Shown piece after piece: positions 1 to 32,000 of a stretch of DNA of 32,000 nt. The stretch is from an uncultured bacterium. Its GTDB lineage: Bacteria > Margulisbacteria > WOR-1 > CAVSGV01. The stretch spans positions 900,001 through 932,000 of the forward strand of contig OY969425.1 in assembly GCA_963699255.1 (NCBI GenBank). The letters are read 5' to 3'. Under the pieces are notes generated by a model. The model saw only the letters and a list, made by a program, of their open reading frames with translations, did not search any database and was not told the DNA's origin. The position numbers and the translations under genes were made by a program. Position 1 is the stretch's first letter; each line of letters starts with the position of its first letter.

Positions 1-714
1 GAGGGCGTGCCGTCCGATCGGCAGACGATGCTTTTTTCCGCCACCATGCCGCCGGAGATAATGCGGCTTGCCTCTTCCTATATGAAACTCCCCGTAAGCG
101 TGGAAATAGCAAAGTCAGGCACTCCGGTGGAGAAGGTCGTGCAGGAAATATACATCGTAAGGAACGAGGATAAAAGACTGCTTCTGGAGAAGATCCTTAA
201 TCAGTACCATGGCCCGGTCCTTTTATTCAGCCGGACAAAATACGGAGCGAGCAAGATCGTCAGGTCCGTAAAAGACCTCGGACATTCCGCGGCGGAGATC
301 CATTCGAACCGCTCTTTTTCCCAGCGCCGTGAAGCGCTTGATGGCTTCAAATCGGGAAAATACCGCATACTTGTCGCGACGGATATCGCCGCGAGAGGCA
401 TTGACGTGAAGGGAATAGAGATCGTGCTTAATTACGATCTTCCGGAGGACCCGGAAAATTATATCCACAGGATAGGCCGAACGGGCCGCGCCGGGCATGA
501 AGGCAGGGCGATATCTTTCGCGATGCCCGACCAGGGCGGCGATGTAAAGAACATCGAGCGCCTTATGAGAAAGGTGCTTCCCATTTCCAAGCACCCTGAT
601 GTCCCTGCTGCCGATTTCTACGGGGTTTTCACCACAAAACCACGCCCCACAGGCTTCGCTTACAGAGGAATGAGGCACCAGACATCCAGCCGCAGAGGAT
701 TTAGAAGAAGATAG
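1..714 (+). CDS. DEAD-box ATP-dependent RNA helicase, C-terminal part (5' end outside the window)
   Basis: Frame 1 is open from base 1, so the GTG at 7 is only the first in-window start. The translation has motif III (LFSATMP), the helicase C domain (ILVATDIAARGIDV) and motif VI (HRIGRTGRAG). It ends in a basic R/G tail (SSRRGFRRR), as in RhlE-type helicases. Confidence 0.88.
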   Translation, partial: EGVPSDRQTMLFSATMPPEIMRLASSYMKLPVSVEIAKSGTPVEKVVQEIYIVRNEDKRLLLEKILNQYHGPVLLFSRTKYGASKIVRSVKDLGHSAAEIHSNRSFSQRREALDGFKSGKYRILVATDIAARGIDVKGIEIVLNYDLPEDPENYIHRIGRTGRAGHEGRAISFAMPDQGGDVKNIERLMRKVLPISKHPDVPAADFYGVFTTKPRPTGFAYRGMRHQTSSRRGFRRR

Positions 715-745
715 ACAGAGAAATAGCCCCGCCTCTTCTGCTATA

Positions 746-2575
746 ATGTCAACAATGCAAAAAATAATAAATATCGCGATAATCGCGCACGTTGACCACG
801 GAAAAACGACACTTACCGACCACCTGCTCCGACAGGGCGGGGCTTTCGGGGCGCGGGAAGAGGTCGGCGAGCTTGTGATGGACTCGAACGAGCTCGAAAA
901 AGAACGCGGGATAACGATATTTTCAAAGAACTGCTCGATCCATTACAAAGGCTGCAAAATAAATATTGTGGATACTCCCGGCCACGCGGATTTCGGCAGC
1001 GAAGTGGAGCGCGTCCTGAAAATGGTGGACAGCGTCCTTCTTCTTGTGGACGCAAAGGAAGGCCCCATGCCGCAGACAAAATTCGTGCTTTCAAAATCGC
1101 TCAAACTCTGGCTCAAGCCGATAGTTGTGATAAACAAGATAGATAAGGTGGGACACAGGGCCGAGAAAGTGGTGGACATGGTATTCGATCTCTTCGTAAA
1201 GCTTGACGCGAACGACCAGCAGCTGGACTTTCCCGTTGTTTACGCCATCTCAAGGCAGGGCATCGCGAAATATCACATCGATGACGATTCAAATGACCTG
1301 ACACCTCTTTTTGAAACGATCCTCAAGCACGTTGCCCCCTACCCCGACAGGAGCAATGAAGTCCTCCAGATGCAGGTCACCAATCTCGCTTACGACGATT
1401 ACGTCGGCCGCATAGCGATAGGCCGCGTAACAAGCGGAAAGCTTGATAAGCGGTCGAAAGTGGCCGTCTGCAGGAGAAGCGGCGCGATAGATGAGGCTGT
1501 TATCACCAAACTCTCGATATATGAAGGGCTTAAAAAAGTCGAAGTGGATGAAGCGCAGTGCGGAGACATAGCGGCGGTCGCCGGGATAGAGAACATAACG
1601 ATAGGCGAAACCATATCCTCCCCGGAGAATCCCAGGCCGATGACGCTCCTTGAAATAGACGAGCCCACCCTCACAATGGAGTTCATAGTGAATAATTCCC
1701 CCTTTGCGGGGCGGGAAGGAAAATACGTCACGACAAGACACCTTAAGGAGCGCCTCACGAAGGAACTGGAGACGAATGTGGGTTTGAAGCTTGAACCGCT
1801 CGGCAGCAGCGGCGAGGGTTTCAAGGTGTCCGGCAGAGGCGAGCTGCATCTTTCCATACTTCTCGAGCAGATGAGGCGGGAAGGTTACGAGATCCAGGTT
1901 TCGCAGCCGAAGGTCATCTTCAAGACGGTGCACAGCGAAAAGATGGAGCCGATGGAACAGGCCGTTATCCAGGTGCCGGAAGAATTCGCGGGCATAGTGA
2001 TCGAAAAGCTCGGCCGTCGGCGAGGGGAAATGATGGAAATGTCCTCAAAGAACGGGACGACCACGCTCGTTTACCTGGTCCCTACCCGCGGGCTGCTCGG
2101 GTTCCGCGGCGAGTTCATAATGGACACAAAGGGCGAAGGCATACTCACACACGCGTTCTCAAAATACGAAAGATATAAAGGCGAGATAACGAAACGCCAG
2201 AACGGCTCGCTTATTTCTTCCAACGCCGGGAGAAGCGCCTCCTACGGCCTGGCGCACATTCAGGAAAGAGGCCGGCTCTTCATCGGACCGGGTGTACAGG
2301 TATACGAAGGCATGGTAGTGGGAGAGAACTCAAGACTGCAGGACATGCCTGTGAACCCGACAAAGGAGAAAAAACAGACCAACATAAGGGCTTCCAGCGC
2401 TGACATCGCGATAAAGCTTACCCCGCCGATATTAATGACCCTTGAGCAGGCGCTTGAATTCATTAATGACGACGAACTTGTTGAAATAACACCGAAGAAC
2501 ATCCGTCTTAGAAAGAGGTTCCTCACCGAGAACGAGAGAGCAAGGAATAAAGAAAAAGCCGGCGAGAATAAATGA
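746..2575 (+). CDS. typA: translational GTPase TypA/BipA
   Basis: 609 aa. GTPase motifs are present: G1 AIIAHVDHGKTTL, G3 DTPGHADFG and G4 NKIDK. The EF-G-like domain order and the C-terminal region match TypA. The start could instead be the ATG at 755 (MQKIINIAII...). Confidence 0.92.
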   Translation: MSTMQKIINIAIIAHVDHGKTTLTDHLLRQGGAFGAREEVGELVMDSNELEKERGITIFSKNCSIHYKGCKINIVDTPGHADFGSEVERVLKMVDSVLLLVDAKEGPMPQTKFVLSKSLKLWLKPIVVINKIDKVGHRAEKVVDMVFDLFVKLDANDQQLDFPVVYAISRQGIAKYHIDDDSNDLTPLFETILKHVAPYPDRSNEVLQMQVTNLAYDDYVGRIAIGRVTSGKLDKRSKVAVCRRSGAIDEAVITKLSIYEGLKKVEVDEAQCGDIAAVAGIENITIGETISSPENPRPMTLLEIDEPTLTMEFIVNNSPFAGREGKYVTTRHLKERLTKELETNVGLKLEPLGSSGEGFKVSGRGELHLSILLEQMRREGYEIQVSQPKVIFKTVHSEKMEPMEQAVIQVPEEFAGIVIEKLGRRRGEMMEMSSKNGTTTLVYLVPTRGLLGFRGEFIMDTKGEGILTHAFSKYERYKGEITKRQNGSLISSNAGRSASYGLAHIQERGRLFIGPGVQVYEGMVVGENSRLQDMPVNPTKEKKQTNIRASSADIAIKLTPPILMTLEQALEFINDDELVEITPKNIRLRKRFLTENERARNKEKAGENK

Positions 2576-3540
2576 ACAATGTTTGGAAGAGTCTTGATCA
2601 TGACCGGATCTTCGCAGCCGTGGAAAAAGCTCTCGGGGCGGAGCTAAGCGGCCTTCTGATCCAGCGCAACAGCTACATCAACCGCGTCTACGAAGTGGAG
2701 AGAGCCGAAGACCTGGAACGGTCAATAGTTAAATTCTACCGCCCCGGAAGATGGACAAAGGAACAGATCCTGGAAGAACACTCGTTCTTAAAAGCACTCA
2801 GGTCCAAAGACATCCCTGTAATACCTCCTATCGAGGTCAAAGGTAATACGCTTTTCTCATTGGACGGGATCCTTTTCTGCATATTCCCGAAAAAAGGCGG
2901 GCGCTCCGTTGACGAATTCGACAAGGAGGCCTGGCAGAACATAGGCAGGCACCTCTCACGTATCCATTCTGAAGGCGCGACCCGAAAAAAATCAAAAAGG
3001 ATATTGTGGCGGCCCGCTAAAGCGACAAAACACCATCTCGACGTCTTGCTTTCATCGGGGCTGATGCCGCCGGAATTCAAGGACGGTCTGCGAAGAACGG
3101 CCGGGCTGTTCATTAAAAAGTATGATCCTTCATTTGAAGACGCGTCGCTGATACTTATCCACGGCGACTGCCACAAAGGCAACCTTATATCAAGGCCCGG
3201 CGAAGGGATATTCCTTATCGACTTTGACGACATGTGCGTGGGACCGGCGGTACAGGACCTCTGGATGCTGTTACCGGGCAGTGTCGACGACCATCGTCGG
3301 GAGCTCAGCTGGTTCCTTGAAGGCTATGAAACTTTCAGGCGGTTCGATATGCCCTCGTTAAAACTGATCCCCGCGCTCAGGGGAATGCGCCTCATCCATT
3401 ACGCGGCATGGCTCTCCATACAGAAAGACGATCCGCATTTCGACAGGCATTTTTCCGAAACGAGGGCCCCCAGATACTGGAACGAGCTGGTAAAAGAGCT
3501 GCAGGGCATTGTGTATGAAGGCAGCGGGGATATTACTTGA
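2572..3540 (+). CDS. srkA: SrkA/RdoA (YihE)-family stress-response Ser/Thr kinase (aminoglycoside-phosphotransferase fold)
   Basis: 322 aa. It has the catalytic loop HGDCHKGNLI, the metal-binding IDFDD, and GPAVQDLWMLL, which is close to E. coli YihE as I recall it. Its ATG overlaps the typA stop (ATGA). Confidence 0.75.
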   Translation: MNNVWKSLDHDRIFAAVEKALGAELSGLLIQRNSYINRVYEVERAEDLERSIVKFYRPGRWTKEQILEEHSFLKALRSKDIPVIPPIEVKGNTLFSLDGILFCIFPKKGGRSVDEFDKEAWQNIGRHLSRIHSEGATRKKSKRILWRPAKATKHHLDVLLSSGLMPPEFKDGLRRTAGLFIKKYDPSFEDASLILIHGDCHKGNLISRPGEGIFLIDFDDMCVGPAVQDLWMLLPGSVDDHRRELSWFLEGYETFRRFDMPSLKLIPALRGMRLIHYAAWLSIQKDDPHFDRHFSETRAPRYWNELVKELQGIVYEGSGDIT

Positions 3541-3564
3541 TGCTGTTAGCTGAGAAAAAGAACA

Positions 3565-4986
3565 TCAGGCGATCATCGCGATGTCCACGACCATTTTGCC
3601 GTCCTCTATGGCCCTGAAAATGGCCGCGTCACACGTTTTCATCGCCTTTCTCGGGTTCCCTCCGCTTACTTCATAAATTTTCTCAAGAACATTATCTCCA
3701 AAGGGCCCGAAATCAGATCCGCCGGCATCCGCGATGCGCTTCATGATCAGTTTTTTAAAATCTGCCAGCTGGAGCTTTTCAAGCGTAATGTCAAGAACGA
3801 CCCTTTCAAATAAAGCTTTGATCTCCTTTTGAAATTTTTCTCTCGTTTCCGGGATCCCGGCTATAATTAAGTTGACCTCATCCAGATCTCCCAATGTCCG
3901 CAAAGGCTGCTCCACTTCCGGGGCAAGTTCATGGGCTTCGTCGATCAAAAGAAGGACATTTTTTCTCAGCTTTTTTAAATGCCTGCCGACGCTGTAAATA
4001 TTCCTGTGTTCATGCTGTATTCTTAATCCCGTTCTCAAAACGATCAGGTCGATCAACTCGTTGATCTCTCTCGGCGGTCTGGGCACATAAATGGCGAAGA
4101 AATTCTGCGAGAACCGCCTCTCAAGCCATCTAAGCAGTGTTGTTTTTCCTGTCCCGAAACCTCCTGTGATTATTATATGGCCGCTCCTTGCGGTGACTTT
4201 TTCGATCACTTTGCTCGCGACATCCTCATAGCCTGTGAAAAGCTGCGGCAAAATATCCAGCGTGAACGGGTTCTTCTTCCACCCATAGTAGCTGTACCAT
4301 TTCCTTATCCGCTCCCCTGCCTTTTCCACCTCAGAAATTTTGCTTCCGCACGCATAGCAAAACTCCGATCCTGTGCTGTTCCTTGCGCCGCAGATCGGGC
4401 AGACCCTGTATCTTTTATTGATCAAAAGGACAGTTAAAAATATTAAAATAAGCAATCCTAATAAGCCAAGTAAGATATCCAGGTTTTCCATTATCCGGCT
4501 TCTTACAATGTCCGCAAGAGATCCGGCCTGCCCGGTTTCAACGGCGGATCCCTCTATTACGGCAGGAGCAGGCACAGCCTCCTGTGTTACAACTGATCCC
4601 TTTGCCGCAACAGGCGCCCCCATCCCCATGACCGCTTCCACTTTTACATGATGAGGTACAGCGGAAACCGCCGGCCTACGCACCTTTGCTTTTATTTTGA
4701 CTATGCGCGGGGAAACTTTGGATTTTCGGATGTTTTTTTTCACAGCGGGCAAAGGCGTTTCTTTAGGGCTCTGTTTGGTCATCTCCTGCAGCAAAGCCTT
4801 GCTCTTCTGGTGCGCGGGATCAAGCAATAAAGCATGATCAAGATCATTTTTTGCGCTTTCTATGTCCCCGAACAAATATTTGCTGACAGCCGAATTATAG
4901 TAATCATCCGCCGTAACGGCAAAAGAGGTGCCGCATAAAACACAAATACTTATAAACAATAGTAAGGCAAAAAATATTTTTCGCAT
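3565..4986 (-). CDS. membrane-spanning ExeA/GspA/MshM-like AAA ATPase with N-terminal signal peptide + TPR-like region, one TM helix and a zinc ribbon
   Basis: 473 aa. Residues 1-23 look like a signal peptide (..CGTSFA/VT). Residues ~25-70 form a TPR-like helix pair (FGDIESAKNDLDHALLLDPAHQKSKA). Residues ~75-165 are a P/A/V/K-rich linker. The TM helix at 168-189 (LDILLGLLGLLILIFLTVLLI) is followed by KRYR. The zinc ribbon is CPICG-x10-CYACG (196-215). The ExeA-type entry NPFTLD..LF is followed by Walker A GGFGTGKTT and Walker B LLLIDEAH. The gene starts 8 nt after the upstream gene's stop. Confidence 0.7.
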   Translation of the reverse strand: MRKIFFALLLFISICVLCGTSFAVTADDYYNSAVSKYLFGDIESAKNDLDHALLLDPAHQKSKALLQEMTKQSPKETPLPAVKKNIRKSKVSPRIVKIKAKVRRPAVSAVPHHVKVEAVMGMGAPVAAKGSVVTQEAVPAPAVIEGSAVETGQAGSLADIVRSRIMENLDILLGLLGLLILIFLTVLLINKRYRVCPICGARNSTGSEFCYACGSKISEVEKAGERIRKWYSYYGWKKNPFTLDILPQLFTGYEDVASKVIEKVTARSGHIIITGGFGTGKTTLLRWLERRFSQNFFAIYVPRPPREINELIDLIVLRTGLRIQHEHRNIYSVGRHLKKLRKNVLLLIDEAHELAPEVEQPLRTLGDLDEVNLIIAGIPETREKFQKEIKALFERVVLDITLEKLQLADFKKLIMKRIADAGGSDFGPFGDNVLEKIYEVSGGNPRKAMKTCDAAIFRAIEDGKMVVDIAMIA

Positions 4987-4994
4987 TCGCTTAC

Positions 4995-6287
4995 CTACTT
5001 TCTCTCCACTTTAAGGATCAGCTCCAATTTCTTCTTCAATTCTTTCGCTCCTTGATGTTCCGGATCGATGGAAAGGACCAAATTAACTTCCTCCAAAGCC
5101 TTGTCATATTGTCTGGCTGAAACATACTTCATGGCTCCTTCAATATGGTCCTTCATTTCACTTTTCTTATCTGTCACAGAAACCACGGTCACCGCCGCTT
5201 CTTTTCCCTTTAGCTTGGCAAGAGCTTCTCCCCGCGCCTGGATTTCCAGTTCAAGCTGGGACTGTTGCAACAGAAGCTGCGCCTCGGCATTATCAGGATC
5301 GATGTCCAGAGCCCTTCCGAATCTTATTATAGCTTTGGAATATTCTTTTTCATTAAGCGATGTTTTCCCGTCGGCTATTTCCTCTGCGATCATTGCCCTT
5401 CTTTGCTCAGGCGCCCCAAAGAGAAGGCTAATGCTGAATTGATGAGCTGCCCCCAGATCATCGCTCGCAATATACGCGTAATCAAATTCAAAAAGCCCGA
5501 CAAGAAGCCCGAACCCGACACTGGGAAAAGTCCCGTTGTATCCGGCCCTTAGAGCGAGCATGCCTTTGATCCAGTATTCAGCCCCGCCGCAGAACTTTGT
5601 CCCGTCGACATCAGAAACGGCATCGGCCGCAAAATTGACCCTGTCATTTAACACCAAGGCCCTATAGAAAACTCCGGCCCTATAAGATGTTGGAAGCGGC
5701 GTATTCTCTGAAACATACTTTAAACCCGAGCCCACATTCAAAACTGACAATCCAAAAGCCAGATCCGGATCCAGTTGATAGCAGACGCCCGCGTCAAAAG
5801 CTACGGTACTGGCTGTGTATGAGTCCAGCTTATCCGAAATAAGCTTTGTCCCGATCCCCAGGCTTAGGTTTTGGTCAAACTTTCTCGCAAACACAAGTGA
5901 AAAACTGGATGAATTCGTGTCAAAGTCGGACGTATAAGCGCCGCTGTTGTCATACCCTTCAATATTACCCGACATAAGGGTGGAATAGCCGCAGCCCACT
6001 ACCCCGTAATCCGTAGGTATCGCAAAGCTGCCAAGATACTGGGTCATTTCGGCAAAGTGCTGGTTCTGCATCACCATCGCCTCAGGAAAGGTCAAGCGCG
6101 CGAGTCCGGCGGGATTAAAAAATACTGCCGAAGAATCGCCGGGCTGTGCCGAGTATGCCCCTCCCATGGCAAGCGGCCTGGCTCCGCCGAAAAGGTTCAG
6201 GAAGTCGCCGCCGTAACTGCCGCCGGCCGCCGCGAAAGCGGGCACTGTCAATAAGAATACCATTAAAGCGCAAAGCATCGCCTTCAT
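4995..6287 (-). CDS. PorV/PorQ-like outer-membrane beta-barrel protein with a 140-aa C-terminal TPR/coiled-coil extension
   Basis: 430 aa. It has a signal peptide (MKAMLCALMVFLLTVPAFA/AAG). The mature N-terminus GGARPLAMGGAYSAQPGDSSAVFFNPAGLARL carries the motif I associate with PorV/PorQ-family barrels. Amphipathic strand patterns run up to ..AHQFSISLLF. Two TPR-like units follow (..ALDIDPDNAEAQ.., ..LVLSIDPEHQGAKE..). The ATG overlaps the stop of the upstream giant gene (ATGA). Confidence 0.55.
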   Translation of the reverse strand: MKAMLCALMVFLLTVPAFAAAGGSYGGDFLNLFGGARPLAMGGAYSAQPGDSSAVFFNPAGLARLTFPEAMVMQNQHFAEMTQYLGSFAIPTDYGVVGCGYSTLMSGNIEGYDNSGAYTSDFDTNSSSFSLVFARKFDQNLSLGIGTKLISDKLDSYTASTVAFDAGVCYQLDPDLAFGLSVLNVGSGLKYVSENTPLPTSYRAGVFYRALVLNDRVNFAADAVSDVDGTKFCGGAEYWIKGMLALRAGYNGTFPSVGFGLLVGLFEFDYAYIASDDLGAAHQFSISLLFGAPEQRRAMIAEEIADGKTSLNEKEYSKAIIRFGRALDIDPDNAEAQLLLQQSQLELEIQARGEALAKLKGKEAAVTVVSVTDKKSEMKDHIEGAMKYVSARQYDKALEEVNLVLSIDPEHQGAKELKKKLELILKVERK

Positions 6288-9200
6288 CTTATAACTACCA
6301 GCTTGCCGGTCTTCGTATCATTGGAGCTCCTGATAACATATAAATATATGCCGCTCCTTAATTGTTCGTTGGAATCGTTCTCGACGTTCCAGACGTTCTG
6401 GCCGTCGCCGTCGTTTTCCTGGATGGTCTTGACCAGCTGGCCCGATACTGTGAATATCTTGATCGTGCATGACGTAGCCAGGTTCGTAAATGTGATGGTA
6501 GTGTGCCCTTCAGAAGGAACGAAAGGATTAGGATAAGGATGTGCATTGGATAGACTGGGACTCGGCAGGGACATGAGCACGTAAGTGGAAAAGTGTGGGA
6601 CAGCTGCCGCAAAACATTTTTGGCCTGATATGAGCGAGCTATCCGAAACCTTTACCCATGACGAGTCGGATTCATCCAGCCAGTAAATACTCACATTATG
6701 TATGCTCACAGGCGGCGATGTCCCGTCAATTATACCGTCGTCATTATTATCGGTATATGGGAGGTATATGGTCACCTTTTTCAGGAAATTATTCGTGATC
6801 ATGGCGCCGGTATTATCATAAGCTGCAAATTCGCGGTATGTCCCCGCTATAGGATGGAATGAAGGATTCCCCTGGGATGTGATCTTCGCGTTGGCCGCGA
6901 TGATCTTGGCGGGGTTTACCGCAATGGGAGAGCTCTGCGGATCGATACTGAACTGAACAGAATAGCTCCCGCTTACGGCTCCCGAAGGGAATGCAGCCCT
7001 GGTCTTGCCGTCGCTGGCGGTAAATACATTTGCGGTCCCGCTGTCAGCAATGACCCTGAAATCCCATGACAGCGCGGCTTGAAGAGGATTGCCAGAAGCA
7101 TCACAGGCCTCCGTGGAAATATTCGCCCTGTAAGTATAACCTTTTGTTAAAGGCACTGAAGGAGTGAATACGACCCTGTTACCGATCCAGCTATAGCTGC
7201 CTATTATAGGGATATTAATTGAATTTCCGCTGCTGTCCAAAATGGCTTTTAAGGTAAAGGCGTTTTGAACGGAGCCCGTATCCATAGCGGTGGAAAACTC
7301 AGCGGATACGGTCGCCTCCGGTGTTACGTTCGCGGCTTCGCCTGTCGGCGAGAAAAATGTTATCTGAGGACCTGTCATCGATCCTGTAACATCAAAGGAA
7401 GCTGATACCGCGGTAGATAGTCCGTTAGATCGCGCCTGGAGGGTATAGCCGGTCCCGGCCCTGTTGATCATCACACTTTCAAAGGTCGCGATCCCGCCGG
7501 CAACGATCTTCGTTTTTGTCCCGGTCAGGACCCCTCCCCCCGGATTGTTCTGGATCTCAACGGTGACCATGGAGGTGTTGTTATTTGTGACCGTATTGCC
7601 GTACTGATCCCTGAGCGCGATACGGGGAGCCGGAAATAAGCTGACCCCGGCGGCAGAATCAGCAGGCTGAACCTCAAAAGTGATGTTGCTTGCAGCCGCA
7701 TTCGTGATACTGAAAGCGCTTGAAGCGGCTGACGTTAAACCTTCTGCCGTAACACTTAAAGTATATCCAACTCCAGATTTGTCGATGCTTAAGTTCTCAA
7801 ATGTGGCCACCCCGCCTGAAACCTGTTCCGTCAATGTTCCTGATAATGTCCCGCCGCTGGGGTTACTTTGTATCTCAATGGTCACAACGCTCGTGTTGTC
7901 GGTCGTGACAGGATTTCCGTATTGATCAAGGGTCCTTGCCTCCACTGACGGGGCGATATTTGTGCCTGCGGCAGCGCTCGACGGCTGAACAACGAACCCG
8001 AGCTGACTTGAAGAGGCCGGTGTAATATTAAATGCGCTGGAAGTAACAGGCGTAAGGCCTGATGACGTTGCCTGCAGCGTGTACCCTGTCCCGGACTTGT
8101 CGATGCTTAAGTTCTCAAATGTGGCCACCCCGCCTGAAACTTGTTCCGTCAAGGTGCCCGATAATGTACCGCCACCGGGATTGTTTTGTATCTCAATGGT
8201 GACAACGCTCGTGTTATCAGTTGTAGGATTCCCATATTGATCAAGTGTCTTTACCTCAATTGACGGAGCAATGCTTATTCCCGCGACAGCACTCGATGGC
8301 TGAACAATATAGCCAAGCTGACTTGAAGATGAAGATGTTATGTTAAATGTGCTGGAAGTTGACGATGTTAAACCTTGCGCCTTGACCCTTAAAGTATATC
8401 CAACTCCAGCTTTATCGATGCTTATGCTCTCAAATGTGGCAATACCGCCGGAAACCACTTTAGTCAATGTCCCTGACAATGTCCCCCCGCCAGGGTTGCT
8501 CAGTATCTCAATAGTTACAACGCTCGTGTTGTCAGTCGTGACAGGATTCCCGTATTGATCCAGGGTCTTTACCTCAACTGACGGGGCGATATATATCCCC
8601 GCAACTGCGCTCGTCGGCTGAACAATGTAGCCAAGCTGGCTTGATGATGCTGATATAATATCAAATGCGCTTGATTCAGTCGAAGTTAAGCCTGATGACT
8701 TTGCCTGCAAAGTGTACCCTGTCCCGGACTTGTCGATGCTTAGATTCTCAAATGTGGCCACGCCGCCGGAAACCTGTTTCGTAAAGGTGCCTGATAATGT
8801 CCCGCCGCCGGCGTTATTTTTTATCTCAGCAGTAACAACAGAGGTATTGTCAGTTGTGACCAGATTCCCGTATTGATCAAGGGTCTTTACTTCCACTGAC
8901 GGGGCGATACTTATTCCTGCGACAGCGCTCGAAGGCTGAACAATATAGCCAAGCTGACTTGAAGATGCTGGTGTAATATTAAATGTGTTTGAAGTAGCTG
9001 ATGTTAAGCCAGATGACGTTGCCTGCAGAGTGTACCCTGTCCCGGATTTGTCGATGCTTAGATTCTCAAATGTGGCCACGCCGCCGGAAACCTGTTTCGT
9101 AAAGGTGCCTGATAATGTCCCGCCGCCGGGGTTATTTTGAATGGCAACAGTTATATATGTGGAATTATCGGTCGAGTCAATATTGCTGTTCTGATCCTGG

Positions 9201-11116
9201 ACCGTAACTTCCACAGTTATCGGAGAACCCGCGGAAGTGCCAACAGGCTGGGTCTTCCAGCCCAATTTCGTTGAAGTGCTCTTCCAGGCCGCGTATCGGT
9301 AAACGACAGTATTTGCATTAACCGTCGCATTTGTTCCGACCTGGAATCCATTCACCTCAAGCGCTTGTACGGCATCAGCTAAATTCGCGGTCGCGGTAAA
9401 ATACTGGGTATTATCCCCTAAAAGGCTGGCCGGCCTAAGCACGGCCCCGCTGGTGACTTCCGGCCGCTTTACCCAAACGAGCCCGGGCCTGAAACCAACG
9501 CCGGTAATGGACCTGTTATCAGATCCGTTCCCGGTATAGGTGGAAGTTGAAAATTGATTACCGGTGTTCTTAAAAGCGAAGTAAAAATAAGTCGTTGCCG
9601 CCGTATTAACGACTGCGTTCGTTCCCACCTGGAATCCGCTCGCCTCCAAAGCCTGGACCGCATCAGCGATGTCAGCAGTAGCCGAAAAGTAGGCGGTGGC
9701 ATCACCGGCGATCGATGAGGTACGGAACACTCCAAAGGTCGCCCCGGTGCTTTTTACCGCCACAAGATCGGGCTGAAAGGAAAGGCAGGGCATAGAACGA
9801 TCGTCTCCGCCAGTTCCGGTGTATGCCCCGACGGCAAAGTTTGTGGAATTCGTTGTCCCTTTGAACGCCATCCAGCGGTAAGTAGTCGCTCCGGTATTGA
9901 CCGCTGCATTCGCTCCAACCGAAAATCCGTCATTATCAAGGGAGGTTACGCCATCGGCGAAACTGGCGGTTGCAACGCCCATATATGCGGTGGAATTAGG
10001 CGCCATTAACGATGTGGTGAATACTGCCGAACCGCCGGCTGTATCCGCCTTAACAATGACAAGGTCTGGCTTAAATCCCACTCCGGTGATCGACTGACTT
10101 GATCCATTGCCGGCATAGGAGCCGCTGAGCATTTTAAATGTTCCGGAAAGTGCCGGAGAAGGAACGCCCCTAAAAGCAGCATAGTAATAAGTGCTTGCTG
10201 CCAAATTCACACGGCCGTTCGTCCCTACCTGGAACCCGTCGCTTTCCAGGGTTTGAACATGGTCGGTCGCATTAGCTGCGGCAGTGAATATCTGGCTCTC
10301 GTCGCCGTAGCTCTGGTTGCTTCGCAAGGCGGCAGCATTGGTCACCGCCGACTGTTTAACGAACATAAAATCGGGCTTGAACCCGACCCCCGTTATGTCG
10401 CGGTTATCCGTTCCGTCCCCGACATAACTCCCAACGGCCATGCTGCCCGCGACCGATTTAAACGCGACATAATAATATGTGCTTGCCGCAGCATTGGTCT
10501 CTGCGTTTGATCCGACCTGGAATCCGTCAGACTGAAGAGCCTGGATCATGTTCGGGATCGGAGCGGTGGCGGAAAAATAGTGGCTATTGTCCCCGCCCAT
10601 TGAAGATGAATTCCACACCCCTAATGAGGCGCCGTCTCTTTTTACCCACACCAGGTTCGGCTGAAAACCTATACCGATGATATTCCTGTCATCGGCCCCG
10701 TTACCTGTATATGATCCGACCTTAAAATCCGCTCCCCCGCTGCCGTAAAAAGCGATCCATGTATATCGCACGTTCGCTGAATTGACGTTTGCGTTCGTTC
10801 CCAGTGAGAACCCGTCTGAATTAAGAGAGGTAATTAAACCTGTATCGTTCGGAACGGCATTCTCAAAATAAGCGGTGGAATCCCCCATCATGGCCGAGCT
10901 TTTCCAAACAGCCCTGCCGGCCGCCGTATCCGATTTAATGATCACCAGATCAGGCTGAAAACCTACCCCGGTGATCGAGCGGGAAAATCCCGTGCCAACA
11001 TAATAGCCTGTTTGAATGGAAAATGCGTAAGCGGAAGTCCCAATAAATAATATTGAGAGGAAAATGATGAAAAAAGCAATGCAAAATAACCTTCTCAGTG
11101 AACCCCCCCTCCTCAT
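6284..11116 (-). CDS. giant repeat-built surface protein (1610 aa) with T9SS-type C-terminal sorting domain
   Basis: The signal peptide is MRRGGSLRRLFCIAFFIIFLSILFIGTSAYA/F. It is followed by 6 copies of a ~97-aa unclassified repeat and 6 copies of a 105-106-aa Ig-like repeat. Next come an SbsA/Big_5-like Ig domain (ITFFSPTGEAANV...DASGNPL..SWDFRV) and a further beta-rich region. The protein ends in a CTD. Confidence 0.85.
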   Translation of the reverse strand: MRRGGSLRRLFCIAFFIIFLSILFIGTSAYAFSIQTGYYVGTGFSRSITGVGFQPDLVIIKSDTAAGRAVWKSSAMMGDSTAYFENAVPNDTGLITSLNSDGFSLGTNANVNSANVRYTWIAFYGSGGADFKVGSYTGNGADDRNIIGIGFQPNLVWVKRDGASLGVWNSSSMGGDNSHYFSATAPIPNMIQALQSDGFQVGSNAETNAAASTYYYVAFKSVAGSMAVGSYVGDGTDNRDITGVGFKPDFMFVKQSAVTNAAALRSNQSYGDESQIFTAAANATDHVQTLESDGFQVGTNGRVNLAASTYYYAAFRGVPSPALSGTFKMLSGSYAGNGSSQSITGVGFKPDLVIVKADTAGGSAVFTTSLMAPNSTAYMGVATASFADGVTSLDNDGFSVGANAAVNTGATTYRWMAFKGTTNSTNFAVGAYTGTGGDDRSMPCLSFQPDLVAVKSTGATFGVFRTSSIAGDATAYFSATADIADAVQALEASGFQVGTNAVVNTAATTYFYFAFKNTGNQFSTSTYTGNGSDNRSITGVGFRPGLVWVKRPEVTSGAVLRPASLLGDNTQYFTATANLADAVQALEVNGFQVGTNATVNANTVVYRYAAWKSTSTKLGWKTQPVGTSAGSPITVEVTVQDQNSNIDSTDNSTYITVAIQNNPGGGTLSGTFTKQVSGGVATFENLSIDKSGTGYTLQATSSGLTSATSNTFNITPASSSQLGYIVQPSSAVAGISIAPSVEVKTLDQYGNLVTTDNTSVVTAEIKNNAGGGTLSGTFTKQVSGGVATFENLSIDKSGTGYTLQAKSSGLTSTESSAFDIISASSSQLGYIVQPTSAVAGIYIAPSVEVKTLDQYGNPVTTDNTSVVTIEILSNPGGGTLSGTLTKVVSGGIATFESISIDKAGVGYTLRVKAQGLTSSTSSTFNITSSSSSQLGYIVQPSSAVAGISIAPSIEVKTLDQYGNPTTDNTSVVTIEIQNNPGGGTLSGTLTEQVSGGVATFENLSIDKSGTGYTLQATSSGLTPVTSSAFNITPASSSQLGFVVQPSSAAAGTNIAPSVEARTLDQYGNPVTTDNTSVVTIEIQSNPSGGTLSGTLTEQVSGGVATFENLSIDKSGVGYTLSVTAEGLTSAASSAFSITNAAASNITFEVQPADSAAGVSLFPAPRIALRDQYGNTVTNNNTSMVTVEIQNNPGGGVLTGTKTKIVAGGIATFESVMINRAGTGYTLQARSNGLSTAVSASFDVTGSMTGPQITFFSPTGEAANVTPEATVSAEFSTAMDTGSVQNAFTLKAILDSSGNSINIPIIGSYSWIGNRVVFTPSVPLTKGYTYRANISTEACDASGNPLQAALSWDFRVIADSGTANVFTASDGKTRAAFPSGAVSGSYSVQFSIDPQSSPIAVNPAKIIAANAKITSQGNPSFHPIAGTYREFAAYDNTGAMITNNFLKKVTIYLPYTDNNDDGIIDGTSPPVSIHNVSIYWLDESDSSWVKVSDSSLISGQKCFAAAVPHFSTYVLMSLPSPSLSNAHPYPNPFVPSEGHTTITFTNLATSCTIKIFTVSGQLVKTIQENDGDGQNVWNVENDSNEQLRSGIYLYVIRSSNDTKTGKLVVIR
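6287..6544 (-). other. T9SS type-A-like C-terminal sorting domain (CTD) of the 1610-aa protein
   Basis: The last ~85 aa read AHPYPNPFVPSEGHTTITFTNLATSCTIKIFTVSGQLVKTIQ..VWNVENDSNEQLRSGIYLYVIRSSNDTKTGKLVVIR. This matches the pattern of the Por secretion tail (YPNPF, T.I.F, I.IF...G.LV, SG.Y, K..K.V.I). Confidence 0.65.
7385..9265 (-). repeat. six tandem Ig-like coding repeats, period 315-318 nt
   Basis: These are residues 618-1244 of the 1610-aa protein. The unit is LGYIVQPSSAVAGISIAPSVEVKTLDQYGN.VTTDNTSVVT.EI.NNPGGGTLSGT.TKQVSGGVATFENLSIDKSGTGYTLQA.SSGLTS..S.AF.IT. Exact DNA identity occurs at a 318-nt offset: the 42-mer at 7781-7822 equals 8099-8140, and the 80-mer at 8732-8811 equals 9050-9129. 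Confidence 0.9.
9266..11023 (-). repeat. six tandem copies of an unclassified ~95-101-aa coding repeat
   Basis: These are residues 32-617. The recurrent pattern is F.VGSYTGNG.DNR.ITGVGF.PDLV.VK...(8-10)..S..GD...YF.A.A...D.VQALE.DGFQVGTNA.VN....TYYY.AF. Confidence 0.85.
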
Positions 11117-11162
11117 AGAAAAGCTTTTTTCTATTCTATAATACTATGTAATAGCTGCGCAT

Positions 11163-11191
11163 ATTTTATCACAATAACGATAAAATTGAAC
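11163..11191 (-). promoter_or_regulatory. candidate sigma70-type promoter for the giant-protein operon (extended -10)
   Basis: The minus strand reads TTCAAT - 16 nt - TGaTAAAAT, with the -10 at 11168..11163 and the TG at 11171..11170. This sits ~45 nt upstream of the ATG at 11116. The context is AT-rich, so chance matches are common. Confidence 0.3.
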
Positions 11192-11205
11192 CCTTCAATG
11201 TATAT

Positions 11206-11234
11206 TTGCTCATTTATTAAACATATGCTAGAAT
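11206..11234 (+). promoter_or_regulatory. candidate sigma70-type promoter reading toward the repeat region and tRNA-fMet
   Basis: TTGCTC (11206-11211), a 17-nt spacer, then TAGAAT (11229-11234). It would give a ~330-nt leader running through the hairpin repeats before the tRNA. Confidence 0.3.
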
Positions 11235-11320
11235 GCCATTCTCGTTTTCAATGCGAGGCAGAAACTAAAAGAAATGCCTCAAATTCTTCAGAACAGGCAG
11301 TCTTGAATATGGTTTAAGAT

Positions 11321-11376
11321 TTTGAATTTGTAATTTTGGATTTGTTTGAGATTTGGTAATTGGTCATTGGAATTTG
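11321..11376. repeat. low-complexity TTTGG/ATTTG-rich element
   Basis: The sequence is tttgaatttgtaattttggatttgtttgagatttggtaattggtcattggaatttg. The 24-mer at 11352-11375 matches 23118-23141 on the opposite strand at 21/24 positions. Confidence 0.35.
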
Positions 11377-11398
11377 CGCTGAGCGCAGCGAAGCGTTG

Positions 11399-11453
11399 TG
11401 GGGAGTAGCCCCGATTTCATCGGGGCGTTGAGGGGCGAAGCCCCTAAATGAAC
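11399..11453. repeat. 55-nt double-hairpin repeat, copy 1
   Basis: The sequence is TGGGGAGTAGCCCCGATTTCATCGGGGCGTTGAGGGGCGAAGCCCCTAAATGAAC. It forms two stem-loops: GCCCCGA/TCGGGGC with a TTTCA loop, and AGGGGC/GCCCCT with a GAA loop. Confidence 0.8.
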
Positions 11454-11489
11454 TAAAGTTAACGTCTTTGTCTTCGAGTAATAGATAGA

Positions 11490-11544
11490 TGGGGAGTAGC
11501 CCCGATTTCAACGGGGCGTTGAGGGGTGAAACCCCTCAAAGAAC
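11490..11544. repeat. 55-nt double-hairpin repeat, copy 2
   Basis: It lies 91 nt from copy 1 and is identical at 50/55 positions. Two of the five differences (C>T and G>A) are compensatory in the second stem, giving GAGGGGT gaa ACCCCTC. Confidence 0.8.
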
Positions 11545-11567
11545 GTCAGTCACAGCCGCCGTAGTAT

Positions 11568-11641
<74 letters not shown>

Positions 11642-11684
11642 TTTCTCTTTTTTCCTGCTCCTGCGAGGATAATCACTGATCCCC

Positions 11685-12734
11685 TTAACCAACCTTCTGG
11701 TCTATTATTTCGCTCGGTGCACCCGCGGTGCACCCAACCTGTAAAACACTTACCGCTTTCTTGAGATTCTCCATCCTTATGTGAGCATATACCTGAGTTG
11801 TCTGGACTGAGGCATGCCCTAGAAGATTTTGAACCTCATAGATCGGTACTCCTCTTTGAACCAAGAGGCTTGCGAACGTATGCCTTAACTTATGCAGATG
11901 CCCTTTTATGCTTAATCTGTCCAAGAGCTTCTTGAATCGGTGATAATAATCGCTAACGGGCATTCCTTCATTGTATTCAAAGACATATACCTGTTTATCG
12001 CTTTTGCGCAGATACAGCGAAAACATGTGCTGAAACAACGTTTCATTCATCGGTATTGTCCTGAACCTGTGTGACTTCGATATTTCGATATTGATAACCT
12101 TGTTCTTGAAGTCCACATCAGCCCATTTAAGCCGTTTTATCTCACTGGCCCTAAATCCGGTATTCAAAAGGACTATCACATAATCCCTGATGAACGGCTC
12201 CGCTGCCGCTAATATCTTTTCAATTTCTTCTTCGGTGAACCATTCTGGCCGCCTTTTGTCCACCTTAAGCTTTGTTATCTTCGGGATATTAGCCAGATAC
12301 TGCCTTTCTACGGCAAACCTGAGCATCGTGCCCAGCAGAATGGAGTGGTTATTTACAGTCTTGTTACTCTTGCCTTCTTTGCTCCACTTTGACTGGGCCT
12401 CTTGAATCCTGAGTGTCGTTATTTGGATCAGCTTTAACGCCCCGAATTCCTTCAATAATGCCTTTATGACAGAGCCATCCTTCTCGTATGTTGAGCTCAT
12501 TTTCCTGGAGACTGAGTAATCCCCATACTCTTTAGTCAGTTTATAAAAACTGACCTCTTTCATATATAGGGATACCGGCTTACCGGATACAAGCTCACCC
12601 TCATACATCCGCAAATATTCTCTTGCCTCTCTCAAAGTCCTAGCGGGAATCTTCCGCGAGTTTTGTCTCCCACATGTCTTATCGATAATGTGGAAAGTAA
12701 TCCCCTTGCCGGTGCGTCTCCTTCTAATAAACAT
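11685..12734 (-). CDS. int: tyrosine recombinase / phage-type integrase
   Basis: 349 aa. The catalytic signature is present: TGFRASE (Arg), HKLRHTFAS (His-x-x-Arg) and LLGHASVQTTQVYAHI (His, Tyr). It lies adjacent to the tRNA 3' end. The start overlaps the upstream stop (TAATG) and is preceded by a strong SD, AAGGAAGGAG. Confidence 0.9.
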   Translation of the reverse strand: MFIRRRRTGKGITFHIIDKTCGRQNSRKIPARTLREAREYLRMYEGELVSGKPVSLYMKEVSFYKLTKEYGDYSVSRKMSSTYEKDGSVIKALLKEFGALKLIQITTLRIQEAQSKWSKEGKSNKTVNNHSILLGTMLRFAVERQYLANIPKITKLKVDKRRPEWFTEEEIEKILAAAEPFIRDYVIVLLNTGFRASEIKRLKWADVDFKNKVINIEISKSHRFRTIPMNETLFQHMFSLYLRKSDKQVYVFEYNEGMPVSDYYHRFKKLLDRLSIKGHLHKLRHTFASLLVQRGVPIYEVQNLLGHASVQTTQVYAHIRMENLKKAVSVLQVGCTAGAPSEIIDQKVG

Positions 12735-12964
12735 TATTCACTCCTTCCTTGAGGAGACTGCCCGGACAAATTATCCATGAATTTGTTTACTTCTTCAACC
12801 CTAAACCGAACGGATCGTCTGTTCTTTATCTTCGCATTAGAGGATTTAACGGAAGGCAAGTAGATAGGCGTTAAAATACCTTTTTCCGCATAGGCATAGA
12901 CCGTGCTTTTGCCAATGCTAAGCATTTCGACTATATCTTTTACGGTTAGTAATAGCTTTTTCAT
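12734..12964 (-). CDS. small helix-turn-helix DNA-binding protein, excisionase/AlpA-like
   Basis: 76 aa. LTVKDIVEMLSIGKSTVYAYAEKGILTP is a typical excisionase-family HTH. It lies directly upstream of the integrase and is translationally coupled to it. Confidence 0.7.
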   Translation of the reverse strand: MKKLLLTVKDIVEMLSIGKSTVYAYAEKGILTPIYLPSVKSSNAKIKNRRSVRFRVEEVNKFMDNLSGQSPQGRSE

Positions 12965-13048
12965 GATAATGTCTGCCTTGTGCCATATCTATATCAGGAT
13001 TTGTGGCGAGGAATTTCTTCGGTAATTCTTTTGATGTTTCCGTGGGGC

Positions 13049-13636
13049 TTAGGGGTTTACACTTCTGAATTCTTCTCTTTTTCTTTTTTCCCTAAGTTTT
13101 TGCATAAGCTTGCGACTTTTCCCTCTTTTTTCTTCCTTGTGTTTAATAAAATATTGATTATCATCATACCTTTTTTTACATGAAGCACCTCGCATGTATC
13201 GATTACAAAAAATCGCATCTTTTTCCCATAGGAATAAACTGCCACAGTATTTGCATTTACACGCGAGATGTTTCTTTTCAAGTACTTCGACTAATTGTTT
13301 ACACATCTGATATATATCGTAATTCCCCCACTCAAGTTTTGTCATGAGACTTTCGCCCTTTTTTATTCTTTCTAAATCTTTACTGGTAGAATAATAGTGG
13401 CACAAAGTATTAAGATCATCAGAGATGGTATTGAACAATGCAAACCCTTTATCAATGTCCCGTTTAACAAAAGTCAATCTTGCAACATTAGTTAGTATTC
13501 TTTTTGTTTCATCGGGATCTTGGAAGATCATTGAAGGAGGGAGTTTTTTATAAGTTATTCTGGTTTCAACCTTGAATTTACGTCTAAATCTCTTATATAC
13601 CTTCTTAAAGATAGCCTCATTATTTTTTATGCTCAT
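13049..13636 (-). CDS. hypothetical protein with Cys-cluster (putative zinc finger) and highly basic C-terminal tail
   Basis: 195 aa. The Cys cluster is C-K-C-KY-C ...(12)... C ...(8)... C (ACKCKYCGSLFLWEKDAIFCNRYMRGASCKKRY). The tail is KHKEEKRGKSRKLMQKLREKRKREE. I recognise no family. Confidence 0.55.
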   Translation of the reverse strand: MSIKNNEAIFKKVYKRFRRKFKVETRITYKKLPPSMIFQDPDETKRILTNVARLTFVKRDIDKGFALFNTISDDLNTLCHYYSTSKDLERIKKGESLMTKLEWGNYDIYQMCKQLVEVLEKKHLACKCKYCGSLFLWEKDAIFCNRYMRGASCKKRYDDNQYFIKHKEEKRGKSRKLMQKLREKRKREEFRSVNP

Positions 13637-13675
13637 AAAATATAGTTAATCTCAAAGAGATAATTTACTCACCCG

Positions 13676-13693
13676 CCTTACCCCCACTATTAC
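13676..13693 (+). repeat. candidate attR: imperfect direct copy of the tRNA-fMet 3' end
   Basis: CCTTACCCCCACTATTAC aligns with tRNA/flank CCT-ACCCCCGCTATTTC (11629-11645) at 15 matches, 2 mismatches and 1 gap. C-runs are otherwise rare in this AT-rich segment. Confidence 0.35.
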
Positions 13694-13819
13694 GCTCAGA
13701 TTATATCAGCCACCTTATAGGCCGGCAACAAGGCGGGCAATTTTAACATCAGAAACGTCAGAAATATCAGGGGATTAAGGTGGGACTATGGACAGCTTGG
13801 ATATTTGCTTCGTAATAAA

Positions 13820-15115
13820 TTATGCCCAGCATTTAAACGCTTCCTGTATTTTCTTTTCCACTTCCTTGCAGAATCTATCTTGATCATCCATGTCAACGGC
13901 TTCATTTTTGTTCCATTTATAGGACATAACGATTCCGGGACAAAGGTTTAAATTCGGATACCCCTTTTCCCCAATTATAGTGCTAAATTTTAATTTATCG
14001 CTGACAGCCATTATCTTTTTGCTTAATAGTAGTTTTAAGCATTTGCCCCAGTCTTCTTTTTTTACCTGATTCAGCTTGCCACTCTTCACTTTCTCCTTCC
14101 AGTAAATAAGATATTCTTCTGTTGGCATTTCTGTATTCGCCCATAAAAGGCCTGATGATCTGTATGCAAAGTGAAAGTTGGGGATGATTTTCCATTTCTT
14201 TTTAGCCAACTTCAGCAGGTCGTTTGTTTTGACGTTAGAGTAAAAATGTCTTGCTTGGTTCATAACATCTCCGGGTGTTAAAGACAGTTCTATGCTCCAA
14301 TCGGTATTATCAGAACCTTTTCTCTGGAAAAGCGTTATCTCTTTTATTTCCGGCCTGTTAACTTTTATCGAATAATGCCACCCTCTATGCCAGGAAACAT
14401 TGCCTAATTGCAATAACTCCATTATACTTTTTAATCGTTTTTCTATTAAGTATTCATCATCCTTGCACATGCTCAGTTTATCGAACGGATTTAAAAATGA
14501 CCAATGTGTGTCAACATATAGAAGGAATTGTTCGATCAGTTTTTTTTCGATAAACGAGATCATGCTGTTGCCCATAATGTCGTTAAGCCCTTTAATTATG
14601 TTCTTCCATAACAAAATAACAGGTTTTTCTTCGTGTTCCAAGCCTTCAGGGAATTTAAAGCTCAACTGATCGAACCATACATCTGTATGTCTAGGTTTAT
14701 TCTCAATGGTCAGAATATACCCATCATCCGTTTCTATTAGCCCATCCAGTACGCCTTTTCTCTCGGAAGATGCAATCTTATTTTCGTTGTAATCTATTTG
14801 TTCATCGGTAATAAGTATCGCGATTAACCGGCCCTCATAATCATCGACCCTGCTTGTATTGATCTGAGTCCTAATCTCCTTAAACGTATTGCTGCCTTCT
14901 ATGCTTGAGGAGGGGATAAATTCATCATCAACCTTTTTCTGTTTCAGTTCGTTTTTTATGTAATTTATGAATAGAATCTGAGCAAATACCGAATAATCCA
15001 ACAAAGTGAGAAAAGCGTGCGTGAGCTGATCTTCATAATGGTTCTCTTTTCTAATGTATTTCGTAAAAATATTCAACTTATCCACTATTTTGCTCCCTCT
15101 TTGTAAAAGATCCAA
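13820..15115 (-). CDS. hypothetical protein with putative N-terminal PD-(D/E)XK nuclease-like core
   Basis: 431 aa from the TTG at 15115. A GTG at 15085 has the better SD (AGAGGGAG, 7-nt spacing). The motif arrangement is HYEDQLTHAF (acidic helix) ... GVLDGLIETDDGYILTIENKP, which gives D124-x13-E138-x-K140 (nt ~14696-14746). The C-terminal ~270 aa are unassigned. Confidence 0.6.
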   Translation of the reverse strand: MDLLQRGSKIVDKLNIFTKYIRKENHYEDQLTHAFLTLLDYSVFAQILFINYIKNELKQKKVDDEFIPSSSIEGSNTFKEIRTQINTSRVDDYEGRLIAILITDEQIDYNENKIASSERKGVLDGLIETDDGYILTIENKPRHTDVWFDQLSFKFPEGLEHEEKPVILLWKNIIKGLNDIMGNSMISFIEKKLIEQFLLYVDTHWSFLNPFDKLSMCKDDEYLIEKRLKSIMELLQLGNVSWHRGWHYSIKVNRPEIKEITLFQRKGSDNTDWSIELSLTPGDVMNQARHFYSNVKTNDLLKLAKKKWKIIPNFHFAYRSSGLLWANTEMPTEEYLIYWKEKVKSGKLNQVKKEDWGKCLKLLLSKKIMAVSDKLKFSTIIGEKGYPNLNLCPGIVMSYKWNKNEAVDMDDQDRFCKEVEKKIQEAFKCWA

Positions 15116-15147
15116 CTGACCTTAACGCATCTTTGATCCATTATGAA

Positions 15148-15846
15148 TTAGCTAAACTCCAAGGTAAGCCCTTCGCCATATTCTTTTGGCTTGATTTGAT
15201 TTTTAAAGTCTGTTGTTTTTTCAATTGTACTTATATCTTCAATTGAGCCTATCAATAATTCAAAGGGCTTGTTGCCACTATCCGCAGTACGAACAACTAA
15301 TCTCCATTCCTTTTGATGCGCAAACTTTATAGTTTTCTTAAATGGGCCTATTTCGCCATCATAAGATTTTTCATCATAATAAGTTACTAGCCCGTATCCA
15401 AATCCTTCTATGATTCCCTCATTTTGCAGTTTTATTAAAGAATCTTTCAAACGTTTAAAAAATTCTTTTACGTCCCGAATAACAATAAAACTGTCTCCAA
15501 AATCCTTAACCTTATCATCAAATATTTTCCAATCTTCTCGTACAGCTTCCCCTCTCATTATTACGCATGCGCTGAATATTTTGTTCTTAATATTGTCATC
15601 GGGAAATTCAATCGACCCGCCTAAAAAACCACCTTCGGGAGAAAATGTATGGCCATCTATCGTTACTTCGGTTTCCTTTGGTTGAATTAAATAATGCAAT
15701 CCTTCGTTTTCATCTTTTCTTTCTGTGTGATCTTCACAGTTTTTAAAATATGACCACGGATTCAAATATAATTTACCCTGCTGCAACTCTCGTAAATATT
15801 CCCCTTTACTAAACTTTACTATAAGCCATGCTATTTGTTGTTCCAT
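15148..15846 (-). CDS. hypothetical protein (232 aa from ATG 15846; ORF opens at TTG 15861)
   Basis: A clean ORF with SD AAGGAA 5 nt before the ATG at 15846. Motif order is KFSKGEYLRELQQGKLYLNPWSYF..ED..RKDENEGL ... IFSACVIM ... FGDSFIVIRD ... GLVTYYDE ... FAHQKEWRLVV. This is loosely reminiscent of DUF2971-type proteins, from memory only. It lies 33 nt upstream of the next gene. Confidence 0.6.
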   Translation of the reverse strand: MEQQIAWLIVKFSKGEYLRELQQGKLYLNPWSYFKNCEDHTERKDENEGLHYLIQPKETEVTIDGHTFSPEGGFLGGSIEFPDDNIKNKIFSACVIMRGEAVREDWKIFDDKVKDFGDSFIVIRDVKEFFKRLKDSLIKLQNEGIIEGFGYGLVTYYDEKSYDGEIGPFKKTIKFAHQKEWRLVVRTADSGNKPFELLIGSIEDISTIEKTTDFKNQIKPKEYGEGLTLEFS

Positions 15847-15957
15847 ATGTATTCCTTGCAAAACTAGACTCCTGGATAATCGCTATATGTCGAATAATCA
15901 ACGGTAAGCTCTTCGCCTTTTTTAATATCTCTTTGACCTTACCCCATTCTTAGTGCC

Positions 15958-15986
15958 ATTATGAATTAGAGTAAACGATATTACAA
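15958..15986 (-). promoter_or_regulatory. candidate sigma70-type promoter of the two-gene cassette
   Basis: The minus strand reads TTGTAA (15986..15981), a 17-nt spacer, then CATAAT (15963..15958). This is ~110 nt upstream of the ATG at 15846. The -10 lies inside a ~36-nt sequence duplicated at 15116-15151. Confidence 0.3.
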
Positions 15987-16158
15987 TACTTGCCCCTATT
16001 GTGAATCTAATGTGGATTTTATTATATAAGCCGTGTTAAGGTGGCTCAACAAATGAGGGCTAGATCTTGTCACGTTGCTGGAACCGGACATTATCACGTG
16101 GCTACTACACCTTCCCCCCTTCATTGACACCTCTTTTTGCGTATGGGATAATAAAAAT

Positions 16159-17409
16159 ATGGAGAAAATGGAAAAAAGAAGAGTAGTAATTACAGGTCTG
16201 GGGGTTATCGCTCCAAACGGAGTTGGCATTAAGTCGTTTTATGAGGGGAATCTAAATGGCATTTCTTCTGCTTCAGCAATAACCAGTTTCGATGTCTCTA
16301 ATCATGCTGTCAAATTCGCTGCTCAGGTAAAAGATTTTATTCCCGATAAGTTTATTCCAAAACAACAAATTAGCCGAATGGATCGCTTTGCTCAATTCGG
16401 AGTAGCCGCGTCAAAAATGGCAATTGAAGATAGTGGTTTAAATCTTCCGCAAGAAAATTCTGAACGCATTGGAATTGTTATGGGCACTGGACTGGGAGGC
16501 ATTTTATTTCATGAAGAAGAAATAATGAGGATGCTAACAAGACATAAAATGGAGGCCCACCCATTTTCGGTGCCTAAGGTATCTCCAAATTCAATTTCAA
16601 GCTGGATAGCATTGACCTTTAAAATCACTGGGCCGAACATATCAATAACTACCGCTTGCTCTTCTTCCGCAAATGCAATTGGTCATGCTATGGATATGAT
16701 AAGATTAAATCGGGCAGACCTTATTATTGCTGGCGGCGCCGAAGCCCCCCTAACACCTTTTACTTTTGGTGCATTTTCTTCTATTGGTGTAATGTCTACA
16801 AGGAATAATGCTCCTGAACAAGCTAGCCGCCCATTTGATAAAAATCGGGATGGTTTTGTAATGGGAGAAGGTTCCGCTGTTATCATTTTGGAAGAATTAG
16901 ATCATGCGAAAAAACGAGGAGCAAAAATCTATGCGGAAATTGTCGGATACGGGCAAGCGACAGGAACATATCATATGGTTATTCCTCAACCGGACGCAAA
17001 AGATGTTATGCGAACCATGCAACTTGCTTTAGAAGATGCGAATTTATCCCCGGATAAAATCGATTACATAAATGCGCATGGGACATCCACACAGGCCAAT
17101 GATAAAATTGAAACAATGGCTATAAAACTCGTTTATGGTGAAAGAGCTTATAAAATACCTGTAAGCTCAACCAAGTCAATGATCGGCCATCTTATAGGAG
17201 CTTCGGGAGCAGTTGAATTAGTTGCTTCAATTTTATCATTAAATAATAATGTAATTTTCCCAACTATTAATTATGAAACCCCTGACCCTGAATGCGACCT
17301 TGATTATGTGCCGAATAAATCAAGAGCAGGTAAACTTAATGCGATAATGTCTAATTCATTTGGATTTGGCGGCAATAATGCCTCATTAATTATTAGGAAG
17401 TTTGCGTAA
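16159..17409 (+). CDS. beta-ketoacyl-ACP synthase, KAS I/II (FabF/FabB-like, Cys-His-His)
   Basis: The N-terminus RRVVITGLGVIAPNG is typical. The active-site Cys is in ITTACSSSANAIG and the two His are in INAHGTSTQAND and KSMIGHLIGASG. The C-terminus is SNSFGFGGNNASLII. The ORF opens at 16075, but homology starts at the ATG at 16159 (or 16168). Confidence 0.88.
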   Translation: MEKMEKRRVVITGLGVIAPNGVGIKSFYEGNLNGISSASAITSFDVSNHAVKFAAQVKDFIPDKFIPKQQISRMDRFAQFGVAASKMAIEDSGLNLPQENSERIGIVMGTGLGGILFHEEEIMRMLTRHKMEAHPFSVPKVSPNSISSWIALTFKITGPNISITTACSSSANAIGHAMDMIRLNRADLIIAGGAEAPLTPFTFGAFSSIGVMSTRNNAPEQASRPFDKNRDGFVMGEGSAVIILEELDHAKKRGAKIYAEIVGYGQATGTYHMVIPQPDAKDVMRTMQLALEDANLSPDKIDYINAHGTSTQANDKIETMAIKLVYGERAYKIPVSSTKSMIGHLIGASGAVELVASILSLNNNVIFPTINYETPDPECDLDYVPNKSRAGKLNAIMSNSFGFGGNNASLIIRKFA

Positions 17410-17427
17410 ATTAATAGGAGGTGCGAT

Positions 17428-17667
17428 ATGAGCAATACTGAAGAAATGGTAAAAGCCGCTCTCGCAGAAAGCCTCGGAATCGATGCCTCAAAAATCAGAA
17501 ATGATTCTACCTTGGTCAATGATCTGGGAATGGATTCCTTTGGGTTTGTTGAACTGGGGTTTGCGCTGGAAAGTAAATTGGGCATCAAGATCGACCAGGA
17601 TCAAATGCAAACCATAAAAAGTGTTTCAGATATAATTTCATTTATTAATAAGAAAGAAAGGGAGTGA
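17428..17667 (+). CDS. acyl carrier protein
   Basis: 79 aa. The phosphopantetheine-attachment motif is LGMDSFGFVEL. A strong SD, TAGGAGGTG, precedes the start. Confidence 0.85.
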   Translation: MSNTEEMVKAALAESLGIDASKIRNDSTLVNDLGMDSFGFVELGFALESKLGIKIDQDQMQTIKSVSDIISFINKKERE

Positions 17668-17672
17668 CTATA

Positions 17673-18089
17673 ATGGCTAAAGAATTTATTTTTGAAACAA
17701 AGGTGTTTTTAGGCGATACGAATATTTATGGCACTGCTTATTTTGCAAGATATTTCGAATGGCAAGGTATGGCGAGAGAATCTTTGTTTATTACATTGAT
17801 CCCTGATTATGCGAAGTTTAACAGTAAATATAGAATGATCACCATTGAGGCTTCTGTTAATTATAAATCCGAAGCGAATATCTTTGATGATATTTTAATA
17901 AGAATTGAAGTCGCGAATATCAAACTAACCACATATGAGTTACATTTTTCATATTTTAACAAGAAATCTAATAATTTGATTGCCGTCGGAAAACAAAAGA
18001 TTGGATTCACTGACCTTTCCGGGAAAGTTGTAACAATACCCGTGGATTTAATAAAAGCATGGATGGCATATTCACCCAAGAAAGAATAG
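17673..18089 (+). CDS. hotdog-fold acyl-CoA/acyl-ACP thioesterase (4HBT/YbgC-like)
   Basis: ~138 aa. The N-terminal signature VFLGDTNIYGTAYFARYFEWQGMARESLF carries the catalytic Asp and the helix of 4HBT-type thioesterases. The ORF opens at the GTG at 17664, overlapping the ACP stop. The ATG at 17673 has SD AAGGGAG at 8 nt. Confidence 0.75.
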   Translation: MAKEFIFETKVFLGDTNIYGTAYFARYFEWQGMARESLFITLIPDYAKFNSKYRMITIEASVNYKSEANIFDDILIRIEVANIKLTTYELHFSYFNKKSNNLIAVGKQKIGFTDLSGKVVTIPVDLIKAWMAYSPKKE

Positions 18090-18101
18090 TATATTTATAA
18101 T

Positions 18102-20231
18102 ATGAATATTTATTCGCTCCCTCCTCTAATAGTTGCAATATGCGCAATATTATTGGGACTATTGATACTGTCAAATAATAGAAAGTCTTCGGCAAACCTC
18201 TCTTTTTCCCTTCTTTGTTTAACCACTTTCGTTTGGCAGTTTTCTTGGTTTGTGTTGTTTAACATTGCCGATCGTGACATCGCATCTATCATTGTCAAAA
18301 TTGGATATTCCGGGATTATATTTATTCCAATTACGTTTTACCAGTTTTCAGAAAGATTTACAAATATAAAATTTGCTCGCTACATTTCATACGTATCTTA
18401 TCTGATAGGCCTTGTTTTTCTATATTTTTTGTGGGCAACAACACATTTTATTGATGGATATTATAAATACTTTTGGGGATACTATCCCAAAGCAGGCTTC
18501 TTGCACCCTCTTTACTTAGTGCTGTTGTTTACTTTGTGTTTCCTCTGTTGGGTTTTATTTATATTACAGCTTAATATTAAGCCGAACAATCCTATAAAAA
18601 ACACACAAGTTAGATATCTTATATGGGCATTAATAATTTATGTTCCCGCCGCAACTGATTTTATAGTGAATTATGGAATTGAATTTTATCCTTTTGGATA
18701 TATTTCTGTCATTTTATCCTTAGGTATCATAGCTTACGCAATAGTACGCCATCGCCTCATGGATATACAATTCATCATTAAAAAAGGTATTGTTTACTCC
18801 GCACTGGTTGCCGTTATTATAGGCCTATATTCCGCGCTTCTTCTAGTAATACAGCAAGTGTTCCAGTCAACGATTGGGGTCAATCAATGGCTTGCTACGG
18901 TCATTACGGCAATTTGCATCGCCGCCGGTTTCAGGCCCCTCGAAATTGTTTTCACGAACTTTACCGACAAAGTATTCTTTAAGGCCAAATACAACTACCA
19001 AAGGACACTTGCGGAGCTATCAAAGGGTATGGCGGAACTGACAAACCTGGACAGGCTGACAACGCTTGTCGCCAAAATAGTAGTCCGGAACATGAAACTC
19101 GAGGGATCCATGCTGTTCGTATATGATTATCGGAGCAATAATTTCAACATCGTATCAGCTCAGGGCAATATGAAGGGATTTAGAGGACTGTTGCTTCCCA
19201 AAGACGACCCGCTTATTAAGCGGCTTGATCAGACCGAAGATGTGATAATCAAGGAAGAATTTGTCCGTGAACTTGAGAACAAACAACTTATTAGCTCAGT
19301 CAGGAACGAGATCAAGGATATCATAAAACAGATGACGGATTTCAAAGCCGTTCTCTGCGTCCCCAGCAAGATAAAAGGCAAATTGATAGGTTTTATCATG
19401 CTCTCTGATAAAAAATCACAAGATGCGTATTCCACCGAAGATCTGATGCTATTCGCGACGCTTGCACCTCAGGCGGCCGTAGCCATTAAGAACGCCATGA
19501 CCTACGACGAGATAAGAAAGGAGCTTGAAAAAGAACATGGAAAAGTAGAGGCAATTGAAAAACAACTGGAAAGAAGCGAGCGATTGGCGTCTCTGGGAAC
19601 GCTTGTGGCAGGAGTCGCTCACGAGATAAGAAATCCCATGCAAGCTTTAAGGCTAAAAGCGGAAGGAATACTTGAAAAAGCGGATGATCCCGGCTATGTG
19701 AAAGAAGCGGGCGACTCTGTCATAAAAAATGCCGACAGAATCCTCACGATAACGAAGGAAATGCTGGAAATGTCAAAAATAAAGGAGCCCGAAAAGAAAC
19801 CCGTTAATTTAATCGAGATCATCGAAAATGTCCTTAAGCTCATGCCGGTTAAGGCTGATATCAAATTGATCAAAGACCTGAATCCCGTCCTTTCCGTGAA
19901 TGGAAACGCAGTCCAGCTTTCACAAGTTGTGATAAACCTCGCGCAGAACGCGATAAAAGCAATGCCGAACGGCGGAACTCTGACGATAAAAACCTTTCAG
20001 GAGGATAATTTTGCGGGTTTTGAAGTGGCCGACACGGGGATTGGTATTCCGAAAGAAAACCTCGAAAAGATATTTGATCCGTTCTTTACCACTTACGCAG
20101 AGAACACGGGACTTGGGCTTTCAATATCCAACAAGATAATAACCGACCATGGTGGAATGATGAAGGTGAAAAGCGAAGCCGGAAAAGGATCCGTGTTTTC
20201 TGTTATTCTTCCTTCCGCGCAGATTCTTTAA
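18102..20231 (+). CDS. sensor histidine kinase: multi-pass (about 7-8 TM) N-terminal sensor + GAF + HisKA + HATPase_c
   Basis: 709 aa. Residues 1-~290 are serial hydrophobic helices. The GAF-like region is ..LEGSMLFVYDYRSNNF...VLCVPSKIKGKLIGFIMLSDKK... The H-box is VAHEIRNPM, the N-box NLAQNAIKAM, G1 DTGIGIP and G2 GLGLSIS. It starts 12 nt after the thioesterase stop. Confidence 0.9.
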   Translation: MNIYSLPPLIVAICAILLGLLILSNNRKSSANLSFSLLCLTTFVWQFSWFVLFNIADRDIASIIVKIGYSGIIFIPITFYQFSERFTNIKFARYISYVSYLIGLVFLYFLWATTHFIDGYYKYFWGYYPKAGFLHPLYLVLLFTLCFLCWVLFILQLNIKPNNPIKNTQVRYLIWALIIYVPAATDFIVNYGIEFYPFGYISVILSLGIIAYAIVRHRLMDIQFIIKKGIVYSALVAVIIGLYSALLLVIQQVFQSTIGVNQWLATVITAICIAAGFRPLEIVFTNFTDKVFFKAKYNYQRTLAELSKGMAELTNLDRLTTLVAKIVVRNMKLEGSMLFVYDYRSNNFNIVSAQGNMKGFRGLLLPKDDPLIKRLDQTEDVIIKEEFVRELENKQLISSVRNEIKDIIKQMTDFKAVLCVPSKIKGKLIGFIMLSDKKSQDAYSTEDLMLFATLAPQAAVAIKNAMTYDEIRKELEKEHGKVEAIEKQLERSERLASLGTLVAGVAHEIRNPMQALRLKAEGILEKADDPGYVKEAGDSVIKNADRILTITKEMLEMSKIKEPEKKPVNLIEIIENVLKLMPVKADIKLIKDLNPVLSVNGNAVQLSQVVINLAQNAIKAMPNGGTLTIKTFQEDNFAGFEVADTGIGIPKENLEKIFDPFFTTYAENTGLGLSISNKIITDHGGMMKVKSEAGKGSVFSVILPSAQIL

Positions 20232-20724
20232 GCCGCCTTATTTCCTCTTTTGTTTTTTCTATCTCTTCGGCCATGCCTTTGGTGCTGAATGTCATTTTTG
20301 CCGATTGCCTTAATTCATCCTTTTCCCCACGGAAATATGAATCTATCGCTTCAATCAGCCCTTTTCTGTCGATTGGCTTCGTGATGAATGATACGACATC
20401 GTGAGCAAAAAAAGTGTCCGCCCAGTTATCATCATCATCAAAAGCGGTCACCATTATTACATCTATGCGGCCGTCTATTTCTTTTTTAAGCTTATCGAGG
20501 AATTCGATTCCGGACATCTCCGGCATCCTTATGTCGAGAAGAATAAGCTTGATCTTGTTCAAACCAATGCTGAAAAAAGTCTGATTCTTCTTTATAATGT
20601 CAAACGCGTCCTTAGCGGAATTTGCCACGATAACATCATATTTTCCTGTGTCAAGAATCGCCTCCGAAAAAGACTTGGTCACTTCCTGATCATCATCAAC
20701 AAGAAGAATTAACGGCTTTTTCAT
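20203..20724 (-). CDS. single-domain response regulator (receiver + short coiled-coil tail, no output domain)
   Basis: The start is the ATG at 20724 with SD GGGAGGGG. The receiver signature is present: LLVDDD, the phospho-acceptor in LILLDIRMPEMSG, then VTAF and ITKP. The C-terminal ~55 aa are K/E-rich helical. The 3' end overlaps the kinase 3' end by 29 nt. Confidence 0.85.
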   Translation of the reverse strand: MKKPLILLVDDDQEVTKSFSEAILDTGKYDVIVANSAKDAFDIIKKNQTFFSIGLNKIKLILLDIRMPEMSGIEFLDKLKKEIDGRIDVIMVTAFDDDDNWADTFFAHDVVSFITKPIDRKGLIEAIDSYFRGEKDELRQSAKMTFSTKGMAEEIEKTKEEIRRLKESARKEE

Positions 20725-20902
20725 GTTTATCCCCTCCCGCAGCAAATAATATACCACAATCCGGTCCCGAAGCAACAGCAATAATCGTTGGGCTTGCCAC
20801 TAATCATTGAAAAGTGAACATCCGATAGATGTTAATAAAATAGTCCTAATATAACTATGTATTAACACATTCTTCTTTTTTATATGATAAATTTATACTC
20901 TT

Positions 20903-21772
20903 TTATAGTGAATTTATCGCTGCTCTTAAATCCTCATCGGTCAAGTGTATATACTTCCTTGTAGTATCCATGCTCTTATGCCCTGCAAGCTGTTGAATAA
21001 CAGCGATATTCACGCCCTTATTAAGCAAAGCAGTACAAAACGAATGTCTAAGGGTATGAGGGCTTAACTTCTTTCCTTTAATCCTGGCCTTCTTCATGTA
21101 ATTTTTTACAAGATAAGCAATCGTCGACTTATCAATGGGCCGATCTCTCCTGCTGATGAAAAGCTCTATATATTTATTATTTCTGACAGCCAGGTAATCT
21201 TTTATTGCCTGAGCAGTTCTTTGGTTCAATGGCAGAATCTGTTCTTTCCCGCCTTTTCTATTTACCTTGATGGTTTTTGCTTCGAGGTCAATATCAGAGG
21301 TTTTTAAGCTTGTTAACTCGTTTAACCTTAATCCCGAAGTCAAAAATAGTCTGATAACGGCAAGGTCTCTTGGTTTATAAAATTCAGTAGCTCCTGTTTC
21401 CACAGCTTTTAACAGGACATTGATCTCATCTTCTGTCAGGAAAGAAGGTTCTTTCTTGTCTAACTTCGGCGATTCAACTCCCTCAGCCGGATTATGCTCG
21501 ATATATCCTTCCTTCACCAAATACTTAAAGAACGAGTTTATACTGGAAAGCTTCCTTGCTCTGGTGGATTTATCGTTTGGCCTGTTAAACCCCTTCTTTG
21601 CCAGAAAGGTCATATATAAAATAACCTCTTTGTGCGATATGTTTTTCAAAGACTTATTGGAAATTCGAGAGACGAATTTCTTTATATCATACTCGTAAGC
21701 CTGCACAGTGCCTTGGCTATATCCCTTCTCAATACTCAGGTAGTCAAGATATTTCCTGATAATATCTTCCAT
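20903..21772 (-). CDS. tyrosine recombinase, XerC/XerD-like integrase
   Basis: 289 aa. The N-terminal SAM-like core-binding region is YLDYLSIEKGYSQGTVQAY. The catalytic residues are in TSGLRLNEL (Arg), HTLRHSFCT (His-x-x-Arg) and LAGHKSMDTTRKYIHL (Tyr). Confidence 0.88.
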   Translation of the reverse strand: MEDIIRKYLDYLSIEKGYSQGTVQAYEYDIKKFVSRISNKSLKNISHKEVILYMTFLAKKGFNRPNDKSTRARKLSSINSFFKYLVKEGYIEHNPAEGVESPKLDKKEPSFLTEDEINVLLKAVETGATEFYKPRDLAVIRLFLTSGLRLNELTSLKTSDIDLEAKTIKVNRKGGKEQILPLNQRTAQAIKDYLAVRNNKYIELFISRRDRPIDKSTIAYLVKNYMKKARIKGKKLSPHTLRHSFCTALLNKGVNIAVIQQLAGHKSMDTTRKYIHLTDEDLRAAINSL

Positions 21773-21956
21773 TTGTTTTCACCTTACCTCTAAACCATTT
21801 TTCAAGATCGGCTTTCTTGATACGCCAGTTTTTGCCTATCTTTGCCGCAGGGACGACACCGTCCTTACACCATCTTGATACTGTCATCCAATGCACCCTC
21901 AGATATTTTGCAGCTTCGCCAGATGTCATAAGTGTCTCTTTGTCATCAAATTCCAT
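21744..21956 (-). CDS. excisionase-family helix-turn-helix DNA-binding protein
   Basis: MTSGEAAKYLRVHWMTVSRWCKDGVVPAAKIGKNWRIKKADLEKWF is a classic excisionase/MerR-type HTH. The ATG at 21956 has SD GGGAGGTG; the ORF opens at the TTG at 21962. It overlaps the integrase start by 29 nt. Confidence 0.75.
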   Translation of the reverse strand: MEFDDKETLMTSGEAAKYLRVHWMTVSRWCKDGVVPAAKIGKNWRIKKADLEKWFRGKVKTNGRYYQEIS

Positions 21957-22197
21957 GATCAAAACACCTCCCTTTTTATAGCATTTCTAGTATAAATAAT
22001 AATATAGGCTGCCAAATGGACATATACCTTTTTAATGAATGGATAAAGTTGATAATGGTTGATATGGTGGTTTATTCTGTTAAATTATATTTTAATGGAA
22101 TAAAAGGTGAGCTTGATACGAAGTCTATCGTGAGCGCTCTTTACAGGGAAAAAGCGATAAAATGTTCTACTGGAAAGGCTGGGAGCAATGAATTATT

Positions 22198-23199
22198 TTA
22201 CCATTTTCCAGTTAGACTAACTCTGTGCACATTATCTTTCGTTAAACTGGTTTGAGTTACATATGCGTAATCTATACTGATGTGGTCTGCTTCAAAACCA
22301 GCTCCTCCGGTCATCGCCTGTTCGCTGTACCCAACCCTGAAAGCGATCTGTCCGAATTTAGCTTCGGCTCCGGCACTTCCTTCAGGAACATAACCGGCTT
22401 TATTGATTTGGCTGACATCACCCGATAATATCATCGGGTTCCCAATTATCGGAACTCGAGTACCAAATGCTAATCCAAGTCTATACTTCGACGGGACTAT
22501 TTCTTCCGTGTCCGTTCCCCACTTCTGATAATTGATCAGTTCATCAATTTTGAAACCTATTGAGAGATTATTTGTCGGTTTATAAAGTAGTCCCGGCGTA
22601 ACTGAATACCCATAGGCGCTGGCTCCTTCGATTGATACCAACCCTGGCATGTCTGATGTTAAATATTTGGCGGTTATGCCAAAGCTTAGATTGTCTGTAA
22701 TATTTCTTCCATAAGCGAGCAGGTACGCATTGGAGAAGTAGCTAAATATGCCGAGATTGACAACCTCGTTATATTCGCTCGTAGAAGAGCCGGTTTGGGA
22801 AACCGAACTCATCCCCACCTGTATCCAACTTATACCTAACCCTCCGCCAAAGAGCGGAGTAACATAGCTTACATAATAATGGTCGGCATTAGTGGATAAC
22901 TTTGTCTGCATAGCCGTTATTTCATTATTGTTTATTTGTGCTAGTCCCGCGGGGTTCCAGAATGGGGCATCAGCGTTATCCGCCACGGCAGTAAAAGCAC
23001 CGCCCATTCCCAAAGCTCTGGCTCCAACACCGGCTTCGAGAACGGCAATATCCAGACCAGCCTGCCCTGTTACTGCGTAACACGGGATTTCCAATGTCCA
23101 ATTCCAAATGACAAATAAAATCCCAATGACCAATATCCAAATTGGAAATTGGGATTGGGTCATTAATTTGACATTTGACATTGGAAATTTGTCATTCAT
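22198..23199 (-). CDS. PorV/PorQ-like outer-membrane beta-barrel protein (paralog of 4995..6287, no TPR tail)
   Basis: 333 aa. The motif VGARALGMGGAFTAVADNADAPFWNPAGLAQI parallels the first barrel. Amphipathic strands run to the C-terminal aromatic ..HRVSLTGKW. The ATG overlaps the stop of the upstream giant gene (ATGA). The hydrophobic leader FPIWILVIGILFVIWNW..PCYA/VTG is encoded by a low-complexity repeat. Confidence 0.55.
   Translation of the reverse strand: MNDKFPMSNVKLMTQSQFPIWILVIGILFVIWNWTLEIPCYAVTGQAGLDIAVLEAGVGARALGMGGAFTAVADNADAPFWNPAGLAQINNNEITAMQTKLSTNADHYYVSYVTPLFGGGLGISWIQVGMSSVSQTGSSTSEYNEVVNLGIFSYFSNAYLLAYGRNITDNLSFGITAKYLTSDMPGLVSIEGASAYGYSVTPGLLYKPTNNLSIGFKIDELINYQKWGTDTEEIVPSKYRLGLAFGTRVPIIGNPMILSGDVSQINKAGYVPEGSAGAEAKFGQIAFRVGYSEQAMTGGAGFEADHISIDYAYVTQTSLTKDNVHRVSLTGKW
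23100..23195. repeat. low-complexity CCAAT/ATTGG-rich imperfect palindrome
   Basis: The sequence is aattccaaatgacaaataaaatcccaatgaccaatatccaaattggaaattgggattgggtcattaatttgacatttgacattggaaatttgtc. The arms AATGACCAATATCCAAATT and GGAAATTGGGATTGGGTCATT are imperfectly complementary around ~23141. It shares a 21/24 match with 11352-11375 in inverted orientation. Confidence 0.35.
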
Positions 23200-26100
23200 T
23201 TTAGCACTGCTATATTCCCTCTTCCCGTCACGGACTTATCCCCATAATTAACGGTTATTTCAAACGGATAAATGCCGTTAAGAACCAAATCTCCCCTGCC
23301 GTTCCTTCCATCCCACTCAACATCGTTATATTTGCTCCAAATACTTGCTCCTTCGGGATTCGTCGTTCCGTCAAGCTCTTTTACTAATGCTCCCGTGATG
23401 TCATATATCCTTATCGTAACTGAATTAGGTTCTCTGCCTAGCCTGTAGCGGATTTTTGTTCTTTCTTTATTAGGATCGAATGGATTAGGCCAGTTGGTGA
23501 CACTTGATAGGCTTGAAGGCAATTCTATCCTGAAAGAGCCAACTTCAGATGTTGAAGCTTCCGAGGTGATTGTTTGCACTCTCCAGTACCAGTACGGATT
23601 GTTTGGAGTGCTTTCATCAAGACCCATAAAGTGTTCGTTCTGGGTATATTCGCATACAGGTTTTGCGGCTGAGACATCGGTTATTGTCGCTGTGAAATAA
23701 TCAAGGCTACCTGAAAGCGAAGTTTCATCGGAAGTTGTCGCGCATTCGATCCTGTAATCCTTAACATTTTGAACCCCGTACCATTTGAATGTCGGGCGGA
23801 GAGATTTAACAGTCGCTTTATCAATCGGGGAGATAAGCTCCGGCGTGCTTGAGCTGGATTGAATAATTATTGGCGTTTGAATGACAGGTTGCTCTATCGG
23901 CATAGACATGGTTGTCATACCAGAACTGGTGAATGGAGCAAAATTGCTCGGAATCTTCTGGAAGAATATTTCTGATGTTCCCGTTCTTGTGTCTTCCCAT
24001 GCGACATAGGCGTTACCGGATGTCTCGCAGACAATAGAGGGTTTGGAAGCTTCACAGTTTGTGAAGTCGTGCATGGTAATTCTGGCAGTCCCATTGCCCG
24101 GACTGCTCCAGTCTATGGAATTGCCAGCGCCATTAACAGTGCCTTTTCTGACATAAAGTTCCTTATGGCCTCCATTTGCATCATCAATATATGCCACATA
24201 GATAGTATTGCCGATCAAAGCAATTGAGGGCATTATGCAATTGCCGGAAGACGAAACAATCAATGACCCGTCCGTTGGCCATGTTTCCCCGGAATTTGTC
24301 GACAGAGTTAGATATATTTTACCTCTTGTATTTCCATTGTTCCTGTAATCCTCCCAGACGACATAAACATTGGTGCCGGCGGTATTCGTTGTAATTGCAG
24401 GATTAATCGCATCTCCATTCCCATTTGAAATCCTAGATTCGATAGGATACCAATCTGACCAATAATTCTGAGGGCCCCAAAGATATGTTGTTCCTCTGAG
24501 AGTCCCGTTTGTTCTTTTGTTATACACGATCTGATTATTGCCAAAGGACGTAAAAGTGGAAAGGACACTATAGTAATAAGGCGGAGGAGGATCATGATCT
24601 TCCGCATAATTGCTCTGCCCCTTATATTCAGATGACCAAACATAATGCGCAATTTTGCCGTTGGAGCTGGAAGCAGATAAAATATCAGGAATACTTTCTA
24701 ATGTTATTCCCGCGTTCCATCCATTATTAATAGGTAATAAAAGACTTTTCTTTCTGTTATATTCTTGCGCTTCATATGTTATCTTAAGGCCGGATCCGGC
24801 GCTTTGATTATGAGGCGCATTCGCATAAACATAAGCGTAATACTTGCCCGCAGGCAATGTTATCGATTTATATTGAGTTTTTGTAACTGTGTCGCCATTA
24901 CTGGTGTTATCCACATACCGCCATGGGCTTGAATCTGAATTATTCATATCCGAGATTTTCATGAGATAGCCACCGTAGCTATTAAGCGCCATCCAATAAC
25001 ACAGATTTAATGTTTGATGACCACTCGTAACCGTGAAAGGAAATTCAAAGTTAAGCCCAGCAGCCCCGTAATCATAATAACTTGCGTAACGTGAAATTAT
25101 TTTATCCCCAAAACTTTCACCTGTTGCATATTTTAAGAATAAATAGCCGGCAGTTTCCTGCAGATTCGGATCGTGCGAATATGAGCCGCTTTCATGGGTT
25201 GTTACTTGTTGGTCATCAGCAATAGATACTGTTTGTGTGATAACAGTATTATTCCCCGCAAGATCGGTCAGGGATAATCTTATCTGATAATTGCCTTCAT
25301 TTACATAATCACTGGGACTGGCATCGTTAAGACCTGTCCAGCTGACATATTTACTGCCGCTTGTCACAGGTTGATTTATTTTAAGTGCGGCTATCTTTGT
25401 CGCGCCGTTCCATACATCTGAATCAAGGGTAATACTTGAACAGGGAACAGTATAACCGCTCGCATTGAAAGAATTATCATCTATCTGATACTCAACCGAA
25501 ATTGTACCGTCAAGATAAGGATTGAAATAACTTCTTGGCTGGCCGTTTGACTTGATCAATATGTTTGATATTTGCGGAGGCAGATTGTCCACATTGAATG
25601 TCCTTCTTGCTTCAGCCGTATTTCCCGCCGCATCCACAGCATACAGCTCTATCGTGCAGGTTTTATTGACGGCAGACGCATCCCAGGGAATTATTGATTC
25701 ATTAGTTTTATTTCCTTCACCCGTACCAAGATTTGTGTATGAACCGTTATATCCAATAGAATAATTCACGTGATTCGCGTCGTAAACGCTTCCAATAATA
25801 TTAATTGTCCCTTTCTGCCATGAACTATCCGGCGGGCTTGTGATCTGCGCCACCGGCGCGACAGTATCAACAACAGCCTGGCTGCAATTTGAGGTTATCC
25901 CTGAAATAATGCTGTTCGTTGCCGGATCGCCTATCATATCAACAGCTTTAACTTCTATTGTATAAGAGCCATCTGATACTACCGTGCCAGATGAATTCTT
26001 TCCGTCCCAAGTGACTTCATATGTTATTCCTGCTTCGCGCGAAACCGAATCCATAAGGGTTCTGATCGTGTTTCCCGACATATCCTTAATTTTCATTGTG

Positions 26101-29100
26101 ACTTTACCGACATTGTAGCCGGACGCCATGATCTTCATCCCGGCGATCTTCATCCCTTTCGATTGCAGATAATATGGATGGACTTCCCCAGTGGTCTCCA
26201 GATTGAATGAAATGACTGTCGAATCCTTTATTCCGTCGCCGTTCGGAGAAAAATACGGGTTACTCGGATCGCTTAATATCTCGCCAAAGCTTAGATAAAC
26301 CTTATCAACCTGTATGCTATTATTGGAAACAAGAGTGGCGGTGTTTCCAAATACATCCGATGCCTTTATGACATATTTATATAACCCCATGTCCGCGTAT
26401 CCATTTCCGTCAGCGTCTCCGTTGCCTCCCCGAATATTTACCCTTCCATCCCACAAGGTATCTCCGCCTGCCGATCCAATAAGGCTACGGACAAGAGTAG
26501 AAGCGTCAAATGTAACAGCGGAGTTGTATATCCTAACTTCTACAGATGATATTGGATTTCCCACATCAGTAACCTGATACTTAATAGTGACATCGTCTTG
26601 CTGACTGTCGCCATTCGGAGTTATCGGCTCTGTGGGACTTATGCCGTTATCCGATATTTTAGGCGGGCCTCTGTCAATGATAAGATCAGCTACGAACGGA
26701 TAAACTGTTCCAGTCGGATCTGTTGCCTGAACTTCCAGCGTATAAGTCCCATCCATAACTTTACCGCCGATCTGGTTATTCAATCCGTCCCAGTTAAGCG
26801 AGTAGTTTCCTTCTCCTTTTGTATCGGTAAAACTATAGACTTTTGTTCCTGTTTTATCATAGATGTTTATCGCAATTTGCGAGTTGCCGGAGATCAAGCC
26901 GCCTTTATAGTCGATCGAATATGAAATAACCGTGTATTCATCGACTCCATCTCCGTTCGGAGAAATCTTTAGCGGGGCCGCCTCTAAGGATATCGTCGGA
27001 CTTTTAACCAATGTAATATCTCCGCCAGTTAATGAGCTGGTATTGCCGGCGCTGTCCAAAGCTGATATTTCGCATATATATTTCCCATCAGGACACATGC
27101 TGTTTGATATATCCTTCCCATCCCACACAAAGGAACCCGTGATGGGCGACTTAATACCAAAACCTGTAAATGTTCTAACTGTTGTTCCTGAAAGCGTCTT
27201 TATTTCAACCGTTGATACGATATTCCCAACCCCACCGCTTACAACATATCCTATAGTTGTAGTATCATCATGACCGTCTCCGTTTGGCGTAAAAATTATC
27301 GGGGCAGAGCTTTCTCCGGTTATCTTTAATTCCGCGCTGACCAGAAGATCAGTTGTATATGAATAAACAGTCCCCGTGGGATCTGATGCCTGCATCTTTA
27401 GCGTGTATGTACCGTCCGGAACAAATCCGCCCGCCTGGTTGTTTTCCCCTCCCCAAGTATATGAATAGCTGCCTTCTCCCTTTGTATCGGCAAGCGAGTA
27501 AACTTTAATGCCGTAATGATCGAAAATATCCATTGCGACTTGCGAATCACCGGAGATCAATCCTCCGTAACTGATCACACAGTACATTGTAGAAGCATTG
27601 GTTATACCATCGCCGTTTGGAAACAATGTTTTTGGTGCCGCATACATGGATATTGCAGCATTTGCGGCAAGAACAATGCCGCCTGAAACTGTTGGAGATG
27701 AATTGCCCGCGGAATCGACAGCCGTGATCTTATATGTATACTCGCCGTCGGGACATGGGTTGCTTGATACATCTTTGCCGTTCCAAGTAAAGGAGGGATT
27801 AGAGCCTGGGGAATAGGGACTAGAAAAGACTTTCACTGTGGTGCCCGCTAATGACTTTATCTCTACCGTTGATACACCGTTTCCGACACCACCGGAAACA
27901 AAGTATGAAATGATCGTAGTATCATCATGTCCATCCCCATTCGGCGAAAATATTATTGGTACAGCACTCTCTCCTGTTATCTGTAATCCCGCACTGACAA
28001 CGAGATCGGCAGTATATGAATACACAGTTCCCGTAGGATCTGTTGCCTGTACTTCTAATGTGTATGTTCCGTCCGGGACATATCCTCCTGCCTGATTATT
28101 CTCCCCGCCCCAGGGATATGAATAGCTACCCTCTCCTCTTGTGTCAGTAAGCGAATAAACCTTTATTCCAGATCCATTGAAGACCTCAATCGTTAATTGC
28201 GAATTGCCGGAGAATAAACCTTCGTAACTGATAGCGCAGTGGATCGTGGCAGTGTCGTCTACCCCATCATTATTCGGGGATATTGTTTTTGGATTCGCGG
28301 ACATTGTTATCGTCGGATTTGCGGCAAGAATAACACTTCCTTCTACACTGGAAGATAAGTCTCCTGTGGAATCTGCCGCGGTTATCTCATATTGATATTT
28401 TCCATCCGGACACAGGTTGTTTGATCCGTTTTTCCCATCCCATGTAAAAGAACACGTAACGGGAGTTCCAGCATCTGAATCTGTAAACGTTTTTACCGTT
28501 GTTCCGGAAAGCGTCTTTATTTCAACGGTTGACACAACACTTCCAAAACCGCCGCTTACGACATATCCTATGGTAGTATTATCATCATGATTATCTCCAT
28601 TCGGCGTAAATATCGCAGGCACGGGGCTTTCTCCCGTTATCTGTAATGGCGCGCCAACAACGAGATCTGTCGCATAATAATATATGGTTCCCGTAGGATC
28701 CGATGACTTAACTTCCAGCCTGTAAGTTCCGTTAGGAACGATCCCGCCGGTTTGATTGTTTTGTCCGTTCCACTTATTGGAATAGTTACCTTCCCCTTTT
28801 GTATCGGAGAAGTAATAAACTATCGTATTTGATCGATCATATATGTTTTCCGTTACCTGCGAGTTGCCCGTAATAAGCTGGCCCTGATAATTGATGTTAT
28901 AGTAAATGTTCATATCGCTACCGCTGGAAGAAATCGTCTTCGGGTCTGCATAAACGATTATGGTGGGATTTCTTATTAGAGTAAGGCTCCCTGTTATCAC
29001 CGATGCCTGGTTGCCGATGCTATCAGACGCGGATATCTCGTACTGATACTGGCCGTCGGGACTCATGTTATTCTGTTCATCCTTCCCGTCCCAAATCTCC

Positions 29101-32000
29101 TGATCAAAGCCCGATGATGCAAGCTGAGAGGTGAAGGTTTTTACTGTGGCTCCTGCCAACGACTTTATCTTTACTTTTGCCGTGACATCGCCAATGCCAC
29201 CAGATACTTTATATTTGAAAGTGACATAGTCATCGTGATTATCTCCATTCGGGGTGAATATTAACGGCGATGCGACAGCATTTGAAATGCTCAACCCTGA
29301 AATGATCGTGAACTGTGCTTTGCTAATCGTTTCTTCATTCCCCGCCTCATCAACCATTTTTAATCTTATGGGATATACGCCCGGTTCAAACACACCACCA
29401 CTCATCAATTTATCTTTGCTGAAAGTGACGGAATTGCCTTTAGCTTCCTGCGGCTGGCTGGATACTATATTTGATACAACCGCGCCGTAGGAATCGAGAA
29501 TATCAATTGTCACAAAGCTCTTTTCGGTTAAATAATATGAAAAAACAATGTCATCGGTCATTTGATCCAACTCCTGAATGCTTTCCTCTGAAGGGGAGAT
29601 AGCTATCTTCGATGCGTATGGCTTTGAATTGTCTATCCGGACTATCCCTTTCTTTGTGAAATTCGTTTTGGGAGTAACGGCTGAAAAGATGTAATTATAA
29701 CTTCCTTCCTTGACGTTGTTGCCGCTGTTGTCCTTGCCATTCCATTCAGCCTTATATGTGCCCCTTCCAATACCTTCGGAAGAAACAAGAGAATAGATAT
29801 TTCCGCCCATATACGTGACATACGCTTCAACTGTGCAGGTATCGGGGACGGAATAATATAATGTTATCGGATTTGGATTAGGAATAACAAGCGACATGAC
29901 TTCCGGGCTTGCCATAACATCAAGCAGATAGGCCGATTTATCTACCTGAATATTACCATCATAATCATAGACGGTTTCGTTGCCAGCAAGGTCAACGGCT
30001 GTGAAAACAAGTTTATATGTTCCGTTAGTTACCTCGCCTTCGTCGCTTTTGCCATCCCAGACCACATTATTTACGGCATCCTGCGAAGCGATAATATCTA
30101 TCTTCCTGACAAGTTGATCACTAAGGTCTTTGAACTCAAGCGAAACAGCCGCCGCCTTTGACAGAGCAAATGAAATTTGGGTGCTATCATTAATGCCGTC
30201 ATCATTCGGAGTTATCAGGTTTGTTGAAAGACTGATATTTGATATTTTGGGTTTGATAGTATCAACAATTACTTCCTTTGAGGTTTCGCGGTAATTGCCC
30301 GCCTTATCGGTCGCATTGACGTACAACAAGTAGTGTCCGTCGGAGACTCTTTTGCCGTAATAGTCTTTTCCATCCCATGAAATATTATATTTCCCGCATT
30401 CGGGTTCTCTCAAATTGAGAAGTGCGGTTATGTAATTATATTGATTATCAAAAATATTCACATTGACGCTCTGAAGCTCAATCGAACCAGCATCAGTTAC
30501 CCTGAATGTCGCATCAAGTGTGCCGGATGCAACAGGAGAGAAATAATTGTTGTTCATGAAGAAGTCGTAAATCGTTGGAGGGGTGAAGTCGCAAACGGCG
30601 TGGATCTGGCGGGCTTCGTTTCGAGCTTCACTTGTATCATCATAAGTAAATGGAGCAATCGATCCGATCTGTCCGTATCCGTCGCTATCTCTGTAAGCAG
30701 TCCCGTTAAATGCCCTGACATTTATAGCCCACAAACCTTCGCTTGGCAGGGATAAGTGAATAGACCTTGTTTCCGGAGAGACGTTATCTATCAGGACTTC
30801 CCAGTGATCTCTATCGCTTCGCTTGCCGACTATTTGATATTGTTGAAGCTGGATAAAATCGCTTTCGTGGGTGCTGCCCCATGAAATATCTAGACCTTTG
30901 TTATTTATATAATATGTTTCGGCAGTGGGAATGGTGACATGGAAATCGGAAGGCGGCAAATCGGTGCAACATGACTGGATCTTGTTTTTCTTTGCATCGC
31001 AAAAATATAATTTGTTTACACCTTTTTCATTCCTGACCAATACTTTCAACGGCGAAGGGGAAAGCCTGTGGTTGCCATAGGTGCATGTGTACTTTAAATC
31101 CTTTGTGTATCTCTGTATCCTGTGATTACCTTTATCTGCTATATAGAGTGTAGCGGCATCAGCTGTTACAGAATACGCGTAAGTTGAGACCGGAAAATTA
31201 AACCCAACATCTGACAGCGAACCAGAAAAAGAGCCTGAATAATCGAACTGTTGCACTCTATTATTAAGTGAATCTGATACATAAATGCCATTTCCTTTCA
31301 CTGAAACCGATGACGGCATACTGAATTCATCGTCAAAAGTCCCCGATATTTTATTGGAGTAAAAAGTCTTGTATACTTCATGCCCCACAAACCAGGAATT
31401 TCCAAGCTGATAATTTTCTTTGCCAATAACAATATCAAATTTAGAAGCGTTGCCATCATAATCGTATTTTAATATGCGATTATTTAGTGAGTCAGAAACG
31501 TAAACATATCCATTGTTGTCCGTTGTTATCCCCTTTGGAAGATTGAATCTTTCCCCTTCATATGTTCTTGTTTCCCAGTCATCTGAATTGGGAGGCGGGT
31601 TCATTAAATCGTGATAGTTATCTCTTTCGCGTATAAATTTCGCATAGACCTCCGGGCCACTAATATGACTAATCACCTTTAAAGAATCACTCAACACCAG
31701 GACTCGATTATGATAAGTATCGCTGACATAAACCCTGGCGCCATCCGGCGAACAGGCAATGCCATAAGGCCCGGATAGGCCGCTAAAAGAAGCAAGTTGG
31801 ATGCCATTCGGATCATATTTCACGACCTTACCAAGCTGGCAGTAGACAACATACTCATTACCGAATTTATCATATTCAAAATCGCTGATGGCAGGCAATT
31901 CGCTGGTGGGAGGGGGCGTTTCTGAAAGAAGTTCGCAAGCCGATTGCGCATTTACTCTTCCAGCTCCCATGCCTTCGCCAATATAATCAGCCGTACCTTC
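23196..32000 (-). CDS. giant surface protein (>2930 aa, N-terminus probably outside the window): NHL repeats + many FlgD-Ig-like domains + BNR/Asp-box region + CTD
   Basis: The frame stays open from the ATG at 31970 to base 32000 (..EGTADYIGEG-MGAG..) and no signal peptide is visible, so the gene is probably 5'-partial. NHL motifs are present (YVSDTYHNRVLVL, YVSDSLNNRILKYDYDG, YVSDSLNNRVQQFDYSG, YIADKGNHRIQRY). FlgD-Ig-like units recur as F(S/T)PNGDG..D...I.Y......WDGK...G....DG.Y.Y...A.D.AGN. There is an Asp-box (STNSGETW). The C-terminal domain is WPNPFDPNKERTKIRYRL..VTIRIYDITGALV..WDGRNGRGDLVLNGIYPF. Confidence 0.85.
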   Translation of the reverse strand, partial: EGTADYIGEGMGAGRVNAQSACELLSETPPPTSELPAISDFEYDKFGNEYVVYCQLGKVVKYDPNGIQLASFSGLSGPYGIACSPDGARVYVSDTYHNRVLVLSDSLKVISHISGPEVYAKFIRERDNYHDLMNPPPNSDDWETRTYEGERFNLPKGITTDNNGYVYVSDSLNNRILKYDYDGNASKFDIVIGKENYQLGNSWFVGHEVYKTFYSNKISGTFDDEFSMPSSVSVKGNGIYVSDSLNNRVQQFDYSGSFSGSLSDVGFNFPVSTYAYSVTADAATLYIADKGNHRIQRYTKDLKYTCTYGNHRLSPSPLKVLVRNEKGVNKLYFCDAKKNKIQSCCTDLPPSDFHVTIPTAETYYINNKGLDISWGSTHESDFIQLQQYQIVGKRSDRDHWEVLIDNVSPETRSIHLSLPSEGLWAINVRAFNGTAYRDSDGYGQIGSIAPFTYDDTSEARNEARQIHAVCDFTPPTIYDFFMNNNYFSPVASGTLDATFRVTDAGSIELQSVNVNIFDNQYNYITALLNLREPECGKYNISWDGKDYYGKRVSDGHYLLYVNATDKAGNYRETSKEVIVDTIKPKISNISLSTNLITPNDDGINDSTQISFALSKAAAVSLEFKDLSDQLVRKIDIIASQDAVNNVVWDGKSDEGEVTNGTYKLVFTAVDLAGNETVYDYDGNIQVDKSAYLLDVMASPEVMSLVIPNPNPITLYYSVPDTCTVEAYVTYMGGNIYSLVSSEGIGRGTYKAEWNGKDNSGNNVKEGSYNYIFSAVTPKTNFTKKGIVRIDNSKPYASKIAISPSEESIQELDQMTDDIVFSYYLTEKSFVTIDILDSYGAVVSNIVSSQPQEAKGNSVTFSKDKLMSGGVFEPGVYPIRLKMVDEAGNEETISKAQFTIISGLSISNAVASPLIFTPNGDNHDDYVTFKYKVSGGIGDVTAKVKIKSLAGATVKTFTSQLASSGFDQEIWDGKDEQNNMSPDGQYQYEISASDSIGNQASVITGSLTLIRNPTIIVYADPKTISSSGSDMNIYYNINYQGQLITGNSQVTENIYDRSNTIVYYFSDTKGEGNYSNKWNGQNNQTGGIVPNGTYRLEVKSSDPTGTIYYYATDLVVGAPLQITGESPVPAIFTPNGDNHDDNTTIGYVVSGGFGSVVSTVEIKTLSGTTVKTFTDSDAGTPVTCSFTWDGKNGSNNLCPDGKYQYEITAADSTGDLSSSVEGSVILAANPTITMSANPKTISPNNDGVDDTATIHCAISYEGLFSGNSQLTIEVFNGSGIKVYSLTDTRGEGSYSYPWGGENNQAGGYVPDGTYTLEVQATDPTGTVYSYTADLVVSAGLQITGESAVPIIFSPNGDGHDDTTIISYFVSGGVGNGVSTVEIKSLAGTTVKVFSSPYSPGSNPSFTWNGKDVSSNPCPDGEYTYKITAVDSAGNSSPTVSGGIVLAANAAISMYAAPKTLFPNGDGITNASTMYCVISYGGLISGDSQVAMDIFDHYGIKVYSLADTKGEGSYSYTWGGENNQAGGFVPDGTYTLKMQASDPTGTVYSYTTDLLVSAELKITGESSAPIIFTPNGDGHDDTTTIGYVVSGGVGNIVSTVEIKTLSGTTVRTFTGFGIKSPITGSFVWDGKDISNSMCPDGKYICEISALDSAGNTSSLTGGDITLVKSPTISLEAAPLKISPNGDGVDEYTVISYSIDYKGGLISGNSQIAINIYDKTGTKVYSFTDTKGEGNYSLNWDGLNNQIGGKVMDGTYTLEVQATDPTGTVYPFVADLIIDRGPPKISDNGISPTEPITPNGDSQQDDVTIKYQVTDVGNPISSVEVRIYNSAVTFDASTLVRSLIGSAGGDTLWDGRVNIRGGNGDADGNGYADMGLYKYVIKASDVFGNTATLVSNNSIQVDKVYLSFGEILSDPSNPYFSPNGDGIKDSTVISFNLETTGEVHPYYLQSKGMKIAGMKIMASGYNVGKVTMKIKDMSGNTIRTLMDSVSREAGITYEVTWDGKNSSGTVVSDGSYTIEVKAVDMIGDPATNSIISGITSNCSQAVVDTVAPVAQITSPPDSSWQKGTINIIGSVYDANHVNYSIGYNGSYTNLGTGEGNKTNESIIPWDASAVNKTCTIELYAVDAAGNTAEARRTFNVDNLPPQISNILIKSNGQPRSYFNPYLDGTISVEYQIDDNSFNASGYTVPCSSITLDSDVWNGATKIAALKINQPVTSGSKYVSWTGLNDASPSDYVNEGNYQIRLSLTDLAGNNTVITQTVSIADDQQVTTHESGSYSHDPNLQETAGYLFLKYATGESFGDKIISRYASYYDYGAAGLNFEFPFTVTSGHQTLNLCYWMALNSYGGYLMKISDMNNSDSSPWRYVDNTSNGDTVTKTQYKSITLPAGKYYAYVYANAPHNQSAGSGLKITYEAQEYNRKKSLLLPINNGWNAGITLESIPDILSASSSNGKIAHYVWSSEYKGQSNYAEDHDPPPPYYYSVLSTFTSFGNNQIVYNKRTNGTLRGTTYLWGPQNYWSDWYPIESRISNGNGDAINPAITTNTAGTNVYVVWEDYRNNGNTRGKIYLTLSTNSGETWPTDGSLIVSSSGNCIMPSIALIGNTIYVAYIDDANGGHKELYVRKGTVNGAGNSIDWSSPGNGTARITMHDFTNCEASKPSIVCETSGNAYVAWEDTRTGTSEIFFQKIPSNFAPFTSSGMTTMSMPIEQPVIQTPIIIQSSSSTPELISPIDKATVKSLRPTFKWYGVQNVKDYRIECATTSDETSLSGSLDYFTATITDVSAAKPVCEYTQNEHFMGLDESTPNNPYWYWRVQTITSEASTSEVGSFRIELPSSLSSVTNWPNPFDPNKERTKIRYRLGREPNSVTIRIYDITGALVKELDGTTNPEGASIWSKYNDVEWDGRNGRGDLVLNGIYPFEITVNYGDKSVTGRGNIAVLK
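23199..23500 (-). other. C-terminal FlgD-Ig/T9SS-CTD-like sorting domain of the giant protein
   Basis: The last ~100 aa read VTNWPNPFDPNKERTKIRYRLGREPNSVTIRIYDITGALVKELDG..VEWDGRNGRGDLVLNGIYPFEITVNYGDKSVTGRGNIAVLK. Confidence 0.55.
26675..29300 (-). repeat. four tandem copies of a ~657-660-nt (about 219-aa) two-domain coding super-repeat
   Basis: Each unit runs from L(Q/K)ITGES..P.IFTPNGD.HDD...I.Y.VSGG.G...STVEIK.L.GTTV..F......F.WDGK......CPDG.Y.Y.I.A.DS.GN to ..ISPN.DGV.........I.Y.G.L.SG.SQ......G.KVYS..DT.GEG.YS..W.G.NNQ.GG.V.DGTYTL.VQA.DPTGTVY... Unit anchors lie at ~29300, 28641, 27981 and 27324. The DNA copies have diverged and no long exact repeats were seen. Confidence 0.8.
30985..31883 (-). 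other. NHL-repeat (six-bladed-propeller-type) region of the giant protein
   Basis: There are at least five NHL-like blades between residues ~30 and ~330. Each has the pattern G(I/V).....G..YV.D..N.R(I/V)..(Y/F)...G. Confidence 0.65.

Follow-up and report, generated by a model that had tools for sequence, protein, structure and literature searches.

A conserved gene unit of sorting-domain cargo, PorV-family barrel and membrane-spanning ATPase in Margulisiibacteriota and Saganbacteria

The window analysed here, a stretch of 32,000 nucleotides from an uncultured bacterium of the Margulisbacteria, carries three genes that are inherited as a unit and encode, in this order, a giant protein ending in a T9SS type-A CTD (the cargo), an outer-membrane barrel of the PorV/PorQ family and a membrane-spanning AAA+ ATPase; where the TPR tail of the barrel is a separate protein, the unit comprises four genes. 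The CTD, the PorV-family barrel and the AAA_22 ATPase are known parts, found here in a new combination. The earlier note on this DNA, made without database searches, knew of no described system of such composition, and our search of the literature on T9SS/PorV outside Bacteroidetes, Margulisbacteria, Termititenax secretion, Elusimicrobia Por_Secre_tail and PorV + ExeA agrees with it, as no description of the cargo-barrel-ATPase combination was found. We tentatively propose that the trio could be a dedicated, ATP-switched, envelope-spanning module that sorts or anchors one giant surface protein, a reading to which we give slightly less than an even chance.

Operon layout and synteny

The three open reading frames lie head to tail on the minus strand, at 6284-11116 (1610 aa), 4995-6287 (430 aa) and 3565-4986 (473 aa). 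Inspection of the junction sequences shows that the TGA of the cargo gene and the ATG of the barrel gene share a 4-nt ATGA overlap (AAGATGAAGG), and that the TAG of the barrel gene is separated by an 8-nt gap from the ATG of the ATPase gene. The tight packing described in the earlier note is thus exact in its coordinates, its overlap and its gap. A Sec-type hydrophobic N-terminal signal is found in the translations of cargo, barrel and ATPase alike (3/3). Consensus promoter and terminator scans of positions 3300-11700 gave results at or near shuffle expectation and are uninformative on co-transcription.

Synteny of the ATPase with cargo-barrel pairs in related genomes, on which the earlier note had made its proposal depend, is indeed observed. 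Among MAGs of Margulisiibacteriota and Saganbacteria and metagenomes, 18 homologous loci extend far enough upstream of the ATPase to be judged, and 16 of them have a PorV-family barrel there, 0-800 bp away, at ATPase identities of 31-73%; the barrel is absent at two ATPase loci, L011 and L015. Of 15 evaluable loci, 14 encode a CTD-ending protein immediately upstream of the barrel, and L052 has barrel, adaptor and ATPase without an adjacent cargo. The cargo measures 380 aa in the shortest case and more than 4000 aa in the longest, and its CTD is terminal irrespective of the remaining architecture. Type-1 loci have barrel and TPR tail fused in one protein; in type-2 loci a homologous TPR unit forms the C-terminus of a separate signal-peptide protein of ~270 aa, encoded between barrel and ATPase.

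A chance adjacency of three unrelated genes is refuted by this survey and can practically be set aside: the frames overlap or nearly abut, their order persists in 16 of 18 loci with identities as low as 31%, and the TPR tail undergoes fusion or fission within the unit. The identity matrices of barrel and ATPase also co-vary (r = 0.79; Mantel 0/5000). As shared species phylogeny yields the same signal, this correlation was dropped as a proof of co-evolution, and it shows only that the pair was not shuffled.

The cargo, its barrel and their pairing

The cargo gene (6284..11116, minus strand) encodes a 1610-aa protein whose N-terminal Sec signal is MRRGGSLRRLFCIAFFIIFLSILFIGTSAYA, and which matches DUF7483 in six stretches (175 bits) and Big_5 (65.8 bits). 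A tandem array, with a 318-nt unit repeated 4.3 times at 7776-9153, corresponds to Ig-like repeats of ~106 aa, and the protein looks like an adhesin. Residues 1528-1610 (6287..6535, minus strand) form the T9SS type-A CTD, which the earlier note had recognised from the motifs YPNPF...TITF...IKIFTVSGQLV...SGIYLYVIR...KLVVIR. These motifs are found in the cargo as quoted, and the assignment is borne out by both Por-tail models, TIGR04183 (41.5 bits, cut-off 23) and PF18962 (30.1 bits, cut-off 27), which match residues 1528-1608. The CTD is located at the extreme C-terminus, ending 2 residues short of the stop.

The barrel proper, residues 1-295 of the second protein (5403..6287, minus strand), comprises a signal peptide, an N-terminal plug with the NPAGL motif and a PorV/PorQ-family outer-membrane beta-barrel. 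The N-terminal motif GGARPLAMGGAYSA...FFNPAGLA, by which the family had been guessed, is confirmed as quoted, and residues 28-288 score 126.8 bits against the PorV/PorQ family model NF033709 (cut-off 90). The AF2 model has a mean pLDDT of 87.2 over all 430 aa, with strand blocks (~69-289) mostly at 83-97. When it is compared with solved structures, the best fold match is the PorV of F. johnsoniae (8gl6_F, E 3.8e-15, TMt 0.64; 6h3i_F, E 3.8e-13, TMt 0.65), ahead of FadL/TodX, while FadL, TodX and CymD reach E 2e-9 or weaker. A profile search of PDB sequences points in the same direction (PorV 6h3i_F 7e-35, TodX 2e-5). These results settle, in favour of the PorV/PorQ family, the question whether the barrel would rather score as FadL.

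One alternative starts from this relationship: the barrel could simply transport small hydrophobic molecules in the way of FadL, the "CTD" could be a terminal Ig-like domain, and the clustering a matter of shared envelope-gene regulation. PorV does lie within the FadL superfamily, both have the NPA(G) hatch motif in common, FadL, TodX and TbuX are significant fold matches of our barrel, and the CTD profile matches internal domains of a second giant protein in the window, so that this fold also occurs away from the terminus. The fold E-values nevertheless separate PorV from FadL/TodX by ~6 orders of magnitude and the profile E-values by ~30, both in favour of PorV, and the CTD is terminal and directly upstream of the barrel in 14/15 ATPase-linked loci; it also stands beside a barrel in 3 ATPase-less loci examined and in the second pair of the window. 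We consider a FadL-type transporter very improbable.

Membership of the PorV/PorQ family does not extend to either equivalog, as the barrel stays below the cut-offs of both PorV (NF033710, 38.6 bits against 250) and PorQ (NF033711, 98.4 against 220), and the PorV2 model NF052325 matches it only partially (47.6 against 325). The barrel is also shorter than PorV (~270 against ~380 mature residues). As it is smaller and the equivalog models fail, binding of the CTD in the manner of PorV would be an extrapolation.

Residues 296-430 and the stop codon (4995..5402, minus strand) make up the helical, periplasmic TPR tail that is fused to the barrel. It matches Fis1_TPR_C, TPR_2, TPR_11 and TPR_19 in Pfam, is modelled by AF2 as helices over residues 292-429, and has a weak match to PrsT (TIGR02917). 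An iterated profile seeded with this tail also matches the TPR head of the ATPase. A specific kinship of the two was dropped as a proven result, as a generic TPR consensus may explain the match.

The window contains a second cargo-barrel pair without an ATPase (22198..31970, minus strand), which the earlier note missed. Its giant protein (23196-31970) is at least 2924 aa long; the open frame reaches the end of the window and the N-terminus may be cut off. It contains ten FlgD_ig matches (Ig-like repeats) and CHU_C, and its terminal domain (2830-2923) scores 66 bits against the iterated CTD profile, which about a dozen internal domains also match. Its barrel (22198-23199, 333 aa) reaches 109.9 bits with NF033709 (cut-off 90), and the two genes have a 4-nt coordinate overlap. 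Similar pairs are found in Elusimicrobia, again with no ATPase. The cargo-barrel pair is a general unit. As such pairs occur without an ATPase, in the window and in Elusimicrobia, the ATPase is a lineage-specific addition that would not be essential to the basic mechanism.

As CTD and barrel genuinely belong to the type-A CTD and PorV/PorQ families, the trio could also serve, as an accessory, a canonical T9SS whose genes lie elsewhere in the genome. SprA/Sov would then carry the cargo across the outer membrane and PorLM/GldLM would drive it, the barrel being a cargo-specific shuttle or anchor like PorQ/SprF and the ATPase a peripheral assembly factor. The partial match of the PorV2 model is in line with such a role, as is the fact that the CTD proteins of Bacteroidota track the T9SS core (PMC10202324). 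That core is, however, described as restricted to Bacteroidota (PMC10202324), whereas the relatives named here belong to Margulisiibacteriota, Saganbacteria and Elusimicrobia. Furthermore, no T9SS core family was found near the genes, neither among the Pfam-annotated neighbours of 12 loci nor in the 32-kb window, and the latter contains no SprA/Sov, PorK/L/M/N, PorU, PorZ or PorT. To our knowledge, it is also not usual for type-A cargo genes of Bacteroidota to have a PorV gene of their own. A role as an accessory of a distant T9SS is in our opinion unlikely.

The ATPase and its family

The ATPase gene (3565..4986, minus strand) encodes five successive parts. The first, residues 1-75 (4762..4986), consists of a signal peptide and a periplasmic TPR head, seen in the translation and modelled by AF2 as helices over residues 26-72, with pLDDT means of 95-97 in blocks of 10 residues over residues 31-70; Y37, G40, A45 and P57 of this head are invariant in the family. 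It is followed by a disordered Pro/Ala/Lys/Val-rich linker, residues 76-154 (4525..4761), with a pLDDT below 50 at 79-154 and 59% of P, A, K, V and E in the scored stretch (87 residues, ~78-164). The linker is long enough to cross the periplasm, and its length varies from 16 to 110 residues across the family. The third part is a transmembrane helix, residues ~155-190 (4417..4524; hydrophobic at 165-193, AF2 helix at 155-189), and the basic residues NKRYR just after it put the C-terminal part on the cytoplasmic side. A zinc ribbon of the form CxxC-x10-CxxC comes next, residues 193-217 (4336..4410); it matches Zn_ribbon_3, Zn_Ribbon_1 and DZR, all below threshold (best 25.5 bits against a Pfam cut-off of 27), its cysteines C196, C199, C210 and C213 are invariant, and a ribbon is present in 43 of 45 family members. 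The AAA+ domain with its lid, residues 254-473 and the stop codon (3565..4227), matches AAA_22 at 57.9 bits (cut-off 27), with pLDDT means of 88-97 in blocks of 10 residues. Its motifs are Walker A GFGTGKTT, Walker B LLIDEAHE and sensor-2 GGNPR; throughout the family GFGTGKTT, DEAHE and GGNPR do not vary, and neither do the individual residues G278, G280, K281, T283, D349 and E350.

Domain order and topology, as derived from the AF2 model and hydropathy, are conserved across 45 homologues, and the order of signal/TPR, transmembrane helix, CxxC..CxxC and Walker A/B read from the sequence in the earlier note is kept in the family. As modelled, the ATPase is a bitopic inner-membrane protein, with TPR head and ~80-residue linker in the periplasm and zinc ribbon and AAA+ domain in the cytoplasm. 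The family accounts for ~28 clusters among 1.84 billion representatives.

The assignment to the ExeA/GspA/MshM type stands at the level of AAA_22/COG3267, and no further. The closest NCBIfam model, TIGR03015, gives 87.5 bits over 253 of 269 positions, far from its cut-off of 324.5, the topology is inverted, and the fold, compared with PDB structures only, is nearest to ORC2, Cdc6, MuB, TnsC and RFC. The resemblance of the model to ORC/Cdc6/MuB/TnsC suggests a switch or loader rather than a T2SS/T4P motor. The ATPase also has weak AAA_16, NACHT and nSTAND matches. Its nearest relatives outside the family are AAA+ wHTH proteins of DPANN archaea, for which a secretion context was rejected, as their genes adjoin RadA, RPA and Cdc48. 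A known defence protein was likewise rejected for the ATPase, PADLOC having given a marginal P-loop match only.

These affinities bear on a further alternative, in which the ATPase would be a transmembrane sensor or regulator: the TPR head would report the state of barrel or cargo, and the zinc-ribbon AAA+ switch would control the giant protein at the level of its expression, translation or quality control. The AAA+ domain has the fold of the initiator/loader clade (ORC/Cdc6, MuB, TnsC), whose members are nucleotide-dependent switches on nucleic acids, the weak AAA_16, NACHT and nSTAND matches agree with this, and the conserved zinc ribbon adjoins the membrane. The closest outside relatives carry a winged-helix DNA-binding domain, and their DNA-metabolism neighbourhood fits a regulatory role as well, which counts against the module reading. 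Single-domain response regulators moreover adjoin the ATPase in some loci, but these neighbours are not conserved, as none is found in the window, L004, L006-L010 or L051-L053. The bacterial family has, in contrast to its archaeal relatives, neither a winged helix nor another recognised DNA-binding or effector domain, and a single-TM anchor in strict operon linkage with a TPR-tailed barrel fits a structural link better. A purely regulatory ATPase thus seems improbable to us.

Proposed module and comparison with known systems

If the trio is a sorting or anchoring module, as we favour, the CTD of the cargo would dock on its cognate barrel, by analogy with PorZ-PorQ, PorU-PorV and SprB-SprF; cognate PorV-like barrels holding CTDs have been proposed in a review of the T9SS (PMC10202324). 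The TPR tail of the barrel, or the separate adaptor, could touch the TPR head of the ATPase and so link the barrel in the outer membrane with the inner membrane. The AAA+ domain would oligomerise or switch with its bound nucleotide, in the manner of ORC/MuB, and this change would be relayed through transmembrane helix and linker; it might license or organise how the cargo-barrel complex is assembled, loaded or exposed at the surface. ExeA/GspA offers the analogy for this role of the ATPase: with ExeB it assembles the secretin in the outer membrane, and this inner-membrane AAA_22 ATPase is thus needed for the assembly of an outer-membrane protein (PMC4098917). The cargo might cross the outer membrane through this barrel with BAM-like help, or through a T9SS translocon encoded elsewhere.

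In a bolder version, which we find rather doubtful, cargo, barrel (with TPR tail or adaptor) and ATPase would be a self-sufficient display or secretion system without SprA/PorKLMN, in which ATP and not the proton-motive force would drive or gate the delivery of giant adhesins in Margulisiibacteriota/Saganbacteria, and the ATPase-less pairs of Elusimicrobia and elsewhere would represent a minimal, ancestral two-partner CTD sorting. PorV-type barrels are not known to act as translocons.

T9SS machinery and CTD proteins have been stated to be confined to Bacteroidota (PMC10202324), and Margulisiibacteriota/Saganbacteria are described as close phylogenetic neighbours of Cyanobacteria (PMC6349859). 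Type-A CTDs and PorV-family barrels are recognised here by curated models outside Bacteroidota, in operons of one cargo and one barrel. From this, sorting by CTD-PorV recognition would seem to predate the complete T9SS and to reach further across lineages, and a two-gene form of it may exist by itself. Margulisbacteria belong to the phyla in which very large genes have a high incidence (bioRxiv 10.1101/2023.11.21.568195), so that the handling of some of these giant surface proteins may find its explanation in the module; the giant genes of Omnitrophota in the same preprint have a different, T2SS-like neighbourhood. A membrane-spanning AAA+ ATPase with TPR modules on both membranes is also a testable candidate for ATP-linked control of the outer membrane, and its parts of 430 and 473 aa are small enough for heterologous reconstitution and structural work. 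We know of few such ATP-linked controls, ExeA/GspA being the main precedent.

When the trio is compared with the T9SS pairs PorU-PorV and PorZ-PorQ of Porphyromonas gingivalis and PorV-SprA of Flavobacterium johnsoniae, it has in common with them a type-A CTD at the extreme C-terminus and a 14-strand-type FadL-superfamily barrel, which passes NF033709 and finds PorV as its best solved-structure match. It differs from them in its apparently Margulisiibacteriota-like host, T9SS hosts being Bacteroidota, in the translationally coupled barrel gene that each cargo has of its own, in the shorter barrel with its periplasmic TPR tail, for which the PorV/PorQ equivalog models fail, and in the attached cytoplasmic AAA+ ATPase, whereas the T9SS is driven by the proton-motive force. 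SprB-SprF (type-B CTD, PMC9143113) is alike in gene order, a cargo gene being followed by the gene of an outer-membrane barrel that serves this cargo alone, by anchoring or handling it; our pair has a type-A CTD and a PorV/PorQ barrel instead of PorP/SprF, and SprB-SprF has neither TPR tail nor ATPase.

Like ExeA/GspA with ExeB/GspB in the T2SS, and like MshM, the ATPase is an inner-membrane-anchored AAA_22 (COG3267) protein with a periplasmic domain and a genetic tie to an outer-membrane protein, and JGI annotates members of its family as "predicted ATPase ExeA". Identity to ExeA/GspA is nevertheless only 25-29% over the ATPase half. GspA-like matches have their ATPase at residues ~5-260 of 500-750, followed by periplasmic PG_binding (PF01471), LysM or SPOR domains, whereas here the order is inverted, from an outer TPR head through the membrane to an inner zinc ribbon and ATPase, with TPR and no peptidoglycan-binding domain. 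Neither the window nor the 12 Pfam-annotated related loci yielded a secretin or GspB family, and the partner is a PorV-type barrel.

The XrtA/PEP-CTERM ATPase (TIGR03015), which goes with the TPR lipoprotein PrsT, is alike in its link to a system that sorts proteins by their C-terminus and has a TPR protein among its parts. Our loci differ by having no exosortase and no PEP-CTERM signal, and the TIGR03015 score is far below cut-off; the members of TIGR03015, soluble or N-terminal ATPases, lack a TPR-TM-zinc-ribbon front end. With TonB/TolA, finally, there is no sequence kinship, the presumed energy source is an AAA+ domain and not the ExbBD/TolQR proton channel, and the orientation of the protein is reversed; the likeness, a functional analogy only, is that of a single inner-membrane anchor and a Pro/Lys/Ala-rich linker which would carry a periplasmic head toward the barrel.

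Operon layout and surroundings in the window

On the minus strand of the window, the giant cargo gene (6284-11116; 1610 aa) is followed by the barrel gene (4995-6287; 430 aa) and the ATPase gene (3565-4986; 473 aa). These ORFs have exactly the coordinates proposed in an earlier note made from the sequence alone, and every sequence motif quoted there is found in the translations. The cargo stop codon TGA overlaps the barrel start codon ATG (the junction reads AAGATGAAGG), and, according to the junction sequence, 8 nt separate the barrel stop codon TAG from the ATPase ATG. From this gene spacing, we infer that the three genes are co-transcribed; consensus promoter and terminator scans of the operon region were at or near shuffle expectation. 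As the ATPase gene is followed in 3' by a convergent APH-family kinase gene (+ strand), and the cargo gene is preceded in 5' by 450 nt of non-coding DNA and then a tRNA-Met gene, the operon in the window consists of exactly cargo, barrel and ATPase. All three proteins carry a Sec-type hydrophobic signal at their N-terminus.

The non-coding stretch between the cargo start and tRNA-Met contains a 55-nt direct repeat (11399-11544), with two good copies (91% identical) and a third one at 64%, each including G+C-rich short self-complementary runs. The tRNA-Met gene (11567-11642, + strand) abuts a tyrosine integrase gene (11685-12734, - strand), and the G+C content falls from ~0.52 to 0.35-0.43 in the ~8 kb beyond the integrase. 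This region includes three orphan ORFs (13049-15861, - strand) without any match in Pfam, NCBIfam or PADLOC, among which 15148-15861 alone has a hit, phrog_26561 (function unknown). Another XerC/D-like recombinase is encoded at 20903-21772. Positions 11567-21772 are probably an integrated mobile element adjoining the operon.

In L004, the closest of the related loci (77% ATPase identity), a six-gene Mbh/NADH-dehydrogenase-like cluster separates the ATPase from the APH/BipA genes, unlike in the window, where APH/BipA genes directly flank the operon (1-3540). The genes located 5' of the cargo also differ between the two loci. Around the trio, which is moved or maintained as one block, neighbouring genes change.

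Family assignment of barrel, cargo and ATPase

The barrel passes the PorV/PorQ family model NF033709 (126.8 bits, cut-off 90) and remains below cut-off in the PorV, PorQ and PorV2 equivalog models. A profile built from 38 barrel homologues matches F. johnsoniae PorV (6h3i_F) at 7e-35 and TodX at 2e-5. The AlphaFold model (mean pLDDT 87.2) comprises an N-terminal plug, the barrel and a C-terminal helical TPR domain; its best fold matches in the PDB are PorV (8gl6_F, E 3.8e-15; 6h3i_F, E 3.8e-13; TM 0.64-0.65), from substrate-bound and apo T9SS translocon complexes, with CymD, TodX and FadL ranking behind. The barrel thus does not score as FadL, in agreement with the PorV/PorQ assignment of the earlier note. 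FadL-type transport is very improbable and effectively excluded.

The cargo is composed of six DUF7483 stretches, a Big_5 domain and a terminal sorting domain (CTD), and includes a tandem array (318 nt x 4.3) coding for ~106-aa Ig-like repeats. The CTD (residues 1528-1608) exceeds the cut-offs of both Por-tail models, TIGR04183 (41.5 bits, cut-off 23) and PF18962 (30.1, cut-off 27), in agreement with the earlier note.

The ATPase, which includes a zinc ribbon, passes AAA_22 (57.9 bits, cut-off 27); among curated models, its best relative is the XrtA/PEP-CTERM-associated ATPase TIGR03015, matched far below cut-off (87.5 vs 324.5). Its structure model (pLDDT 81.9) shows TPR hairpins (26-72), a disordered segment (79-154), a single long TM helix (155-189), the zinc ribbon, and the AAA+ core and lid (254-473). 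Basic residues after the TM helix indicate a cytoplasmic ATPase domain and a periplasmic TPR head. Among solved structures, the fold is nearest to ORC2/Cdc6, MuB, TnsC and RFC, which are switch or loader AAA+ proteins and not GspE-type secretion motors.

Homologues of the whole architecture (signal, TPR head, linker of 16-110 residues rich in Pro/Ala/Lys/Val/Glu, TM helix, CxxC..CxxC ribbon and, ~80 residues beyond it, Walker A) form a small family, with only ~28 clusters at family-level scores when 1.84 billion representatives are searched exhaustively with HMMER. Its named members belong to Margulisiibacteriota and Saganbacteria, plus one labelled Omnitrophota; such homologue names are the basis on which the host is placed. 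Outside the family, the ATPase domain is closest (32-40% identity) to AAA_22/ATPase_2 proteins of ~350 aa that carry a winged helix at their C-terminus and are found in DPANN archaea (L018-L031; Aenigmatarchaeota, Woesearchaeota, Nanobdellati). In L019, the archaeal locus that was annotated (relative at 9965-11035), the neighbours are RadA, RPA, Cdc48 and tRNA-guanine transglycosylase, and several further archaeal loci resemble it in gene sizes and order. These relatives suggest that an ORC-like switch ATPase of archaea gave rise to the bacterial family or was exchanged with it.

The description of the ATPase as ExeA-like holds loosely, for AAA_22, the inner membrane and the periplasmic arm; the domain order is reversed and the periplasmic module differs. 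GspA-like proteins, 25-29% identical over the ATPase half, have the ATPase at the N-terminus and, beyond it, PG_binding, LysM or SPOR domains in the periplasm, in the opposite order to the window ATPase, and neither secretin nor GspB was found near the latter.

Synteny, two locus layouts and pairs without ATPase

Among 18 ATPase loci with enough upstream DNA, searched with profiles built for the purpose, 16 have a PorV-family barrel gene immediately 5' of the ATPase gene (exceptions L011 and L015), and of the 15 evaluable loci, 14 encode a CTD-ending protein immediately 5' of the barrel (exception L052). The synteny expected by the earlier note is thus found in related genomes, and a chance adjacency of the genes, extremely improbable, is effectively excluded. 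The identities of the barrels co-vary with those of the ATPases (r = 0.79; Mantel 0 of 5000), which shows that the pair has stayed unshuffled, a result that shared phylogeny would equally produce.

Two layouts are observed. In type 1 (window, L004, L005, L007, L012, L016, L017, L050), the cargo is followed by a barrel fused to a TPR tail and by the ATPase. In type 2 (L006, L008, L009, L010, L014, L051, L053), a small TIG-CTD protein is followed by a bare barrel, a separate secreted adaptor of ~270 aa and the ATPase; L052 has the same barrel-adaptor-ATPase core without adjacent cargo. The adaptor (L006:6903-7673, L008:924-1802, L009:9144-9998, L010:5670-6491, L014:8344-9156, L051:9157-9963, L052:9180-10001, L053:9174-10001) is conserved and unannotated; it combines an Ig-like/beta-rich N-terminal head (YLPGDIVH...WHGYWEVP...IGEP), a Pro/Lys/Ala linker resembling that of TonB and, at the C-terminus, a TPR hairpin homologous to the type-1 barrel tail. 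No match was found in Pfam for the two members scanned (L006, L009), nor in NCBIfam for L009. The TPR tail being fused in one layout and separate in the other independently supports a joint action of barrel, TPR module and ATPase. The ATPase could alternatively be a transmembrane sensor or regulator, which its ORC/MuB-like fold, zinc ribbon and archaeal winged-helix relatives favour; we regard this as unlikely. That cargo, barrel and ATPase form a real, functionally linked module is highly probable.

In type-2 loci, a giant gene often lies 3' of the ATPase on the same strand, as in L006 (9064-17748, 2895 aa) and L053 (11383-21377, more than 3800 aa); in L010, a CTD-bearing gene does (7930-10320, 797 aa). 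One barrel/ATPase set may thus serve more than one cargo. In several loci, proteins of 108-156 aa with little beyond a signal and a type-A CTD are encoded between giant cargo and barrel (L005:6296-6763, L012:6331-6681, L016:7863-8216, L050:8126-8473, L009:7654-8121, L015:9492-9935); in L015, this protein is directly 5' of the ATPase, without barrel. They may be likened to the CTD-only PorA of P. gingivalis.

A point overlooked by the earlier note is that cargo and barrel together make up the general unit, to which the ATPase is an add-on. The window contains a second such pair without ATPase (22198-31970, - strand): a giant protein of at least 2924 aa (23196-31970), whose open frame reaches the window end so that its N-terminus may be cut off, and a barrel (22198-23199) passing NF033709 with 109.9 bits. 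By their coordinates alone, these ORFs share 4 nt, like the first pair. FlgD_ig/CTD-like Ig domains occur about a dozen times inside the second giant protein and once more at its terminus. Elsewhere, an Elusimicrobia MAG and two other contigs encode more distant barrel-TPR fusions, each adjoining a CTD-ending protein, also without ATPase.

Possible mechanism and comparison with known systems

The mechanism with the best support, which we advance tentatively, is the following: (i) Sec would export the three proteins, as their signals suggest; (ii) the CTD would dock the cargo on its cognate barrel, in view of family membership and invariant gene pairing; (iii) the periplasmic TPR tail of the barrel, or the separate adaptor, would meet the TPR head of the ATPase, which the flexible linker could carry across the periplasm, as topology, fusion/fission and matching modules suggest; and (iv) the AAA+ domain, by switching or oligomerising in a nucleotide-dependent manner, might license or organise assembly or loading of the cargo-barrel complex, judging from fold class and analogy with ExeA.

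Every part of the module belongs to a known family, and the automatic NCBI and JGI names ('PorV/PorQ family protein', 'predicted ATPase ExeA') indicate that the pieces have been recognised individually. Full-text literature searches returned no paper describing an AAA+ ATPase coupled to a PorV-type barrel, or T9SS-like sorting in Margulisbacteria. According to the T9SS literature, the machinery and CTD proteins occur only in Bacteroidota, and proton-motive force drives the system (PMC10202324). The module could serve as an accessory to a canonical T9SS whose genes lie elsewhere in the genome, for which the chances seem low; slightly less doubtful is an outer-membrane display system that would be self-sufficient and ATP-linked, the pairs without ATPase being its minimal form. 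Cargo held by a cognate barrel has precedents in PorZ-PorQ, PorU-PorV and SprB-SprF (PMC10202324, PMC9143113). ExeA is an inner-membrane AAA_22 ATPase with a periplasmic arm, linked to outer-membrane protein assembly (PMC4098917), and it is this general principle that the window ATPase has in common with it.

Follow-up and report, generated by a model that had tools for sequence, protein, structure and literature searches.

An ExeA-like ATPase with a predicted periplasmic TPR arm is encoded with a PorV-family barrel and a tail-bearing surface protein in Margulisiibacteriota

To our knowledge, every ExeA-type ATPase known so far is a cytoplasmic module at the N-terminus of its protein and serves a secretin. 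In the family described here, the ExeA module stands in the reverse order and is paired with a TPR arm and a PorV-type barrel. Its phylum adjoins the Cyanobacteria, and T9SS has not been described there; yet nearly every genome possesses several PorV-family barrels, and in the genome studied here many of them are encoded right behind genes for proteins with a T9SS-type tail. How do such giant tail-bearing proteins reach the cell surface, or stay on it, without SprA and PorU, and perhaps without PorLM?

Domain architecture and conservation of the ATPase

The analyzed window (the whole stretch of 32,000 nt, at 900-932 kb) carries the ATPase gene as a single ORF of 473 aa on the minus strand (P0001); a plus-strand frame at 3565-4986 was rejected because of its many stops. 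The initial annotation had listed six features for the encoded protein (signal peptide, TPR-like helices, linker, membrane helix, zinc ribbon and ExeA-type domain), all of which were found on the minus strand and are kept in about 45 homologues. They are given below with their window positions and with the evidence in brackets.

3565..4986, minus strand: whole ATPase gene, with signal peptide, TPR, spacer, TM helix, zinc ribbon and ExeA-like AAA+ ATPase (ORF, Pfam, curated profiles, family alignment, AF2)
4918..4986, minus strand: signal-peptide-like N-terminus, residues 1-23 (sequence, family comparison, AF2 helix 2-20)
4771..4911, minus strand: one TPR unit and a capping helix, residues 26-72, predicted periplasmic (AF2, PDB TPR matches, invariant residues)
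4525..4770, minus strand: disordered P/A/V/K-rich spacer, residues 73-154, predicted periplasmic (AF2 pLDDT, variability in relatives)
4420..4476, minus strand: TM helix, residues 171-189 (AF2 helix 155-188), followed by NKRYR (hydrophobicity, AF2, charge bias)
4336..4407, minus strand: C4 zinc ribbon (CPIC ... CYAC), residues 194-217, predicted cytoplasmic and near the membrane (Pfam Zn_ribbon_3 / Zn_Ribbon_1 / DZR, AF2)
3583..4296, minus strand: ExeA-like AAA+ module, residues 231-468 (TIGR03015, AAA_22, invariant residues, Foldseek)
Residue ~231, minus strand: WKKNPFTLDI motif, start of the AAA+ module (sequence)
4138-4164, minus strand: Walker A, residues 275-283 (invariant K281)
3937-3954, minus strand: Walker B, residues 345-350 (invariant D349 and E350)

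The N-terminus consists of an MRK n-region and a hydrophobic core of 16 residues, followed by SFA and, after the putative cleavage site, VT. At this site, 19 of the 35 homologues in the family alignment have A, G or S at -1 together with a small or aliphatic residue at -3, and the others have an AxA-like site at most about two residues from the aligned position. We regard cleavage of a signal peptide near residue 23 as probable. The following TPR is modeled as three helices (26-38, 42-55 and 60-72) with pLDDT >95, and a profile of the ATPase family matched consensus TPR proteins of the PDB at E 9e-22. The TPR positions Y37, G40, A45 and P57 are invariant in the family alignment; the TPR signature is present, with the single unit of this ATPase lying under the Pfam thresholds. 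The spacer has pLDDT <50 at residues 78-154, and in relatives it comprises 35 to 117 aa and is either Pro-rich or carries a second TPR. Across the TM helix, the net charge rises from -1 on the N-terminal side to +4 on the C-terminal side (family means, +0.9 and +3.1), the C-terminal value being the higher one in 27 of 34 proteins. Because of this charge bias and the signal-peptide-like N-terminus, we place the TPR outside and the AAA+ ATPase inside, i.e., the protein is probably N-out/C-in.

The zinc ribbon (Pfam Zn_ribbon_3, 8.5e-6; two hairpin strands in the AF2 model) has all four cysteines in at least 90% of the family members. The AAA+ module was aligned to TIGR03015 (ExeA-like) over residues 231-468 (1e-24; model positions 3-255 of 269) and to AAA_22 of Pfam over residues 268-384 (1.7e-15), and GspA-annotated proteins were matched in the homologue search at E 1e-17 to 1e-9. 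The catalytic motifs are intact: K281, D349, E350, R363, R395 and R446 are invariant in the family alignment, and the lid carries GNPR with the sensor-2-like Arg446. In the AF2 model, high confidence is reached in the TPR, the TM helix, the zinc ribbon and the AAA+ core. With Foldseek, the module retrieved ORC/Cdc6, MuB, TnsC and RFC, which places the modeled fold in the ORC/MuB/TnsC switch-type or loader group and not among the unfoldases. Such a fold would favor ATP-controlled oligomerization over a mechanical relay of ATP turnover to the TPR, the role that the initial annotation had suggested. Domain profiles revealed no DNA-binding or kinase domain in the protein, and Pfam no PG_binding, LysM, SPOR or SH3 domain.

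The domain layout is conserved at 33-79% identity, which is far beyond chance. The family is small (about 20-28 of 1.84 billion representative clusters), and the ATPase is present in 31 of the 146 genomes of the phylum, all of them belonging to one class of Margulisiibacteriota. The initial annotation had considered that this architecture might already be a named family, but profile and homologue searches gave no name past "AAA family ATPase". The ATPase module is most closely related to soluble ATPase-wHTH proteins of archaea (33-40% identity). The neighborhoods of these proteins were uninformative, as they contain housekeeping genes (tRNA-guanine transglycosylase, DUF92, a kinase-like protein).

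The cassette of surface protein, barrel and ATPase

Upstream of the ATPase gene, the window encodes a barrel and a large surface protein:

4995..6287, minus strand: barrel gene, 430 aa, with signal peptide, PorV/PorQ-family beta-barrel (28-289) and helical TPR tail (293-429) (NF033709, AF2, Foldseek)
6284..11116, minus strand: surface protein, 1610 aa, first gene of the operon, with six DUF7483 domains, Ig-like repeats, Big_5 and a T9SS type-A C-terminal domain (Pfam, curated profiles)
6293-6535, minus strand: T9SS type-A C-terminal domain of the surface protein, residues 1528-1608 (TIGR04183)

The stop codon of the surface protein gene overlaps the start of the barrel gene (ATGA), and the barrel gene ends 8 nt before the ATPase start codon. 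The barrel matches NF033709 at 126.8 bits (cut-off 90), its best Foldseek matches being the PorV chains 8gl6_F (E 2.8e-15) and 6h3i_F, and the tail of the surface protein matches TIGR04183 at 41.5-48.7 bits (cut-off 23). PorV and PorQ are known to keep CTD-bearing proteins on the cell surface (PMC5562754). A recent import of the cassette was considered and dropped, since its GC content (47-52%) follows the housekeeping flank and not the island at 12-22 kb (36-40%).

Listing the neighbors of the homologues, as the initial annotation had proposed, revealed the order barrel-then-ATPase in 16 fetched loci and, on scanning the phylum, in at least 17 more genomes. In most loci examined, a tail-bearing surface protein is followed by the barrel and then by the ATPase as the last component; often there is also a small tail-only protein, and often a receiver protein after the ATPase. 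Two locus classes can be distinguished: either the barrel itself carries the periplasmic TPRs, or a separate Ig-TPR protein comes after the barrel. Genomes with two ATPases can hold one cassette of each class. A link between a Pro-rich ATPase spacer and TPR-bearing barrels was rejected, as the split-barrel class shows both spacer types. In a few cases (L078, L080, L083/L025), the ATPase gene is not preceded by a barrel gene. The cassette tail domains share 45-68% identity across genomes whose ATPases share only 33-40%, and 27-37% with the other tails of the same genome.

Note that PorV-family barrels are present in 135 of the 146 genomes of the phylum, versus 31 for the ATPase, and that about 10 other tail and barrel pairs are found in this genome without an ATPase; the ATPase is therefore not generally needed for such pairs. 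Furthermore, SprA/Sov was not found in the genome (only local TIGR04189 matches of at most 38 bits, cut-off 200, in ORFs of 845-1136 aa), nor was PorU (NF033707 was matched via its own C-terminal-domain part only, positions 846-1095, at no more than 45.6 bits, cut-off 420). The profiles for GldL and GldM (PorL and PorM; TIGR03513 and TIGR03517) had no match in the genome and were silent in the control genomes too. Literature searches on Margulisbacteria/Saganbacteria with T9SS/PorV, or on PorV with ExeA, retrieved nothing on the cassette.

Possible roles of the ATPase

We propose that the ATPase is an ATP-dependent inner-membrane scaffold, whose periplasmic TPR arm docks the cognate barrel and the tail-bearing protein during assembly or display (probability about 0.5). 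The protein would be a single-pass N-out/C-in AAA+ switch, a relative of ExeA/GspA with permuted domain order, with the TPR and the flexible spacer extending into the periplasm and the zinc ribbon and ATPase staying in the cytoplasm. As in ExeA-type proteins, the cytoplasmic domains would associate with one another under the control of ATP binding and hydrolysis, and the periplasmic arms would thus be gathered into a scaffold. This scaffold could then capture either the TPR tail that the barrel has in the periplasm or the tail domain by which the surface protein is bound to the barrel. In this way it would help the barrel-cargo pair to be correctly placed, assembled or loaded in the outer membrane. 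The fusion of barrel and TPR in one locus class and their separation in the other was counted for this docking reading. Pairwise BLAST revealed no significant specific similarity between the TPRs of the ATPase and of the barrel, and the HMM matches that they share are generic TPR matches.

The fusion and fission of TPR and barrel speak at the same time against the idea that the protein is a membrane-tethered cytoplasmic factor (acting, e.g., on nucleic acid) unrelated to the envelope genes, with the neighborhood as a historical accident. Three relatives (P0224, P0226, P0228) indeed consist of an N-terminal anchor, zinc ribbon and ATPase only, without a periplasmic domain, and a weak profile match to RadA extends across the zinc finger and P-loop. 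However, the TPR is conserved and the neighborhood of the ATPase hardly varies among eight families of the class, and we consider such an accident very improbable.

Signaling deserves attention as well. Here the TPR would be a sensor for the condition of the envelope or of the barrel-cargo pair, and the cytoplasmic zinc-ribbon/AAA+ part would be a nucleotide-dependent switch that signals to the neighboring single-domain receiver or to gene expression, without any help in assembly. In at least five of the nine fused-barrel loci, a receiver-only protein is encoded directly after the ATPase gene, sometimes overlapping it, and L005 and L007 have sigma-54 regulators in the vicinity. Moreover, the fold resembles the ORC/Cdc6/STAND-like switches, and the archaeal proteins closest to the module combine an ATPase with a winged helix and are not secretion factors. 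The cassette in the window, however, has no adjoining receiver gene, the ATPase itself possesses neither a DNA-binding nor a kinase domain, and its strict operon coupling to two genes for structural parts of the envelope would rather be expected of a machine component. Replacement of the ATPase by a receiver in ATPase-less genomes was not confirmed in a sample of eight loci with PorV-family ORFs of 410-500 aa, in which the two barrels scanned carried no TPR and the scanned downstream genes were housekeeping or unassigned. We regard such a signaling role as unlikely.

Export of a 1610-aa protein could also call for energy. An ATP-driven counterpart of TonB or PorLM would do mechanical work across the periplasm via the spacer and TPR and drive the tagged protein through or onto the barrel. 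The layout is TonB-like (membrane anchor, variable Pro-rich spacer, distal binding domain), and with SprA and PorU not found and GldL/GldM unmatched, another energy input would be welcome, although the silent controls leave the absence of GldL and GldM unproven. Members of the ExeA, ORC, MuB and TnsC group, in contrast, work by assembly and disassembly rather than by pulling, a disordered spacer is a poor force transmitter, and the other tail and barrel pairs of the genome have no ATPase; we therefore regard a motor function as quite unlikely.

The cassette may be part of a mechanism, not described so far, that mounts proteins on the cell surface. It is conceivable, though doubtful, that it forms a self-contained ATP-dependent pathway of outer-membrane display or secretion independent of T9SS, i.e., a CTD-PorV module without the SprA translocon or the PorLM motor. 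If true, this would be a new kind of envelope machine and might reflect an ancestral use of CTD and PorV. The three-gene unit is small enough for reconstitution, and the fusion/fission series (barrel with TPR versus barrel, Ig-TPR protein and TPR-ATPase) predicts the contact partners.

Comparison with known systems

ExeA consists of an N-terminal ATPase followed by a TM helix and a periplasmic domain, and its ATPase is required for complex formation and outer-membrane protein assembly (PMC4098917). Like ExeA/GspA, the protein described here has an AAA_22-type module with the 'PF' motif in its N-terminal part, one TM helix and a second domain predicted to be periplasmic, and its gene is linked to that of an outer-membrane protein, whose counterpart ExeA helps to assemble. 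It differs in the position of the ATPase (residues 1-265 in ExeA/GspA, 225-473 here, with a probable N-out/C-in orientation), in the TPR instead of a periplasmic peptidoglycan-binding domain, in the extra zinc ribbon, and in overall sequence (25-29% identity). The opposite domain order claimed at the outset was borne out by 39 ExeA-type relatives, in which the ATPase comes first (from residue 1-38 onward), ahead of the TM helix and the periplasmic domains, whereas it is C-terminal here. The accompanying claim of a "reversed membrane topology" applies to chain order and TM-helix orientation; the sidedness of the functional halves is predicted to be the same, with the ATPase inside and the second domain in the periplasm. 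Furthermore, there is no ExeB/GspB partner, and the partner is a PorV-like barrel rather than a secretin; the two secretins of the genome are encoded at 994 kb and 1291 kb, >60 kb past the window end.

The best-scoring curated family for the ATPase module is the XrtA/PEP-CTERM ATPase (TIGR03015), although at 87.5 bits against a cut-off of 324.5. XrtA/PEP-CTERM likewise sorts proteins by a C-terminal tag and includes a TPR partner (PrsT). The TIGR03015 proteins, of about 350 aa, are either soluble or have the ATPase at the N-terminus, and no exosortase (Exosortase_EpsH) was found in the 1.77-Mb single-contig genome, the control genome being positive.

As in T9SS of Porphyromonas gingivalis (PorU-PorV, PorZ-PorQ, PorV shuttle), a type-A CTD protein is paired with a PorV/PorQ-family barrel. 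Here, however, each cargo has its own barrel, the linked component is an ATPase and not the proton-driven PorLM motor, and the host belongs to Margulisiibacteriota, outside the group in which T9SS is described. TonB and TolA likewise have an inner-membrane anchor, an extended Pro-rich variable spacer and a distal domain placed to reach an outer-membrane barrel; this is an analogy only, as there is no sequence relation, the chain polarity is opposite, and the system would be ATP-linked instead of proton-motive.

The MSHA pilus of Vibrio cholerae combines an outer-membrane pore, an ExeA-like ATPase and a TPR protein in one operon as well. There, mshM (ExeA-like) and mshN (TPR; VC0403/VC0404) are separate adjacent genes beside the mshL secretin gene (PMC4624765), just as the initial annotation had stated. 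In the cassette described here, by contrast, TPR and ATPase form one polypeptide that crosses the membrane, and further TPRs are fused to a pore that is a FadL/PorV-type barrel instead of a secretin.

Anatomy and topology of the ATPase

The ATPase P0001 is encoded by a single ORF of 473 aa (3565-4986, minus strand); the plus-strand reading of this interval was ruled out by its closed frame. A sequence search of 5.8 billion proteins returned ~45 proteins with the same layout (430-530 aa, 33-79% identity) from Margulisiibacteriota and Saganbacteria MAGs (one labelled Omnitrophota), which bear only the names "AAA family ATPase" or "predicted ATPase ExeA". When 35 of them were aligned (A1), every element named in the initial annotation, from the signal peptide through TPR, linker, TM helix and zinc ribbon to the ExeA-type AAA domain, proved to be conserved. 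Y37, G40, A45 and P57 of the TPR are invariant; a hydrophobic N-terminus, a variable spacer and a single hydrophobic helix are kept as well, and each of the four Cys of the zinc ribbon (CxxC...CxxC) is at least 90% conserved. The ATPase module retains a W..GWKKNPFTLDI motif, Walker A K281, Walker B D349 and E350, and R363, R395 and R446. The spacer, of 35-117 aa, is rich in Pro (up to 30%) in some relatives and contains a second TPR in others. An AlphaFold2 model built with A1 (mean pLDDT 82) reproduces this anatomy, with TPR helices, disordered spacer, long helix and complete AAA+ core and lid.

Features of P0001 (residues)
26-38, 42-55 and 60-72: TPR helices (AlphaFold2, pLDDT above 95)
78-154: disordered stretch (AlphaFold2, pLDDT below 50)
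155-188: long helix (AlphaFold2)
193-204: two short hairpin strands (AlphaFold2)
194-217: zinc ribbon (Pfam zinc-ribbon models)
254-461: complete AAA+ core and lid (AlphaFold2)
268-384: AAA_22 (Pfam, 1.7e-15)

Topology was judged by heuristics (N-terminal composition, AxA-type site, charge around the internal helix). The N-termini of the family combine 1-3 Lys/Arg with a hydrophobic core, and an AxA-type site lies exactly at the aligned position in 19 of the 35 homologues and within about two residues of it in the others. The mean net charge rises from +0.9 before the internal helix to +3.1 in the 15 residues that follow it; the later segment is the more positive in 27 of 34 members, and the values for P0001 are -1 before and +4 after. 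As the ATPase domain has to be on the cytoplasmic side, these features together place residues ~24-170 of P0001 putatively in the periplasm, irrespective of cleavage of the N-terminal helix.

The cassette and its recurrence

The ATPase gene is the third and last of three close-packed minus-strand genes. The stop of the first gene overlaps the start of the second, and 8 nt separate the end of the second from the start of the ATPase gene.

Genes preceding the ATPase gene
6284-11116, minus strand: surface protein, 1610 aa; six DUF7483 units, Big_5, T9SS type-A C-terminal domain (CTD)
4995-6287, minus strand: barrel protein, 430 aa; PorV/PorQ family (126.8 bits vs cut-off 90), TPRs after the barrel

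An AlphaFold2 model of the 430-aa protein (pLDDT 80) consists of a beta-barrel (69-289) followed by five helices (293-429). Its top structural matches are PorV chains of SprA complexes, 8gl6_F (E 2.8e-15) and 6h3i_F; FadL, TodX and TbuX rank below. The ends of FadL-type barrels face the periplasm, and the TPR tail of the barrel would therefore share a compartment with the TPR of the ATPase. The GC content of the cassette (47-52%) is host-like. Just upstream of its first gene lies a tRNA-Met (CAT; 11567-11642), followed by a tyrosine integrase (11567-13700 region) with an island of 36-40% GC reaching to ~22 kb (12000-22000).

The gene order of the window was found again in the fetched homologue loci, in two classes. 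In class A (window, L003/4, L006, L008, L015, L017, L022, L026, L027), a large CTD protein is followed by often a ~107-aa protein of signal peptide and CTD only, a barrel with TPR (420-505 aa) and the ATPase. A single-domain receiver comes after the ATPase in at least five class A loci; a signalling switch coupled to this adjacent receiver is conceivable, though we consider it unlikely. In class B (L001/2, L005, L016, L018-L020, L024), the order is a ~400-aa CTD protein, a PorV-like barrel of 329-345 aa, a ~270-aa secreted Ig-like protein with one TPR at its end, and the ATPase.

In the phylum scan, at least 17 further genomes have the ATPase gene immediately preceded by a PorV-family match on its own strand. 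G121 and G122 have two ATPase copies each: one belongs to a class B cassette, and the second directly follows a PorV-family match; one of the three copies of G083 is in a class B cassette. Three ATPase copies were without a detectable upstream barrel. Next to this linkage, a membrane-tethered cytoplasmic factor unrelated to the cassette appears highly improbable.

The cassette CTD is 45-68% identical across genomes whose ATPases share 33-40%, and only 27-37% identical to other CTDs of the host genome, which suggests a partner that is constrained and specific to the cassette. The CTD-only proteins (~107-120 aa; L004:8150-8476, L006:8235-8558, L022:6346-6684, L026:7887-8219, L025:9579-9938) share 40-63% identity with the tail of the cassette's big protein; their gene, common in homologous cassettes, is absent from that of the window.

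CTD-barrel pairs in the host genome and the phylum

The host genome, a single 1.77-Mb contig (G000:C1) with a TypA 75-79% identical to WOR-1/Saganbacteria/Margulisiibacteriota proteins, encodes 13 PorV-family barrels and ~17 CTD-like tails. At least 10 of the 13 barrels come immediately after an ORF whose product ends with a T9SS-type tail (e.g., 49735-55252, 202045-204757, 280217-282863, 473526-477633, 817390-820052, 1259626-1261736). Several are 560-860 aa long and thus carry additional domains. A second pair in the window, on the minus strand, comprises a 333-aa PorV-family barrel (22198-23199; 109.9 bits, over the cut-off; no TPR tail) behind a 3365-aa protein (23196-33293, to genome position 933293), which has a weak CTD-like tail and whose gene overlaps the barrel gene start; the gene that follows encodes a XerC/D-like integrase, not an ATPase. 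Two paralogous loci (L067, G000:C1:1086214-1091657; L068, G000:C1:495234-501629) encode a giant CTD protein (3552 and 4722 aa, respectively), a PorV-like barrel, an NHL beta-propeller (~325 aa) and a ~1133-aa protein with a hint of an OMP beta-barrel and a weak local SprA match (positions 558-712), possibly a small translocon-like partner.

Searches of the host genome gave only weak local matches for SprA, matches for PorU only via CTD-like parts, no exosortase, and no match for GldL and GldM, for which the controls were equally silent. Published descriptions limit T9SS to Bacteroidota or to the FCB group, and our literature search found no paper on the cassette.

The ATPase family is present in 31 of 146 genomes of the phylum (18 of 72 high-quality ones), all in the host's class and from eight families, some with two or three copies. 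PorV-family barrels are found in 135 of the 146, which makes the ATPase an accessory to one particular CTD-barrel pair rather than to such pairs generally.

Proposed role and relation to ExeA

The fold neighbours of P0001 in the PDB (Foldseek, E 1e-9 to 1e-7) are ORC2/Cdc6, MuB, TnsC, RFC, RuvB and DnaA, AAA+ proteins working by nucleotide-controlled assembly; no ExeA structure was among the matches. Beside such neighbours, a true ATP-driven energiser seems rather doubtful. The best-supported reading, with a probability of about 0.5, is that P0001 acts as an ExeA-like inner-membrane scaffold under ATP control. The TPR arm, in the periplasm, would serve to dock the tail of the cognate barrel, or the CTD protein bound to it, so that the pair is assembled or loaded. 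It is known that PorU and PorZ, which retain their CTD, are kept at the surface by PorV and PorQ (PMC5562754). The features listed in the initial annotation are confirmed, and its proposal of a trans-envelope coupler is supported in part: anatomy, conservation and gene linkage are what is observed for P0001, and the functional steps are proposals.

Among 1.84 billion representatives searched with a profile, ~20-28 full-layout clusters scored above 320 bits, followed by an archaeal type (160-245 bits) and then ExeA proteins (~125 bits or less). Taken alone, the module is closest in sequence (33-40% identity) to soluble ATPases of ~355 aa from DPANN archaea that end in a winged helix and are encoded among housekeeping genes. 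In these archaeal proteins (L028-L042; P0046-P0049), from Aenigmatarchaeota, Woesearchaeota and Nanobdellati MAGs, the ATPase module starts with KNPF(T/S)L, as it does in the window protein. In simpler bacterial relatives, the ATPase is preceded only by an N-terminal anchor and a zinc ribbon. A 361-aa zinc-ribbon and ATPase protein without TPR, 40% identical to P0001, is encoded behind the gene of a CarboxypepD_reg-domain protein (L021:5917-7002) on a contig binned as Altiarchaeota, which may be a mis-binned bacterial contig or reflect a transfer.

The best NCBIfam family for P0001 is TIGR03015 (ExeA-like XrtA-associated ATPase), at 87.5 bits far under the cut-off of 324.5, with residues 231-468 aligned to model positions 3-255 of 269. 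In all 39 ExeA/GspA-type matches to an HMM of the module, it extends from residues 1-38 to ~265, and the TM helix and periplasmic domains come after it, whereas the module is C-terminal in the P0001 family; the inverted domain order is therefore confirmed. MshM and MshN are indeed separate polypeptides, encoded by adjacent genes next to the mshL secretin (PMC4624765). The layout of ExeA and its function in secretin assembly have been described (PMC4098917); the two secretins of the host genome are far from the cassette. The P0001 family is a variant of the ExeA-like kind of assembly ATPase, and the cassette that contains it may represent a novel type of display system.

Follow-up and report, generated by a model that had tools for sequence, protein, structure and literature searches.

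A giant cargo gene followed by a PorV-family barrel gene in a Margulisbacteria-like bacterium, and the probable role of the barrel as a dedicated receptor and anchor

The window, a stretch of 32,000 nucleotides analysed here in full, contains two gene pairs of similar layout. In each pair, the gene for a large protein (the cargo) with a distinct terminal domain (CTD) is followed by the gene for an outer-membrane beta-barrel. By a six-frame HMM scan, the window has two CTD-bearing ORFs, each with a barrel after it, and no barrels or CTD ORFs beyond these (Table 1). The cargo of pair 2 has a reading frame at 23196-31970 on the minus strand, and positions 31970-32000 are free of in-frame stops, so that the frame is open at the window end. 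These reading frames confirm an earlier note on this DNA, which had described a giant CTD-bearing ORF, open at the window end, followed by a barrel.

Table 1. Positions and properties of the two cargo-barrel pairs and their neighbours.
Feature	Position	Strand	Details
Zinc-ribbon + AAA_22 ATPase	3565..4986	-	TIGR03015-like; partner of the pair-1 subtype only
Barrel 1, 430 aa, PorV/PorQ family	4995..6287	-	NF033709 126.8 bits (cut-off 90); ATGA at 6284-6287
Barrel 1 C-terminal TPR tail, ~140 aa	~4998-5420	-	TPR matches
Cargo 1, 1,610 aa	6284..11116	-	Sec signal peptide, 6 DUF7483 stretches, Big_5, terminal T9SS type A sorting domain
CTD1, cargo 1 sorting domain	6287-6559	-	TIGR04183 41.5-48.9 bits (cut-off 23); PF18962 30.1-37.9 (cut-off 27)
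XerC/D-like tyrosine recombinase, downstream of barrel 2	20903..21772	-	Domain match
HTH_17 excisionase-type ORF, 72 aa, downstream of barrel 2	21744..21962	-	58.2 bits (cut-off 27)
Barrel 2, 333 aa, PorV/PorQ-family outer-membrane beta-barrel	22198..23199	-	GARALGMGGAF...NPAGLA plug motif
Imperfect palindrome, 102 nt	23087..23188		Within first 38 codons of barrel 2; encodes signal-peptide hydrophobic core
ATGA stop/start overlap, cargo 2/barrel 2	23196..23199	-	Kept in L088, L089, L090; also in L003, L005, L032
Cargo 2, giant ORF	23196..32000	-	5' end beyond window; at least 2,934 codons visible
CTD2, cargo 2 terminal domain, 95 aa	23199..23483	-	Ig-like beta-sandwich, C-terminal end ...NGIYPFEITVNYGDKSVTGRGNIAVLK

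Cargo 2 has NHL repeats, Ig-like stretches of the FlgD_ig family (12 in all), internal repeats resembling CHU_C, Ig-like matches to Big_13 and Big_3_2, and the CTD at its end. Its orthologue at the related locus L005 has a Sec signal peptide. CTD2 is the best-conserved segment of the protein, with 71-89% identity between the orthologues of relatives compared with 28-48% for the cargo bodies. It is also distinct from the internal repeats, the best internal score being 87, compared with 507 for the domain aligned to itself.

CTD2 matches FlgD_ig with 36.6 bits (cut-off 27) and lies below the cut-offs of the T9SS type-A models, namely TIGR04183 (17.5 bits, 23 needed) and PF18962/Por_Secre_tail (17.9 bits, 27 needed). 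Its best NCBIfam match is the C-terminal end of the PorU model. AF2 predicts a beta-sandwich with a pLDDT of 88, for which Foldseek returns FlgD, PorU and PorZ entries at modest E-values of 4e-4 to 3e-3. Such an Ig sandwich is a generic fold. When CTD2 by itself was used to search for homologues, only 13 short fragments were returned, of use solely in the alignment behind the CTD model.

Type-B sorting domains are represented by the model TIGR04131/CHU_C, whose best listed matches in cargo 2 are internal (e.g. residues 902-1000 and 1227-1309). TIGR04131 matches the internal repeat at residues 902-1000 only, not the C-terminus, and CHU_C reaches just 17.7 bits on the terminal 134 residues. A type-B sorting domain is C-terminal, and cargo 2 has none by that measure.

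Barrel 2 carries the stretch VGARALGMGGAFTAVADNADAPFWNPAGLA at residues 58-87. It scores 109.9 bits against the NCBIfam PorV/PorQ family model NF033709, above the cut-off of 90, and all 17 members of the barrel alignment (A1) match this model. The scores of barrel 2 are below the cut-offs of the narrower equivalog models for PorV (NF033710, 34.4 bits, 250 needed), PorQ (NF033711, 36.6 bits, 220 needed) and PorV2 (NF052325, 74.3 bits, 325 needed). The AF2 model, of moderate confidence (pLDDT 71, pTM 0.69), shows 14 strands and an N-terminal plug. The top Foldseek matches of this model are the PorV structures 8gl6_F and 6h3i_F (E 3e-13 and 9e-11, TM 0.66/0.60), followed by TbuX, TodX and FadL. 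Searched against the sequences of the PDB, the barrel profile has PorV as its sole match (E 5e-9). The barrel is thus PorV-like in family and in predicted fold, as the earlier note had proposed, with PorV as the best match by sequence and by structural model. PorP/SprF models in Pfam and NCBIfam match neither barrel at E <= 0.01, and a Pfam scan finds no POTRA or Omp85 features in the barrel.

One alternative sees in the barrel a general FadL-type channel through which small hydrophobic compounds pass; its place after a giant gene would then reflect no more than co-regulation or chance. This reading draws on Pfam matches to Toluene_X (FadL) and UPF0164 (20.1 bits), both below cut-off, and on the rank of FadL-family structures next after PorV in the fold search. 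The Toluene_X score of 21.8 bits falls short of the 29.7 needed, however, and PorV is ahead by both measures. The placement of the gene weighs further on this question, as described below.

The cargo and barrel genes overlap in the tetranucleotide ATGA, at both pair junctions, just as the earlier note had stated. A purine-rich Shine-Dalgarno box is absent 5-10 nt 5' of the barrel start at either junction. The note had listed the exact overlap among the traits that the pairs repeat. It does not set them apart, however: because the unrelated BipA/APH junction in the same window (2572-2575) also has ATGA, which brings the total to 3 of the approximately 11 same-strand junctions, the overlap is a generic operon junction and not distinctive. 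Nor is it conserved across the family, where the gap between cargo and barrel varies from -28 to +150 nt or holds an extra gene.

The start codon of barrel 2 is doubtful enough to check, since the first 38 codons sit within the 102-nt palindrome. L088, L089 and L090, relatives with barrels of 72-76% identity, share the AAAATGAA junction, the N-terminal extension and the hairpin; in L088 and L089 a hairpin is likewise predicted. Because the junction and extension are kept in these relatives, the comparison supports the overlapping ATG as the probable start of barrel 2. The alternative starts M7 and M13 were set aside for the same reason.

Downstream of barrel 2, the earlier note had reported int/xis genes in place of an ATPase. 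An HTH_17 ORF and a XerC/D-like recombinase are indeed located there, and an ATPase is not. A scan for terminators 3' of barrel 2 detected none.

Pair 1 represents the pair-2 unit in another form, which diverged long ago and has a TPR tail on its barrel and an ATPase of its own. The best NCBIfam match of CTD1 is the C-terminal end of the PorZ model. Barrel 1 likewise lies below the equivalog cut-offs of PorV (NF033710, 38.6 bits, cut-off 250), PorQ (NF033711, 98.4 bits, cut-off 220) and PorV2 (NF052325, 47.6 bits, cut-off 325), with PorQ as its best equivalog. The ATPase is constant in the pair-1 subtype (5/5 loci), whereas no locus of the barrel-2 type has it. It is therefore a fixed partner of one subtype and not the optional or shared element that the note had suggested. 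A role as a component common to both pairs was ruled out, no homologue being present near any barrel-2-type locus. In the distant pair-1 relatives L086 and L087, the genes for the cargo, the TPR-bearing barrel and the ATPase are found among pseudopilin, PilM/N and secretin genes.

The two barrels are 27% identical over 309 residues (E 1e-19), and the two CTDs are 37% identical over 81 residues (E 3e-11). The barrels are thus diverged yet homologous; the earlier note had named a lack of homology between them as one result that would count against it. Outside the CTDs, no significant alignment exists between the cargos, which also differ in Pfam content (NHL, FlgD_ig and CHU_C-like matches in cargo 2, DUF7483 and Big_5 in cargo 1), and so the description of the cargos as otherwise unrelated stands. 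Each pair type has orthologous pairs in other genomes.

The pairing was surveyed in 88 sources, counting a barrel as paired when a CTD gene on the same strand ends at most 1.3 kb upstream. Among these loci, which were selected by similarity to the barrels described here and assessed with a home-made CTD profile on crudely called ORFs, 51 of the 84 assessable barrels have such a CTD ORF. Conversely, 52 of the 66 CTD ORFs of this kind have a barrel next downstream. The background expected without adjacency is approximately 0.6%, and the observed adjacency is therefore about 100-fold higher, in at least six phylum-level groups. With taxa labelled from record titles, CTD-paired barrels make up 8/8 in the Margulisbacteria-like group, 5/5 in the pair-1 type, 8/9 in Riflebacteria, 7/11 in Poribacteria and 6/8 in Zixibacteria. 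None of the five barrels from Latescibacteria/Krumholzibacteriota is paired with a CTD gene. The eight gene-called contexts (L001, L083, L084-L087, L088 and L089) agree with the survey.

Since 51 of 84 barrels are adjacent to a CTD gene against a background of approximately 0.6%, the order of cargo and then barrel is not due to chance. The earlier note had argued against a randomly placed porin, and this argument holds. Together with the co-variation of barrel and CTD distances, the conserved adjacency makes a general FadL-type channel very improbable. The correlation has a Mantel r of 0.85, and the nearest barrel and the nearest CTD out of clade come from the same locus; the value is taken only as consistent with pairing, because it is confounded by shared phylogeny. 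The co-variation that the note had asked to test for is accordingly present, while its cause may lie in common descent.

Whether each barrel is specific to one cargo is a separate matter. The source genome encodes at least four barrels, three of them approximately 90% identical to each other. Because these three are so similar and no part of the cargo is better conserved than the CTD (71-89% between species), one barrel gene per cargo gene looks more like a means of supply or dosage than of discrimination among the three pair-2-type barrels. That the two types are told apart, at the identities of 27% and 37% noted above, is plausible. The specific one-to-one relationship claimed in the earlier note is thus doubtful within the pair-2 type, and may apply between the two types.

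Many relatives of pair 2 carry two further conserved genes, which code for an NHL protein and for an approximately 1000-aa SprA-like outer-membrane protein. The pair is a conserved unit, as had been claimed, but it is not all that these relatives conserve. Six relatives keep the SprA-like gene behind the barrel. In the reverse survey, a barrel is found directly upstream of the SprA-like gene in 7 of 11 assessable cases. Both the SprA-like gene and its NHL partner are absent from the window according to the six-frame HMM scan. Pair 2 shares the lack of a nearby SprA-like gene with L002, L003, L008 and L089.

The likeness to SprA rests on TIGR04189 and on one weak phmmer alignment, because searches of the PDB and Pfam were empty. 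Local matches to TIGR04189 score 19-39 bits (cut-off 200; best E 1.5e-10), always at model positions ~557-712 and involving about 100 residues, and 6 of the 13 members tested are without a match. Residues 689-779 of F. johnsoniae SprA align weakly by phmmer (E 0.07) around the motif G.DY.[IV]DYQ.G.V. A profile of six SprA-like sequences (A4) finds nothing among PDB sequences even at E <= 10, and the protein has no Pfam match. The SprA-like protein is less than half the size of SprA.

The model proposed here is that the barrel serves as a dedicated receptor and anchor for the CTD in a reduced T9SS-like module. A probability of roughly 0.55 is assigned to it on the basis of sequence, predicted fold and gene order. 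In this model, a Margulisbacteria-like diderm would express pair 2 as an operon of two genes. Cargo 2 would be a giant surface protein exported by Sec, consisting of an enzyme or adhesin head, an NHL propeller and a long Ig-like array. It would end in a strongly conserved beta-sandwich of 95 residues, of the FlgD_ig/T9SS type-A CTD kind. Next, ribosomes finishing the cargo ORF would re-initiate at the overlapping ATG of the barrel, so that the supply of barrel would be coupled to cargo synthesis.

Cargo and barrel would both reach the periplasm via Sec, a route indicated by the signal peptides of cargo 1 and of the L005 orthologue and presumed for cargo 2. Once in the outer membrane, the barrel would bind the CTD of its cargo, acting as receptor and surface anchor; homology and the conserved gene pairing suggest this role. 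Analogous roles in Bacteroidota are those of PorV for PorU, PorQ for PorZ, and PorP/SprF-like barrels for neighbouring type-B cargos. Passage across the outer membrane would probably occur via a separate large protein and not through the plugged 14-strand barrel, which is the weakest step of the model. A candidate is the SprA-like protein encoded after the pair in relatives, which would here be supplied in trans.

Another model makes the barrel itself the translocator, in a two-partner-like system or as an autotransporter acting in trans. The CTD would dock, and the unfolded giant would be threaded through or beside the barrel, possibly with the help of BAM and without a separate translocon. 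In two-partner secretion, too, a cargo gene precedes the gene for the outer-membrane barrel that serves it. The cargo-barrel pair is the sole universally conserved unit, and pair 2 is among the five loci mentioned above without a SprA-like gene nearby. However, a 14-strand barrel that is plugged at its N-terminus in the manner of FadL and PorV is a poor fit to this role, as known PorV structures show the fold working as a binder beside the translocon and not as a protein channel (PMC10994853). With POTRA and Omp85 features also absent, this model is unlikely.

A third possibility is an ordinary, complete T9SS, with SprA/Sov, GldKLMN/PorKLMN and PorU encoded elsewhere in the genome. The barrels would then be extra PorV/PorQ paralogues for individual giant cargos. 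The barrels and CTD1 do fall in T9SS-associated families, a SprA-like segment occurs in the neighbouring gene of relatives, and specialised shuttles for cargo subsets have a precedent in Bacteroidota (PMC12618676). Several observations oppose it. The closest named relatives (Margulisiibacteriota, Saganbacteria and WOR-1) belong to the Cyanobacteriota/Melainabacteria group of Bacillati, whereas the literature found confines T9SS to Bacteroidota/FCB and includes nothing that ties T9SS to Margulisbacteria. Among the called genes of the eight gene-called flanks there is no T9SS Pfam family, and PorK/L/M/N (GldK/L/M/N) and PorU are likewise absent. The SprA-like protein is too short by more than half, and in the T9SS-bearing phyla of the survey barrels are mostly not beside CTD genes (0/5, 0/4 and 1/5). 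A complete system is accordingly as improbable as translocation by the barrel.

A broader version of the receptor and anchor model can be put forward tentatively, at odds well below those of the model itself. A minimal T9SS-like module may be in use in Margulisbacteria-like bacteria, and its range would probably extend to Riflebacteria, Poribacteria and further groups outside FCB. Its parts would be a giant cargo ending in a type-A-like CTD, a translationally coupled cognate PorV-family barrel and a SprA-like translocon of half the usual size; the GldKLMN motor may be missing. Such a module could be either the ancestral core of the Bacteroidota T9SS or a reduced offshoot.

The T9SS papers found describe the system as an invention of Bacteroidota/FCB, with one general PorV for type-A cargos and gene-adjacent cognate barrels for type-B cargos only. 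The literature search returned no published PorV-like barrels or CTD/barrel pairs outside Bacteroidota/FCB, and no relevant paper on PorV2. The pairs described here depart from this picture in their PorV-family barrels, tied gene by gene to type-A-like CTD giants, in their host among the Cyanobacteria-related phyla, in the recurrence of the cargo-barrel unit in several other phyla, and in a short SprA-like protein adjoining the pair in relatives. If the model is correct, CTD recognition and the surface display of proteins of 3,000-4,700 residues could be studied with a small and manageable system of two to four genes. The model would also bear on the origin of T9SS, and would account for the display of the largest proteins in these uncultured lineages.

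Several known systems can be compared with the pairs. FadL, TodX and TbuX channels and the treponemal UPF0164 proteins share the overall fold, with Toluene_X and UPF0164 matches below cut-off. Unlike the barrels described here, they are not paired with CTD-bearing giants. In MSHA-pilus and T2SS operons, the accessory MshM or ExeA is an AAA_22 ATPase, and MshN contains TPRs. Only the pair-1 subtype resembles this set, through its AAA_22, TIGR03015-like ATPase and through the pilus and secretin genes around L086 and L087. In contrast to such operons, the window is missing pilus and secretin genes, and no equivalog cut-off is reached.

Type-B systems such as SprB-SprF and PG1035-PorP have the closest gene layout, with the gene for a cognate barrel immediately 3' of the cargo gene (PMC9143113, PMC12618676). 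The cargo binds this adjacent-gene PorP/SprF-like barrel (PMC9143113, PMC12618676), which is required for its anchoring or secretion, and giant adhesin-like cargos are typical. PorP is also a partner of the TPR-containing PorE, and barrel 1 bears a TPR tail. The type-B systems differ in barrel family, given the lack of PorP/SprF matches, and in the type of CTD.

Large surface proteins are also held by PorV/PorQ-family barrels in the attachment complex of P. gingivalis. In its PorQ-PorZ and PorV-PorU parts, the CTD stays on the protein and makes the contact. The barrel there belongs to a complex that holds PorZ and PorU at the outer membrane (PMC8545088, PMC12365241). Unlike PorQ-PorZ and PorV-PorU, the pairs here score below all equivalog cut-offs, their cargos are unrelated giants, and sortase, A-LPS or PorZ-like functions are not evident.

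PorV/LptO, with structures from F. johnsoniae (6H3I, 8GL6), is the closest known counterpart of the barrels. It shares the family NF033709 and the 14-strand, plugged FadL-type barrel, and ranks first in both sequence and fold comparisons. PorV binds and shuttles cargo by the CTD (PMC5562754, PMC10994853), and the partner proteins here likewise end in an Ig-like C-terminal sandwich. The barrels here differ in scoring only 34-39 bits on the PorV equivalog (cut-off 250), in numbering at least four per genome, and in having a host outside the FCB group. PorV is one general type-A shuttle encoded apart from its cargos, whereas each barrel gene here directly follows one cargo gene. The unit suggests a pared-down relative of the Bacteroidota T9SS, within a lineage from which no such system has been reported.

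A dedicated pair of genes, encoding a giant cargo protein and a PorV-like barrel, is found twice in the window, each time on the minus strand, which holds all genes of interest there. The pairs consist of cargo 1 and barrel 1 (pair 1) and of cargo 2 and barrel 2 (pair 2), and both are joined by an ATGA overlap. The second pair, which had been proposed from the sequence, is thus confirmed. Cargo 2 has no in-frame stop from its first ATG (31970) to the window edge, and its 5' end therefore lies outside the window.

Features of the two pairs (positions in the window) and of the 1000-1094-aa protein at related loci (positions in the locus)
Feature	Position	Strand	Remark
Cargo 2, giant ORF	23196 to >32000	-	open at window end
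Barrel 2, 333-aa ORF	22198-23199	-	
Cargo 1, 1,610-aa ORF	6284-11116	-	
Barrel 1, 430-aa ORF	4995-6287	-	
Pair-1 ATPase, zinc-ribbon/AAA_22	3565-4986	-	
1000-1094-aa protein	L083:12019-15303		
1000-1094-aa protein	L088:2402-5443		
1000-1094-aa protein	L001:12022-15201		
1000-1094-aa protein	L004:893-3949		
1000-1094-aa protein	L005:10853-13843		
1000-1094-aa protein	L006:1612-4719		
1000-1094-aa protein	L091-L111		further loci

The two barrels are homologous, with 27% identity over 309 aa (E 1e-19). Existing database annotation calls them "PorV/PorQ family protein", and both pass the curated cut-off of the corresponding NCBIfam model NF033709 (109.9 bits for barrel 2 and 126.8 for barrel 1, cut-off 90). 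Both fall far below the cut-offs of the PorV, PorQ, and PorV2 equivalog models, and neither matches PorP/SprF in Pfam or NCBIfam. Among PDB sequences, a profile built from barrel 2 and related proteins matches F. johnsoniae PorV alone (E 5e-9). The AF2 model of barrel 2 (pLDDT 71, pTM 0.69) has 14 strands behind an N-terminal plug bearing the GARALGMGGAF...NPAGLA motif. Its closest structures are PorV in the translocon of the T9SS (type IX secretion system; 8GL6, 6H3I), followed by TbuX, TodX, and FadL. The term "PorV-like" therefore holds at the level of family and fold; no named T9SS barrel is an orthologue of either one. Barrel 1 additionally carries a TPR tail of ~140 aa. Barrel 1 matches, at 100% identity, a protein encoded on a contig of 1,770,855 bp. 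Barrel 2 (P0217) and two further barrels ~90% identical to it (P0003 and P0221) are on a contig of equal length, and the source genome therefore encodes at least four such barrels.

The bodies of the cargos are unrelated, as the earlier note had stated for their domain content. Cargo 1 contains six DUF7483 stretches and Big_5, and cargo 2 contains NHL, 12 FlgD_ig stretches, CHU_C-like internal repeats, and Big_13. What the two have in common is the C-terminal domain (CTD) of 80-95 residues, CTD1 and CTD2, which align with 37% identity (E 3e-11). CTD1 passes T9SS type-A sorting-domain models; CTD2 is above cut-off for FlgD_ig only, with Por_Secre_tail sub-threshold. Both end in a G-I-Y...hydrophobic-x-hydrophobic-K/R pattern, an ending typical of type-A CTDs. 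The CTD2 model is a confident beta-sandwich (pLDDT 88) resembling, with modest significance, the FlgD Ig domain and P. gingivalis PorU and PorZ entries.

No other part of cargo 2 is as well conserved as CTD2, which is also clearly distinct from the internal Ig repeats. CTD2 is 71-89% identical to its orthologues, compared with 28-48% for the cargo bodies, and the N-terminal heads differ. Such a pattern would be expected of a recognition or anchoring module. Ordinary Sec signal peptides are present in cargo 1 and in the complete cargo-2 orthologue at locus L005, which has a Peptidase_M23 head (L005:303-1502). In cargo 2, the first visible part (EGTADYIGEGMGAGRVNAQ, window 31971-32000) looks like the end of a putative subtilase domain. 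It would seem, then, that the giants combine a similar stalk with different enzymatic heads.

Evidence for a dedicated unit is provided by a survey of 80 loci from species-representative genomes, found with a barrel profile, together with the contexts of individual homologues. Loci were picked by similarity to the window barrels, ORF calling was mechanical, group labels are those of record titles, and the CTD profile was home-made, iterated from the two window CTDs. Among 93 barrel ORFs, 84 were assessable, and 51 of these have a CTD-ending ORF on the same strand at most 1.3 kb upstream (28 within 150 nt). Conversely, a barrel follows 52 of 66 CTD ORFs. The density of non-adjacent CTD ORFs gives a chance expectation of ~0.6%, which argues against random placement.

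An upstream CTD gene accompanies the barrel in the Margulisbacteria-like clade (8/8), pair-1 type (5/5), "Clostridia"-labelled MAGs (6/6), Riflebacteria (8/9), Zixibacteria (6/8), Poribacteria (7/11), and Elusimicrobia (2/4). It is rare or missing in Ignavibacteria/Calditrichia/Balneolales/Gemmatimonadota (1/5), Latescibacteria/Krumholzibacteriota (0/5), and Eisenbacteria (0/4). Conservation of the unit is thus mostly a feature of lineages beyond the classical T9SS range; in the FCB-type phyla surveyed, barrels are usually unlinked to CTD genes, like PorV and PorQ of Bacteroidota. Named relatives of barrel 2 belong to Candidatus Margulisiibacteriota, Saganbacteria, and WOR-1, which are placed within Bacillati in the Cyanobacteriota/Melainabacteria group, distant from Bacteroidota. 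Two Zixibacteria loci (L023, L056) have three tandem barrels in ~7 kb, two directly after their own CTD genes and the third after the second barrel.

Barrel distances correlate with CTD distances over the 51 pairs (Mantel r 0.85, 0/2000 permutations), although shared ancestry alone could yield such a correlation. Pair 1 and pair 2 are as far from each other (barrel distance 0.86, CTD distance 0.80) as either is from modules of other phyla. The out-of-clade barrel and CTD closest to those of a given pair are from a single foreign locus (L054 for pair 1, L010 for pair 2), and both types occur in a second organism from one metagenome (L083, L084). The module thus has two ancient types, each passed on as a whole. 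The proposal of a stoichiometric, specific cargo-barrel relationship stands as far as the dedicated unit is concerned. Within the pair-2 type specificity is doubtful: the barrels are ~90% identical and the CTDs nearly invariant. There, the presence of a barrel gene for every cargo gene looks like a matter of supply, not of discrimination.

The ATGA overlap had also been taken as a mark of the pair, but it is generic. The window's BipA and APH-family kinase genes share one (2572-2575), so that junctions of this kind are evidently common in the genome, and junctions in the family range from -28 to +150 nt or are interrupted by a further gene (for a 23S_rRNA_IVP protein, a stand-alone CTD, or, in Riflebacteria, a weakly TPR-like ~231-aa protein). 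The Riflebacteria gene, of ~231-246 aa, is conserved between giant CTD gene and barrel at eight loci (L012, L013, L015, L016, L018, L027, L038, L060) and weakly matches TPR_19 (e.g. L015:9141-9836); in pair 1 and in Elusimicrobia, by contrast, the TPR region forms part of the barrel protein.

A barrel 2 start at the overlapping ATG is supported, because the AAAATGAA junction and N-terminal extension are kept in three relatives (L088, L089, L090) whose barrels are 72-76% identical. No Shine-Dalgarno-like box lies 5-10 nt upstream of either barrel start, which fits termination-reinitiation. A 102-nt imperfect palindrome (23087-23188; RNA fold -39.4 kcal/mol, z -3.3) spans codons 4-38 of barrel 2, among them those for the hydrophobic core of its signal peptide. 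A hairpin is predicted at the equivalent site in L088 and also in L089, where the sequence differs (z -5.0); in paralogues, P0221 among them, its place is taken by an ordinary signal peptide. As a speculation, a hairpin just after the overlapping start could limit barrel translation to ribosomes coming from the cargo ORF. The palindrome is made of TTGGTCA/GACAAAT-like heptamers, with a partial copy at 11359-11372.

Directly 3' of barrel 2 is an HTH_17 and XerC/D-like recombinase module (excisionase and recombinase genes), and the region between the pairs also holds fatty-acid and two-component genes. A tyrosine integrase gene comes right after a tRNA-Met (CAT) gene (11567-12734), and next is a stretch of 35-37% GC (13000-16000) with three ORFs (195, 431, and 237 aa) for which neither Pfam nor NCBIfam gives a match. 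Together these look like an integrated island. Just 5' of the tRNA gene, a GC-rich ~48-nt element, reading GGGGAGTAGCCCCGATTTCA.CGGGGCGTTGAGGGG.GAA.CCCCT, occurs in two direct copies (~11400-11447 and ~11493-11540), each with internal hairpins. GC is sharply split between 1-11000 (47-53%; helicase, BipA, pair 1) and 11000-32000 (35-45%, including pair 2); a chimera is unlikely, as the two barrels map to a contig of one and the same length (1,770,855 bp).

The accompanying genes differ between types. The zinc-ribbon/AAA_22 ATPase had been regarded as an optional or shared part of a common core. Instead, it follows the barrel in 5/5 pair-1-type loci and is found at none of the barrel-2-type loci. 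In distant pair-1 relatives (L086:1-17195, L087:1-16905), a cargo, a stand-alone CTD gene (110-116 aa), a barrel-TPR gene, and the AAA_22 ATPase lie in a pilus/T2SS-like cluster with pseudopilin-like N_methyl genes, a response regulator, PilM/N, two small genes, and a secretin.

At pair-2-type loci, the barrel is often followed by genes for a ~310-aa NHL protein and a protein of 1000-1094 aa (six loci, see table). The latter has a hydrophobic N-terminal segment and a tyrosine-rich, strand-like C-terminal two-thirds. It has no Pfam match, and its only recurrent family match is a ~100-residue segment of NCBIfam TIGR04189 (T9SS translocon Sov/SprA), always at model positions ~557-712, with E 1.5e-10 to 1.5e-4 in 7/13 members and far under the 200-bit cut-off. 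One member weakly matches F. johnsoniae SprA 689-779 (E 0.07) through a G.DY.[IV]DYQ.G.V motif; a six-sequence profile has no match among PDB sequences. When metagenome contigs were searched with this SprA-like protein, a PorV-like barrel was directly upstream at 7 of 11 assessable loci, five of which also have a CTD ORF. No SprA-like gene or remnant is present in the window.

The evidence best supports reading the barrel as a predicted outer-membrane receptor and anchor that is dedicated to the CTD of one cargo, the product of the gene immediately upstream. Translational coupling would tie barrel synthesis to cargo synthesis. For the giant's crossing of the outer membrane, the SprA-like neighbour of relatives is the leading candidate route; in the source genome it would have to act in trans.

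No report of PorV-like barrel/CTD pairs outside Bacteroidota/FCB was found in the literature. Precedents are PorV-PorU, PorQ-PorZ, PorV with type-A cargo in general, and above all the pairs of type-B cargo and PorP/SprF encoded by adjacent genes (PMC5562754, PMC8545088, PMC9143113, PMC10994853, PMC12618676). Unlike the type-B pairs, those in the window use a PorV-family barrel. No described case shows the same combination: a PorV-family barrel firmly tied to a cargo with a type-A-like CTD, present in multiple copies per genome and in non-FCB phyla.
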